DNA of 64,000 nt. Source: Squalus acanthias (lineage: Eukaryota). The position numbers and the translations under genes are program-made. Location: NCBI GenBank assembly GCA_030390025.1, contig JASTWF010000337.1, positions 62,001 to 126,000 of the forward strand, read 5' to 3'. The notes below the pieces were generated by a model. That model was not told the origin of the DNA. It saw nothing but the letters and a program-made list of their open reading frames with translations, and searched no databases. Numbering within the stretch: the first letter of the stretch is position 1; each line of letters begins with the position of its first letter. Shown piece by piece: positions 1-64,000 of this stretch.

Positions 1-1
1 A

Positions 2-451
2 AACAGGGAATGTCCCATAGAAACCCCGACTTTCTGTCTGCACCCTTTAATACCGATGAGATTGGGTAATGAAGAAATTATCGATATCGAGCGAAGAGAA
101 ACGGTTCAGATTAATGTGGCTGACGGCCTGAAAGGAAACTTGGAGAATTACTTTGGAAAATATGACATCAGTATCCAATTAGAGAAGGAACATTTGATTA
201 GGATCAAGCATCAGCTTGAACTGATACATCAGACTTACATACGAGTGGAACAGAACACACAGGAAAATGGCAAGGACATAAAGAGCATCAAGATAGACAC
301 ATGGTGGGATGAAATATGGAATTGGGGTACAAATGTCAATATACACCCATGGATTAGAATATTCTCACACATTACAGTTATTCTAATTACTGTAATATTC
401 CTGTGTCTGTGTGTCACCTGGAGAAGTATGATGAGATTGGAAAAAGATTGA
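2..451 (+). CDS. env: C-terminal part of an Env/fusion glycoprotein of an LTR element (5' end outside window)
   Basis: Frame is open from base 2 (NRECPIETPTFCLHP...), followed by a heptad-like stretch, WWD..P.WIRIFSH and a hydrophobic TM segment. It parallels the Env C-terminus at 3832-4330 (CPVSDSSFCFKP...WWD..PSWIRIASH). A PPT and LTR follow. Confidence 0.8.
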   Translation, partial: NRECPIETPTFCLHPLIPMRLGNEEIIDIERRETVQINVADGLKGNLENYFGKYDISIQLEKEHLIRIKHQLELIHQTYIRVEQNTQENGKDIKSIKIDTWWDEIWNWGTNVNIHPWIRIFSHITVILITVIFLCLCVTWRSMMRLEKD

Positions 452-557
452 AGGGGCGACTCGGAATGATGGAGACGGGGCAAGTGATGAAGATGGAAGA
501 CCGGAGGAGGCTACTAACTACGAAAGGTGATCAATATAATCGATGATTAAAATGATC

Positions 558-568
558 AAAGGGAGGAG
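558..568 (+). promoter_or_regulatory. Polypurine tract of LTR element 1
   Basis: AAAGGGAGGAG lies immediately before TGTAGAA, about 110 nt after the env stop. Confidence 0.75.
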
Positions 569-1372
569 TGTAGAAATATGAACTGGTGCCTTTAGAAAAT
601 GGTCGAGGACTGCGAAAACTGCAGCCAGTGAGATCTCAAATAAACAAAACCTTGAAGCTGGGGGCCTAGGGCTGCTCAAATAACAGAGTTAACAGGCCTG
701 CAAGAGATGACAAGCTTGCAGGATGATCGAGTCTACAACAATAATTAACTCAAGATAAGGGTGACAATCTAGTCTAACGGTTGAGCAGTCGCAAACCACA
801 TAATAAGGGACCTCTGGAATTCCCTAACCGACCAAGGATACCGATTGGCTAAGGATGAACACATCTCAGACAAAATGGCCGAATCTGCACACGGCACGCC
901 TTGACCATTCTGTTGTGATGATCACAGAAGCTGTGAGCTAACTGTCAAGAGGTCTCATGACTGATTAGAGCAACCTTGTGCAAACGGTCTTATCGGTGGG
1001 GGGGGGGTGGGGGGGGGGGCACATAGGTAGTAAAAATATCGATATAAAAGAAGGGAGCCAAGAGCTAGTTTAGCAGCGAGAACCTGGGAATCACACTTGA
1101 GAAGGGAGGAGCCACAAGTCTGGGACTTGTTGTAGGACACCAGCGCGAAGGCTGATCAACTTTCAAACGGGTAATATTGTTTCAAGCTAGCACACATGGG
1201 AAGTGAGCCCTGTGTCATTTTCCTTGTAAGTTATTCAAACAACTTGTTAACCAATGAAGTACTGAATGTATGCAACTTACTGAGGCCGACCGACATTTGA
1301 CACTCTGAACTAAGAATCATAATTGTTGAACTGTTGTTGAGCTGACTACTTATTACTAGCTCAATAGATACA
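569..1372 (+). mobile_element. 3' LTR of env-bearing LTR element 1 (right boundary approximate)
   Basis: Starts TGTA directly after the PPT. Best end is ...GATACA at 1372, after which a Harbinger-like reading frame resumes. TATA-like GATATAAAAG at 1041-1050. The partner LTR is not in the window. Confidence 0.6.
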
Positions 1373-1374
1373 GT

Positions 1375-1704
1375 GAATTCGGGACAATACTGACCCATGA
1401 GGGAGGTGTTGGTGGCAGGCAACAAGGAAGTGTGGGCTCCTCTCCAAGCGCTCACACTGCCATGCCACTGCGGAGCCCTTGATCAGAGCCCCACCAGAGT
1501 CCTCACCCAACTGAGATTGGCGTCTCAGCCCCTGCACAGACGCAGGAGTAGCAAACTGTTGCCGAGCCCTCCCAGGATCGCAAACCCAGAGGATGCCCGC
1601 CAAAGGTGTCGAAGCAGCAGCAGCATGAAAGTGAGCAAGGTGCCTCCACATCTGCGGAAGCACCACGTAGAAGCACGCATAAGAGGAAGATAAAGCACAA
1701 ATAG
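1375..1704 (+). pseudogene. C-terminal remnant of the probable Harbinger accessory (Myb/SANT-type) ORF
   Basis: Single frame with two internal stops, ending ...AEPSQDRKPRGCPPK...PRRSTHKRKIKHK*. It converges on the transposase, as Harbinger second ORFs can. The Myb domain itself is not in the window. Confidence 0.45.
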
Positions 1705-1959
1705 TCACAAGGGTAGTCACTTGGGTGTTCTGTTCTGTTGTCTTTTGTTCTGTTTAATATTTGCCATTGTCATCCTTTTGTGTATGTATTAAACAAAAGT
1801 GATGGCAAACAGTTGAAGTTCTGGCCTATGTGTTCTGGAAAATGGAAGTTGCACATTGATGGCTCAGGGCGACTGGCATTTGTAATGATGGTGGTGAGAG
1901 TGATACATTGTGTATGATCTGTTAAGAAGGTGCCAGCCACATGTATTTGATTCATCTAC

Positions 1960-1998
1960 CTAAGCGAATCTGTCAAAGATTAGTGCATCCCTTGCATC
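1960..1998 (-). pseudogene. Displaced C-terminus of the Harbinger transposase
   Basis: Reads DARDALIFDRFA*. Removing 1999-10722 and one CATC copy joins it in frame to ...[10 protein letters not shown] from 10723-10752. Confidence 0.85.
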
Positions 1999-3382
1999 TG
2001 TAAGGGGTTACGGTTCAGGGTGCTTGTGCGAGGTTAGGCCTTCTTGCTTGCTCTGGTCTCCAGCCAGCCTTGTTGCAATAAGCACCTGTGAGTGGTTCGA
2101 CCCACTCGCCCTTACGGTTCTAACACTGGACTTAGGTGCGAGAGCAGTAATGCATTGAAAACTCAAATAGACCCGGTTGAATAGTACGAAATGGAAATCT
2201 TTATTGCATAACGTCCAAAATCATGAAGTACATGTCATAGGCACAAATTAATGACAGTACAAGTATACATACATTCATAAAACTTGGTCTAGGGTAATGA
2301 GGATCGCACGGCACATTGTAAAAAGGGGAACACATTATATTTATCCTTAATAAAACCACCCTCCCCTATTAATACCTACACTAATCTAGATTTGTAAGAT
2401 CGAGGAAACATGCTCACCACTCGTGATACTTCGGAGAATTTTTAAACGAGGCACTCGGCTTGTTTCGCTGCAACACCTGACTGTCACGTGTTGGAAGGGG
2501 TCTCTGTACCCCACTTGTTTATTTTCGCTGCTCCGGCAAGCAGGCTGGGCTCCCCGTTGTCATGAAGAACTCGACAGTGCTCGGACACGGTTGTAGAAGT
2601 CCAGAGAGACAATCAAAAGCTCACCAGTCAAGCAAGTCCATGAAGCGGCAAGCGAATAAGAGTTCAGCAGTCATCAGCCAGATAAGAGACATAAGCAAGA
2701 GTTCAGCCCGAGTCAAGATTCGAATCAAGAGAATAAGCCTTTGATGAACATTTGTTCACTATAGTTATAGTGCTGTGTTCCCTTATCTCCCGCTCAAATC
2801 TTGATGTTTATCCTTTGTGTAATACTGGTGCACAAAACTCCCAGCATGGGGCGATTCTTTCCTTTAATGGGTTTCGGTAGCACCTTAAACTGGCCAACTA
2901 CCCGTTAATGCTTTCCCCATTGTCGAACCGGCTAGGAGTCTCCCTGACTGGTTTTGGGGCCTTCTCGAATACTGACTTAATCACCCGTGAATGGCTCTCT
3001 CATTGTAGAGCCGTGGGGGTAGTTGTGGATTGATGTATCTGGATGGGCCTTCGATTGCCCAGTACAATGGTCCTTACTTGTGCATGGAAAACGATTCCAG
3101 CACTTATCTCTTGCTATTGTGTCGAATGCAGACAGGTTGCATCCTGTCTTTATCAGTGTTTGCTGCGTATTAGCCAATCTTTACTGAAATGTTTATTCGA
3201 ACGCCATTTTGTCTGCCCACTGAAATTCTGGAAGCTTCTGCCACGAGGTGCGGTGGCCATTTTACAGGCTTCTTGTGTCCGTTTTTTGAACCTGACAGCA
3301 TTTTGCTGAAATAAAGCTGTTTTACGAAACTGTATGTCTCTTTCTCATTATTTTGAAATCGCGATAATTTGCGAATTCTACA
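1999..3382 (-). repeat. 3' LTR (1384 bp)
   Basis: Direct repeat of 9339-10722 with about 12 substitutions by eye and no indels. AATAAA on the minus strand at 2200-2205. Confidence 0.95.
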
Positions 3383-3394
3383 GTCCCTCCTGTT
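3383..3394 (-). promoter_or_regulatory. Polypurine tract of LTR element 2
   Basis: Minus-strand AACAGGAGGGAC immediately precedes the TGTAGAA start of the 3' LTR. Confidence 0.65.
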
Positions 3395-3831
3395 GATGCG
3401 AATAACTCCGCTTATCGTATCAATTAAAAATGGTGGTGAGCAACATTATCTCGATTCTCCATATCCAAATACTCCCTTGACTTAAAACTATCTAGGGTCT
3501 CCGTGTCGTCCTTATTTCCCAGGGAAAAATTCCATTTTTATAAAACCATAGGCAGTATTTGCCTTTAACTTACACCGCGTGTATGTCCTCCAGGTGTAAC
3601 AGGCCGATGCCTCTTGCACCACCTGTATAAGCATGATTTTTATTATTCAAGGAAAAGAAAAACAAAACAATCAAACAACCATAATTCAACAACACAAGAT
3701 TAAAAATAATCAAAACAACTCTTAAACATACAGAGTTCCAAACTTAGTTACAGGTTCTAAGAAAAATAACAATCAATTAAACAATTTCGAGACACACATG
3801 GAAAAAACTGGAGTGGCGCCACTCTGGCCGT

Positions 3832-6151
3832 TTACGCGGCGCCTTCTTCGTGCATGCGCACGTAACGCTCTCGCCACTCTCCTGTGTTTTCCTGCTTGGT
3901 GAGGCGCTTGCCCCTCCTGCAATGTACGACCAATAGGTACACTACAATTATGACCTGGCATACAACTAAAATGTGGGAGGCTATTCTAATCCAGGAGGGC
4001 ACTTCAATGTTGGTGAACAGATCCCACCACGGTGGGATTACTATGTCTAGGATCTCTGACCCTATCTCGACGGTCTTTTGCTCAAGGGTATAAAAATGTT
4101 TTTGCGATACCGCGACGGCTTTCAAAAGCTTGGTGAGGTGTTCAGGGAGAGGGGGAATGAGGTATCCGAAATGCGCGACGAATCGCTGCAAGTCGGTGAA
4201 ATTCTCTTTTACTGTTAGATGAACAGTGGATGGTTCAGGGATCGGGACAATTCGCTGCTGTGCCACTTGAACTTCAGCCCTGGGTTTAAAACAGAAACTG
4301 CTGTCACTCACCGGACACCGGCTGCGGTTTCCATGCTGGTAGTGTTGCGCTGCAGTGGTAATGCAATACGTTCCACCCCCTATGTATGCCACCTGCGGAG
4401 GCACATGATCTTGTGCCATTGCCTCCATGGTGCAATTCATGGGCTTGGCGCCAGCCGTTCTGAACCCACACTGTGGTGATAAAAAGGTATTCAAGTGCTG
4501 GGGACACAGGATTATGTGTGCTCCCCTGCCACGACAACCAGAGAGATCTGTACCTGTCATCGTTTGCTCCCAGCGGATGACGTAAGGTGGGACCGCTGCG
4601 TAGCGAATGTGGGCTCCCCCCTGAATGACACCAATGTTCTCTACCCGATACACCGGGGCGGGCTTTGCTGTGTCGCCCAAAACCGACATACGTAAAACTA
4701 TACCCATAATGGTATGGTTTGATCGTCCGCAGTCCACGGGGACTGGGTATGCTTCTGAGGCTAGCCTGAGCTGGCACGGGCTTAATGCGTTCTGAAAAGG
4801 GTGGAGTGCCTGCAGGTGTTTGTTACTTATCCAGGACGGGACCAAACCTTGTTTTAAATCCTCCAAATTACTGCGGCCCTCGCCCAGTAACCACGCCCCG
4901 TATAGGACGCATTCCGATCTTCCCTGATCAGGGCATTTACCGTACGCTCGTGTTTCTCCAGCTCTGCTATAATTTCCTTTAAGTGTAGCGTCATGGCCTG
5001 GTCTTCATGTAACCCCGACCCAACCACCTTATTTTCGTCTGTAAGAATATTTTTTAATTGTGTTTTTAAACCATTAATCTGGGTCTGCAACTCCACGTTG
5101 TCTGGAGCATTGACCACAGATGTTCCTGTATTAAAAGCGGTGAACATATCGTTCACAATACCCCTTCTTTGTCTCCCCACCTGGCCCAAAACTTCGTGTG
5201 GTGTGGCGTACAAGCTTGTCTTGTCAATCTCTGCAAAATCAAACTCGTAGAATTGTCTAAACATATTGGTCAACAGGACTTGATATAACTGTTCCGTCTC
5301 TTTGGGGCACCACTTTGGCAACCGCACCTCGGTGAGGTTTAAAATCACCGAGGCCACCGCGTAATGTACCCCCTGAAATAGTATCTGGTCTGTTGGGACC
5401 AGTACCAAACCATTCCCGGGCCCCTTAGTGGTTTTAGGGCACCCTTCCTCCTGAGCCAAAACCACCGGAATCGTGGGCGGGGCCTTGCGTGGGCGCGTGA
5501 TGAGTTCAGTGGCATTTACCGGGATCGGAGAGTATGGGGCTCCGCACCCCCTGGTGCTGACATCCCACCTCATCCCTTTCCCGTTGTCCTGCCACTGGTT
5601 TACGAAAAATATGGAGATGCCTTTGGGGCAAACGTGCTTTGACCCCCACATACATACATAAATTCCCTCATCGGTTCCCACCATTTGTCCCAACAGACTT
5701 TCAATTGTCCGTTAGTCCCCGTAATTGTCCGATGGGTATTATTACCCAAGCGCTCCCACTCAACCGAGGAATTTCTCATATTCTTGTTCAATTTCCGTAG
5801 CCACCACCATCGGCTCAATGGGACATTCCCTTTACAAGTCAAACAAATCCTTTTGCCGACGGTGACTCTGATCCTGGGTGCAATGATCCTCACTTTGGGG
5901 CACATCAAAGAAGTCTCTTTGTAGGCAAATCCCGATGTACTGGAGTATTCAGTTGAATTCGTTCCCAGCCATCCTGGCCACCTTCCCTTGTGGAAATAAG
6001 TGGCGGTCTCCTCAGCCTCTCGCCTCCCGGTCCCATCCGTCGCGATGGGGGCCGTGTCCCCGGAGCAACCAAATACCACGACATCCTTGGTGCGGCCTCG
6101 ATAGGCCAATCCACATCCAAATGCCGCGAGCACTACCAGAATCCGTTCCAT
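3832..6151 (-). pseudogene. env: Env: class I (F-like) fusion glycoprotein with signal peptide and putative Ig-like domain; two frameshifts
   Basis: Signal peptide MERILVVLAAFGCGLA (ATG at 6151); furin site RQRR (5174-5163) followed by GIVNDMFTAFNTGTSV and a heptad region; Cys-rich region; TM at about 3920-3990; short tail. Split over track ORFs 5600-6268, 4854-5693 and 3832-4866, with frameshifts near 5677 and 4905. Confidence 0.85.
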
Positions 6152-6460
6152 CCTTCCTTGGTTCCTGTGATCAGATAACATGAGGTAGCCAGCCTCCCAA
6201 GAGTCTCTGGCTTTTGTGAAGGGTGAGCGGGTCCCCTGACCTCGCCTCACGTAAGAAGACATGTGCACTGGATAGATCTTTTAACTAAACCTAATCTAAA
6301 CTCACTCCCGTCATTTATCTTTTACTTATCAAAATTAAACTATAAGACTTAACCTGATTAAAACTGTAAACTTAGACTTATAAACTTACAAACTTTAACT
6401 TAAACTTCTAACTTATCCTTAACTTATAAACTGTACAGCGCCGCCCGTTCCCAGGGCGGC

Positions 6461-7543
6461 CTAGCTAAATTCTTCGAAGGCTGCCACGAGCTTTTCCCAG
6501 TGGTGGGAGGGCACTGACCCCTTCCTTTGATCTGCCGCAGCCTGTCGCTGCTGCGCTGGGACTGGGATCTCCCTGGGCTGCCTTGACCTTGAACTTACGC
6601 CTGGGGGCGTACGGGGACTTGACCACGCCTTCCTGGGCTGGGGTGTCCGACCTGATCTACGGAGGGCTACATTGGACAAGGTTTCCAGGGCCGACGGACC
6701 GGGTACCGAGACTTCCACCGTCGCGGCCTGTGGTCCCACCACAGCCGCTGGCTCCGTCTCCCCTGGCTCCGCCTCCCTGAACTCGGGATTTGCAGTTTCT
6801 GGTACCACCCTACTTGGCCCAGTATGTGGTCCTCCACTCACAATCCCTACCTCCCCCAAGGGCAAGACTTCCAAGGCTGACGGACCGGGTTCCGAGACTT
6901 CCACTGTCACGACCTGTGGTCCTACCACAGCCGCTGGCTCCGTCTCCCCTAGCTCCGCCCCCCTGGGCTCAGGACCTGCAGTTTCTGATTCCACCCTGTG
7001 TGGATCTCCACTAGCAATCCCTATCTCCCCTAAGCTTGAGTCAAGGACGAACCTTTCGTCCTCCGATCTCAGCACCTCTCCGATCGGGTCACTATCTTGT
7101 TCGAGCTCCTCGAGCTCTCCCTCATCGGAATCCCGACACCAAGAAAAGATCCTACACTTTTCTAGAATGTCCTCTCCCCTCAAGCAGGCTGCTTTACCGG
7201 TCTGTGTGCCCTGCTGTCCTGCTTGGGGCTGAGAGTCCCCACTCGCAGGTCTGGCCCCTCCCCTAAGACAGGCCACCGCCCCTGCTTGTGCATTCGGTGA
7301 AATCTCACCTGCTGGAGGCTGCAGATTTCTATTCTGTTTTAAATCCTCATACTCCCTGCTCCTGGCTACCCTATAGGCTGCTTTTATGTCTCTAAGCTGC
7401 CCTTCTAGCCCATCTATTTTCCCCATTAAGCGGGCGTTCTCCTCCCGCAAGGCCTGCTCTTTTAACCTGGCCTCCTTACAGGAGACCCCCTCCTGTGCGC
7501 GTCTTTCAAGGGGACACAGGTAGGCAGGCTGCACCGGTTCCAG
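6461..7543 (-). CDS. Unknown ORF3 in the pol position: coiled coil, acidic Pro/Glu-rich tandem repeat, basic tail
   Basis: Open frame of about 360 codons starting directly after TGA at 7546-7544, with no ATG until the M of RLMGK at about codon 40. Contains two copies of an ~60-aa repeat (...GETEPAAVVGPQ..TVEVS.PGPSALE). Confidence 0.65.
   Translation of the reverse strand: MEPVQPAYLCPLERRAQEGVSCKEARLKEQALREENARLMGKIDGLEGQLRDIKAAYRVARSREYEDLKQNRNLQPPAGEISPNAQAGAVACLRGGARPASGDSQPQAGQQGTQTGKAACLRGEDILEKCRIFSWCRDSDEGELEELEQDSDPIGEVLRSEDERFVLDSSLGEIGIASGDPHRVESETAGPEPRGAELGETEPAAVVGPQVVTVEVSEPGPSALEVLPLGEVGIVSGGPHTGPSRVVPETANPEFREAEPGETEPAAVVGPQAATVEVSVPGPSALETLSNVALRRSGRTPQPRKAWSSPRTPPGVSSRSRQPREIPVPAQQRQAAADQRKGSVPSHHWEKLVAAFEEFS
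6675..7035 (-). repeat. Two-copy imperfect ~180-bp tandem repeat inside ORF3
   Basis: The block GACGGACCGGGT.CCGAGACTTCCAC...CAGCCGCTGGCTCCGTCTCCCCT occurs at 6693 and 6879 (offset 186) with the frame preserved. Confidence 0.85.
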
Positions 7544-9334
7544 TCAGAAGTCCGGGTTGCATGGGGCCGTTGCTACCTTCCCGTGTGAAATCATAAGGCT
7601 CCCAACATTGATTCTATCGCATCGGGATGGATAGGCACACCAGCTCCTCTCTCAGAGACAGGCGCTTGGGTTCGGGCTGCGGGATTTTTATCCCTGGGGT
7701 CCTTCCAGGGGTTCCTACAGTTCTTACGCCAGTGACCTGTCTTCCCGCACCCGTAACAAGCACCACTGGCTTGTGGGGCGCGGTTTCCCTCCTGATGCCA
7801 CTCTTTTTTGGGCCGGGGCCGCGGGCCGTGCCTCATGCACCTTTCCCTTAAGGGGACGCGCTCCCGTGCTCCTAGTGTTCCGATATCCTGTCGTGAGTCG
7901 ATTTAGGACCGACTCCTCTGTTGTGGCGGGGTTAGTGGGATCAAACCACGCTTTGGCCTGCTCCCTGACGGCTGGCAAACTGTTGGCTACTAAACACCTG
8001 AGCCAATGAGTTAAACCGACACCATCCAGATCGTCGCGCGCTGGCGCACCTGGGCAGCTATGCTGGTATACTGGCCACAGCCTGTCGGCGAAAACCTTCG
8101 GGGGTTCTCCCTCCATCTCAACTGTCTGACCCAATCTAACGAACGGACCTTCGTCGTCCGCCCCCAACACTTCTAGGACCTCGTCCCTTAACTTCTCATA
8201 GGTATTATTTCCCCTCTTGCTCTCGTCTGAGAGACACTGAAGGATCGAGCTGTCTAATGAGAACAACAGCATTTTGGTCTTTTCCGCATCGTCGCAGCCA
8301 TTAATTGCTGCGGTCTGTTCTACCTCCCTGAAGTGTACGGAAGGGTCGTCTGACTCAGACAGCTTCCGTACATGACTAATCATTGCTCTCAGCTGGTGTG
8401 AGCTGTGAGGCAACACAAGCTGGTTCAGGACATCCCCGTTCTCCCCATTGGCTCCGTTCGGGCCCCTCTTGTGACCTGTAAGTGGACACAACGGTCCCGG
8501 CTTCGACACTACCTCTGGGGATTGTTCTACCTCGGGGACCTCCTCTTCTATTTCCACCACTTCCTTCCTTACCCAGGTTGCCGAATAGCTGGGTGGCGTG
8601 GAGGGTGCAGTGGCAAATACCTCCTCTGCTTTGTCTGGTAGGGATTTTGGGAATTCCCTACCCACCTGTGGCTGGTGTGCTGATGGGCTGATGAGGCACA
8701 CCATGCCGTTTGCCTTATTCAGGGCCTCTCTTAGGTTCCCTATCTCCTTCTGGCAAACACTGTGGTCGGCTCCCTCAAGCCTATCCTCGAGGGCCATCTT
8801 ATATGCCGCCATAACTCCCAGCAAGCTTTCTTCTTGGGCTTTTATCTAGTTAGCTAGGCGGACACACCGTTCTCTAATCCTACCCTCGTTTAACTTTGAT
8901 TCCGTGACCTGACACTCTAGGTAATCAATTTTAGCCTCATGGTGGTTGGCTACTATCTGGCGTTCCTGATGTAACGCATTCAAGGATGCAATGAGTTTTT
9001 GTCCTCCCGTGACCTTTTCCTCCATCTCAACCTCCAATTCCCTGATCTGAGCTGCCTGTGCCACAATGACCTGGTCCGAAAGTTGGACTTGCTTCTTGTA
9101 GCACATCAGCCAGACCACTTTCTCTACCGACTTCTTATGCTCTTTACTGTCTGTCCATTTGATGGCTGCGTCTAGCGGACGCTTATCCATCAGCAGGTCA
9201 CTTATCCACCTTTTGGTTAAGTTAACCTTCCCAAACACATAGTCGGCTACCCTCTCATCCATCACATTTCGCCTATTCACACCAGGGTCTAAAACATTAC
9301 TCTCTCGCTGCCAGCCTCGTGCCGCGGTCGCCAT
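7544..9334 (-). pseudogene. gag: Gag (coiled-coil N-terminus, capsid-like middle, CCHC zinc knuckle); one in-frame stop and frameshifts
   Basis: ORFs 8846-9334 and 7724-8824 are in the same frame, separated by a single TAG. The knuckle CYGCGKTGHWRKNC lies in the +1 frame after an A6 run at 7804-7809. The 3' end at TGA 7544 is inferred and needs one more 1-nt correction near 7598. Confidence 0.8.
9320..9333 (-). promoter_or_regulatory. Primer-binding site, tRNA-Arg(UCG)-like
   Basis: TGGCGACCGCGGCA starts 5 nt after the 5' LTR and is complementary to the 3' end ...UGCCGCGGUCGCCA of a vertebrate tRNA-Arg(UCG), recalled from memory and not searched. Confidence 0.75.
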
Positions 9335-9338
9335 TTTC

Positions 9339-10722
9339 TGTAAGGGGTTACGGTTCAGGGTGCTTGTGCGAGGTTAGGCCTTCTTGCTTGCTCTGGTCTC
9401 CAGCCAGCCTTGTTGCAATAAGCACCTGTGAGTGGTTCGACCCACTCGCCCTTACGGTTCTAACACTAGACTTAGGTGCGAGAGCAGTAATGCAGAGAAA
9501 ACTCAAATAGACCCGGTTGAATAGTACGAAATGGAAATCTTTATTGCATAACGTCCAAAATCATGAAGTACATGTCATAGGCACAAATTAATGACAGTAC
9601 AAGTATACATACATTCATAAAACTTGGTCTAGGGTAATGAGGATCGCACGGCACATTGTAAAAAGGGGAACACATTATATTTATCCTTAATAAAACCACC
9701 CTCCCCTATTAATACCTACACTAATCTAGATTTGTAGGATCGAGGAAACATGCTCACCACTCGTGATACTTCGGAGAATTTTTAAACGAGGCACTCGGCT
9801 TGTTTCGCTGCAACACCTGACTGTCACGTGTTGGAAGGGGTCTCTGTACCCCACTTGTTTATTTTCGCTGCTCCGGCAAGCAGGCTGGGCTCCCCGTTGT
9901 CATGAAGAACTCGACAGTGCTCGGACACGGTTGTAGAAGTCCAGAGAGACAATCAAAAGCTCACCAGTCAAGCGAGTCCATGAAGCGGCAAGCGAATAAG
10001 AGAACAGCAGTAATCAGCCAGATAAGAGACATAAGCAAGAGTTCAGCCCGAGTCAAGATTCGAATCAAGAGAATAAGCCTTTGATGAACATTTGTTCACT
10101 ATAGTTATAGTGCTGTGTTCCCTTATCTCCCGCTCAAATCTTGATGTTTGTCCTTTGTGTAATACTGGTGCACAAAACTCCCAGCATGGGGCGATTCTTT
10201 CCTTTAATGGGTTTCGGTAGCACCTTAAACTGGCCAACTACCCGTTAATGCTTTCCCCATTGTCGAACCGGCTAGGAGTCTCCCTGACTGGTTTTGGGGC
10301 CTTCTCGAATACTGACTTAATCACCCGTGAATGGCTCTCTCATTGTAGAGCCGTGGGGGTAGTTGTGGATTGATGTATCTGGATGGGCCTTCGATTGCCC
10401 AGTACAATGGTCCTTACTTGTGCATGGAAAACGATTCCAGCACTTATCTCTTGCTATTGTGTCGAATGCAGACAGGTTGCATCCTGTCTTTATCAGTGTT
10501 TGCTGCGTATTAGCCAATCTTTACTGAAATGTTTATTCGAATGCCATTTTGTCTGCCCACTGAAATTCTGGAAGCTTCTGCCACGAGGTGCGGCGGCCAT
10601 TTTACAGGCTTCTTGTGTCCGTTTTCTGAACCTGACAGCATTTTGCTGAAATAAAGCTGTTTTACGAAACTGTATGTCTCTTTCTCATTATTTTGAAATC
10701 GCGATAATTTGCGAATTCTACA
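9339..10722 (-). repeat. 5' LTR (1384 bp)
   Basis: Direct repeat of 1999-3382; minus strand reads TGTAGAATTC...CCCCTTACA and is followed by the PBS. Confidence 0.95.
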
Positions 10723-11905
10723 CATCCCGGGCAGCAATGTGCTCCCATGCTGCTGACCCATCCGCCTCCACAAGGTCTTCCTCCTCCTCCTCTTCCTCTT
10801 CCTCTTCCTCCTCATCTGAGGATGCTGTGCGCTGAGCCACTTGTTCCTCAGGCAGCTGCAAGCCACGATGTTGTGAAGTGCACAGCAGACCACGACGATT
10901 CTGGAGACCCTGGCTGCTGAGTACTGTAGGGCTCCACCTGATCTGTCAAGGCATCTGAATTGCATTTTGAGCAAGCCGATGGTTTGCTCGATGATGGCTC
11001 TGGTGGAAATGTGGCTCACATTGTAGCGGTCCTCAGCTTCGTTTGATGGCCTCCTCAACGACGTCATTAACCATGTCTTCAGGGCATAGCCCTTGTCTCC
11101 AAGTAGCCATCCGGAAAGTTGTGTTGGCGGATTGAAGAGCTGAGGCACAGTAGACTGCCGCAGGATGAACGAGTCATGGCAACTGCCAGGGAACTTGGCG
11201 CAAACATGCATAATGTCCTTCCTGTGGTTACACACCAGCTGGACGTTAAGGGAGTGGAAGCTCTTGCGGTTGACAAATACAGCTGGGTTGTGATGGGGTT
11301 CCCTAATGGCCACATGTGTGTGGTCTACGACGCCCTGCACACTTGGCAAACCTGCCAGCTTTGCAAAGCCAACCGCACGCGTGGTTACACTTGCTTCATC
11401 CATGGAGAGGTGGATGTAATTGTGCGCCTTTGCAAAGATGGCATCGGTAACCTGCGTGATGCAGGTGTGTGTGGCTGACTGGGAGATGCCGCTGATGTTT
11501 GCTGATGATTCCTGGAAGGACCCTGAAGCAAAACATTTGAGCGCGGTGGTGACTTTGACAGCCACTGGTAAGGAGTGTCCACCCGCTCCTCTAGGCTCCA
11601 GGTGCAGCAGTGCGCAGATGTCAGCGACTACCTCTCGCGAAAGTCTCAACGTGCTTTGGCACTGCTGCTCTGTTGGCAATGTTGAGGAAGCTCATCCTCA
11701 TCCTGTAAACCCTGTGTTGGGGGTATCTCCTGCGGCGTGGAGCAGCCCTGCGCTGACGCCCTCTGCCCTGTGCAGCATCAGGTGGGTGAGGAGGAGGTTG
11801 GCGCTCCTGTTGTTGCTGCTGCTGTTGTGCCTGGTTCTGCTGCTGCCGTGGCTGCTCTTCCTCCGAATCTGAGGACCAGGATGAGAGGATATAAATGGTT
11901 CTCAT
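10723..11905 (-). pseudogene. Harbinger/PIF DDE transposase (HARBI1-like), frameshifted and interrupted
   Basis: Motifs [55 protein letters not shown] and CCALHN. Frameshifts near 11680 and 10860; the C-terminus is at 1960-1998. Confidence 0.9.
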
Positions 11906-12310
11906 GCTGCTGGTAGATAGCTCAGTTGAGGACTAGAAGTTATACGTGCTCATTCAATGTGGGGAGAGGGTTTTCCCAGGAGGTCACTGTGGAGATGGAT
12001 CTCAGCTTCACCACTTACAAGCTCAGTAGACCTGTAAAAAGTGTTCCAACACCTGAAAAAACAAAGTTCTGTCATCTGTCAGTTAGTCATGTTAGAGCTC
12101 CGTTTTTATGCTGGAGCTGCAGCTGTCAAGTAGCCAGGCACTTGCTGAACCCGGTACAATCAGCTGGCGTGGTTTGGGAATGGCGTGGAACAAGCAGAAA
12201 ATGTGCTAAAATTGAAATACGCTGTTAAAATAGGCTTATCCAGGCAGTTAACAAGCTGTGTGTGTGAGGGAGATTGTGAGTGAGAGAGAGACTGTGAGTG
12301 TGTGAGAGAC

Positions 12311-13022
12311 TTCTTTTTCAATTTGTTTATGAGATGTGGACATCGCTGGCAAGGCCAGCATTTATTGCCCATCCCTAATTGCCCTTGAGAAGGTGGTGGT
12401 GAGCCGCCTTCTTGAACCGCTGCAGTCCGTGTGGTGAAGGTGCTCCCACAGTGCTGTTAGGGAGGGAGTTCCAGGATTTTGACCCAGCGACGATGAAGGA
12501 TCGGCGATATCCTTCTCAGTCAGGGTGGTGTGTGACTTGGAGGGGAACTTGGAGGTGATGGTGTTCCCATGCGCCTGCTGCCCTTGTCCTTCTAGGTGGA
12601 AGAGGTCGCGGGTTTGGGAGGTGCTGCTGAAGAAGCCTTGGCGAGTTGCTGCAGTGCATCTTGTAGATGGTACACACTGCAGCCACGGTACGCCGGTGGT
12701 GGAGGGAGTGAATGTTTAAGTTGGTAGATGGGGTGCCAATCAAGTAGGCTGCTTTGTCCTGGATGATGTCGAGCTTCTTGAGTGTTGTTGGAGCTTCACT
12801 CATCCAGGCAAGTGGAGAATGTTCCATCACACTCTTTACTTGTGCTTTGTAGATGGTAGAAAGGCTTTGGTGAGTCAGGAGGTGAGACATTAGCCACAGA
12901 ATACCCAGCCTCTGACCTGCTCTTGTTGCCACAGTATTTATGTGGCTGGTCCAGTTAAGTTTCTGGTCAATGGTGACCCCCAGGATGTTGATGGTGGGGG
13001 ATTCGACGATGGTAATGCCATT
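12311..13022 (-). mobile_element. 5'-truncated non-LTR retrotransposon 3' end (CR1/L2 group, distinct from the CR1s downstream)
   Basis: ORF 12516-12932 (IYKAQVKSVMEHSPLAW...KKLDIIQDKA...SLHHRR) resembles a LINE ORF2 C-terminus and is followed by a 3' UTR with an A-rich end. Satellite flanks both sides. Confidence 0.75.
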
Positions 13023-16000
13023 GTGAGTGTGTGAGAGAATGTCAGTGTGTGTGAGAGACTGAGTGTGTGAGAGACTGTGAGTGTGAGATAGACTATGAGT
13101 GTGTGAGAGACTGTGAGTATGTGAGAGACTGTGATTGTGCGAGGGACTGTGATTGTGCGAGGGACTGTGAGTGTGAGAGAGACTGTAAGTGTGGGAGAGG
13201 CTGTGAGTGTGTGAGAGACTGTGAGTGTGTGAGAGAGACTGTGAGTGTGAGAGAGACTGTGAGTGTGTGAGAGACTGTGAGTGTGTGAGAGACTGTGAGT
13301 GTGTGAGAGACTGTGAGTGTGAGAGTCTGTGAGTGTGTGAGAGACTGTGAGTGTGAGAGACTGAGTGTGTGAGAGACTGAGTGTGTATGAGAGACTGTGA
13401 GTGTGAGAGAGACTGAGTGTGAGAGAGACTGTGAGTGTGTGAGAGATTGTGAGTGAGCGAGAGAGACTGTGAGTGTATGAAAGACTGAGTGTGTGAGAGA
13501 GACTGTGAGTGCGTGAGAGAGACTGTGAGTGTGAGAGACTGTGAGTGTGTGAGAGAGACTGAGTGTGTGAGAGAGACTGTGAGTGTGTGAGAGACTGTGA
13601 GTGTCTGAGAGAGACTGTGAGTGTGTGAGAGACTGTGACTGTGTGAGAGAGACTGTGAGTGTGTGAGAGACTGAGTGTGTGAGAGAGACTGTGAGTGTGT
13701 GAGAGACTGTGAGTGTGTGAGAGACTGTGTGTGAGAGAGACTGTGAGTGTGAGAGAGACTGTGAGTGTGACAGAGACTGTGAGTGAGAGAGAGACTGAGC
13801 GTGTGAGAGAGACTGTGAGTGTGTGAGAGAGACTGAGTGAGTTTGAGAGACTGTGAGTGTGAGAGACTGTGCGTGTGTGAGACTGTGAGTGTGTGAGAGA
13901 CTGAGTGTGTGAGAGACTGTGCGTGTGTGAGACTGTGAGTGTGTGAGAGACTGAGTGTGTGTGTGAGTGTGTGTGAGAGGCTGAGTGTGTGTGTGAGTGT
14001 GCGTGAGAGATTGAATGTGTGAGAGACTGAGTGTGTGTGTGAGTGTGTGTGAGAGACTGAATGTGTGAGAGACTGAGTGTGTGTGTGAGTGTGTGTGAGA
14101 GACTGAGTGTGTGTGTGAGTGTGTGTGAGAGACTGAATGTGTGAGAGACTGAGTGTGTGTGTGAGTGTATGAGAGAGACTGAGTGTGTGTGAGAGTGTGT
14201 GAGAGAGACTGAGTGTGTGTGTGAGTGTGTGAGAGAGACTGAGTGTGTGAGAGACTGTGCGTGTGTGAGACTGTGAGTGTGTGAGAGACTGAGTGTGTGT
14301 GAGTGTGTGAGAGAGACTGAATGTGTGAGAGACTGAGTGTGTGTGTGAGTGTGTGTGAGAGGCTGAGTGTGTGAGAGAGACTGTGAGTGTGTGAGAGACT
14401 GAGTGTGTGAGAGAAATTGTGAGTGTGTGAGAGACTGTGAGTGTGTGAGTGAGTCTGCGAGTGTGTGTGAGAGACTGTGAGTGTGTGAGAGGGACTGTGA
14501 GTGTGTGAGAGGAAATGTGAGTGTGTGAGAGGGACTGTGAGTGTGTGAGAATGACTGAGTGTGTGAGAGAGACTGAATGTGTGAGAGGCTGTGAGTGTGT
14601 GAATGACTGAGTGTGTCAGAGAGTCTGTGAGTGTGTGTGAGACTGAGTGTGTCAGAGAGATTGTGAGTGTGTGTGAGAGACTGTGAGTTTGTGTGAGAGA
14701 CTGAGTGTGACAGAGACTGAGTGTGACAGAGACTGAGTGTGTGAGAGACTGAGTGTGTGAGATACTGTGAGTGTGTGAGAGAGGATGCGAGTGTGTGAGA
14801 GACTGAATGGGTGAGAGGCTGTGAGTGTGTGAATGACTGAGTGTGTCAGATAAACTGTGAGTGTGTGTGAGACTGAGTGTGTGAGAGACTGAGTGTGTGA
14901 GAGAGATTGTGAGTGTGTGTGAGAGACTGTGAGTTTGTGTGAGAGACTGAGTGTGACAGAGAATGAGTGTGACAGAGACTGAGTGTGTGAGAGACTGTGA
15001 GTGTGTGAGAGAGACCAGTAGTATTTGTGAGAGACTGTGAGTGTGTGTGAGAGTCTGTGAGTGTGTGTGAGAGACTGTGAGTGTGTGAGGGAGACTGTGA
15101 GTGTATGATAGACTGAGTGTGTGAGAGACTATGAGTGTGTATGAGAGACTGTGAGTGTGTGAGAGAGATTGTGAGTGTGTATGAGAGACTGTGAGTGTGT
15201 GAGAGAGATTGTGAGTGCGTATGAGAGACTGAGTGTGTGAGAGACTATGAGTGTGTGAGAGACTGAGTGTGTGAGAGACTATGAGTGTGTGAGAGACTGA
15301 GTGTGTGAGAGAGATTGTGAGTGTGTGTGAGAGACTGTGTGTGTGAGAGACTATGAGCATGTGAGAGACTATGAGTGTGTGAGAGACTGAGTGTGTGAGA
15401 GACTGTGAGTATGTGAGAGACTGTGAGTGTAAGAGACTGTGAGCGTGTGAGAGACTGTGAGTGTGTGAGAGACTGTGAGTGTGTGAGGGAGATTGTGAGT
15501 GTGTGAGACTGAGTGTGTGTGAGACTGTGAGTGTGTGAGAGACTATGAGCGTGTGAGAGACTGAGTGTGTGAGAGACTGTGAGTATGTGAGAGACTGTGA
15601 GTGTGAGAGACTGTGAGCGTGTGAGAGACTGTGAGTGTGTGAGGGAGATTGTGAGTGTGTGAGACTGAGTGTGTGTGAGACTGTGAGTGTGTGAGAGAGA
15701 CTGTGATTGTGTGAGAGACTGAGCGTGTGAGAGACTGAGCGTGTGAGAGACTGAGTGTGTGAGAGAAACTGTGAGTGTGTATGAGAGATTGTGAGTGTGT
15801 GATACTGAGTGTGTGAGAGACTGAGTGTGTGAGAGAGACTGTGAGTGTGTATGAAAGATTGTGAGTGTGTGAGACTGAGTGTGTGAGAGACTGTAAGTGT
15901 TTGCGAGACTGAGTGTGTGAGAGACTGAGTGTGAGAGAGAGTGTGAGTGTGACAGAGACTGTGAGTGAGAGAGAGACTGAGCGTGTGGGAGAGACTGTGA

Positions 16001-16707
16001 GTGTGAGAGACTGTGAGTGTGAGAGACTGAGTGTGTGAGAGAGATTGTGAGTGTGTGTGAGAGACTGTGAGTTTGTGTGAGAGACTGAGTGTGACAGAGA
16101 ATGAGTGTGACAGAGACTGAGTGTGTGAGAGACTGTGAGTGTGTGAGAGAGACCAGTAGTATTTGTGAGAGACTGTGAGTGTGTGTGAGAGACTGTGAGT
16201 GTGTGAGGGAGACTGTGAGTGTATGATAGACAGAGTGTGTGAGAGACTATGAGTGTGTATGAGAGACTGTGAGTGTGAGAGAGAGATTGTGAGTGTGTAT
16301 GAGAGACTGAGTGTGTGAGAGACTATGAGTGTGTGAGAGACTGAGTGTGTGAGAGACTGTGAGTATGTGAGAGAGATTGTGAGTGTATATGAGAGACTGA
16401 GTGTGTGAGAGACTATGAGTGTGTGAGAGACTGAGTGTGTGAGAGACTGTGAGTATGTGGGAGATTGTGAGTGTGTGAGATTGAGTGTGTGAGAGACTGT
16501 GAGTGAGAGAGACTGTGAGTGTGTGAGAGAGACTGTGAGTGTGTGAGAGACTGAGCGTGTGAGAGACTGAGTGTGTGAGAGAGACTGTGAGTGTGTATGA
16601 GAGATTGTGAGTGTGTGAGACTGAGTGTGTGAGAGACTGAGTGTGTGAGAGAGACTGTGAGTGTGTATGAAAGATTGTGAGTGTGTGAGACTGAGTGTGT
16701 GAGAGAC
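13023..16707. repeat. Satellite, ~16-22-bp monomer GACT(GT)GAGTGTGT(GA)n
   Basis: Continuous tandem variants of GAGAGACTGTGAGTGTGT; a short patch of the same repeat also lies at 12257-12310. Confidence 0.95.
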
Positions 16708-17017
16708 TGTGGGAGAATCTAGAACTAGGGGTCACTATTTAAAAATAAGAGGTCGCCCATTTAAGACAGAGATGAGGAGAAATTTTTTCTCACAGAGGGT
16801 CATGAGACTTTGGAACTCTCTTCCTCAGAGGGCGGTGGAAGCAGAGTCTTTGAATATTTTTAAGGCAGAGGTAGACAGATTCTTGGTAAGCAAGAGGATG
16901 AAAAGTTATCGGGGGTAGGTGGGAATGTGGAGTAATCGAAACAGCCATGATCTTATTGAATGGCGGAGCAGGCTCGAAGGGCCGAGTGGCCGACTCCTGC
17001 TCCTAATTCATATGTTC
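16708..17017 (+). mobile_element. CR1 LINE 3' fragment
   Basis: GESRTRGH.LK...EMRRNFFSQRV..LWNSLP ORF2 tail, 3' stem-loop GGAGCAGG...CCTGCTCC and a TATGTT end. Very similar to 32047-32355. Confidence 0.9.
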
Positions 17018-18226
17018 GAGAGACTGTGAGTGTGTGAGAGAGACTGTGAGTGTGTGAGAGAGACTGTGAGTGTGTGAGAGAGACTGTGAGTGTGTGTGAG
17101 AGACTGTGAGTGTGTGAGAGAGACTGTGAGTGTGTGAGAGAGACTGTGAGTGTGTGAGAGAGACTGTGAGTGTGTGTGAGAGACTGTGAGTGTGTGTGAG
17201 AGACTGAGTGTGTGAGAGAGACTGTGAGTGTGTGAGAGAGACTGTGAGTGTGAGAGAGAGACTGTGAGTGTGTGAGAGAGACTGTGAGTGTGTGAGAGAG
17301 ACTGTGAGTGTGTGAGAGAGACTGAGTGTGTGAGAGAGAAAGTGAGTGTGTGTGAGAGACTGTGAGTGTGTGAGAGAGACTGTGAGTGTGTGAGAGAGAC
17401 TGTGAGTGTGTGAGAGAGACTGTGAGTGTGTGAGAGAGACTGAGTGTGAGAGAGAGACTGTGAGTGTGTGAGAGAGACTGTGAGTGTGTGAGAGAGACTG
17501 TGAGTGTGAGAGAGAGACTGTGAGTGTGTGAGAGAGACTGTGAGTGTGTGAGAGACTGAGTGTGTGAGAGACTGAGTGTGTGAGAGACTGTGAGCGTGTG
17601 CGGGAGCCTGTGAGTGTGTGAGAGAGACTGTGAGTGTGAGACTGAGTGTGTGAGAGAGACTGTGAGTGTGTGAGAGAGACTGTGAGTGTGTGAGAGACTG
17701 TGAGTGTGTGAGACAGACTGAGTGTGTGAGAGAGACTGTGAGTGTGTGAGAGAGACTGTGAGTGTGTGAGAGACTGAGTGTGTGAGAGAGATTGTGTGTG
17801 TGTGTGAGAGACTGTGACTCTGTGAGAGAGTCTGTGAGTGTGAGAGATACTGTGAGTGTGTGTGAGAGACTGAGTGTGTGAGAGACTGAGTGTGTGAGAG
17901 GCTGTGAGTGTGTGAGAGAGTCTGTGATTGTTTGAGTGACTGTGAGTGTGAGAGAGAGACTGTGAGTGTGTGAGAGAGACTGTGAGTGTGTGAGAGAGAC
18001 TGTGAGTGTGTGAGAGAGACTGTGAGTGTGTGTGAGAGACAGTGAGTGTGTGTGAGAGACTGTGAGTGTGTGAGAGAGACTGCGAGTGTGTGTGAGAGAC
18101 TGTGAGTGTGTGAGAGAGACTGTGAGTGTTTGAGAGAGACTGTGAGTGTGTGAGAGAGACTGTGAGTGTGTGTGAGAGACTGTGAGTGTGTGAGAGAGAC
18201 TGTGAGTGTGTGAGAGAGACTGTGAG
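17018..18226. repeat. Satellite, mostly regular 20-bp monomer GAGAGAGACTGTGAGTGTGT
   Basis: Tandem array seen directly. Confidence 0.95.
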
Positions 18227-21200
18227 TGTCGTAAGAATGAGCCTTACGCGTGGTGAACTTAAAGTAAGCTTTAATCAACTAAAAAAGGTGCTACATACAA
18301 AAGAGGTCTTACTCTATGCCTCTCCAGGATCCAACTGATCAGTCCAGTATTTATCCTGGACTAATCACAGGAAGTGATGCAATAAAGTTCGAGTCACAGG
18401 AAGCTGTATTGTGTTACCACATTCTCCCCCCACAAAAGATTAGGAGGCCGGGATGAAGTTCGAGTCACAGGAAGCTGTATTGTGTTACCACATTCTCCCT
18501 CCATTTCGTAGCCGCTGGACGAGGGAGAGCCGCACCCGTTTGGGTTCTCGTAGCGGTAGAGGGCCCCTAGCCCGTTTACCCGCCGCAGGCCGTGGACCAG
18601 AGTCCGAGTGATCCAGCCCGCTCTGTGAGGGGTCAGGACGATCCTGACTGTGTACTGGTGCCCGAACGGGTGTCGGGCAGGGCTGTGGCAGATCCGTTTC
18701 TGAGCGTACGGTACAGGGTGGAACGTGGCTGCGCGTGCGAGCCCCGACGGGCTCATAGTCAGTCTGCCCCAGGTCGGCACGCTGGAGTGAGGTACCAGCC
18801 GGCGTTAGATCCAGATCGTGATGAGAGGCACCTGGCGAGCCCAGAGATGTGCCTGGTACAATATCATCCCCTGGTGTCCCTCTATGTTTCGGCGGGCAGG
18901 GAGCCAGATCCCGCAATGACACGGTAGATTCCCGACCGTCAGGATACCGAATATAGGCGTAGGTAGGGTTGACATCAGTGAGCTCAACCTCATCTACCAG
19001 GGGGTCATTCTTAGACGCCCGGACATATCTTCGGAGTAGCACTGGTCCCGGTGCAGTCAGCCACGACGGGAGAGATATCCCATAGGATGAGCGACGCTGA
19101 AATCGGAAGAACCGTTCATGAGGCGTCGTATTTGTGGCGGTCGAAAGGAGGGACCGTGTGGAGTGTAATGCGTCTGGAAGTACTGCTTCCCATTGCTGGT
19201 TGGGTAGGCCCCGAGATCTCAAAGCCAGACGTACCGCATTCCAGATGATAGCGTTAAAACGCTCGACTTGCCCATTCCCGACCGGATGATAAGGCGTCGT
19301 TTTGCTGGCAGCAATACCCCGTTCCGAGAGATAGGCCTTGAGTTCTCCTGACATAAAAGAAGGGCCCCGATCCGAATGAACATAGGATGCCATGCCACAG
19401 AAAGCAAATACCTGCTCAAGGCAGCTGATAACCGTGGACGTCAGCATATTGGGGCAGGGAAAGGCAAACGGAAAACGGGAATACTCATCGACCATGGTCA
19501 ATAGATGAGTGTTGCGAGTTGAAGAGGGCAATGGCCCCTTAAAATCGATGCTAAGCCATTGCATTGGCTGGGTCGCATGTATGAGTATACCACCCGAGGG
19601 GCGGAAAAACCGAGGTTTCAATTCCGCACAGACTCTGCAGTCCGAGCACATCTTCTTTACATCCCCGGTAGAGAATGGGAGATTTCGGGACCGCACGAAG
19701 TGTAGCATGCGAGTAACGCCCGGATGACACAACCCATCATGGATGTCTACGAGCGTAGAGGGTGCCATGGCGGAGCAGAATGCTCGTGTGAGGGTATCTG
19801 GAGCCACATTCTCCTTGCCAGGTCGATAGTGGATGGTGTAACCAAAAGAGGCCAATTCCAGCCGCCAAAGCTGGATTTTATTATTTTTAATTTTGGTCCG
19901 TTTTCGATTATCGAGCATGAAGGCGACCGATCGCTGGTCCGTGATAAAGGTAAAGTGCTGGCGAGCTAGGAGGTGACTCCACTTCCGTACTGCCTCTATG
20001 ATGGCTGTAGCTTCTTTCTCGACTGGAGGATAATGTAGCTCAGTCCCTTGAAAAGTCCTGGACAAAAATGCCACCGGACGACCTTCCTGATTCAGAGTGG
20101 CCGAGATCGCCACCTCCGAGGCATCACACTCAACGACAAAAGGAAGACTCTCATCGATGGAGTGAAGAGTCGCTTTCTGCAACTGTTTTTTCAGGAGGTT
20201 AAAGGCTGCAACAGCCGCTGTGTCTAGTGGGAATGTGCTGGCCTTCAGTAGAGGTTGGATTCGGTCCGAGAAGTTAGGAATCCATTTAGCATAGTATGCA
20301 AACAGGCCGAGGGCCCGGCGCAAGGAGGCCGGATTCTTAGGTGGCGGGAGTTCTTGGAGTGGGCGAAGCCTTTCAGGGTCAGGTTTAATGATGCCATTGC
20401 CCACACAATAGCCAAGGATGTTGATGGTTGGTTGTGACTCAATGGATTTAGCCGCATTTAATGTCAAATTACGGTGCTGGAGTGCATCCCAAAATCGCTG
20501 GAGATTGGCGTCATGTTCCCGCTGATTGCGACCTGTGACAGTAATATTGTCCAGATAAGGAAACGTATCCTTCAAGTCTTCCTGTTTGACCAGGTCATCC
20601 ATTGCTCGCTGGAAGACAGCCACTCCATTAGTGACCCCAAAGGGGAGGCGACGAAATTGATACAGCCGTCCATTGGCTTCAAAGGCCGTATACTGCTTGT
20701 CTGAGACCTTCAAGGGTACCTGATGATAGGCACTTTTTAGATCATATGTTGAGAACACCGTGTACTCAGCCAATTTATTAACCATATCATCGATGCGCGG
20801 CAATGGGTATGCGTCCAAGTCCGTATATTGATTGATGGTCTGTGAATAGTCAATGCACAGCCGTTTCTTGTGAGGTTGTAGAGGGTTCTTAACAATAACG
20901 ACCTGGGCGCGCCATGGCGACGAACAAGGCTCGATGATATCCTCTGCTAAAAGCCGAGAAATCTCAGCCGCAATAAAAGACTGGTCTTCCTGACTGAAAC
21001 GTCGTGACTTTGTTATAATTGGTTTGCATCGAGGAGGGATACTGGAAAACAGTGAGGGTTCATCCAGTGAAGCTGCTGACAATGCACAGAATGGTAATCG
21101 AGGTAGTATATTAGAAATAGGGAGTTCAGGTTTAGATCCGCCGAACTCAATGGTGAGCTTCTTATGCTGCTTTTGAAAATCCAGCCCTAAGATAAGATCA

Positions 21201-22417
21201 CTACATAAGTCCTTGAGCACCAAAAGCCGGGTGGAGGGATACCTGTGACCATTAAGTATTATTTCAACCCTACAAAAGCCAGAAATTCTGGTATTAAGTG
21301 ATGACTGAGCCATCGCAACTGCCTGGTCCGATGGGAAAACATGTAGCTTTAACTCTGCAACAATCTGTTCCCTAATGAAACTATCAGTGCTACCTGAGTC
21401 AATTAAGGCATCTAAAGTATGTCCATTAATTGATGCTTTTGTAGCTGCATGGAATAGGTTCTGAGGACAAGCAGCTGTAATTGGTGTCGTTGCACAAAGA
21501 GTGGCTGAAACTCTAGGTGTGTTTCTTCGAGAGGAAGCACGATAGATTTTAGCCGAAACATCTTGATAGGCCCTTACCGGGGCAGTTCGGTAGGACTTAG
21601 CTTGATAAGCCCTCGTAGAGGCTCTTGATAGGCAAACCTTTGCAAAATGACCCTTTTTGTTGCAATGACTGCAAAACGCATTGCGAGCAGGGCAGAATTT
21701 CCGAGGGTGGAACTCATCACCACAAAAGAAGCATTTCTTAGATTGCCAAGAGGCTGCCACAGTGGGGTCATCATCCTCTTCATCAGTGAAGTCATCAGAT
21801 TGATCGTCAGGGATAAAGACCTCCCTAATAGAGTTCACCTGTGGCCTCTTAAATTGCCTGACTGTAGTTAAGGCAGTAGACCGAGGTCTGGGCACTGTAT
21901 AAAGGTCTGCATTTCTTTTTGCCAGATCTAGAGAGCAAGCCATGTCATAAGCTCTCTGAAGCTCAAGTGTCTTACTTTCCAGTAGACGCTGGCGTATAAA
22001 TGGGGAGGCAAGCCCGCAGATGAAAGCATCACGGATCATTTCTTCATGGTACAGCTCAGCTGAGGCCGCCTGAAAGTTACAGTCCATACTAAGTCTGCGA
22101 AGCTCTTGGAGGAATTTATCAATGGATTCCTCCGGCCCTTGTTGGGCTGCAGCAAGTAGATGTCTGGCATAGACCTAATTCGGTGTCTTAGTATATAGTC
22201 TCTTAAGCTTCCGAATTGCCTCCTCGTAACTGTCCCATTCCTCCACATACTGAAATACATTTGGGGTGACACAGTTGATGAGTATCCGCAACTTTGAGTC
22301 ATCATCAGCCTTACAATATTCCAGAAAATTGTCAAACGTGCAGTATTTATCCTGGACTAATCACAGGAAGTGATGCAATAAAGTTCGAGTCACAGGAAGC
22401 TGTATTGTGTTACCACA
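18227..22417 (-). mobile_element. Ty3/Gypsy LTR retrotransposon (probably Mag-like) with a partly deleted 5' LTR
   Basis: 195-bp 3' LTR at 18227-18421 (TGTGG...CGACA on minus); 77-bp 5' LTR remnant at 22341-22417; GTGAG on both flanks (18222-18226, 22418-22422); gag-PR-RT-RH-IN order. Confidence 0.92.
18485..22087 (-). CDS. Gag-Pol polyprotein (1200 aa open; upstream gag part 22088-22340 is frameshifted)
   Basis: Two zinc knuckles (CFFCGDEFH....C and CSHCNKKGHFAKVC), protease LIDSGS, RT (DLKSAYHQ, LPFG, YLDN), RNase H (CDAS, EKEA, TDQ), integrase HHCC and DDE core (SIDFKGP, SDRG, GQVER). Confidence 0.93.
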   Translation of the reverse strand: MDCNFQAASAELYHEEMIRDAFICGLASPFIRQRLLESKTLELQRAYDMACSLDLAKRNADLYTVPRPRSTALTTVRQFKRPQVNSIREVFIPDDQSDDFTDEEDDDPTVAASWQSKKCFFCGDEFHPRKFCPARNAFCSHCNKKGHFAKVCLSRASTRAYQAKSYRTAPVRAYQDVSAKIYRASSRRNTPRVSATLCATTPITAACPQNLFHAATKASINGHTLDALIDSGSTDSFIREQIVAELKLHVFPSDQAVAMAQSSLNTRISGFCRVEIILNGHRYPSTRLLVLKDLCSDLILGLDFQKQHKKLTIEFGGSKPELPISNILPRLPFCALSAASLDEPSLFSSIPPRCKPIITKSRRFSQEDQSFIAAEISRLLAEDIIEPCSSPWRAQVVIVKNPLQPHKKRLCIDYSQTINQYTDLDAYPLPRIDDMVNKLAEYTVFSTYDLKSAYHQVPLKVSDKQYTAFEANGRLYQFRRLPFGVTNGVAVFQRAMDDLVKQEDLKDTFPYLDNITVTGRNQREHDANLQRFWDALQHRNLTLNAAKSIESQPTINILGYCVGNGIIKPDPERLRPLQELPPPKNPASLRRALGLFAYYAKWIPNFSDRIQPLLKASTFPLDTAAVAAFNLLKKQLQKATLHSIDESLPFVVECDASEVAISATLNQEGRPVAFLSRTFQGTELHYPPVEKEATAIIEAVRKWSHLLARQHFTFITDQRSVAFMLDNRKRTKIKNNKIQLWRLELASFGYTIHYRPGKENVAPDTLTRAFCSAMAPSTLVDIHDGLCHPGVTRMLHFVRSRNLPFSTGDVKKMCSDCRVCAELKPRFFRPSGGILIHATQPMQWLSIDFKGPLPSSTRNTHLLTMVDEYSRFPFAFPCPNMLTSTVISCLEQVFAFCGMASYVHSDRGPSFMSGELKAYLSERGIAASKTTPYHPVGNGQVERFNAIIWNAVRLALRSRGLPNQQWEAVLPDALHSTRSLLSTATNTTPHERFFRFQRRSSYGISLPSWLTAPGPVLLRRYVRASKNDPLVDEVELTDVNPTYAYIRYPDGRESTVSLRDLAPCPPKHRGTPGDDIVPGTSLGSPGASHHDLDLTPAGTSLQRADLGQTDYEPVGARTRSHVPPCTVRSETDLPQPCPTPVRAPVHSQDRPDPSQSGLDHSDSGPRPAAGKRARGPLPLREPKRVRLSLVQRLRNGGRMW

Positions 22418-23167
22418 GTGAGTGTGTGAGAGAGACTGTGAGTGTGTGTGAGAGACATTGAGTGTGTGTGAGAGACTGTGAGTGTGTGAGAGAGACTGTG
22501 AGTGTGTGTGAGAGACTGTGGGTGTGTGAGAGAGACTGTGAGTGTGTGAGAGAGACTGTGAGTGTGTGAAAGAGACTATGAGTGTGTGAGAGAGACTGTG
22601 AGTGTGTGAGAGAGACAGTGAGTGTGTGAAAGAGACAGTGAGTGTGTGGGAGAGACTGTGAGTGTGTGAGAGAGACTGTGAGTGTGTGAGAGAGACTGTG
22701 AGTGTGTGAGAGAGACTGTGAGTGTGTGAGAGAGACTGTGAGTGTGAGAGAGAGACTGTGAGTGTGTGAGAGAGACTGTGAGTGTGTGAGAGAGACTGTG
22801 AGTGTGAGAGAGAGACTGTGAGTGTGTGAGAGAGACTGTGAGTGTGTGAGAGACTGAGTGTGTGAGAGACTGAGTGTGTGAGAGACTGTGAGTGTGTGCG
22901 GGAGACTGAGTGTGTGAGAGAGACAGTGAGTGTGAGACTGAGTGTGTGAGAGAGACTGTGAGTGTGTGAGAGAGACTGTGAGTGTGTGAGACTGTGAGTG
23001 TGTGAGAGAGACTGTGAGTGTGTGAGAGAGACTGTGAGTGTGTGAGTGACTCAGTGTGTGAGAGACTGTGAGTGTGTGTGAGAGACTGTGAGTGTTTGAG
23101 AGAGACAGTGAGTGTGTGAGAGAGACTGTGAGTGTGTGAGAGAGACTGTGAGTGTGTGAGAGAGACA
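22418..23167. repeat. Satellite (20-bp monomer type)
   Basis: Tandem array seen directly. Confidence 0.95.
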
Positions 23168-23718
23168 CACCTCAGACCTTATCTGAGGAAGGATGTTCTT
23201 GCCATGGTAGGAGTTCAGCGAAGATTCACAAGGCTGATACCTGGGATGGCAGCAATGACATATGAGGAGAGATTGGGTCGATTGGGCTTATACTCACTGG
23301 AGTATAGAAGAATGAGAGGGGATCTCATCGAAACATATAAAATTCTGACAGGTCTGGACAAACTAGATGCAGGAAGAATGTTCCCGATGGTCGGAGAGTC
23401 CAGAACCAGGGGTCATAATCTACGGATAACAGGTAAACCATTTAGGACAGAAATGAGGAAGAATTTCTTCACCCAGAGAGTGGAGAACCTGTGGAATTCT
23501 CTACCACAGAAGGTAGTTGAGGCGAAGTCATTAAATATATTCAAGGTTGAGTTAGATATATTTCTCAAAGCTAAAGGTATCAAGAGATATGGGGAGAAGG
23601 CAGGTACAGGGTACTGAGTTTAGATGATCAGCCATGATCTCATCGAATGGCGGAGCAGGCTCGAGGGGCCGAATGGCCTACTCCTGCTCCTATCTTCTAT
23701 GTTTCTATGTTTCTATGT
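23168..23718 (+). mobile_element. CR1 LINE 3' fragment (different subfamily)
   Basis: PYLRKD...VQRRFTRLIPG...YEERL..LGLYSLE.RRMRGDLIE ORF2 tail, 3' stem-loop and (TTCTATGT)n tail. Confidence 0.92.
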
Positions 23719-24413
23719 GTGAGAGACTGTGAGTGTATGAGAGAGACTGTGAGTGTGTGAGAGACTGAGTGCGTGAGAGACTGAGTGTGTGAGAGACTGT
23801 GAGTGTGTGCGGGAGACTGTGAGTGTGTGAGAGAGACTGTGAGTGTGTGAGAGAGACAGTGAGTGTGTGTGAGAGACTGTGAGTGTGTGAGAGACTGAGT
23901 GCGTGAGAGACTGAGTGTGTGAGAGACTGTGAGTGTGTGCGGGAGACTGTGAGTGTGTGAGAGAGACTGTGAGTGTGTGTGAGAGACTGTGAGTGTGTGA
24001 GAGAGATTGTGAGTGTGTGTGAGAGACTGAGTGTGTGAGAGACTGAGTGTGTGAGAGACTGTGAGTATGTGAGAGAGATTGTGAGTGTGTATGAGAGACT
24101 GTGAGTGTGTGAGGGAGATTGTGAGTGTGTGAGACTGAGTGTGTGAGAGACTGTGAGTGTGTGAGAGAGACTGTGAGTGTGTGAGAGACTGAGCGTGTGA
24201 GAGACTGAGTGTGTGAGAGAGACTGTGAGTGTGTATGAGAGATTGTGAGTGTGTGAGACTGAGTGTGTGAGAGACTGAGTGTGTGAGAGAGACTGTGAGT
24301 GTGTATGAAAGATTGTGAGTGTGTGAAACTGAGTGTGTGAGAGACTGTGAGTGTTTGCGAGACTGAGTGTGTGAGAGACTGAGAGTGTGAGAGAGACTGT
24401 GACTGTGTGTGAG
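23719..24413. repeat. Satellite
   Basis: Tandem array seen directly. Confidence 0.95.
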
Positions 24414-27165
24414 AGGTAGAAATAGGAAAGAGGTTCTGCTGAGAGAGTATGAGCAGCTGGGGTCTAAATTAAAAAGCAGAATCTCAAGGGTAATAATGTC
24501 TGCATTATTACCTGAGCTACGAGCAAATTGGCATAGGGTAAATAAAATTAGAGAGATGAATGCGTGGCTCAAAGACTGGTGTGGGAGAAATGGGTTTCAA
24601 TTCCTGGGGCACTGGCACCAGTACTGGGGAAAGTGGGATCTGTATCGTTGGGACGGTCTTCACCTGAACCGTGCTGGGACCAGTGTTCTGGCGAGTCGTA
24701 TAACTAGGGCAGTAGAGAGGGCTTTAAACTAAATATTGGGGGCATGGGATCAAATTTGGGAAGATGTGGTAATTCAAAGATTAGAGACAAGGCAATAGAG
24801 AAAGGTATTAATATGGGAAATGATAAACAGACCGTGACAGGAAGGGATAGAGAGTACAAATCTAAGAGTAAATCAACAGTTAAGGCTAGAGGTTACAAAA
24901 ATAATAAAAGGACAAAACTAAAGGCTCTGCATCTGAATGCACGTTGTATTCGAAACAAAACAGATGAACTGATAGCGCAAATAGAAATAAATAAATATGA
25001 TCTGATAGCCATTACAGAAACATGGCTGCAGGATGACATAGATTGGGACCTGAATATTGAAGGGTACATGACATTTAGGAAGGACAGGAAGGTGGGAAAA
25101 GGTGGAGGGGTGGCTCTGTTAATTAATGATGGTATTAGCACAATAGAGAGGGATGACCTAAGTTCAGGAAACCAGGATGTAGAAGCGGTTTGGGTAGAGA
25201 TGAGAAATAATAAAGGCAAGAAGTCACTTGTGGGAGTGGTGTACAGGCCCCCTAACAGTAACCACACGGTAGGATGGAGTATAAAGAAAGAAATAATGGG
25301 AGCTTGTCAGAAGAGTACGGCAATAATCATGGGGGATTTTAATCTGCATATAGACTGGAAAAATCAGATGGGCAAAGGTAGCATAGATGAGGAGTTCATG
25401 GAATATTTTCGGGATAGTTTCTTACAACAGCACGTTCTGGAGCCAACCAGAGAGCAGGCTATACTAGACCTGGTATTGTGCAACGAGATAGGATTAATTA
25501 ATGACCTCATAGTGAAGGTACCCCTAGGTAGCAGCGATCATAATATGATTGAATTTTACATTCTGTTTGAGAGAGAGAAGAGTGGGTCCAAGACTAGTAT
25601 TTTAAACTTAAATAAGGGCAATTATGAGGGCATGAAAGCAGAGCTAGCTAAAGTGAACTGGCAAATTAGGTTAAGGGATAGGTCAATAGAGTTGCAGTGG
25701 CAGACATTTAAGGGGATATTTCAAAATACACAGAATATATACATTCCAACAAGAAAGAAAAATTCCAAGGGGAGGACCCACCATTCGTGATTAACTAAAA
25801 AAGTTAAAGATATTATTAAACTTAAAGAAAAAGCATATAATTGCGCAAAGATGGGTGGCAGGTCAGAAAATATAAAAATATAAAAAACAGCAAAGAATGA
25901 CTAAAAGATTAATAAGGAGAGAAAAATTAGAGTACGAGAGAAAGCTAGCTAGAAATATAAAAACAGATAGTGAGAGTTTCTATAGATATTTAAAGAAAGA
26001 GTTAACAAAGTGAGCGTTGGTCCTATAAAAAGCGAGTCTGGGGAATTAATAATGGAAAATAAGGAGATGGCAGTTGAATTGAACAGGTATTTTGCATTGG
26101 TCTTCACTATAGAGGATACAAGTAACATCCCAGAAATAGCTGAATATCAGGAAATGGAAGGGACGGAGGAACTCAAGAAAATTATAATCACCAGGGAAGT
26201 GGTACTGAGCAAATTGTTGGAGCTGCGGGCTGACAAGTCCCCGGGTCCTGATGGACCTCATCCTAGGGTCTTAGAAGAAGTGGCTAGTGAGATAGTTGAT
26301 GCGTTGGTTTTAATTTTCCAAAATTCCCTAGATTCGGGGAAAGTTCCATTAGATTGGAAAATAGCGAATGTAACTCCTTTATTCAAAATGGAGGGAGACA
26401 GAAAGCAGGAAACTACAGGCCAGTTAGCTTAACATCTGTCATAGGGAAGATGTTAGAAGCTATTATTAAAGACGTTATAGCAGGGCACTTAGAAAAGTTC
26501 AAAGTAATCAGGCAGAGTCAACATGGTTTTGTGAAAGGGAAATCATGTTTAACCAATTTATTGGAGTTTTTGAGGAAGTAACATGTGCTGTGGATAAAGG
26601 GGAACCGGTGGATGTACTGTACTTAGATTTCCAGAAGGCATTTGATAAGGTGTCACATCAAAGGCTTTTGCTGAAAATAAAAGTTCATGGTGTAGGGGGT
26701 AACATATTGGCATGGATAGAAGATTGGCTAGCTAACAGGAAACAGAGAGTAGGCATAAATGGGTAATTTTCTGATTGACAAGATGTAACGAGTGGTGTGC
26801 CACAGGGACCAGTGCTGGGGCTTCAACTTTTTACAATTTATATAAATGACTTGGATGAAGGGACCGAAGGTATGGTTGCTAAATTTGCTGATGACACAAA
26901 GATAGTTAGGAAAGTAAATTGTGACGAGGACATAAGGAGGCTACAAAGGGATATAGATAGGTTAAGTGAGTGGGCAAAGATCTGTCAAATGGAGTACAAT
27001 GTGGGAAAATGTGAAGTTGTCCATTTTGGCAGGAAGAATAAAAAAGAAGCATATTATCTAAATGGTGAGAGATTGCGGAGCTCTGAGATACAGAGGGATC
27101 TGGGTGTCCTAGTGCATGAAACGCAAAAGGTTACTATACAGGTACAGCAAGTAATTAGGAAAGCT
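24414..27165 (+). mobile_element. Older CR1 LINE, 5' part (ORF1 esterase C-terminus; ORF2 endonuclease and RT with stops and frameshifts)
   Basis: DGLHLN ORF1 end at 24732; APE motifs (ITETWL, VYRPP, MGDFN, SDH); RT pieces (YRPVSLTS, LDFQKAFDKV, PQG..LG, KFADDT). Continues at 31727. Confidence 0.93.
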
Positions 27166-27193
27166 TATTAGCTTTCCTAATTACTTGCTGTAC
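27142..27193. repeat. Perfect 24-bp inverted repeat with 4-nt loop at the CR1/CR1 junction
   Basis: GTACAGCAAGTAATTAGGAAAGCT-TATT-AGCTTTCCTAATTACTTGCTGTAC. Confidence 0.95.
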
Positions 27194-27431
27194 ATAAGAA
27201 CATAAGAACATAAGAAATAGGAGCAGGAGTAGGCCAATCGGCCCATCGAGCCTGCTCCGCCATTCAATAAGATCATGGCTGATCTGATCCTAACCGCCAA
27301 TCTACTATCTATCACAGAAACATCTCCTGCATCTAACAGAATTGCACACACGAAATAGGAGCAGAATCAGGCTACACAGTCCCTGGGCCCGCTCCACTAC
27401 CCACAGGGCCATGACCGATCCGAACCTAGAC

Positions 27432-30383
27432 TCATGTCCAAATTCCTGCCCGCTCCCCGTAACCCTTAATGCCCTTTACTTCTAGGAAACTGTCTATTTC
27501 TGTTTTAAATTTAATTAATGTTGTAGCTTCTACAGCTTTTTGTGGCAGCATATTCCATGGACCTACCACCCTCTGAGTGAAGTAGTTCCTCCTCATCTCA
27601 GTTTTGAAAGAGCAGCCCCTTATTCTAAGACTATGTCCCCTAGTTCTCGTCTCACCCGTCATCGGGAACATCCTCCCCGCATCCACCCGATCCAACCCCT
27701 TCACAATCTTATATGTTTCAATAAGATCGCCTCTCATTCTTCTGAACTCCAATGAGTAGAGTCCCAATCTACCCAACCTCTCCTCATATGACCACCCCCT
27801 CATCTCCGGGATTAACCGAGTGAACCTTTTTTGCACTGCCTCGAGAGCAAGGATGTCTTTCCTTAAGTAAGGACACCAAAACTGTATGCAGTATTCCAGG
27901 TGCGGTCTCACCAATACCTTGTACAACTGAAGCAATACCTCCCTATTTTTATATTCTATCCCCCTAGCAATGAAAGCCAACATTCCATTTGCCTTCTTAA
28001 TCACTTGCTGCACCTGCATACTAACCTTTTGAGTTTCGTGCACCAGGACCCCCAGATCCCTTTGCACTTCAGTACTCTCCAGTTTCTTGCCATTAAGATA
28101 ATAAATTGCTCTAGGATTTTTCCTGCCAAAGTGCATCACCTCACACTTTCCAGTGCTGTATTCCATCTGCCAAATCTCTGCCCACTTACTTAGCCTGTCT
28201 ATGTCCCCTTGCAGGTTTTTTATGTCCTCCTCACTCACTACTTTCCCTCCCATCTTTGTATCATCTGCAAATTTTGATATGTTACACTTGGTCCCTTCCT
28301 CCAAATCGTTAATATAGATTGTGAAGAGTTGGGGACCCAGCACTGACCCCTGTGGAACACCACTAGTTACTGATTGCCAGTCTGAGAATGAACCATTTAT
28401 CCCAACTCTTTGCTTTCTGTTAGATAGCCAATCTTCTATCCATGCCAGAATATTACCCCCAATCCCGTGATTTTTTACCTTAAGCAATAATCTTTTGTGT
28501 GGCACCTTGTCAAATGCCTTTTGGAAGTCTAAATACACTACGTCCACTGGTTCCCCTTTATCCACTCTATATGTTACTTCCTCAAAGAACTCCAGCAAAT
28601 TTGTCAAACATGACTTCCCCTTCGTAAAACCATGCTGACTTTGTCCTATTAAATTATGATTATCCAAATGTCTTGTTACTGTTTCCTTAATAATGGACTC
28701 CAAAATTTTACCTACCACAGATGTTAGGCTAACCGGTCTATAGTTACCAGCCTTCTGTCTACTGCCCTTTTTAAATAAGGGTGTTACATTAGCAGTTTTC
28801 CAGTCTGCCGGGACCTTAGCGGAATCCAGGGAGTTTTGAAAAATTATTACCAATGCATCTACAATCCCTACCGCCACTTCCTTCAAGACTCTAGGATGTA
28901 AGCCATCAGGTCCAGGTGATTTATCCGCCTTGAGTCCCATTATTTTACCGAGTACCACTTCCTTAGTGATTTTGATCGTGTTTAGCTCCTCTCCCCCTAT
29001 AGCCCCCTGTTTGTCCAGTGTTGGGATATTCTTAGTGTCCTCTACTGTAAAGACTGATACAAAATATTCATTCAGTGTTTTTGCCATCTCCATATTTCCC
29101 ACCATTAATTTCCCGGTCTCATCCTCTAAGGGACCAACATTTACTTTAGCCACCCTTTTTCTTTTTATATAACTATAAAAACTCTTACTATCTGTTTTTA
29201 TATTTTTTGCTAATTTACTTTCATAATCTATCTTCCCTTTCTTAATCAATCTTTTTGTTATTTTTTGCTGCCTTTTAAAGTTTTCCCAATCCTCTGTCCT
29301 CCCACTAGATTTCGCTACCTTATATGCCCTTGTTTTTAGTCGAATACTATCCTTAATTTCTTTACTTAGCCACGGATGACTGTCCTTTCTTTTACACCCT
29401 TTTCTTTTCAGTGGAATATATTTTTTTTGGAAGTTGTAAAATAACTCCTTGAATGTACACCACTGATCATGTGTCGTCTTACCCTTTAATCTATTTTCCC
29501 AATCCACTCTACTCAATTCCGCTCGCATACCTTCATAGTCTCCTTTATTCAAGCTTAGCACGCTTGTTTGAGATCCAACCTTCTCACCCTCTAATTGAAT
29601 ATGGAATTCAACCATGTTATGGTCACTCATTCCAAGGGGATCCTTTACTAGGACATTTTTAATTAATCCTGTCTCGTTACACAGGACCAGATCTAAGGTT
29701 GCTTGCCCCCTGGTCGGTTCAGTTACATACTGCTCAAGAAACCCATCCCTAATACACTCAATGAACTCATCCTCAAGGCAGCCCTGCCCCATTTGATTTG
29801 TCCAATTAATATGATAGTTAAAATCCCCCATAATTATAGATGTTCCCTTATTACATGCCTCAACTATTTCCTGATTGATACTCCGTCCAATAGAGTTGCA
29901 ACTGTTCGGAGGCCTATAGACTACGCCCACTAATGTTTTTTTCCCCTTATTATTCCTTATCTCCACCCAAACTGTTTCATTATCATGATTTTTTGACCCA
30001 ATATCATTACTCTGTATTACAGTGATTCCTTCCTTTATTAACATAGCCACCCCACCTCCCCTTCCTTCCTGCCTGTCCTTCCTGATCGTTAAATAATCTG
30101 GTATGTTTAATTCCCAGGCATTGTCACCCTGCAGCCATGTTTCTGTAATGGCCACAATATCATAACCATATGTAGTTATTTGTGCCATTAACTCGTCTAT
30201 TTTGTTACGAATGCTACGTGCATTCAGATAGAGAACTTTCAAATATGCTTTGTGGCACTTAGTTCCTGCTTTTTCACTTTTTACCAGTTTACCTTTTACT
30301 CCACACACTCTGTCCCTTCCTGCCACGCTCTGATTTGTGATTCCCCTACTGCTACCTATGTCTATGACCCTCTCTGTTGTCAT
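27432..30383 (-). CDS. CR1 ORF2: apurinic endonuclease plus reverse transcriptase (983 aa, intact)
   Basis: YLNARSI, ITETWL, MGDFN, SDH; KSPGPDG, NYRPVSLTS, LDFQKAFDKV, GVPQGSVLGP, KFADDT. Confidence 0.96.
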   Translation of the reverse strand: MTTERVIDIGSSRGITNQSVAGRDRVCGVKGKLVKSEKAGTKCHKAYLKVLYLNARSIRNKIDELMAQITTYGYDIVAITETWLQGDNAWELNIPDYLTIRKDRQEGRGGGVAMLIKEGITVIQSNDIGSKNHDNETVWVEIRNNKGKKTLVGVVYRPPNSCNSIGRSINQEIVEACNKGTSIIMGDFNYHINWTNQMGQGCLEDEFIECIRDGFLEQYVTEPTRGQATLDLVLCNETGLIKNVLVKDPLGMSDHNMVEFHIQLEGEKVGSQTSVLSLNKGDYEGMRAELSRVDWENRLKGKTTHDQWCTFKELFYNFQKKYIPLKRKGCKRKDSHPWLSKEIKDSIRLKTRAYKVAKSSGRTEDWENFKRQQKITKRLIKKGKIDYESKLAKNIKTDSKSFYSYIKRKRVAKVNVGPLEDETGKLMVGNMEMAKTLNEYFVSVFTVEDTKNIPTLDKQGAIGGEELNTIKITKEVVLGKIMGLKADKSPGPDGLHPRVLKEVAVGIVDALVIIFQNSLDSAKVPADWKTANVTPLFKKGSRQKAGNYRPVSLTSVVGKILESIIKETVTRHLDNHNLIGQSQHGFTKGKSCLTNLLEFFEEVTYRVDKGEPVDVVYLDFQKAFDKVPHKRLLLKVKNHGIGGNILAWIEDWLSNRKQRVGINGSFSDWQSVTSGVPQGSVLGPQLFTIYINDLEEGTKCNISKFADDTKMGGKVVSEEDIKNLQGDIDRLSKWAEIWQMEYSTGKCEVMHFGRKNPRAIYYLNGKKLESTEVQRDLGVLVHETQKVSMQVQQVIKKANGMLAFIARGIEYKNREVLLQLYKVLVRPHLEYCIQFWCPYLRKDILALEAVQKRFTRLIPEMRGWSYEERLGRLGLYSLEFRRMRGDLIETYKIVKGLDRVDAGRMFPMTGETRTRGHSLRIRGCSFKTEMRRNYFTQRVVGPWNMLPQKAVEATTLIKFKTEIDSFLEVKGIKGYGERAGIWT

Positions 30384-30421
30384 TTTTATTTTTTGCTCTC
30401 TTGAAACCTCCCCCCCACTAA

Positions 30422-31378
30422 TTAGTTTAAAGCCCTCTCCACAGCCCTAGTTATTCGATTCGCCAGGACACTAGTCCCAGCACTGGCCAAGTGAAGTCCG
30501 TCCCAACGGAACAGCTCTCTCCTGCCCCAGTACTGGTGCCAGTGTCCCAAGAAGCAAAACCCATTTTTCCCACACCAGTCTTTGAGCCACGCATTCAACT
30601 CCCTGATTTTATTTACCCTAGCCAAATTTGCTCGTGGCTCAGGTAGTAATCCAGAGATTATTACCCTCGAGGTTCTGCTTTTTAATTTGGCCCCTAGCTG
30701 CTCAAACTCCCTCAGCAGAACCTCTTTCCTTGTCCTATCTATGTCATTGGTACCAACATGGACCACTACAACTGGATCCTCCCCCTCCCACTCCAAGTTT
30801 CTCTCCAGCCCAGAGGAGATGTCCTTAACCCTGGCACCGGGCAGGCAACACAGCCTTCGGGACTCTCGCTCTTGGCTGCAAAGAACCCTATCTATCCCCC
30901 TAATGATACTATCCCCTACCACTACAACATTTCTTTTTACTCCCCCCACTTGAATGGCCCCCCTTACCACGGTGCTGTGGCCAGGTTGCTCATCCTCCCT
31001 GCAGTCCCCGCTCCTATCCACACAGGGAGTAAGAGCGTCGAACCTGTTGGACAAGAGCAAGGGCTGCGGCTCCTCCAACACTACCTCCTGGATCCCTGTA
31101 CCTGCCTCACTCGTAGTCACACCTTCCTGTCCCTGACCACGGGCTACTTCTGAATTAGTTACTCTAATTGGTGTGACTACCTCCTGAAACACGGAGTCCA
31201 GGTAACTCTCCCCCTCCCTGATGTGTCGCAGTGTTTGAAGCTCGGACTCCAGCTCATCAACACGGAGCCGGAGTTCCTCGAGCAGCCAACACTTACTGCA
31301 AATGTGTTCACCGTGAACATCAATGGTGTCCACCAGCTCCCACATATTGCAGCAGTAACACATCACCTGCTCTCCCAT
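30422..31378 (-). CDS. CR1 ORF1: zinc finger/leucine zipper plus SGNH esterase domain (318 aa, intact)
   Basis: CxxC...CxxC followed by a heptad repeat, then VVVVGDSII, VHVGTND and DGLHL. Confidence 0.93.
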   Translation of the reverse strand: MGEQVMCYCCNMWELVDTIDVHGEHICSKCWLLEELRLRVDELESELQTLRHIREGESYLDSVFQEVVTPIRVTNSEVARGQGQEGVTTSEAGTGIQEVVLEEPQPLLLSNRFDALTPCVDRSGDCREDEQPGHSTVVRGAIQVGGVKRNVVVVGDSIIRGIDRVLCSQERESRRLCCLPGARVKDISSGLERNLEWEGEDPVVVVHVGTNDIDRTRKEVLLREFEQLGAKLKSRTSRVIISGLLPEPRANLARVNKIRELNAWLKDWCGKNGFCFLGHWHQYWGRRELFRWDGLHLASAGTSVLANRITRAVERALN

Positions 31379-31726
31379 TCTATGTAATTAATTAAAAATG
31401 TATTATTTACTGTTCAGTTAATTTATGCCAGCAGTCTCTGCTACACCACAGATACCCGAGAAACAATAAAATTGAAGTTTTGTATAAAAAAAAAAGAGAA
31501 ATACTCACCAACCAATCACTTACCTGCTTTCTGGTGATGTCACACTTCGATTATTTTTTACCTCTCTCCTGCTCTCGGCTTGGTGAAAGCCTACTTGGTC
31601 GCTGCCGCCTTTTACCGCCGCCGCCTCGCCGCTGTTGCTCCACCCAGGTCCGCCTCACTCTCTGTCCTGTGGCAGTTTGTTCTGAGTCTCCTCACTCTGT
31701 CCTGTGACCTGTATAGTAACCTTTTG

Positions 31727-32355
31727 TTATCGTTTATTGCGAGGGGAATTGAATACAAAAGTAGGGAGGTTATGCTTCAGTTATACAGGGCATTGGTGAG
31801 ACCACATCTGGAGTACTGTGTACAGTATTGGTCTCCTTATTTAAGGAAGGATGTAAATGCGTTGGAAGCAGTTCAGAGAAGGTTTACTGGACTAATACCT
31901 GGAATGGGCGGGTTGTCTTATGAGGAAAGGTTGGACAGGCTAGGCTTGTATCCGCTGGAGTTTAGAAGAGTAAGAGGTGACTTGATTGAAATATATTAGA
32001 TCCTGAGGGGTCTGGACCGGGTAGATGTGGAGAGGATGTTTCCTTTTGTGGGAGAATCTAGAACTAGGGGTCACTGTTTAAAAATAAGGGGTCGCCCATT
32101 TAAGACAGAGATGAGGAGACATTTTTTCTCACAGAGGGTGGTGAGTCTTTGGAACTCTCTTCCTCAGAGGGCGGTGGAAGCAGAGTCTTTGAATATTTTT
32201 AAGGCAGAGGGAGATAGATTCTTGGTAAGCAAGGGGGTGAAAGGTTATCGGGGGTAGGCGGGAATGTGGAGTAATCGGATCAGCCACGATCTTATTGAAT
32301 GGCGGAGCAGGTTCGAAGGGCCGAGTGGCCGACTACTGCTCCTAATTCGTATGTT
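31727..32355 (+). mobile_element. Older CR1 LINE, 3' part (continuation of 24414-27165)
   Basis: LSFIARGIEYKSREV...RPHLEYC resumes where QQVIRKA stopped; 3' stem-loop and TATGTT end. Confidence 0.93.
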
Positions 32356-35300
32356 TGAGAGACTGTGAGTGTGTGAGAGAGACTGTGAGTGTGTGAGAGA
32401 GACTGTGAGTGTGTGAGAGAGACTGTGAGTGTGTGTGAGAGACTGTGATTGTGTGAGAGAGACTGTGAGTGTGTGAGAGAGACTGTGAGTGTGTGAGAGA
32501 GACTGAGTGTGTGAGAGAGACTGTGAGTGTGTGAGAGAGACTGTGAGTGTGTGAGAGAGACTGTGAGTGTGAGAGAGAGACTGTGAGTGTGAGAGAGACT
32601 GTGAGTGTGTGAGAGAGACTGTGAGTGTGAGAGAGACTGTGAGTGTGTGAGAGAGACTGTGAGTGTGTGAGAGACTGAGTGTGTGAGAGACTGTGAGTGT
32701 GTGCGGGAGACTGTGAGTGTGTGAGAGAGACTGTGAGTGTGAGACTGAGTGTGCGAGAGAGACTGTGAGTGTGTGAGAGAGAGAGACAGACTGTGAGTGT
32801 GTGAGAGAGAGAAAGACTGTGAGTGTGTGTAAGAGAGAGACAGACTGAGTGTGTGTGAGAGAGAGACAGACTGTGAGTGTGTGTGAGAGAGAGACAGACT
32901 GTGAGTGTGTGAGAGAGAGAGACAGACTGTGAGTGTGTGAGAGAGAGAGACAGACTGTGAGTGTGTGTGAGAGAGAGACAGTCTGTGAGTGTGTGAGAGA
33001 GAGAGACAGACTGAGTGTGTGTGAGAGAGAGAAAGACTGTGAGTGTGTGGAAGAGAGAGACAAACTGAGTGTGTGTGAGACAGAGACAGACAGTGAATGT
33101 GTGTGCGAGAGAGACAGACTGAGTGTGTGTGAGAGAGCGAGACAGACTGTGAGTGTGTGTGTGAGAGAGACAGACTGTGAGTTAGTGTGAGAGAGAGAGA
33201 CAGATTGTGAGTGTGTGAGAGAGAGAGAGAGACAGACTGTGTGTGAGAGAGAGAGAGAGACAGACTGAGTGCGTGTGAGAGAGAGACAGACTGTGAGTGT
33301 GTGCCAGAGTGAGACAGACTGTGAGTGTGTGTGAGAGAGAGACAGACTGTGAGTGTGTGCGAGAGAGAGACAGACTGAGTGTGTGCGAGAGAGAGACAGA
33401 CTGTCAGTGTGTGCGAGAGAAAGACAGACTGTGAGTGTGTGAGAGAGACAGACTGTGAGTGTGTGAGAGAGACAGACTGTGAGTGTGTGAGAGAGACAGA
33501 CTGTGATTGTGTGTGAGAGCGAGACAGACTGTGAGTATGTGAGAGAGGGAGACAGACTGTGAGTGTGAGAGAGAGACAGACTGTGAATGTGTGTGCGAGA
33601 GGGACAGACTTATTGTATGTTAGAGAGAGACATTTTGTGAGTGTGAGTGAGAGGCAGACAGACTGAGTGTGTGTGAGAGAGAGAGACAGACTGTGAGTGT
33701 GTGTGAGAGAGAGACAGACGGTGAGTTAGTGTGAGAGAGAGACAGACTGTGAGTGTGTGTGAGAGAGAGACAGACTGAGTGTGTGTGAGAGAGAGAGACA
33801 GACTGTGAGTGTGTGTGAGAGAGAGACAGATTGAGTGTGTTTGAGAGAGATAGACTGTCAGTGTGTGTGAGAGAGACAGACTGTGAGTGTGTGAGAGAGA
33901 GACAGACTGAGTGTGTGTAAGAGGGAGACAGACTGAGTGTGTGTGAGAGAGACAGACAGTGAGTGTGTGTGATAGAGACAGTCTGTGAGTGTGTGTGATA
34001 GAGACAGACTGTGAGTGTGTGAGAGAGAGACAGACTGTGAGTGTGTGAGAGAGAGACAGACTGTGAGTGTGTGTGAGAGAGAGACAGACTGTGAGCGTAT
34101 GAGAGAGAGACACACTGTGAGTGTGTGTGATAGAGACAGGCTGTGAGTGTGTGAGAGAGAGACAGACTGTGAGTGTGTGAGAGAGAGACAGACTGTGAGT
34201 GTGTGAGAGAGAGACACACTGTGAGTGAGTGTGAGAGGGAGACAGGCTGAGTGTGTGTGAGAGAGACAGACTGTAAAGGTGTGTGAGAGAGAGATAGACT
34301 GTGAGTGTGTGTGAGAGAGAGACAGACTGTGAGTGTGTGGGAGAGAGAGACAGAATGTGAGTTAATGTGAGAGAGAGATACAGATTGTGAGCGTGTGAGA
34401 GAGAGAGAGAGACAGACTGAGTGTGTGTGAGAGAGAGACAGACTGTGAGTGTGTGCCAGAGTGAGACAGACTGTGAGTGTGTGTGAGAGAGAGACAGACT
34501 GTGAGTGTGTGCGAGAGAGAGACAGACTGTCAGTGTGTGCGAGAGAAAGACAGACTGTGAGTGTGTGAGAGAGACAGACTGTGAGTGTGTGAGAGAGACA
34601 GACTGTGATTGTGTGTGAGAGCGAGACAGACTGTGAGTATGTGAGAGAGGGAGACAGACTGTTAGTGTGAGAGAGAGACAGACTGTGAATGTGTGTGCGA
34701 GAGGGACAGACTTATTGTATGTTAGAGAGAGAGACATTTTGTGAGTGTGAGTGAGAGGCAGACAGACTGAGTGTGTGTGAGAGAGAGAGACAGACTGTAA
34801 GTGTGTGTGAGAGAGAGACAGACGGTGAGTTAGTGTGAGAGAGAGACAGACTGTGAGTGTGTGTGAGAGAGAGACAGACTGAGTGTGTGTGAGAGAGAGA
34901 GACAGACTGTGAGTGTGTGTGAGAGAGAGACAGACTGAGTGTGTTTGAGAGAGATAGACTGTCAGTGTGTGTGAGAGAGACAGACTGTGAGTGTGTGAGA
35001 GAGAGACAGACTGTGAGTGTGTGAGAGAGAGACAGACTGTGAGTGTGTGTGAGAGAGAGACAGACTGTGAGCGTATGAGAGAGAGACACACTGTGAGTGT
35101 GTGTGATAGAGACAGACTGTGAGTGTGTGAGAGAGAGACAGACTGTGAGTGTGTGAGAGAGAGACAGACAGTGAATGTGTGAGAGAGAGAGACAGACTGT
35201 GAGTGTGTGAGAGAGAGAGACAGACTGTGAATTAGTGTGAGAGAGAGAGACAGACTGTAAGTGTGTGTGAGAGAGAGACAGACTGTGAGTTAGTGTGAGA

Positions 35301-38300
35301 GAGAGAGACAGACTGTGATTGTGTGTGTGAGAGAGACAGACAGTGAGTGTGTGAGAGAGAGAGACAGACTGTGAGTGTGTGTGTGAGAGACAGACTGAAT
35401 GTGTGAGATAGATACAGAATGTGAGTGTGTGTGAGAGAGACAGACAGACTGGGTGTGTGTGAGAGAGTCAGACTGTGAGTGTGTGTGAGAGAGAGACAGA
35501 CTGTGAGTGTGTGTGAGGGAGAGACAGACTGTGAGTGTGTGCCAGAGTGAGACAGACTGTGAGTGTGTGTGAGAGAGAGACAGACTGTGAGTGTGTGCGA
35601 GAGAGAGACAGACTGTCAGTGTGTGCGAGAGAAAGACAGACTGTGAGTGTGTGAGAGAGACAGACTGTGAGTGTGTGAGAGAGACAGACTGTGAGTGTGT
35701 GAGAGAGACAGACTGTGATTGTGTGTGAGAGCGAGACAGACTGTGAGTATGTGAGAGAGGGAGACAGACTGTTAGTGTGAGAGAGAGACAGACTGTGAAT
35801 GTGTGTGCGAGAGGGACAGACTTATTGTATGTTAGAGAGAGAGACATTTTGTGAGTGTGAGTGAGAGGCAGACAGACTGAGTGTGTGTGAGAGAGAGAGA
35901 CAGACTGTAAGTGTGTGTGAGAGAGAGACAGACGGTGAGTTAGTGTGAGAGAGAGACAGACTGTGAGTGTGTGTGAGAGAGAGACAGACTGAGTGTGTGT
36001 GAGAGAGAGAGAGACAGACTGTGAGTGTGTGTGAGAGAGAGACAGACTGAGTGTGTTTGAGAGAGATAGACTGTCAGTGTGTGTGAGAGAGACAGACTGT
36101 GAGTGTGTGAGAGAGAGACAGACTGTGAGTGTGTGAGAGAGAGACAGACTGTGAGTGTGTGTGAGAGAGAGACAGACTGTGAGCGTATGAGAGAGAGACA
36201 CACTGTGAGTGTGTGTGATAGAGACAGACTGTGAGTGTGTGAGAGAGAGACAGACTGTGAGTGTGTGAGAGAGAGACAGACTGTGAGTGTGTGAGAGAGA
36301 GACACACTGTGAGTGAGTGTGAGAGGGAGACAATCTGAGTGTGTGTGAGAGAGACAGACTGTGACTGTGTGAGAGAGTGACAGACTGTAAAGGTGTGTGA
36401 GAGAGAGATAGACTGTGAGTGTGTGTGAGAGAGAGACAGACTGTGAGTGTGTGGGAGAGAGAGTCACTGTGAGTGTGTGAGAGAGGCAGACAGACTGTGA
36501 GTGTGTGTGAAAGAGAGACAGATTGTAAGTGTGTGTGAGGGAGTGAGAGGCAGACTGTGAGTTAGTGTGAGAGAGAGAGACAGACTGTGAGTTAGTGTGA
36601 GAGAGAGAGACAGACTGAGTGTGTGTGAGAGAGAGATAGACTGTGAGTGTGTGTGAAAGAGAGACAGATTGTGAGTGTGTGTGAGGGAGAGACAGACAGT
36701 GAATGTGTGAGAGAGAGAGACAGACTGTGAGTGTGTGAGAGAGAGAGACAGACTGTGAATTAGTGTGAGAGAGAGAGACAGACTGTAAGTGTGTGTGAGA
36801 GAGAGACAGACTGTGAGTTAGTGTGAGAGAGAGAGACAGACTGTGATTGTGTGTGTGAGAGAGACAGACAGTGAGTGTGTGAGAGAGAGAGACAGACTGT
36901 GAGTGTGTGTGTGAGAGACAGACTGAATGTGTGAGATAGATACAGAATGTGAGTGTGTGTGAGAGAGACAGACAGACTGGGTGTGTGTGAGAGAGTCAGA
37001 CTGTGAGTGTGTGTGAGAGAGAGACAGACTGTGAGTGTGTGTGAGGGAGAGACAGACTGTGAGTGTGAGAGAGAGACAGACTGTGAGTGTGGGTGGGAGA
37101 GGCAGAGTGTGAGAGTGTTTAGAGGCAGACAGACTGAGTGTGAGTGAGAGAGAGGGACAGACTGTGAGTGCGTGTGAGAGAGAGACAGTCTGTGAGTTAG
37201 TGTGAGAGAGAGACAGACTGAGTGTGTGAGAGAGAGACAGACTGTGAGTGTGTGTGAGAGAGAGACAGACTGTGAGCGTGTGAGAGAGACAGACTGTGAG
37301 TGTGAGTAAGAGACAGACTGTGAGTGTGTGTGAGAGAGAGACAGACTGTGAGCGTGTGAGAGAGACAGACTGAGTGCGTGTGAGAGAGAGACAGACTGAG
37401 TGTGTGTGAGAGAGAGAGACAGTCTGTGATTGTGTGAGAGATAGAGACAGGCTGTGAGTGTGTGAGAGAGAGACAGACTGTGAGTGTGTGTGTGAGAGAG
37501 AGACAGACTGTGAGTGTGTGAGAGAGACAGACTGTGAGTGTGTTTGTGAGAGACAGACTGTGAGTGTGTGAGAGAGAGACAGCCTGTGAGTGTGTGTGAC
37601 AGAGAGACTGACTGTGAGTGTGTGAGAGAGACAGATTGTGAGTGTGTGAGAGAGAGAGACAGACTGTGAGTGTGTGAGAGGGAGACTGACTGTGAGTGTG
37701 TGAGAGAGAGACAGACTGTGAGTGTTTGAGAGAGACAGACTGTGAGTGTGTGAGAGAGACAGACTGTGAGTGTGTGAGAGAGAGAGACAGACTGTGAGTG
37801 TGAGTGAGAGAGACAGACTGTGAGTGTGAGAGAGACAGATTGTGAGTGTGTGAGAGAGAGAAACAGACTGTGAATGTGTGTGAGAGAGACTGAGACTGTG
37901 AGTGTGAGAGAGACAGACTGTGAGTGTGTGTGATAGAGAGAGACAGACTGAGTGTGTGTGAGAGAGAGACTGAGTGTGTGAGAGAGAGACAGACTGTGAG
38001 TGTGTGAGAGAGAGACAGACTACTGAGTGTGTGTGTGAGAGACAGACTGTGAGTGTGTGAGAGAGAGAGACAGACTGTGAGTGAGTGAGAGAGGCAGACA
38101 GACTGTGAGTTTGTGTGAGAGAGAGACAGACTGTGAGTTTGTGAGAGAGAGACAGACTGATTGTGTGTGATGGAGACACAGATTGTGAGTGTGAGAGAGA
38201 GACAGACTGAGTGTGTGAGAGAGAGAGACAGAATTTGAGTGTGTGTGAGAGAGAGACAGACTGAGTGTGTAAGAGAGAGAGACAGACTGAGTGTGTGTGA

Positions 38301-41300
38301 GAGCGACAGACTGAGTGAGTGTGTGCGGGAGAGAGACTGAGTGTGTGTGAGAGAGAGACAGACTGTGAATTGGACTGAGATAGAGACAGACTGTGAGTGT
38401 GTGTGAGAGAGAGACAGACTGTGAGTGTGTGAGAGAGACAGATTGTGATTGTGTGAGAGAGAGACAGCCTGTGAGTGTGTGTGACAGAGAGACTGACTGT
38501 GAGTGTGTGAGAGAGACAGATTGTGAGTGTGTGAGAGAGAGAGACAGACTGTGAGTGTGTGAGAGAGAGAGACAGACTGTGAGTGTTTGAGAGAGACAGA
38601 CTGTGAGTGTGTGAGAGAGACAGACTGTGAGTGTGTGAGAGAGAGACACAGACTGTGAGTGTTTGAGAGAGACAGACTGTGAGTGTGTGAGAGAGACAGA
38701 CTGTGAGTGTGTGAGAGAGAGAGACAGACTGTGAGTGTGAGTGAGACAGACTGTGAGTGTGTGAGAGAGAGAGACAGACTGTGAGTGGATGTGAGAGTGA
38801 CAGATTGTGAGTGTGTGAGAGAGACAGACTGTGAGTGTGTGAGAGAGAGAGACAGACTGTGAGTGTGAGTAAGAGACAGACTGAGAGTGTGTGAGAGAGA
38901 CAGACTGTGAGTGTGAGTAAGAGACAGACTGAGAGTGTGTGAGGGAGAGACAGACTGTGAGTGTGTGTGATAGAGAGAGACAGACTGAGTGTGTGAGAGA
39001 GACAGACTGAGTGTGTGAGAGAGACAGACTGTGAGTGTGTGAGAGAGAGACAGACTGTGAGTGTGTGTGAGAGAGACAGACTGTGAGTGTGTGAGAGAGA
39101 GAGACAGACTGTGAGTGTGTGTGAGAGAGACAGACTGTGAGTGTGTGAGAGAGAGAGACAGACTGTGAGTGTGTGAGAGAGGCAGACTGTGAGTGTGTGA
39201 GAGATAGAGACAGACTGTGAGTGTGTGAGAGAGAGAGACAGACTGTGAGTGTGTGAGAGAGAGAGACAGAATTTGAGTGTGATGAGAGAGAGACAGACTG
39301 AGTGTGTAAGAGAGAGAGACAGACTGAGTGTGTGTGAGAGAGGCAGACTGAGTGAGTGTGTGCGGGAGAGAGACTGAGTGTGTGTGAGAGAGAGACAGAC
39401 TGTGAATTGGTCTGAGATAGAGACAGACTGTGAGTGTGTGTGAGAGAGAGACAGACTGTGAGTGTGTGAGAGAGACAGATTGTGAGTGTGTGAGAGAGAG
39501 ACAGCCTGTGAGTGTGTGTGACAGAGAGGCTGACTGTGAGTGTGTGAGAGAGACAGATTGTGAGTGTGTGAGAGAGAGAGACAGACTGTGAGTGTTTGAG
39601 AGAGACAGACTGTGAGTGTGTGAGAGAGACAGACTGTGAGTGTGTGAGAGAGAGAGACAGACTGTGAGTGTGTGTGAGAGACAGACTGTGAGTGTGTGAG
39701 AGGGAGAGACAGACTGTGAGTGTGAGAGAGAGAAACAGACTGTGAGTGTGTGTGAGAGAGACTGAGACTGTGAGTGTGTGTGAGAGAGAGAGACAGACTG
39801 TGAGTGTGTGAGAGAGACAGACTGAGTGATTGTGTGCGGGAGAGAGACTGAGTGTGTGCGATAGAGAGACAGACTGTGAATCTGTCTGAGATAGAGACAG
39901 ACTGAGTGTGTGTGAGAGAGACAGACTGTGAGTGTTTGTGAGAGAGAGACAGAATGTGAGTGTGAGTAAGAGACAGACTGTGAGTGTGTGTGAGTGAGAG
40001 ACAGACTGTGAGTGTGTGTGAAAGAGAGACAGACTTTGAGCGTGTGAGAGAGAGACAGACTGTGAGTGTGTGAGAGTTTCAGACTGAGTGCGTGTGAGAG
40101 AGAGAGACAGACTGAGTGTGTGTGAGAGAGAGACAGACTGAGTTTGTGTGAGAGAGAGACAGTGTGAGTGTGTGAGAGAGAGAGACAGACTGTGAGTGTG
40201 TGAGAGAGAGACTGTGAGTGTGTGCGAGAGAGAGACAGACTGTGAGTGTGTGTGAGAGAGACAGCCTGTGAGTGTGTTTGTGAGAGACAGACTGAGTATG
40301 TGAGAGAGAAATACAGACTGTGATTGTGTGACAGAGACAGACTGTGAGTGTGTGAGAGAGAGAGACAGACTGAGTGTGTGTGAGAGAGACAGACTGTGAG
40401 TGTGTGAGAGAGAGACATAGACTGTGAGTGTTTGAGAGAGACAGACTGTGAGTGTGTGAGAGAGACAGACTGTGAGTGTGTGAGAGAGAGACATAGACTG
40501 TGAGTGTTTGAGAGAGACAGACTGTGAGGGTGTGAGAGAGACAGACTGTGAGTGTGTGAGAGAGAGAGACAGACTGTGAGTGTGAGTGAGAGAGACAGAC
40601 TGTGAGTGTGAGTAAGAGACAGACTGAGAGTGTGTGAGAGAGAGACAGACTGTGAGTGTGAGTAAGAGACAGACTGAGAGTGTGTGAGAGAGAGACAGAC
40701 TGTGAGTGTGTGTGATAGAGAGAGACAGACTGAGTGTGTGAGAGAGAGAGACTGAGTGTGTGAGAGAGAGACAGACTGTGAGTGTGTGAGAGAGAGACAG
40801 ACTGTGAGTGTGTGTGAGAGAGACAGACTGTGAGTGTGTGAGAGAGAGAGACAGACTGTGAGTGTGTGTGAGAGAGACAGACTGTGAGTGTGTGAGAGAG
40901 AGAGACAGACTGTGAGTGTGTCAGAGAGGCAGACTGTGAGTGTGTGAGAGATAGAGACAGACTGTGAGTGTGTGAGAGAGAGAGACAGACTGTGAGTGTG
41001 TGAGAGAGGCAGACAGACTGTGAGTCTGTGTGAGAGAGACAGACTGCGAGTATGTGAGAGTGAGACAGACTGATTGTGTGTGATGGAGACACAGATTGTG
41101 AGTGTGAGAGAGAGACAGACTGAGTGTGTGAGAGAGAGAGACAGAATTTGAGTGTGTGTGAGAGAGAGACAGACTGAGTGTGTAAGAGAGAGAGACAGAC
41201 TGAGTGTGTGTGAGAGAGGCAGACTGAGTGAGTGTGTGCGGGAGAGAGACTGAGTGTGTGTGAGAGAGAGACAGACTGTGAATTGGTCTGAGATAGAGAC

Positions 41301-44300
41301 AGACTGTGAGTGTGTGTGAGAGAGAGACAGACTGTGAGTGTGTGAGAGAGAGACAGACTGTGAGTGTGTGTGAGAGAGACAGACTGTGAGTGTGTGAGAG
41401 AGAGAGACAGACTGTGAGTGTGTGTGAGAGAGACAGACTGTGAGTGTGTGAGAGAGAGAGACAGACTGTGAGTGTGTGAGAGAGGCAGACTGTGAGTGTG
41501 TGAGAGAGAGAGACAGACTGAGTGTGTGTGAGAGAGAGACAGACTGTGAGTGTGAGTAAGAGACAGACTGTGAGTGTGTGTGAGTGAGAGACAGACTGTG
41601 ATTGTGTGTGAGAGAGAGACAGACTGTGAGCATGTGAGAGAGAGACAGTCTGTGTGTGTGTGAGAGTTTCAGACTGAGTGTGTGTGAGAGAGAGACAGAC
41701 TGAGTTTGTGTGAGAGAGAGAGACTGTGAGTGTGTGAGAGAGAGAGACAGACTGTGAGTGTGTGAGAGAGAGACTGTGAGTTTGTGCGAGAGAGAGACAG
41801 ACTGTGAGTATGTGAGAGAGAAAGACAGACTGTGATTGTGTGACAGAGACAGATTGTGAGTGTGTGAGAGAGAGAGACAGACTGAGTGTGTGTGAGAGAG
41901 ACAGACTGTGAGTGTGAGTAAGAGACAGACTGTGAGTGTGTGAGAGAGAGACAGACTGTGAGTGTGAGTAAGAGACAGACTGTGAGTGTGTGAGAGAGAG
42001 ACAGACTGTGAGTGTGAGTAAGGGACAGACTGAGTGCGTGTGAGAGAGAGACAGACTGAGTGTGTGTGAGAGAGAGAGACAGACTGAGTGTGTGTGAGAG
42101 AGAGACACACTGAGTTTGTGTGAGAGAGAGAGACAGACTGTGAGTGTGTGTGAGAGAGAGAGACAGACTGTGAGTGTGTGAGAGAGAGAGACAGACTGTG
42201 AGTGTGTGTGATAGAGAGACAGACTGAGTGTGTGAGAGAGGCAGACTGTGAGTGTGTGAGAGAGAGACAGACTGTGAGTGTGTGTGATAGAGAGAGACAG
42301 ACTGAGCGTGTGAGAGAGAGAGACTGAGTGTGTGACAGAGAGACAGACTGTGAGTGTGTGAGAGAGAGACAGACTGTGAGTGTGTGAGAGAGAGACAGAC
42401 TGTGAGTGTGTGAGAGAGCGAGACAGACTGTGAGTGTGTGTGAGAGAGACAGACTGTGAGTGTGAGTAAGAGACAGACTGTGAGTGTGTGAGAGAGAGAC
42501 AGACTGTGAGTGTGAGTAAGAGACAGACTGTGAGTGGGTGAGAGAGAGACAGACTGTGAGTGTGTGCGAGAGAGAGACAGACTGTGAGTGTGTGTGAGAG
42601 AGAGACAGACTGTGAGTGTGTGAGAGAGAGACTGTGACTGTGTGCGAGAGAGAGACAGACTGTGAGTGTGTGAGAGAGAGACTGTGAGTGTGTGCGAGAG
42701 AGAGACAGACTGTGAGTGCATGTGAGAGAGACAGCCTGTGAGTGTGTTTGTGAGAGACAGACTGTGAGTGTGTGAGAGAGAAAGACAGATTGTGAGTGTG
42801 TGAGAGAGACAGATTGTGAGTGTGTGAGAGAGAGAGACAGACTGAGTGTGTGTGAGAGAGACAGACTGTGAGTGTGAGTAAGAGACAGACTGTGAGTGTG
42901 TGAGAGAGAGACAGACTGTGAGTGTGAGTAAGAGACAGACTGTGAGTGTGTGAGAGAGAGACAGACTGTGAGTGTGAGTAAGAGACAGACTGAGTGCGTG
43001 TGAGAGAGAGACAGACTGAGTGTGTGTGAGAGAGAGAGACAGATTGAGTGTGTGAGAGAGGCAGACTGTGAGTGTGTGAGAGAGAGACAGACTGTGAGTG
43101 TGTGTGATAGAGAGAGACAGACTGAGTGTGTGAGAGAGAGAGACTGAGTGTGTGAGAGAGAGGCAGACTGTGAGTGTGTGAGAGAGAGACAGACTGTGAG
43201 TGCGTGAGAGAGAGACAGACTGTGAGTGTGTGAGAGTGAGACAGACTGTGAGTGTGTGAGAGAGAGACAGACTGTGAGTGTGTGTGAGAGAGAGACAGAC
43301 TGTGAGTGTGTGTGAGAGGCAGACAGATTGTGAGTGTGTGAGAGAGACAGACTTTGAGTGAGTGTGTGAGAGAGACAGACTGTGTCTGTGTGAGAGAGAG
43401 ACAGACTGTGAGTGTGTGAGAGAGAGATAGACTGAGTGTGTGTGAGAGAGAGACAGATTGTGAGTGTGTGTGAGAGAGACAGACTGTGAGTGTGTGTGAG
43501 AGAGGGATAGACTGTGAGTGTGTGAGAGAGACAGACTGAGTATGTGAGTGTGTGAGTGAGACAGACTGAGTGTGTGTGAGAGAGAGGCAGACTGAGTGTG
43601 TAAGTGAGAGAGACAGATGTGAGTGTGTGAGAGAGAGCTAGAGTGTGAGTGTGAGAGAGAGAGACAGACTGTGAGTGTGTGTGAGAGAGAGACAGACTGA
43701 GTGTGTGAGAGAGGCAGACAGACTGTGAGTGTCTGTGAGAAAGACAGACTGTGAGTGTGTAAGAGAGAGAGACAAACTGTGAGTGTGTATGAGATAGTGA
43801 CAGAATGAGTGTGTGTGTGTGAGAGAGATAGTCTGAGTTTGCGTGAGAGAGACAGACTGCGATTATGTGAGTGAGACAGATTGAGTGTGTGTGAGAGAGA
43901 GACAGACTGAGTGTATGAGAGAGAGAGACAGACTGTGAGTGTGTGATGGAGACACAGATTGTGAGTGTGAGAGAGAGACAGACTGAGTGTGTGAGAGAGA
44001 CAGACAGAATTGGAGTGTGTGTGAGAGAGAGACAGACTGAGTGTGTAAGAGAGAGAGACAGACTGAGTGTGTGTGAGAGAGACAGACTGAGTGAGTGTGT
44101 GCGGGAGAGAGACTGAGTGTGTGTGAGAGAGAGACAGGCTGTGAATTGGTCTGATATAGAGACAGACTGAGTGTGTGTGAGAGAGACAGACTGTGAGTGT
44201 GTGTGAGAGAGAGACAGACTGTGAGCGTGTGAGAGAGACAGACTGTGAGTGTGAGTAAGAGACAGACTGTGAGTGTGTGTGAGTGAGAGACAGACTGTGA

Positions 44301-47300
44301 GTGTGTGTGAGAGAGAGACAGACTGTGAGCGTGTGAGAGAGACAGACTGAGTGCGTGTGAGAGAGAGACAGACTGAGTGTGTGTGAGAGAGAGAGACAGT
44401 CTGTGAGTGTGAGAGATATAGACAGGCTGTGAGTGTGTGAGAGAGAGACAGACTGTGAGTGTGTGTGTGAGAGAGAGATAGACTGTGAGTGTGTGAGAGA
44501 GACAGATTGTGAGTGTGTGAGAGAGAGACAGCCTGTGAGTGTGTGTGACAGAGAGACTGACTGTGAGTGTGTGAGAGAGACAGATTGTGAGTGTGTGAGA
44601 GAGAGAGACAGACTGTGAGTGTTTGAGAGAGACAGACTGTGAGAGTGTGAGAGAGACAGACTGTGAGTGTGTGTGTGAGAGACTGAGACTGTGAGTGTGA
44701 GAGAGACAGACTGTGAGTGGATGTGAGAGTGACAGATTGTGAGTGTGTGAGAGAGACAGACTGTGAGTGTGTGAGAGAGAGAGACAGACTGTGAGTGTGA
44801 GTAAGAGACAGACTGAGAGTGTGTGAGAGAGACAGACTGTGAGTGTGAGTAAGAGACAGACTGAGAGTGTGTGAGGGAGAGACAGACTGTGAGTGTGTGT
44901 GATAGAGAGAGACAGACTGAGTGTGTGAGAGAGACAGACTGAGTGTGTGAGAGAGACAGACTGTGAGTGTGTGAGAGAGAGACAGACTGTGAGTGTGTGT
45001 GAGAGAGACAGACTGTGAGTGTGTGAGAGAGAGAGACAGACTGTGAGTGTGTGTGAGAGAGACAGACTGTGAGTGTGTGAGAGAGAGAGACAGACTGTGA
45101 GTGTGTGAGAGAGGCAGACTGTGAGTGTGTGAGAGATAGAGACAGACTGTGAGTGTGTGAGAGAGAGAGACAGACTGTGAGTGTGTGAGAGAGAGAGACA
45201 GAATTTGAGTGTGATGAGAGAGAGACAGACTGAGTGTGTAAGAGAGAGAGACAGACTGAGTGTGTGTGAGAGAGGCAGACTGAGTGAGTGTGTGCGGGAG
45301 AGAGACTGAGTGTGTGTGAGAGAGAGACAGACTGTGAATTGGTCTGAGATAGAGACAGACTGTGAGTGTGTGTGAGAGAGAGACAGACTGTGAGTGTGTG
45401 AGAGAGACAGATTGTGAGTGTGTGAGAGAGAGACAGCCTGTGAGTGTGTGTGACAGAGAGGCTGACTGTGAGTGTGTGAGAGAGACAGATTGTGAGTGTG
45501 TGAGAGAGAGAGACAGACTGTGAGTGTTTGAGAGAGACAGACTGTGAGTGTGTGAGAGAGACAGACTGTGAGTGTGTGAGAGAGAGAGACAGACTGTGAG
45601 TGTGTGTGAGAGACAGACTGTGAGTGTGTGAGAGGGAGAGACAGACTGTGAGTGTGAGAGAGAGAAACAGACTGTGAGTGTGTGTGAGAGAGACTGAGAC
45701 TGTGAGTGTGTGTGAGAGAGAGAGACAGACTGTGAGTGTGTGAGAGAGACAGACTGAGTGATTGTGTGCGGGAGAGAGACTGAGTGTGTGCGATAGAGAG
45801 ACAGACTGTGAATCTGTCTGAGATAGAGACAGACTGAGTGTGTGTGAGAGAGACAGACTGTGAGTGTTTGTGAGAGAGAGACAGAATGTGAGTGTGAGTA
45901 AGAGACAGACTGTGAGTGTGTGTGAGTGAGAGACAGACTGTGAGTGTGTGTGAAAGAGAGACAGACTTTGAGCGTGTGAGAGAGAGACAGACTGTGAGTG
46001 TGTGAGAGTTTCAGACTGAGTGCGTGTGAGAGAGAGAGACAGACTGAGTGTGTGTGAGAGAGAGACAGACTGAGTTTGTGTGAGAGAGAGACAGTGTGAG
46101 TGTGTGAGAGAGAGAGACAGACTGTGAGTGTGTGAGAGAGAGACTGTGAGTGTGTGCGAGAGAGAGACAGACTGTGAGTGTGTGTGAGAGAGACAGCCTG
46201 TGAGTGTGTTTGTGAGAGACAGACTGAGTATGTGAGAGAGAAATACAGACTGTGATTGTGTGACAGAGACAGACTGTGAGTGTGTGAGAGAGAGAGACAG
46301 ACTGAGTGTGTGTGAGAGAGACAGACTGTGAGTGTGTGAGAGAGAGACATAGACTGTGAGTGTTTGAGAGAGACAGACTGTGAGTGTGTGAGAGAGACAG
46401 ACTGTGAGTGTGTGAGAGAGAGACATAGACTGTGAGTGTTTGAGAGAGACAGACTGTGAGGGTGTGAGAGAGACAGACTGTGAGTGTGTGAGAGAGAGAG
46501 ACAGACTGTGAGTGTGAGTGAGAGAGACAGACTGTGAGTGTGAGTAAGAGACAGACTGAGAGTGTGTGAGAGAGAGACAGACTGTGAGTGTGAGTAAGAG
46601 ACAGACTGAGAGTGTGTGAGAGAGAGACAGACTGTGAGTGTGTGTGATAGAGAGAGACAGACTGAGTGTGTGAGAGAGAGAGACTGAGTGTGTGAGAGAG
46701 AGACAGACTGTGAGTGTGTGAGAGAGAGACAGACTGTGAGTGTGTGTGAGAGAGACAGACTGTGAGTGTGTGAGAGAGAGAGACAGACTGTGAGTGTGTG
46801 TGAGAGAGACAGACTGTGAGTGTGTGAGAGAGAGAGACAGACTGTGAGTGTGTCAGAGAGGCAGACTGTGAGTGTGTGAGAGATAGAGACAGACTGTGAG
46901 TGTGTGAGAGAGAGAGACAGACTGTGAGTGTGTGAGAGAGGCAGACAGACTGTGAGTCTGTGTGAGAGAGACAGACTGCGAGTATGTGAGAGTGAGACAG
47001 ACTGATTGTGTGTGATGGAGACACAGATTGTGAGTGTGAGAGCGAGACAGACTGAGTGTGTGAGAGAGAGAGACAGAATTTGAGTGTGTGTGAGAGAGAG
47101 ACAGACTGAGTGTGTAAGAGAGAGAGACAGACTGAGTGTGTGTGAGAGAGGCAGACTGAGTGAGTGTGTGCGGGAGAGAGACTGAGTGTGTGTGAGAGAG
47201 AGACAGACTGTGAATTGGTCTGAGATAGAGACAGACTGTGAGTGTGTGTGAGAGAGAGACAGACTGTGAGTGTGTGAGAGAGAGACAGACTGTGAGTGTG

Positions 47301-50300
47301 TGTGAGAGAGACAGACTGTGAGTGTGTGAGAGAGAGAGACAGACTGTGAGTGTGTGTGAGAGAGACAGACTGTGAGTGTGTGAGAGAGAGAGACAGACTG
47401 TGAGTGTGTGAGAGAGGCAGACTGTGAGTGTGTGAGAGAGAGAGACAGACTGAGTGTGTGTGAGAGAGAGACAGACTGTGAGTGTGAGTAAGAGACAGAC
47501 TGTGAGTGTGTGTGAGTGAGAGACAGACTGTGATTGTGTGTGAGAGAGAGACAGACTGTGAGCATGTGAGAGAGAGACAGTCTGTGTGTGTGTGAGAGTT
47601 TCAGACTGAGTGTGTGTGAGAGAGAGACAGACTGAGTTTGTGTGAGAGAGAGAGACTGTGAGTGTGTGAGAGAGAGAGACAGACTGTGAGTGTGTGAGAG
47701 AGAGACTGTGAGTTTGTGCGAGAGAGAGACAGACTGTGAGTATGTGAGAGAGAAAGACAGACTGTGATTGTGTGACAGAGACAGATTGTGAGTGTGTGAG
47801 AGAGAGAGACAGACTGAGTGTGTGTGAGAGAGACAGACTGTGAGTGTGAGTAAGAGACAGACTGTGAGTGTGTGAGAGAGAGACAGACTGTGAGTGTGAG
47901 TAAGAGACAGACTGTGAGTGTGTGAGAGAGAGACAGACTGTGAGTGTGAGTAAGGGACAGACTGAGTGCGTGTGAGAGAGAGACAGACTGAGTGTGTGTG
48001 AGAGAGAGAGACAGACTGAGTGTGTGTGAGAGAGAGACACACTGAGTTTGTGTGAGAGAGAGAGACAGACTGTGAGTGTGTGTGAGAGAGAGAGACAGAC
48101 TGTGAGTGTGTGAGAGAGAGAGACAGACTGTGAGTGTGTGTGATAGAGAGACAGACTGAGTGTGTGAGAGAGGCAGACTGTGAGTGTGTGAGAGAGAGAC
48201 AGACTGTGAGTGTGTGTGATAGAGAGAGACAGACTGAGCGTGTGAGAGAGAGAGACTGAGTGTGTGACAGAGAGACAGACTGTGAGTGTGTGAGAGAGAG
48301 ACAGACTGTGAGTGTGTGAGAGAGAGACAGACTGTGAGTGTGTGAGAGAGCGAGACAGACTGTGAGTGTGTGTGAGAGAGACAGACTGTGAGTGTGAGTA
48401 AGAGACAGACTGTGAGTGTGTGAGAGAGAGACAGACTGTGAGTGTGAGTAAGAGACAGACTGTGAGTGGGTGAGAGAGAGACAGACTGTGAGTGTGTGCG
48501 AGAGAGAGACAGACTGTGAGTGTGTGTGAGAGAGAGACAGACTGTGAGTGTGTGAGAGAGAGACTGTGACTGTGTGCGAGAGAGAGACAGACTGTGAGTG
48601 TGTGAGAGAGAGACTGTGAGTGTGTGCGAGAGAGAGACAGACTGTGAGTGCATGTGAGAGAGACAGCCTGTGAGTGTGTTTGTGAGAGACAGACTGTGAG
48701 TGTGTGAGAGAGAAAGACAGATTGTGAGTGTGTGAGAGAGACAGATTGTGAGTGTGTGAGAGAGAGAGACAGACTGAGTGTGTGTGAGAGAGACAGACTG
48801 TGAGTGTGAGTAAGAGACAGACTGTGAGTGTGTGAGAGAGAGACAGACTGTGAGTGTGAGTAAGAGACAGACTGTGAGTGTGTGAGAGAGAGACAGACTG
48901 TGAGTGTGAGTAAGAGACAGACTGAGTGCGTGTGAGAGAGAGACAGACTGAGTGTGTGTGAGAGAGAGAGACAGATTGAGTGTGTGAGAGAGGCAGACTG
49001 TGAGTGTGTGAGAGAGAGACAGACTGTGAGTGTGTGTGATAGAGAGAGACAGACTGAGTGTGTGAGAGAGAGAGACTGAGTGTGTGAGAGAGAGGCAGAC
49101 TGTGAGTGTGTGAGAGAGAGACAGACTGTGAGTGCGTGAGAGAGAGACAGACTGTGAGTGTGTGAGAGTGAGACAGACTGTGAGTGTGTGAGAGAGAGAC
49201 AGACTGTGAGTGTGTGTGAGAGAGAGACAGACTGTGAGTGTGTGTGAGAGGCAGACAGATTGTGAGTGTGTGAGAGAGACAGACTTTGAGTGAGTGTGTG
49301 AGAGAGACAGACTGTGTCTGTGTGAGAGAGAGACAGACTGTGAGTGTGTGAGAGAGAGATAGACTGAGTGTGTGTGAGAGAGAGACAGATTGTGAGTGTG
49401 TGTGAGAGAGACAGACTGTGAGTGTGTGTGAGAGAGGGATAGACTGTGAGTGTGTGAGAGAGACAGACTGAGTATGTGAGTGTGTGAGTGAGACAGACTG
49501 AGTGTGTGTGAGAGAGAGGCAGACTGAGTGTGTAAGTGAGAGAGACAGATGTGAGTGTGTGAGAGAGAGCTAGAGTGTGAGTGTGAGAGAGAGAGACAGA
49601 CTGTGAGTGTGTGTGAGAGAGAGACAGACTGAGTGTGTGAGAGAGGCAGACAGACTGTGAGTGTCTGTGAGAAAGACAGACTGTGAGTGTGTAAGAGAGA
49701 GAGACAAACTGTGAGTGTGTATGAGATAGTGACAGAATGAGTGTGTGTGTGTGAGAGAGATAGTCTGAGTTTGCGTGAGAGAGACAGACTGCGATTATGT
49801 GAGTGAGACAGATTGAGTGTGTGTGAGAGAGAGACAGACTGAGTGTATGAGAGAGAGAGACAGACTGTGAGTGTGTGATGGAGACACAGATTGTGAGTGT
49901 GAGAGAGAGACAGACTGAGTGTGTGAGAGAGACAGACAGAATTGGAGTGTGTGTGAGAGAGAGACAGACTGAGTGTGTAAGAGAGAGAGACAGACTGAGT
50001 GTGTGTGAGAGAGACAGACTGAGTGAGTGTGTGCGGGAGAGAGACTGAGTGTGTGTGAGAGAGAGACAGGCTGTGAATTGGTCTGATATAGAGACAGACT
50101 GAGTGTGTGTGAGAGAGACAGACTGTGAGTGTGTGTGAGAGAGAGACAGACTGTGAGCGTGTGAGAGAGACAGACTGTGAGTGTGAGTAAGAGACAGACT
50201 GTGAGTGTGTGTGAGTGAGAGACAGACTGTGAGTGTGTGTGAGAGAGAGACAGACTGTGAGCGTGTGAGAGAGACAGACTGAGTGCGTGTGAGAGAGAGA

Positions 50301-53300
50301 CAGACTGAGTGTGTGTGAGAGAGAGAGACAGTCTGTGAGTGTGAGAGATATAGACAGGCTGTGAGTGTGTGAGAGAGAGACAGACTGTGAGTGTGTGTGT
50401 GAGAGAGAGATAGACTGTGAGTGTGTGAGAGAGACAGATTGTGAGTGTGTGAGAGAGAGACAGCCTGTGAGTGTGTGTGACAGAGAGACTGACTGTGAGT
50501 GTGTGAGAGAGACAGATTGTGAGTGTGTGAGAGAGAGAGACAGACTGTGAGTGTTTGAGAGAGACAGACTGTGAGAGTGTGAGAGAGACAGACTGTGAGT
50601 GTGTGTGTGAGAGACTGAGACTGTGAGTGTGAGAGAGACAGACTGTGAGTGGATGTGAGAGTGACAGATTGTGAGTGTGTGAGAGAGACAGACTGAGTGA
50701 TTGTGTGCGGGAGAGAGACTGAGTGTGTGTGAGAGAGAGACAGACTGTGAATGTGTCTGAGATAGAGACAGACTGAGTGTGTGTGAGAGAGACAGACTGT
50801 GAGTGTGTGTGAGAGAGAGACAGACTGTGAGTGAGTGAGAGAGGCAGACAGACTGTGAGTTTGTGTGAGAGAGAGACAGACTGTGAGTTTGTGAGAGAGA
50901 GACAGACTGATTGTGTGTGATGGAGACACAGATTGTGAGTGTGAGAGAGAGACAGACTGAGTGTGTGAGAGAGAGAGACAGAATTTGAGTGTGTGTGAGA
51001 GAGAGACAGACTGAGTGTGTAAGAGAGAGAGACAGACTGAGTGTGTGTGAGAGCGACAGACTGAGTGAGTGTGTGCGGGAGAGAGACTGAGTGTGTGTGA
51101 GAGAGAGACAGACTGTGAATTGGACTGAGATAGAGACAGACTGTGAGTGTGTGTGAGAGAGAGACAGACTGTGAGTGTGTGAGAGAGACAGATTGTGATT
51201 GTGTGAGAGAGAGACAGCCTGTGAGTGTGTGTGACAGAGAGACTGACTGTGAGTGTGTGAGAGAGACAGATTGTGAGTGTGTGAGAGAGAGAGACAGACT
51301 GTGAGTGTGTGAGAGAGAGAGACAGACTGTGAGTGTTTGAGAGAGACAGACTGTGAGTGTGTGAGGGAGACAGACTGTGAGTGTGTGAGAGAGAGACACA
51401 GACTGTGAGTGTTTGAGAGAGACAGACTGTGAGTGTGTGAGAGAGACAGACTGTGAGTGTGTGAGAGAGAGAGACAGACTGTGAGTGTGAGTGAGACAGA
51501 CTGTGAGTGTGAGAGAGACAGATTGTGAGTGTGTGAGAGAGAGAAACAGACTGTGAGTGTGTGTGAGAGAGACTGAGACTGTGAGTGTGAGAGAGACAGA
51601 CTGTGAGTGTGTGAGAGAGAGAGACAGACTGTGAGTGGATGTGAGAGTGACAGATTGTGAGTGTGTGAGAGAGACAGACTGTGAGTGTGTGAGAGTGAGA
51701 GACAGACTGTGAGTGTGAGTAAGAGACAGACTGAGAGTGTGTGAGAGAGACAGACTGTGAGTGTGAGTAAGAGACAGACTGAGAGTGTGTGAGAGAGAGA
51801 CAGACTGTGAGTGTGTGTGATAGAGAGAGACAGACTGAGTGTGTGAGAGAGACAGACTGAGTGTGTGAGAGAGACAGACTGTGAGTGTGTGAGAGAGAGA
51901 CAGACTGTGAGTGTGTGTGAGAGAGACAGACTGTGAGTGTGTGAGAGAGAGAGACAGACTGTGAGTGTGTGTGAGAGAGACAGACTGTGAGTGTGTGAGA
52001 GAGAGAGACAGACTGTGAGTGTGTGAGAGAGGCAGACTGTGAGTGTGTGAGAGATAGAGACAGACTGTGAGTGTGTGAGAGAGAGAGACAGACTGCGAGT
52101 GTGTGAGAGAGGCAGACAGACTGTGAGTTTGTGTGAGAGAGACAGACTGCGAGTATGTGAGAGTGAGACAGACTGATTGTGTGTGATGGAGACACAGATT
52201 GTGAGTGTGAGAGAGAGACAGACTGAGTGTGTGAGAGAGAGAGACAGAATTTGAGTGTGTGTGAGAGAGAGACAGACTGAGTGTGTAAGAGAGAGAGACA
52301 GACTGAGTGTGTGTGAGAGAGGCAGACTGAGTGAGTGTGTCCGGGAGAGAGACTGAGTGTGTGTGAGAGAGAGACAGACTGTGAATTGGTCTGAGATAGA
52401 GACAGACTGTGAGTGTGTGTGAGAGAGAGACAGACTGTGAGTGTGTGAGAGAGACAGATTGTGAGTGTGTGAGAGAGAGACAGCCTGTGAGTGTGTGTGA
52501 CAGAGAGGCTGACTGTGAGTGTGTGAGAGAGACAGATTGTGAGTGTGTGAGAGAGAGAGACAGACTGTGAGTGTTTGAGAGAGACAGACTGTGAGTGTGT
52601 GAGAGAGACAGACTGTGAGTGTGTGAGAGAGAGAGACAGACTGTGAGTGTGTGTGAGAGACAGACTGTGAGTGTGTGAGAGGGAGAGACAGACTGTGAGT
52701 GTGAGTGAGAGAGACAGACTGTGAGTGTGAGAGAGACAGATTGTGAGTGTGTGAGAGAGAGAAACAGACTGTGAGTGTGTGTGAGAGAGACTGAGACTGT
52801 GAGTGTGTGTGAGAGAGAGAGACAGACTGTGAGTGTGTGAGAGAGACAGACTGAGTGATTGTGTGCGGGAGAGAGACTGAGTGTGTGCGATAGAGAGACA
52901 GACTGTGAATCTGTCTGAGATAGAGACAGACTGAGTGTGTGTGAGAGAGACAGACTGTGAGTGTTTGTGAGAGAGAGACAGAATGTGAGTGTGAGTAAGA
53001 GACAGACTGTGAGTGTGTGTGAGTGAGAGACAGACTGTGAGTGTGTGTGAAAGAGAGACAGACTTTGAGCGTGTGAGAGAGAGACAGACTGTGAGTGTGT
53101 GAGAGTTTCAGACTGAGTGCGTGTGAGAGAGAGAGACAGACTGAGTGTGTGTGAGAGAGAGACAGACTGAGTTTGTGTGAGAGAGAGACAGTGTGAGTGT
53201 GTGAGAGAGAGAGACAGACTGTGAGTGTGTGAGAGAGAGACTGTGAGTGTGTGCGAGAGAGAGACAGACTGTGAGTGTGTGTGAGAGAGACAGCCTGTGA

Positions 53301-56300
53301 GTGTGTTTGTGAGAGACAGACTGAGTATGTGAGAGAGAAATACAGACTGTGATTGTGTGACAGAGACAGACTGTGAGTGTGTGAGAGAGAGAGACAGACT
53401 GAGTGTGTGTGAGAGAGACAGACTGTGAGTGTGTGAGAGAGAGACATAGACTGTGAGTGTTTGAGAGAGACAGACTGTGAGTGTGTGAGAGAGACAGACT
53501 GTGAGTGTGTGAGAGAGAGACATAGACTGTGAGTGTTTGAGAGAGACAGACTGTGAGGGTGTGAGAGAGACAGACTGTGAGTGTGTGAGAGAGAGAGACA
53601 GACTGTGAGTGTGAGTGAGAGAGACAGACTGTGAGTGTGAGTAAGAGACAGACTGAGAGTGTGTGAGAGAGAGACAGACTGTGAGTGTGAGTAAGAGACA
53701 GACTGAGAGTGTGTGAGAGAGAGACAGACTGTGAGTGTGTGTGATAGAGAGAGACAGACTGAGTGTGTGAGAGAGAGAGACTGAGTGTGTGAGAGAGAGA
53801 CAGACTGTGAGTGTGTGAGAGAGAGACAGACTGTGAGTGTGTGTGAGAGAGACAGACTGTGAGTGTGTGAGAGAGAGAGACAGACTGTGAGTGTGTGTGA
53901 GAGAGACAGACTGTGAGTGTGTGAGAGAGAGAGACAGACTGTGAGTGTGTCAGAGAGGCAGACTGTGAGTGTGTGAGAGATAGAGACAGACTGTGAGTGT
54001 GTGAGAGAGAGAGAGACAGACTGTGAGTGTGTGAGAGAGGCAGACAGACTGTGAGTCTGTGTGAGAGAGACAGACTGCGAGTATGTGAGAGTGAGACAGA
54101 CTGATTGTGTGTGATGGAGACACAGATTGTGAGTGTGAGAGAGAGACAGACTGAGTGTGTGAGAGAGAGAGACAGAATTTGAGTGTGTGTGAGAGAGAGA
54201 CAGACTGAGTGTGTAAGAGAGAGAGACAGACTGAGTGTGTATGAGAGAGGCAGACTGAGTGAGTGTGTGCGGGAGAGAGACTGAGTGTGTGTGAGAGAGA
54301 GACAGACTGTGAATTGGTCTGAGATAGAGACAGACTGTGAGTGTGTGTGAGAGAGAGACAGACTGTGAGTGTGTGAGAGAGAGACAGACTGTGAGTGTGT
54401 GTGAGAGAGACAGACTGTGAGTGTGTGAGAGAGAGACAGACTGTGAGTGTGTGTGAGAGAGACAGACTGTGAGTGTGTGAGAGAGAGAGACAGACTGTGA
54501 GTGTGTGAGAGAGGCAGACTGTGAGTGTGTGAGAGAGAGAGACAGACTGTGTGTGTGTGAGAGAGAGACAGACTGTGAGTGTGAGTAAGAGACAGACTGT
54601 GAGTGTGTGTGAGTGAGAGACAGACTGTGATTGTGTGTGAGAGAGAGACAGACTGTGAGCATGTGAGAGAGAGACAGTCTGTGTGTGTGTGAGAGTTTCA
54701 GACTGAGTGTGTGTGAGAGAGACAGACTGAGTTTGTGTGAGAGAGAGAGACTGTGAGTGTGTGAGAGAGAGAGACAGACTGTGAGTGTGTGAGAGAGAGA
54801 CTGTGAGTTTGTGCGAGAGAGAGACAGACTGTGAGTATGTGAGAGAGAAAGACAGACTGTGATTGTGTGACAGAGACAGATTGTGAGTGTGTGAGAGAGA
54901 GAGACAGACTGAGTGTGTGTGAGAGAGACAGACTGTGAGTGTGAGTAAGAGACAGACTGTGAGTGTGTGAGAGAGAGACAGACTGTGAGTGTGAGTAAGA
55001 GACAGACTGTGAGTGTGTGAGAGAGAGACAGACTGTGAGTGTGAGTAAGGGACAGACTGAGTGCGTGTGAGAGAGAGACAGACTGAGTGTGTGTGAGAGA
55101 GAGAGACAGACTGAGTGTGTGTGAGAGAGAGACACACTGAGTTTGTGTGAGAGAGAGAGACAGACTGTGAGTGTGTGTGAGAGAGAGAGACAGACTGTGA
55201 GTGTGTGAGAGAGAGAGACAGACTGTGAGTGTGTGTGATAGAGAGACAGACTGAGTGTGTGAGAGAGGCAGACTGTGAGTGTGTGAGAGAGAGACAGACT
55301 GTGAGTGTGTGTGATAGAGAGAGACAGACTGAGCGTGTGAGAGAGAGAGACTGAGTGTGTGAGAGAGAGACAGACTGTGAGTGTGTGAGAGAGAGACAGA
55401 CTGTGAGTGTGTGAGAGAGAGACAGACTGTGAGTGTGTGAGAGAGCGAGACAGACTGTGAGTGTGTGTGAGAGAGACAGACTGTGAGTGTGAGTAAGAGA
55501 CAGACTGTGAGTGTGTGAGAGAGACAGACTGTGAGTGTGAGTAAGAGACAGACTGTGAGTGGGTGAGAGAGAGACAGACTGTGAGTGTGTGCGAGAGAGA
55601 GACAGACTGTGAGTGTGTGTGAGAGAGAGACAGACTGTGAGTGTGTGAGAGAGAGACTGTGACTGTGTGCGAGAGAGAGACAGACTGTGAGTGTGTGAGA
55701 GAGAGACTGTGAGTGTGTGCGAGAGAGAGACAGACTGTGAGTGTGAGTAAGAGACAGACTGTGAGTGTGTGTGAGTGAGAGACAGACTGTGATTGTGTGT
55801 GAGAGAGAGACAGACTGTGAGCATGTGAGAGAGAGACAGTCTGTGTGTGTGTGAGAGTTTCAGACTGAGTGTGTGTGAGAGAGACAGACTGAGTTTGTGT
55901 GAGAGAGAGAGACTGTGAGTGTGTGAGAGAGAGAGACAGACTGTGAGTGTGTGAGAGAGAGACTGTGAGTTTGTGCGAGAGAGAGACAGACTGTGAGTAT
56001 GTGAGAGAGAAAGACAGACTGTGATTGTGTGACAGAGACAGATTGTGAGTGTGTGAGAGAGAGAGACAGACTGAGTGTGTGTGAGAGAGACAGACTGTGA
56101 GTGTGAGTAAGAGACAGACTGTGAGTGTGTGAGAGAGAGACAGACTGTGAGTGTGAGTAAGAGACAGACTGTGAGTGTGTGAGAGAGAGACAGACTGTGA
56201 GTGTGAGTAAGGGACAGACTGAGTGCGTGTGAGAGAGAGACAGACTGAGTGTGTGTGAGAGAGAGAGACAGACTGAGTGTGTGTGAGAGAGAGACACACT

Positions 56301-59300
56301 GAGTTTGTGTGAGAGAGAGAGACAGACTGTGAGTGTGTGTGAGAGAGAGAGACAGACTGTGAGTGTGTGAGAGAGAGAGACAGACTGTGAGTGTGTGTGA
56401 TAGAGAGACAGACTGAGTGTGTGAGAGAGGCAGACTGTGAGTGTGTGAGAGAGAGACAGACTGTGAGTGTGTGTGATAGAGAGAGACAGACTGAGCGTGT
56501 GAGAGAGAGAGACTGAGTGTGTGAGAGAGAGACAGACTGTGAGTGTGTGAGAGAGAGACAGACTGTGAGTGTGTGAGAGAGAGACAGACTGTGAGTGTGT
56601 GAGAGAGCGAGACAGACTGTGAGTGTGTGTGAGAGAGACAGACTGTGAGTGTGAGTAAGAGACAGACTGTGAGTGTGTGAGAGAGACAGACTGTGAGTGT
56701 GAGTAAGAGACAGACTGTGAGTGGGTGAGAGAGAGACAGACTGTGAGTGTGTGCGAGAGAGAGACAGACTGTGAGTGTGTGTGAGAGAGAGACAGACTGT
56801 GAGTGTGTGAGAGAGAGACTGTGACTGTGTGCGAGAGAGAGACAGACTGTGAGTGTGTGAGAGAGAGACTGTGAGTGTGTGCGAGAGAGAGACAGACTGT
56901 GAGTGCATGTGAGAGAGACAGCCTGTGAGTGTGTTTGTGAGAGACAGACTGTGAGTGTGTGAGAGAGAAAGACAGACTGTGATTGTGTGAGAGAGACAGA
57001 TTGTGAGTGTGTGAGAGAGAGAGACAGACTGAGTGTGTGTGAGAGAGACAGACTGTGAGTGTGAGTAAGAGACAGACTGTGAGTGTGTGAGAGAGAGACA
57101 GACTGTGAGTGTGAGTAAGAGACAGACTGTGAGTGTGAGTAAGAGACAGACTGAGTGCGTGTGAGAGAGAGACAGACTGAGTGTGTGTGAGAGAGAGAGA
57201 CAGATTGAGTGTGTGAGAGAGGCAGACTGTGAGTGTGTGAGAGAGAGACAGACTGTGAGTGTGTGTGATAGAGAGAGACAGACTGAGTGTGTGAGAGAGA
57301 GAGACTGAGTGTGTGAGAGAGAGGCAGACTGTGAGTGTGTGAGAGAGAGACAGACTGTGAGTGCGTGAGAGAGAGACAGACTGTGAGTGTGTGAGAGTGA
57401 GACAGACTGTGAGTGTGTGAGAGAGAGACAGACTGTGAGTGTGTGTGAGAGAGAGACAGACTGTGAGTGTGTGTGAGAGGCAGACAGATTGTGAGTGTGT
57501 GAGAGAGACAGACTTTGAGTGAGTGTGTGAGAGAGACAGACTGTGTCTGTGTGAGAGAGAGACAGACTGTGAGTGTGTGAGAGAGAGATAGACTGAGTGT
57601 GTGTGAGAGAGAGACAGATTGTGAGTGTGTGTGAGAGAGACAGACTGTGAGTGTGTGTGAGAGAGGGATAGACTGTGAGTGTGTGAGAGAGACAGACTGA
57701 GTATGTGAGTGTGTGAGTGAGACAGACTGAGTGTGTGTGAGAGAGAGGCAGACTGAGTGTGTAAGTGAGAGAGACAGATGTGAGTGTGTGAGAGAGAGCT
57801 AGAGTGTGAGTGTGAGAGAGAGAGACAGACTGTGAGTGTGTGTGAGAGAGAGACAGACTGAGTGTGTGAGAGAGGCAGACAGACTGTGAGTGTCTGTGAG
57901 AAAGACAGACTGTGAGAGTGTAAGAGAGAGAGACAAACTGTGAGTGTGTATGAGATAGTGACAGAATGAGTGTGTGTGTGTGAGAGAGATAGTCTGAGTT
58001 TGCGTGAGAGAGACAGACTGCGATTATGTGAGTGAGACAGATTGAGTGTGTGTGAGAGAGAGACAGACTGAGTGTATGAGAGAGAGAGACAGACTGTGAG
58101 TGTGTGATGGAGACAAAGATTGTGAGTGTGAGAGAGAGACAGACTGAGTGTGTGAGAGAGACAGACAGAATTGGAGTGTGTGTGAGAGAGAGACAGACTG
58201 AGTGTGTAAGAGAGAGAGACAGACTGAGTGTGTGTGAGAGAGACAGACTGAGTGTGTGTGAGAGAGAGAGACAGACTGAGTGTGTGTGAGAGAGAGACAC
58301 ACTGAGTTTGTGTGAGAGAGAGAGACAGACTGTGAGTGTGTGTGAGAGAGAGAGACAGACTGTGAGTGTGTGAGAGAGAGAGACAGACTGTGAGTGTGTG
58401 TGATAGAGAGACAGACTGAGTGTGTGAGAGAGGCAGACTGTGAGTGTGTGAGAGAGAGACAGACTGTGAGTGTGTGTGATAGAGAGAGACAGACTGAGCG
58501 TGTGAGAGAGAGAGACTGAGTGTGTGAGAGAGAGACAGACTGTGAGTGTGTGAGAGAGAGACAGACTGTGAGTGTGTGAGAGAGAGACAGACTGTGAGTG
58601 TGTGAGAGAGCGAGACAGACTGTGAGTGTGTGTGAGAGAGACAGACTGTGAGTGTGAGTAAGAGACAGACTGTGAGTGTGTGAGAGAGACAGACTGTGAG
58701 TGTGAGTAAGAGACAGACTGTGAGTGGGTGAGAGAGAGACAGACTGTGAGTGTGTGCGAGAGAGAGACAGACTGTGAGTGTGTGTGAGAGAGAGACAGAC
58801 TGTGAGTGTGTGAGAGAGAGACTGTGACTGTGTGCGAGAGAGAGACAGACTGTGAGTGTGTGAGAGAGAGACTGTGAGTGTGTGCGAGAGAGAGACAGAC
58901 TGTGAGTGCATGTGAGAGAGACAGCCTGTGAGTGTGTTTGTGAGAGACAGACTGTGAGTGTGTGAGAGAGAAAGACAGACTGTGATTGTGTGAGAGAGAC
59001 AGATTGTGAGTGTGTGAGAGAGAGAGACAGACTGAGTGTGTGTGAGAGAGACAGACTGTGAGTGTGAGTAAGAGACAGACTGTGAGTGTGTGAGAGAGAG
59101 ACAGACTGTGAGTGTGAGTAAGAGACAGACTGTGAGTGTGAGTAAGAGACAGACTGAGTGCGTGTGAGAGAGAGACAGACTGAGTGTGTGTGAGAGAGAG
59201 AGACAGATTGAGTGTGTGAGAGAGGCAGACTGTGAGTGTGTGAGAGAGAGACAGACTGTGAGTGTGTGTGATAGAGAGAGACAGACTGAGTGTGTGAGAG

Positions 59301-62300
59301 AGAGAGACTGAGTGTGTGAGAGAGAGGCAGACTGTGAGTGTGTGAGAGAGAGACAGACTGTGAGTGCGTGAGAGAGAGACAGACTGTGAGTGTGTGAGAG
59401 TGAGACAGACTGTGAGTGTGTGAGAGAGAGACAGACTGTGAGTGTGTGTGAGAGAGAGACAGACTGTGAGTGTGTGTGAGAGGCAGACAGATTGTGAGTG
59501 TGTGAGAGAGACAGACTTTGAGTGAGTGTGTGAGAGAGACAGACTGTGTCTGTGTGAGAGAGAGACAGACTGTGAGTGTGTGAGAGAGAGATAGACTGAG
59601 TGTGTGTGAGAGAGAGACAGATTGTGAGTGTGTGTGAGAGAGACAGACTGTGAGTGTGTGTGAGAGAGGGATAGACTGTGAGTGTGTGAGAGAGACAGAC
59701 TGAGTATGTGAGTGTGTGAGTGAGACAGACTGAGTGTGTGTGAGAGAGAGGCAGACTGAGTGTGTAAGTGAGAGAGACAGATGTGAGTGTGTGAGAGAGA
59801 GCTAGAGTGTGAGTGTGAGAGAGAGAGACAGACTGTGAGTGTGTGTGAGAGAGAGACAGACTGAGTGTGTGAGAGAGGCAGACAGACTGTGAGTGTCTGT
59901 GAGAAAGACAGACTGTGAGAGTGTAAGAGAGAGAGACAAACTGTGAGTGTGTATGAGATAGTGACAGAATGAGTGTGTGTGTGTGAGAGAGATAGTCTGA
60001 GTTTGCGTGAGAGAGACAGACTGCGATTATGTGAGTGAGACAGATTGAGTGTGTGTGAGAGAGAGACAGACTGAGTGTATGAGAGAGAGAGACAGACTGT
60101 GAGTGTGTGATGGAGACAAAGATTGTGAGTGTGAGAGAGAGACAGACTGAGTGTGTGAGAGAGACAGACAGAATTGGAGTGTGTGTGAGAGAGAGACAGA
60201 CTGAGTGTGTAAGAGAGAGAGACAGACTGAGTGTGTGTGAGAGAGACAGACTGAGTGAGTGTGTGCGGGAGAGAGACTGAGTGTGTGTGAGAGAGAGACA
60301 GGCTGTGAATTGGTCTGATATAGAGACAGACTGAGTGTGTGTGAGAGAGACAGACTGTGAGTGTGTGTGAGAGAGAGACAGACTGTGAGCGTGTGAGAGA
60401 GACAGACTGTGAGTGTGAGTAAGAGACAGACTGTGAGTGTGTGTGAGTGAGAGACAGACTGTGAGTGTGTGTGAGAGAGAGACAGACTGTGAGCGTGTGA
60501 GAGAGACAGACTGAGTGCGTGTGAGAGAGAGACAGACTGAGTGTGTGTGAGAGAGAGAGACAGTCTGTGAGTGTGAGAGATATAGACAGGCTGTGAGTGT
60601 GTGAGAGAGAGACAGACTGTGAGTGTGTGTGTGAGAGAGAGATAGACTGTGAGTGTGTGAGAGAGACAGATTGTGAGTGTGTGAGAGAGAGACAGCCTGT
60701 GAGTGTGTGTGACAGAGAGACTGACTGTGAGTGTGTGAGAGAGACAGATTGTGAGTGTGTGAGAGAGAGAGACAGACTGTGAGTGTTTGAGAGAGACAGA
60801 CTGTGAGTGTGTGAGAGAGACAGACTGTGAGTGGATGTGAGAGTGACAGATTGTGAGTGTGTGAGCGAGACAGACTGAGTGATTGTGTGCGGGAGAGAGA
60901 CTGAGTGTGTGTGAGAGAGAGACAGACTGTGAATGTGTCTGAGATAGAGACAGACTGAGTGTGTGTGAGAGAGACAGACTGTGAGTGTGTGTGAGAGAGA
61001 GACAGACTGTGAGTGTGAGTAAGAGACAGACTGTGAGTGTGTGTGAGTGAGAGACAGACTGTGAGTGTGTGTGAGAGAGAGACAGACTTTGAGCGTGTGA
61101 GAGAGAGACAGACTGTGAGTGTGTGAGAGAGACAAACTGAGTGCGTGTGAGAGAGAGACAGACTGAGTGTGTGTGAGAGAGAGAGACAGACTGAGTGTGT
61201 GTGAGAGAGAGACAGACTGAGTTTGTGTGAGAGAGACAGACTGTGAGTGTGTGAGAGAGAGAGACAGACTGTGATGTGTGAGAGAGAGACTGTGAGTGTG
61301 TGTGAGAGAGAGACAGACTGTGAGTGTGTTTGTGAGAGACAGACTGTGAGTGTGTGGGAGAGAAAGACAGACTGTGATTGTGTGACAGAGACAGACTGTG
61401 AGTGTGTGAGAGAGAGAGACAGACTGAGTGTGTGTGAGAGGGACAGACTGTGAGTGTGAGTAAGAGACAGACTGTGAGTGTGTGAGAGAGAGACAGACTG
61501 TGAGTGTGAGTAAGAGACAGACTGTGAGTGTGTGAGAGAGAGACAGACTGTGAGTGTGAGTAAGAGACAGACTGAGTGTGTGTGAGAGAGAGACAGACTG
61601 AGTGTGTGTGAGAGAGAGAGACAGACTGAGTGTGTGTGAGAGAGAGACACACTGAGTGTGTGTGAGAGAGAGAGACAGACTGTGAGTGTGTGAGAGAGAC
61701 AGACTGTGAGTGTGTTTGAGAGAGAGACAGACTGTGAGTGTGAGTGAGAGAGACAGACTGTGAGTGTGAGAGAGACAGATTGTGAGTGTGTGAGAGAGAG
61801 AAACAGACTGTGAGTGTGTGTGAGAGAGACTGAGACTGTGAGTGTGAGAGAGACAGACTGTGAGTGGATGTGAGAGTGACAGATTGTGAGTGTGTGAGAG
61901 AGACAGACTGAGTGATTGTGTGCGGGAGAGAGACTGAGTGTTTGTGAGAGAGAGACAGACTGTGAATGTGTCTGAGATAGAGACAGACTGAGTGTGTGTG
62001 AGAGAGACAGACTGTGAGTGTGTGTGAGAGAGAGACAGACTGTGAGTGTGAGTAAGAGACAGACTGTGAGTGTGTGTGAGTGAGAGACAGACTGTGAGTG
62101 TGTGTGAGAGAGAGACAGACTTTGAGCGTGTGAGAGAGAGACAGACTGTGAGTGTGTGAGAGAGACAAACTGAGTGCGTGTGAGAGAGAGACAGACTGAG
62201 TGTGTGTGAGAGAGAGAGACAGACTGAGTGTGTGTGAGAGAGAGACAGACTGAGTTTGTGTGAGAGAGACAGACTGTGAGTGTGTGAGAGAGAGAGACAG

Positions 62301-64000
62301 ACTGTGAGTGTGTGAGAGAGAGACTGTGAGTGTGTGTGAGAGAGACAGACTGTGAGTGTGTTTGTGAGAGACAGACTGTGAGTGTGTGGGAGAGAAAGAC
62401 AGACTGTGATTGTGTGACAGAGACAGACTGTGAGTGTGTGAGAGAGAGAGACAGACTGAGTGTGTGTGAGAGAGACAGACTGTGAGTGTGAGTAAGAGAC
62501 AGACTGTGAGTGTGTGAGAGAGAGACAGACTGTGAGTGTGAGTAAGAGACAGACTGTGAGTGTGTGAGAGAGAGACAGACTGTGAGTGTGAGTAAGAGAC
62601 AGACTGAGTGTGTGTGAGAGAGAGACAGACTGAGTGTGTGTGAGAGAGAGAGACAGACTGAGTGTGTGTGAGAGAGAGACACACTGAGTTTGTGTGAGAG
62701 AGAGAGACAGACTGTGAGTGTGTGTGAGAGAGAGAGACAGACTGTGAGTGTGTGAGAGAGAGAGACAGACTGTGAGTGTGTGTGATAGAGAGACAGACTG
62801 TGTGTGTGAGAGAGGCAGACTGTGAGTGTGTGAGAGAGAGACAGACTGTGAGTGTGTGTGATAGAGAGAGACAGACTGAGTGTGTGAGAGAGAGAGACTG
62901 AGTGTGTGAGAGAGAGACAGACTGTGAGTTTGTGAGAGAGAGACAGACTGTGAGTGTGTGAGAGAGACATACTGTGAGTGTGTGTGATAGAGAGAGACAG
63001 ACTGAGTGTGTGAGAGAGAGACAGACTGAGTGTGTGTGACAGAGAGACAGATTGTGAGTGTGTGTGAGAGAGACAGACTGTCAGTGTGTGTGAGCGAGGG
63101 ATAGACTGTGAGTGTGAGAGAGAGACAGACTGTGAGTGTGTGAGAGAGACAGACTGTGAGTGTGAGAGAGACAGACTGTGAGTGTGTGAGAGAGAGAGAC
63201 AGACTGTGAGTGTGTGAGAGAGAGAGATAGACTGTGAGTGTGTGTGACAGAGACAGAGACTGTGAGTGTGAGAGAGAGAGAGATAGACTGTGAGTGTGTG
63301 TGACAGAGACAGAGACTGTGAGTGTGAGAGAGACAGACTGTGAGTGTGTGTGAGAGAGACAGAGTGTGAGTGTGAGAGAGAGAGAGACAGACTGTGAGTG
63401 TGTGTGAGAGGCAGACAGATTGTGAGTGTGTGAGAGAGACAGACTTTGAGTGAGTGTGTGAGAGAGACAGACTGTGAGTGTGTGTGAGAGAGAGACAGAC
63501 TGTGAGTGTGTGAGAGAGACAGACTGAGTATGTGAGTGTGTGAGTGAGACAGACTGAGTGTGTGTGAGAGAGAGGCAGACTGAGTGTGTAAGTGAGAGAG
63601 ACAGACTGAGTGTGTGTGAGAGAGACAGACTGAGTGAGTGTGTGTGAGAGATAGACTGAGTGTGAGTGTGTGTGAGAGAGAGACAGACTGAGTGTGTGAG
63701 AGAGGCAGACAGACTGTGAGTGTGTGTGAGAAAGACAGACTGTGAGTGTGTAAGAGAGAGAGACAAACTGTGAGTGTGTATGAGATAGTGACAGAATGAG
63801 TGTGTGTGTGTGAGAGAGATAGTCTGAGTTTGTGTGAGAGAGACAGACTGCGATTATGTGAGTGAGACAGATTGAGTGTGTGTGAGAGAGAGACAGACTG
63901 CGAGTATGAGAGAGAGAGACAGACTGTGAGTGTGTGATGGAGACACAGATTGTGATTGTGAGATAGAGACAGACTGAGTGTGTGAGAGAGAGAGAGACAG
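32356..64000. repeat. Large uninterrupted satellite array, ~20-26-bp monomer GACAGACT(GT)GAGTGTGT(GA)n, with kb-scale higher-order duplications
   Basis: 31.6 kb of tandem monomers running to the window end. Rare variant monomers recur at offsets of 5932, 2003 and 1162 bp. Confidence 0.97.

Follow-up and report, generated by a model that had tools for sequence, protein, structure and literature searches.

The provirus described here lacks PR, RT, RNase H and IN, and it is very probably a defective member of a large ERV family that was active until recently, mobilised by helpers and inheriting only a deletion cassette. It lies in a stretch of 64,000 nucleotides of Squalus acanthias DNA (GCA_030390025.1, contig JASTWF010000337.1, positions 62,001 to 126,000, forward strand), which we call the window. 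Features are listed in Table 1.

Table 1. Features of the pol-less provirus and its flanks, in window coordinates.
Feature	Position	Strand	Basis or remark
TSD CATC, left	1995..1998	.	sequence
Element overall	1999..10722	-	gag, middle ORF and env between LTRs
3' LTR, 1384 nt	1999..3382	-	12 mismatches vs 5' LTR
Polypurine tract (PPT)	3383..3393	-	tract shared by copies with and without pol
env, F-like class I fusogen, in three pieces here	3832..6151	-	sister copy's open frame
AT-rich non-coding spacer ahead of env	6152..6460	-	sequence
Pol C-terminal acidic/Pro-rich tail with internal ~180-nt duplication	6461..7255	-	alignment to pol-bearing copies
84-codon insert in place of PR-RT-RH-IN	7256..7507	-	resembles end of another family's Gag coiled coil
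First 12 pol codons	7508..7543	-	alignment to pol-bearing copies
gag TGA stop, in frame with downstream ORF	7544..7546	-	context TGA-CTG; helper has TGA-CTA
gag end, ~40 nt, matching family C rather than own family's helper	7547..7586	-	sequence comparison
gag, encoding an N-terminal coiled coil, a capsid and a single CCHC knuckle (7758)	7547..9334	-	sequence, Pfam
Primer-binding site (PBS), starts TGGCGA, overlapping first gag ATG	9316..9333	-	5 nt inward of 5' LTR
5' LTR, 1384 nt	9339..10722	-	LTR pair comparison
TSD CATC, right	10723..10726	.	sequence
Harbinger-type transposase frame	10723..11691	-	Pfam DDE_Tnp_4, E 3e-35

Our analysis confirms the matched LTRs, CATC TSD, PBS and PPT reported in an earlier note on this DNA. 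The LTR pair is 99.1% identical with TG...CA ends, the PBS is presumably that of tRNA-Arg, and the insertion point is the 3' end of the Harbinger-type transposase frame. The absence of pol enzymes claimed in the same note also held: YxDD, protease D[ST]G and HHCC motifs were missing from all six frames of the element, and zf-CCHC was the sole Pfam match (curated cut-off) in the eight internal frames scanned. The element had been called complete, which is correct for its boundaries but not for its genes, all three of which are damaged. There is a premature stop near 8846 and frameshifts near 7810 and 7600 in gag, the last ~50 codons of the middle ORF are frameshifted relative to sister copies, and env has a frameshift near 5670 and a short deletion near 4910, with a furin-type RQRR at 5174 and the TM near 3990 still recognisable. 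The env splice acceptor would be located in the AT-rich spacer; no env splice joint was present in contigs of the four sequencing runs covering the gag-insert junction, none of which is recorded as RNA. No ORF of at least 80 aa separates env from the LTR. The window copy is now dead.

Searches for exact junctions in the S. acanthias genome returned 1,310 pol-less against 2,048 pol-bearing matches (controls 0), contradicting the possibility that all other copies carry pol and that this locus is a unique rearrangement. Pol-less copies thus make up about four in ten of those whose junction motif is intact. Besides the window copy, 14 among 34 matches were near-full-length and co-linear, and exact 4-nt TSDs, 12 of them distinct, flank 13 of 18 clean-ended copies. 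Many young pol-less copies are open in gag, middle ORF and env. Among 20 gag-anchored copies, 12 have a pol of ~3.7 kb, one a partial pol (L050) and seven none, while the family's pol was found in none of 20 insert-anchored copies. The pol-bearing copies, whose Pol contains PR, RT, tether, RNase H and IN domains (Pfam), share PBS, PPT and LTR ends with the pol-less ones, so that the autonomous element which the earlier note proposed to look for is indeed present. The family thereby shows two features of trans-complemented non-autonomous ERVs of the IAP 1-delta-1 type, in that many independent insertions have one defect in common and an autonomous partner carries the cis signals too. Altogether, the junction counts, the different TSDs and the identity of the youngest LTR pairs support the proposal that the pol-less form is a roughly thousand-copy, non-autonomous, helper-dependent element, which replicates as such.

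It is extremely improbable that repeated independent deletions, or gene conversion in the germline after insertion, produced the pol-less copies. Conversion is able to yield mosaics, and L050 represents at least one other partial deletion of pol. However, all 40 pattern-picked and all 20 insert-anchored copies have the same 5' junction and the same foreign insert, and in 4 of 12 young pol-less copies the LTRs are identical and the TSDs their own. The single shared insert largely refutes such an origin.

The ORF between gag and env does not agree with its previous description as unrelated to pol. In frame past the gag TGA it retains the start codons and the acidic tail of Pol, the tail (residues ~97-360) being about 90% identical in DNA to pol-bearing copies, and only ~84 codons lack a counterpart in pol. 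The long form of this insert aligns with a Gag coiled coil (31% over 108 aa, E 2e-14), and the insert is 38-45% identical to the Gag of a divergent family, family C. A search for its full-length donor Gag among longer proteins, in itself weak evidence, found none, and the scored top matches of genome searches with the insert were cassette-bearing frames only.

Trees of gag, env and tail (FastTree on recombining, hand-picked copies) interleave pol-less with helper copies, and the AU test rejects a single pol-less clade for both gag (p 1e-40) and env (p 9e-15; 9+9 rows). Pol state clusters on the gag tree (14 changes, 0 of 200 label shuffles as low) but not beyond shuffled labels on the env tree (31 of 200 as low). 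All 150 matches of the youngest tail are identical; 97 lie in frames of at least 800 aa and 46 in shorter ones of 345-440 aa. From the AU test and the identical tails, the structural genes are not a lineage apart from the helper's, and whatever is lineage-like in the pol-less form appears limited to the deletion cassette. The cassette is 85-95% identical across helper stages and junction relics occur in layers; mosaics show what we read as replacement of the flanks around the deletion. Mosaics of this kind could also come from germline gene conversion.

The cassette is present in family C as well, where it is 85-92% identical whereas Gag is only 44-51% identical (about 46%). Of 20 family C junctions, 14 have the cassette and six have protease; three elements were read at length, two of them without env in the stretch read. 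The last ~40 nt of gag, which match family C (Table 1), appear to be a relic of an earlier host of the cassette.

Comparison across copies gave dN/dS values of 0.15-0.25 for gag and 0.04-0.20 for env, against 0.2-1.2 for the insert (few changes) and 0.6-1.1 for the tail. Purifying selection is therefore evident in gag and env, while dN/dS gives no protein-level constraint on the insert. These values, the retention of env and the many young copies with all frames open would suit the true satellite postulated in the earlier note, an independent gag and env lineage supplying its own capsid and envelope and borrowing Pol alone. We consider this unlikely. At each stage the pol-less copies have the gag, env and tail of the helper, which may thus be the source of both openness and constraint, and in the window copy both gag and env are broken. 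Because these genes have been swapped in repeatedly, their purifying selection cannot be attributed to the pol-less form itself.

The reading frame is preserved at 31 of 32 scorable junctions, which fall into nine length classes, perhaps reflecting five or six independent events; eight of the 40 junctions were unscorable. Frame keeping is in part due to homologous crossovers and codon-phased repeats. This raises the possibility of a neutral passenger, in which a deletion replicates faster for being shorter and the frame survives through the mechanics of homologous template switching alone. The near equality of dN and dS in insert and tail agrees with it, as does RNA folding, which did not exceed shuffles (z between -1.8 and -2.4 in the insert and near -1 at the readthrough stop). 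However, the non-homologous changes (a 46-codon loss, a 23-codon duplication, gain of two and loss of three codons, and a second 3' junction) all preserve the frame, and the same insert, not fresh deletions, is found in 1,310 copies and two families. We regard the passenger explanation as possible, though doubtful. Nucleotide-level constraint, considered on account of the insert's low dS, was rejected as dS lies at the edge of the pol-window range and not outside it.

In the helper-mobilised form that we favour, the parent family has gag, a TGA-readthrough pol and an F-like env. A single old recombination would have exchanged PR-RT-RH-IN for a foreign gag piece, leaving the Pol start codons and acidic tail in frame. 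Because LTRs, PBS and PPT are retained, we infer that the pol-less RNA could enter particles and be copied with enzymes of pol-bearing relatives. In particles that package a helper RNA together with a defective one, template switching may then swap the flanks for the current helper's sequence. As the flanks would be continually replaced, the cassette of ~250-450 nt would be all that is inherited as a pol-less lineage. It probably arose or resided earlier in family C and then crossed over. The open readthrough frame is probably kept because the RNA gains in cis from a Gag-fusion product or from readthrough as such. It is conceivable, though rather unlikely in its entirety, that the cassette is a selfish sub-genomic retroviral module which outlives its helpers by recombining into new variants and another family, that its readthrough product, which joins Gag to another, foreign Gag coiled coil and the acidic Pol tail, wins packaging in cis or interferes with helper assembly, and that the helper is still an enveloped, possibly still circulating non-Loki retrovirus with an F-type Env.

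Defective ERVs complemented in trans are already known (IAP 1-delta-1, ETn, Bhikhari); what is new here is the helper-hopping cassette. According to the available part of PMC6466679, mouse IAP 1-delta-1 is similar in having an internal deletion common to its copies, a gag-pol fusion ORF in frame, non-autonomy and great success, and its fusion protein is reported to be cis-acting. The Squalus form differs in lacking all four enzymes, in its whole gag, retained env and foreign gag filler, and in a cassette traced across stages of the helper and across families. ETn/MusD and CfERV-Fc1(a) likewise spread by helper proteins with defects common to insertions and co-packaging recombinants, but as far as the accessible text of the sources goes, ETn has no coding capacity (PMC6466679) and CfERV-Fc1(a) shows mostly env loss and small pol lesions (PMC6407205). 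Zebrafish Bhikhari Bik-1/Bik-2 are pol-less, multicopy, with a coiled-coil Gag and in a fish-type host; in the portion available of bioRxiv 2024.03.25.586437, they have Gag only, without env, and are assigned to lokiretroviruses. Frequent recombination homogenises helper and dependent forms in non-autonomous grass pararetroviruses too, but these, in the part of PMC5491270 at hand, share non-coding regulatory stretches, whereas the Squalus forms share whole gag, env and LTRs around a fixed cassette. The literature search, with subscription papers and Repbase/Dfam entries outside it, found no description of the Squalus family or of a helper-hopping pol-deletion cassette. In the helper lineage gag has accumulated ~1 synonymous substitution per site while LTR pairs have diverged only 0-3%. 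The copies amount to a dated fossil record of a retroviral genome that resembles defective-interfering ones, in which the persisting unit is the cassette and not the genome, having moved between families with 46% identical Gag.

The F-like layout of Env recognised earlier was substantiated on a sister copy's open frame. Its structure model (pLDDT 72.6) matches hPIV3 F (E 3e-12) and RSV F (E 6e-11), supporting a predicted paramyxo/pneumovirus F fold. Sequence searches of Env against Pfam and PDB gave no match, an ESM Atlas search gave leads only, all under 0.9 (F0, baculovirus F), and single-sequence AlphaFold (pLDDT 35) was unusable.

Such an Env, related to Mononegavirales F, raises the question of a lokiretrovirus newly found in a cartilaginous-fish host group, lokiretroviruses being the group to which the earlier note had likened the Env layout. 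Lokiretroviruses are characterised by an RT clade sister to canonical retroviruses and by an integrase closest to CGIN1/NYNRIN. The helper Pol has a dual RNase H (RT_RNaseH and RNase_H), as lokiretroviruses do in the available part of PMC7947760, its nearest named matches, found with the RT-RH region, are annotated NYNRIN-like, and motif likeness to Loki Env is visible in the supplement of that paper. However, dual RNase H is not diagnostic because it is common to all retroviruses, nor is an F-like Env because foamy Env is also F-like. The helper RT motifs LPQG, PTV and QYVDD are of SnRV/gamma/epsilon type and differ from the CPFG/TPFG, WP[MT] and [VI]YVDD of three Loki rows of a published alignment, compared by eye; the lokiretrovirus identity was accordingly dropped as very unlikely. 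None of six cartilaginous-fish genomes was positive for lokiretroviruses in the part of PMC7947760 available. Troyka (3-nt TSD, CG ends; PMC12440569, available part) and errantiviruses (bioRxiv 2023.10.26.564294, available part) were excluded by TG..CA ends, 4-nt TSD, dual RNase H and a retroviral RT.

A search of the helper RT alone against viral contigs gave no match. We compared the family with L143, taken as SnRV (10,688 nt, as given in PMC12193657). Both have an in-frame gag-pol stop (TAG in L143, TGA in the Squalus family), a PBS starting TGGCGA and a Gag with a coiled coil and one CCHC, and Pol is 32% identical. In contrast, neither an SnRV-type Env (no BLASTP similarity, best E 0.83) nor 3' accessory ORFs (no env-LTR ORF of at least 80 aa) were present. 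In a quick 27-row RT tree, SnRV is placed at an open fork of retroviral rows, and the family adjoins frog and coelacanth ERV proteins with support of 98. A canonical-type retrovirus with a paramyxovirus-F-like Env weakens the idea, put forward in the available part of PMC9040795, that such an Env marks lokiretroviruses.

The pol-less provirus (hereafter this copy) belongs to a real, replicating, helper-dependent pol-deletion form, and replication in the pol-less state, as the earlier note had proposed, is supported by its multiple copies. A search with its internal 5.9 kb, in which only 29 candidates were scored from a 3.7-Gb host genome, found 14 other near-full-length matches at 91–93% among the 34 listed. 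Exact 4-nt target-site duplications (TSDs) are present in 13 of 18 clean-ended copies, and 12 of them are distinct. Exact 23-nt junction patterns occur at 1,310 places without pol and 2,048 with it (0 for reversed controls); both counts are minimum values, and duplicated haplotypes may be among them. LTR pairs diverge by 0.6–2.9% (median 1.3; 18 copies) in the helper stage of this copy (stage A) and 0–0.7% (median 0.12; 12 copies, 4 with identical LTRs) in a younger stage (stage B), which is only 75–83% identical to stage A. Head-to-tail pol-less arrays were also observed, six at ~6.4-kb spacing at G000:C3:64285928-64318250, as was a head-to-tail pair of pol-less copies with a common LTR (loci L028/L033).

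The autonomous partner anticipated earlier is present, as pol-bearing copies (helpers) have PBS, PPT and LTR ends in common with pol-less ones. In a set of 20 gag-selected copies, ~3.7 kb of pol occupies the exact site of the gap in 12; one copy has a partial pol and seven have none. The helper pol lies in frame after the gag TGA and encodes protease, RT, tether, second RNase H, integrase and an acidic tail of ~280 residues; frames of ~1,500 codons are common (14 such loci were read). Family pol is absent from all insert-anchored copies (0/20), one of which contains a nested unrelated pol. Locus L050 has a distinct partial pol deletion retaining protease and part of RT.

Features of this copy and its surroundings are listed in the table. 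The provirus integrated within a Harbinger transposase frame, at its 3' end. No motif or Pfam domain of protease, RT, RNase H or integrase was found inside the element. Its coding frames are broken in gag (a premature stop, two frameshifts) and in env (one frameshift, one short deletion); in its middle ORF, the final ~50 codons are shifted relative to sister copies. Judged by these frames, this copy is dead. The first gag ATG overlaps the PBS (window 9316–9333). Two alternative PBS types occur within the family (38/69 and 10/69 scored copies, plus variants), both of which we take to be tRNA-Arg isoacceptors.

Features of the provirus and neighbouring sequence (window positions)
Feature	Position	Strand	Description
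Provirus	1999–10722	minus	pol-less
LTRs	1999–3382 and 9339–10722		1384 nt each; 12 differing sites
TSD	either side of LTRs		CATC
PBS-like motif and purine tract	expected sites within element
Middle ORF, Pol start	codons 1–12
Middle ORF, foreign insert	between Pol start and tail		84 codons
Middle ORF, Pol tail	codons ~97–360
Harbinger transposase frame	10723–11691 and just left of 1998		DDE_Tnp_4; split by provirus near its C-terminus
GA/GT-rich tandem arrays	~13000–18000 and ~32000–64000		degenerate, very long, strong GC skew; half of window
Open frame	~18490–22174	minus	1229 codons
Two CR1-like LINE pieces	~24400–30740		inverted; 77–85% complementary

The middle ORF, which starts directly after the gag stop, had been described as novel and unrelated rather than a pol remnant. 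This does not hold, as both its ends are Pol and only the insert between them is foreign. In a longer form, the insert can be aligned over 108 residues with the coiled coil of Gag (31%, E 2e-14), and it thus appears from its sequence to be a fragment of a related yet different gag. The longer form is 38–45% identical to Gag of a divergent second retrovirus family (family C); the gag donor itself was searched for and not found. The same cassette (the insert-bearing junction in place of PR-RT-RH-IN) is present in family C, 85–92% identical, at 14 of 20 junctions read, the other six carrying protease. In these six pol-bearing junctions (L147, L148, L150, L155, L157 and L158) the stretch preceding the protease motif is shorter than in the A/B helper. 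Moreover, stage A copies, including this one, have a foreign final ~40 nt of gag at the 5' junction, which is the family C gag end. Family C Gag is 44–51% identical to A/B Gag; its LTR is not alignable with the A/B LTR, and PBS start and PPT are the same. The simplest reading of these sequences is that the cassette had one origin and would have moved from C to A/B by template switching; alternatively, family C might be an earlier step in a single series with A and B.

In trees built from hand-picked copies for gag (71 rows), env (66) and tail (67), without one tandem duplicate and rows missing the segment, pol-less and pol-bearing copies are interspersed on one old-to-young ladder, with 14, 17 and 13 pol-state changes, respectively. 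A single pol-less clade is rejected by the AU test (gag p 1e-40, env 9e-15; 9+9 rows). Compared with shuffled labels, pol state in these hand-picked copies clusters more on gag and not on env. The youngest tail is identical in 150/150 hits; long frames account for 97 of these and cassette-length frames for 46. From stage A to stage B, dS amounts to ~1.0 for gag, 0.4 for env and 0.3 for pol, against 0.07 for the insert, and the cassette is 95% identical. The 5' junction retains layers of old crossovers: the switch lies at the stop codon in one copy and ~20 nt further in two, and in stage B copies a B gag end is followed by the pol start of an older helper. On the L042–L102 tree ladder, gag dS is near 1.0 between stages despite LTR ages only 1–2% apart; such very fast turnover suggests successive reinfections instead of slow copying in the germline.

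Forty junctions were chosen by DNA pattern alone, 32 of them scorable against the tail anchor, and the frame is kept in 31 of the 32, in nine length classes. Some classes are homologous crossovers, which keep frame regardless; five or six look independent, and that many in-frame classes would be expected by chance about once in 250–700. Because the frame is kept while dN/dS is near 1 in insert and tail, and a special RNA fold was looked for and not found, we infer selection for a readthrough frame that stays open, through RNA stability or a Gag fusion acting in cis, and not for the residues. Cis action of such a fusion has been reported for IAP 1-delta-1 (PMC6466679). The earlier idea of a satellite supplying capsid and envelope draws no support from selection: gag (dN/dS 0.15–0.25) and env (0.04–0.20) are constrained, but this purifying selection acts on them as helper genes. 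Known systems of the same kind are IAP 1-delta-1, ETn/MusD, Bhikhari and CfERV-Fc1(a); new here are the single persistent cassette, the crossover layers, the two divergent helper families and the kept frame.

The F-like Env suggested earlier is supported by a model, built from 34 aligned rows, of the fusion portion of Env in a sister copy (pLDDT 72.6). The model matches F of paramyxo- and pneumoviruses (E 3e-12), as well as Env of walleye retrovirus and foamy virus. Its matches in BFVD are the Env proteins of walleye epidermal hyperplasia virus 1 (E 3e-9) and walleye dermal sarcoma virus (5e-6); F-type Env may extend to the epsilonretroviruses. The N-terminal part of Env (window ~5450–6151; residues 98–173 in copy L046) has a weak Ig_3 match (E 0.3). 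The accompanying lokiretrovirus link is not supported by the helper RT motifs (LPQG, PTV, QYVDD), which agree with the SnRV, gamma and epsilon rows and differ from three Loki rows of the published alignment. A quick RT tree, built without Loki or foamy rows, places the helper beside frog and coelacanth ERV proteins (98), with SnRV at an unresolved fork. With an F-like Env and canonical-type RT motifs, the element works like an F-enveloped retrovirus and should not be classed among the lokiretroviruses.

The stage B junction was found in 20 sequencing runs under four organism labels, none recorded as RNA and thus uninformative on expression. Beyond the provirus, the 1229-codon open frame presumably resembles a Gypsy-type gag-pol.

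Follow-up and report, generated by a model that had tools for sequence, protein, structure and literature searches.

The window, by which we mean the whole 64,000-nucleotide stretch of Squalus acanthias DNA analysed here, carries on its minus strand an LTR element that hosts an open reading frame, ORF3. The element is arranged in the order PBS, gag, ORF3, AT-rich spacer, env and PPT, and its features are given below from 5′ to 3′.

10723..10726 and 1995-1998, minus strand: 5′ and 3′ copies of a 4-bp target-site duplication, read from the flanking letters
9339..10722, minus strand: 5′ LTR, TG...CA, 1384 nt, 99.1% identical to the 3′ LTR (12 mismatches, 0 gaps, self-BLAST)
9320..9333, minus strand: PBS, 5 nt past the LTR; it overlaps the start codon of gag (9334)
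7544..9334, minus strand: gag, with an N-terminal coiled coil, a capsid-like domain and one CCHC knuckle
8848-8846, minus strand: TAG in the gag frame, with further frame breaks near 7805 and near 7598 (window copy, frame reading)
7540..7546, minus strand: gag stop with 3′ context, TGA CTG G, a candidate readthrough site
7485..7529, minus strand: possible stem-loop
6461..7543, minus strand: ORF3, which continues in frame past the gag stop for 360 codons; codon 40, at 7426, is its first ATG
7337..7480, minus strand: residues 22-69 of ORF3, homologous to the last part of the coiled coil of Gag
6674..7034, minus strand: tandem duplication, in frame, with a period of 186 nt and 80% identity, in the middle part of ORF3, which is acidic and rich in Pro/Gly
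6464..6664, minus strand: basic tail of ORF3, Pro/Arg/Ser-rich, which contains the motif LRRS-x-R-x-P and has a short hydrophobic segment at its end
6152..6460, minus strand: spacer, AT-rich, non-coding, poorly conserved between copies, with a candidate env splice acceptor near 6166
3832..6151, minus strand: env, with signal peptide, RQRR site, fusion peptide, heptad repeat and TM; frame breaks near 5705 and near 4900
3383..3394, minus strand: PPT, from the sequence
1999..3382, minus strand: 3′ LTR with TG...CA ends, pair of the 5′ LTR

With LTRs, PBS, PPT and target-site duplication present and enzymes absent, this is a non-autonomous LTR element; no Pfam match to protease, reverse transcriptase (RT) or integrase families was obtained in the seven ORF pieces of the element that were scanned. 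The PBS is presumably of the tRNA-Arg(UCG) type. The insertion site of the element lies close to the 3′ end of a DDE frame of Harbinger type (Pfam DDE_Tnp_4, E 3e-35). Part of the stretch was contained in 20 of 22 listed sequencing runs from several organisms, four of which were aligned. Many variant contigs covered gag, ORF3 and the start of env in all four, so that the pol-less layout has been amplified, to an extent that these contigs do not express as a copy number; coverage depth collapsed within the spacer (6284-6411), again in 4/4 runs. Copies down to 80–90% identity in three organisms span ORF3, and the named homologues of the element's proteins came from sharks, one skate and, for one distant Gag, a frog. 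The element is young and, judged from these sequences, one of a multi-copy family in cartilaginous fish. No splice-type joint or loose end into pol occurred among the listed rows of the contig-difference tables, a listing that left out 448 loose ends, 611 substitutions and 28 indels, and no pol-bearing relative was recovered when the gag fragment was compared with longer proteins (0 of 8000 candidates). Searches for the DNA context of relatives confirmed 0/8 and 0/44 pattern matches in viral contigs and 0/208 and 0/596 in metagenome contigs.

Homologues of Env were 58–82% identical, and one of these (P0031, 69% identical) fell into Atlas PF00523 clusters (0.92; 201 shared features), while Env itself had no Pfam or PDB sequence match. 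All of the features used to recognise a Mononegavirales F-like Env (signal peptide, RxxR, fusion peptide, coiled coil, TM) were found, and motifs were held in common with the Env of lokiretroviruses (Loki) when compared by eye. By its motifs and relatives, Env is a class I fusion protein of the paramyxovirus-F type. The window copy is disabled, as gag contains a TAG and two frame breaks and env two breaks. Because of the TAG at 8848-8846 and the second break near 7805 in gag, neither of which appears in the initial annotation, this particular copy is unable to make a Gag-ORF3 fusion.

The gag end and its stop context

Gag was recognised by a zf-CCHC match (Pfam E 3e-4), by gag-like Atlas clusters (0.91–0.93) and by PDB sequence matches that were mainly to zinc-knuckle and coiled-coil entries. 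The gag frame, read with X at stops, had 27 matches in 1.84 billion representative proteins (P0002, 43% identity; P0004, 36%); these included intact Gags of 619 and 628 residues, and the homologous Gags end at a similar place. The initial annotation had taken the TGA at 7546-7544 as the likely gag stop, in frame with ORF3 once a 1-nt lesion near 7598 was repaired. The peptide preceding this TGA matched the C-terminal motif of P0002 Gag (score 30; 0 of 500 shuffles as high), after which 17 residues of P0002 follow, and one other-frame comparison reached 8/500. Comparisons of the same peptide with the more distant Gags P0004, P0029 and P0030 were not significant (65–121 of 500 shuffles as high). 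The break near 7598 proved real but not a single-base lesion: the only displayed contig that spans it (7533-7806), which also crosses the gag stop into ORF3, differs from the window by more than one base in length, in an amount fitting an unbroken frame. Thus, the assignment of ORF3 to the frame behind gag holds, and we take this TGA to be the natural gag end. An in-frame ATG at 7594 lies ahead of the gag stop.

As had been noted, the downstream frame opens directly after TTC TGA CTG, and we read 360 open codons from 7543 to 6461 on the minus strand. The other two minus-strand frames contain 19 stops each across this stretch, and a frame of this length arose in 1 of 1000 order-2 Markov simulations. 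The gag-end TGA was the only one of the 77 TGA triplets in the internal region to be followed by CTA or CTG, compared with 7 of 186 on the minus strand of the first 12.5 kb. A contig from a second organism, which aligns downstream from 7532, has 21 loose letters over 7553-7533 that hold TGA in exact register, followed by CTA-G; these letters could continue into ORF3 or into pol. In this diverged contig the three residues after the stop are kept through third-position changes, whereas the fourth codon differs and 6 of the 7 pre-stop letters differ. The stop together with the first and second codon positions matched the window at 9 of 11 letters and the remaining positions at 1 of 10 (Fisher p 0.0016, calculated post hoc on a single contig), and the positions downstream of the stop alone gave p 0.06. 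Since the codons concerned precede any ATG, silent-type changes behind the stop form the pattern that would be expected of translated readthrough.

The initial annotation had described UGA followed by CUA or CUG as leaky, which is established for CUA and less so for CUG. In the sections available to us, readthrough in human cells is put at ~1.5% for UGA-CUA alone and at up to 31% for contexts with UGA-CUAG, the three bases after the C being critical in OPRL1 (PMC4132726), and UGACUG is mentioned as a natural variant in one alphavirus, Trocara virus (PMC13517186). The type II readthrough motif is UGA followed by CUA or CGG; the window has UGA-CUG and one relative UGA-CUA-G. By analogy, the window context is a plausible readthrough site, though probably weaker than one with CUA. 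The possible stem-loop begins 15 nt past the stop and is weakly supported (z +0.6 to -1.7, with 5 of 10 overlapping windows below z -2). A text search of an elephant-shark ERV supplement, in which line breaks can hide matches, returned neither the PBS motif nor TGACTAG.

Content and upkeep of ORF3

The frame was originally described as lacking an ATG near its 5′ end, which is correct in that the first one is reached only at codon 40, although an in-frame ATG does exist there, at 7426. It was also proposed to encode a different cargo from that of Gag-Pol, and this part of the proposal is not supported as it stands: residues 22-69 are homologous to the end of the Gag coiled coil. A profile built from 13 Gag homologues gave 20.4 bits with this segment and at most 6.0 with 500 shuffles, and BLASTP at E<=0.05 matched it to 9 of 18 Gag homologues. 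When DNA was compared, the 5′ part of ORF3 did not resemble the gag of this element (41 of 300 shuffles scored as high), which excludes a recent internal duplication as the source; the segment would thus be old or come from another subfamily. Residues 9-12 repeat a motif found at the start of capsid, and this may be a protease site. Further downstream, residues 141-300 carry a net charge of -23, and the last 60 residues, beyond LRRS-x-R-x-P, are basic. We take LRRS-x-R-x-P to be a motif of integrase tails, and the ORF3 tail, which had no Pfam match, may be the remnant of one. No full-length homologue of ORF3 was found in two protein searches, including 0 of 8000 candidates of near length. By its content, ORF3 seems to be a Pol frame that has been rearranged, and not a gene captured from elsewhere.

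We then considered whether ORF3 stays open across copies. Five of its six independent length variants of known size are in frame (3, 69, 39, 171 and 186 nt) and one, a one-base insertion at 6612, is not (p 0.018). That count omits two joints across which some letters are missing, one divisible by three and the other not. In an ambiguous record over 6432-6799 the net change in length does not divide by three, and counting it as out of frame gives 5/7 (p 0.045). Outside ORF3, one length variant in the spacer and one deletion in gag were seen, neither a multiple of three. Substitutions were counted from 35 of the 40 rows listed (of 651), the five rows outside both frames being dropped; none of the 18 in the ORF3 frame creates a stop, and 7 of these 18 are synonymous. 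In gag the figure is 12 of 17, so that ORF3 seems to be under weaker constraint. The length variants and the listed substitutions speak for a frame kept open across copies; the insertion at 6612, which shifts the frame in a minority of contigs in 4/4 runs, speaks against it. The frame looks as if it were kept, and its amino acids only loosely so, as for a mostly disordered protein; recent expansion could look similar.

Comparison with lokiretroviruses and other systems

Lokiretroviruses are the closest known lineage with an F-type env. In at least seven of their 24 consensus genomes, read by eye, gag closes with TGA-CTA in the pol frame, and each of these runs stop-free into pol; the next base is G in Ofa, Cne, Pyo and Sau and A in Bsp, Dcl and Lro (PMC7947760). 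Several of the other 17 are annotated as single gag-pol frames. All four supplementary entries titled Gag protein end in TGA, and the words readthrough, stop codon and frameshift are absent from the main text (PMC7947760). Likewise, "loki" does not occur in the available text of a 2026 review of readthrough in animal viruses (PMC13517186). A paper that combined Loki and read-through terms used "read-through" for transcripts. Within the literature searched, which was mostly open-access and did not cover Repbase, neither readthrough in lokiretroviruses nor the family of the window element had been described. The closest F-env lineage thus appears to use a UGA-CUA junction for Pol, and because lokiretroviruses seem to place this junction before Pol, the analogy supports placing ORF3 in the Pol slot.

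The window element and lokiretroviruses have in common the LTR-gag-(pol)-env layout, a coiled coil ahead of capsid (the Loki "smc" region) and an F-like Env and, with the seven genomes above, a TGA-CTR-type gag end in frame with the next ORF (TGA-CTA there, TGA-CTG here). Unlike lokiretroviruses, the window element has no pol and its Gag has a CCHC knuckle; although both Gags combine a coiled coil with a capsid, no likeness to the Loki Gag excerpts was evident by eye. The reported host range, with lokiretroviruses in 0 of 6 cartilaginous-fish genomes in the screen of Wang and Han (PMC7947760), also does not include the group to which the sharks and skate with relatives of the window element belong. 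The element is Loki-like, and we stop short of calling it a lokiretrovirus, as it has no RT by which to group it, nor the tether plus RNase H typical of the group, and its host range differs. ORF3 was rejected as the Loki "smc" gene, which precedes gag. The Arg primer and coiled-coil Gag could presumably hint at an SnRV-like element, an identity set aside because the SnRV junction is given as UAG-GGC.

By analogy, mouse IAP 1-delta-1 is the closest counterpart, being non-autonomous, amplified and stripped of enzymes, with Gag fused to the remaining frame; the fusion is reported to act in cis (PMC6466679, as far as available). It differs in being a direct in-frame fusion from one deletion, without env (PMC6466679), whereas the window element keeps full Gag, the stop and env, so that readthrough would yield the fusion as a minor product, one that carries the coiled coil twice. 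Gamma-, epsilon-, SnRV-like and class III retroviruses similarly have an in-frame stop past the zinc knuckle and a downstream frame without its own start, but in the contexts UAG-G, UGA-AGA, UGA-CGA and UGA-AGU, which feed protease and RT (PMC13517186, PMC8278194, in the parts available). The window context is instead of the alphavirus-like type II kind and its predicted product non-enzymatic. Stop suppression that adds a non-enzymatic ORF is described for the env-like ORF of SIRE1, a plant copia element in which readthrough occurs at the end of an intact pol (PMC2829016, citing Havecker and Voytas 2003). Zebrafish Bhikhari Bik-1/2 resembles the window element in being non-autonomous and Loki-related with a coiled-coil Gag, but in the sections available is described with Gag only, env and a second ORF not being mentioned (bioRxiv 10.1101/2024.03.25.586437).

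Proposed expression and role of ORF3

ORF3 most likely occupies the Pol slot behind an inherited readthrough junction, as judged from its sequence and the analogies above. We lean towards a model in which intact members of the family make Gag and, through an inherited UGA-CUR switch, a minor Gag-ORF3 fusion that is both produced and useful. The family would be a helper-dependent LTR element, of which the window copy is a disabled member. The UGA in its C-U-purine context would go back to the Gag-Pol junction of an ancestor that still had pol; the majority of ribosomes would terminate there to give Gag, and a few percent would read through to give Gag-ORF3 of roughly 950 residues, which would co-assemble with Gag into particles as Gag-Pol would. 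ORF3 itself would be the old Pol frame minus its enzymes, made up of junction residues, a second Gag coiled-coil end, a variable acidic linker and a basic tail. Its likeliest job would be in cis, like that of the IAP 1-delta-1 fusion, helping to bring the RNA and Gag of the element together with helper Gag-Pol, possibly by way of the second coiled coil, so that its RNA gains access to helper enzymes. Established here are the layout, the end of gag, the open ORF3 frame, the derivation of residues 22-69 from Gag and the disabling of the window copy. The junction and the upkeep of the ORF3 frame are supported by the contig and variant comparisons; readthrough itself, packaging, the helper and a role for the fusion are inferred. 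The initial proposal of a Gag-ORF3 product made by the Pol route may hold for the family, given a readthrough-type Gag-Pol junction (TGA-CTA-G in one relative and the Loki gag ends), but not for the disabled window copy. A more elaborate version, tentative and to our minds doubtful, is that a satellite-type provirus kept the UGA-CUR Gag-Pol readthrough switch under selection to dose a purpose-evolved Pol mimic, with a second Gag coiled coil on an acidic tether that captures helper Gag-Pol or particles for the element's own RNA, and that an unremarked UGA-CUA readthrough is lineage-wide among F-env vertebrate retroelements.

The junction and frame could also be baggage left from pol loss, with a functionless fusion and a frame that persists through recent expansion from a few sources. 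We consider this rather unlikely, although the low proportion of synonymous changes in ORF3 (7/18 listed), its low-complexity content, the frameshifting variant at 6612 in 4/4 runs, the lack of a homologue outside the family in two protein searches and the youth of the LTRs would all fit. It is less easily reconciled with copies at 80–90% identity in three organisms that span ORF3, with the 5/6 length variants in frame and with the silent-only changes that follow the stop in the diverged contig.

Quite unlikely, in our view, is that ORF3 is a separate accessory protein whose translation begins with the ATG at 7426, the RNA being spliced or initiated internally and TGACTG then possibly being a splice branch point. 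The branch point consensus is yUnAy. The ATG at codon 40 does have G at +4; there is also, ~40 nt past TGAC, an AG (7504-7503) preceded by sequence with 75% pyrimidines. However, the Gag-homologous segment begins at residue 22, ahead of this ATG, codon-type conservation is seen directly behind the stop (in one diverged contig), and a pattern search for canonical splice sites identified neither a donor (7400-9720) nor an acceptor (7400-7620). Finally, it is very improbable that the TGA arose as a nonsense mutation peculiar to this copy, within a single long gag-ORF3 frame like the direct fusion of IAP 1-delta-1, since the stop is in register in the diverged relative, coincides with the end point of homologous Gags and recurs as TGA-CTA at the gag end of the seven lokiretroviruses, even though the window copy carries several other disabling lesions and a difference at 7544-7546 could lie beyond the 40 of 651 rows listed.

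Returning to the readthrough model, the family probably makes, in place of its lost enzymes, a small quantity of coat protein extended by a long tail that itself derives in part from coat protein. Neither non-autonomous proviruses nor readthrough between Gag and Pol is new. A side result can be tested directly, namely that lokiretrovirus gag genes, in the consensus genomes read, seem to end in UGA-CUA in frame with pol. If the model is true, a pol-less element that keeps Gag, Env and a recoding switch for a non-enzymatic extension would show how defective retroelements compete for helper enzymes.

Insertion site, primer-binding site and flanking repeats

The element interrupts a Harbinger-type DDE transposase frame within its final codons; beyond the 3' LTR this frame apparently picks up again for ~11 codons. 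At the other end of the element, 5 nt separate the LTR from the start of the PBS, which overlaps the first gag ATG, and the first residues of P0004, a homologous protein from the search with the element's gag, are the same as those at this gag start. Simple-repeat arrays with a period of 8-10 nt occupy more than half of the window. These very long, strongly skewed arrays lie next to a probable C-terminal remnant of a LINE RT (about 12500-12950).

Features of the window and of the element's proteins
10510-11691 and 1960-1998: Harbinger-type DDE transposase frame, apparently split by the element
9320-9338: overlap of the PBS and the first gag ATG
about 13000-18500 and 33000-64000: simple-repeat arrays, 8-10 nt period, strongly skewed
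gag residues about 210, 282, 497 and 585; ORF3 residues 9, 88 and 116: recurring border motifs

Spacer, Env and whale-shark relatives

The AT-rich spacer (6284-6411) is made of short AGTTTA-like repeats. Its cover was near zero in all four runs of aligned contigs and a length variant was also present there, which indicates that the spacer was filtered out or is diverging far more rapidly than the sequence on either side of it. The N-terminal part of Env (5720-5890) gave a weak Ig_3 match (E 0.13). In two predicted proteins from whale-shark gene models (P0023 and P0014), Gag pieces are fused directly onto the Env N-terminus, suggesting either more internally deleted relatives or mis-joined models.

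Border motifs and the gag-pol junction of lokiretroviruses

Short motifs of the forms G-x-V/A-x-x and L/M/V-C/Y-P-L/V recur at the domain borders of both gag and ORF3; they are found in Gag homologues as well and are candidate protease sites. In seven lokiretrovirus consensus genomes in the supplement of PMC7947760, gag is closed by TGA-CTA in frame with pol. This junction, for which the main text of that paper makes no mention of readthrough, is a candidate conserved type II readthrough site.
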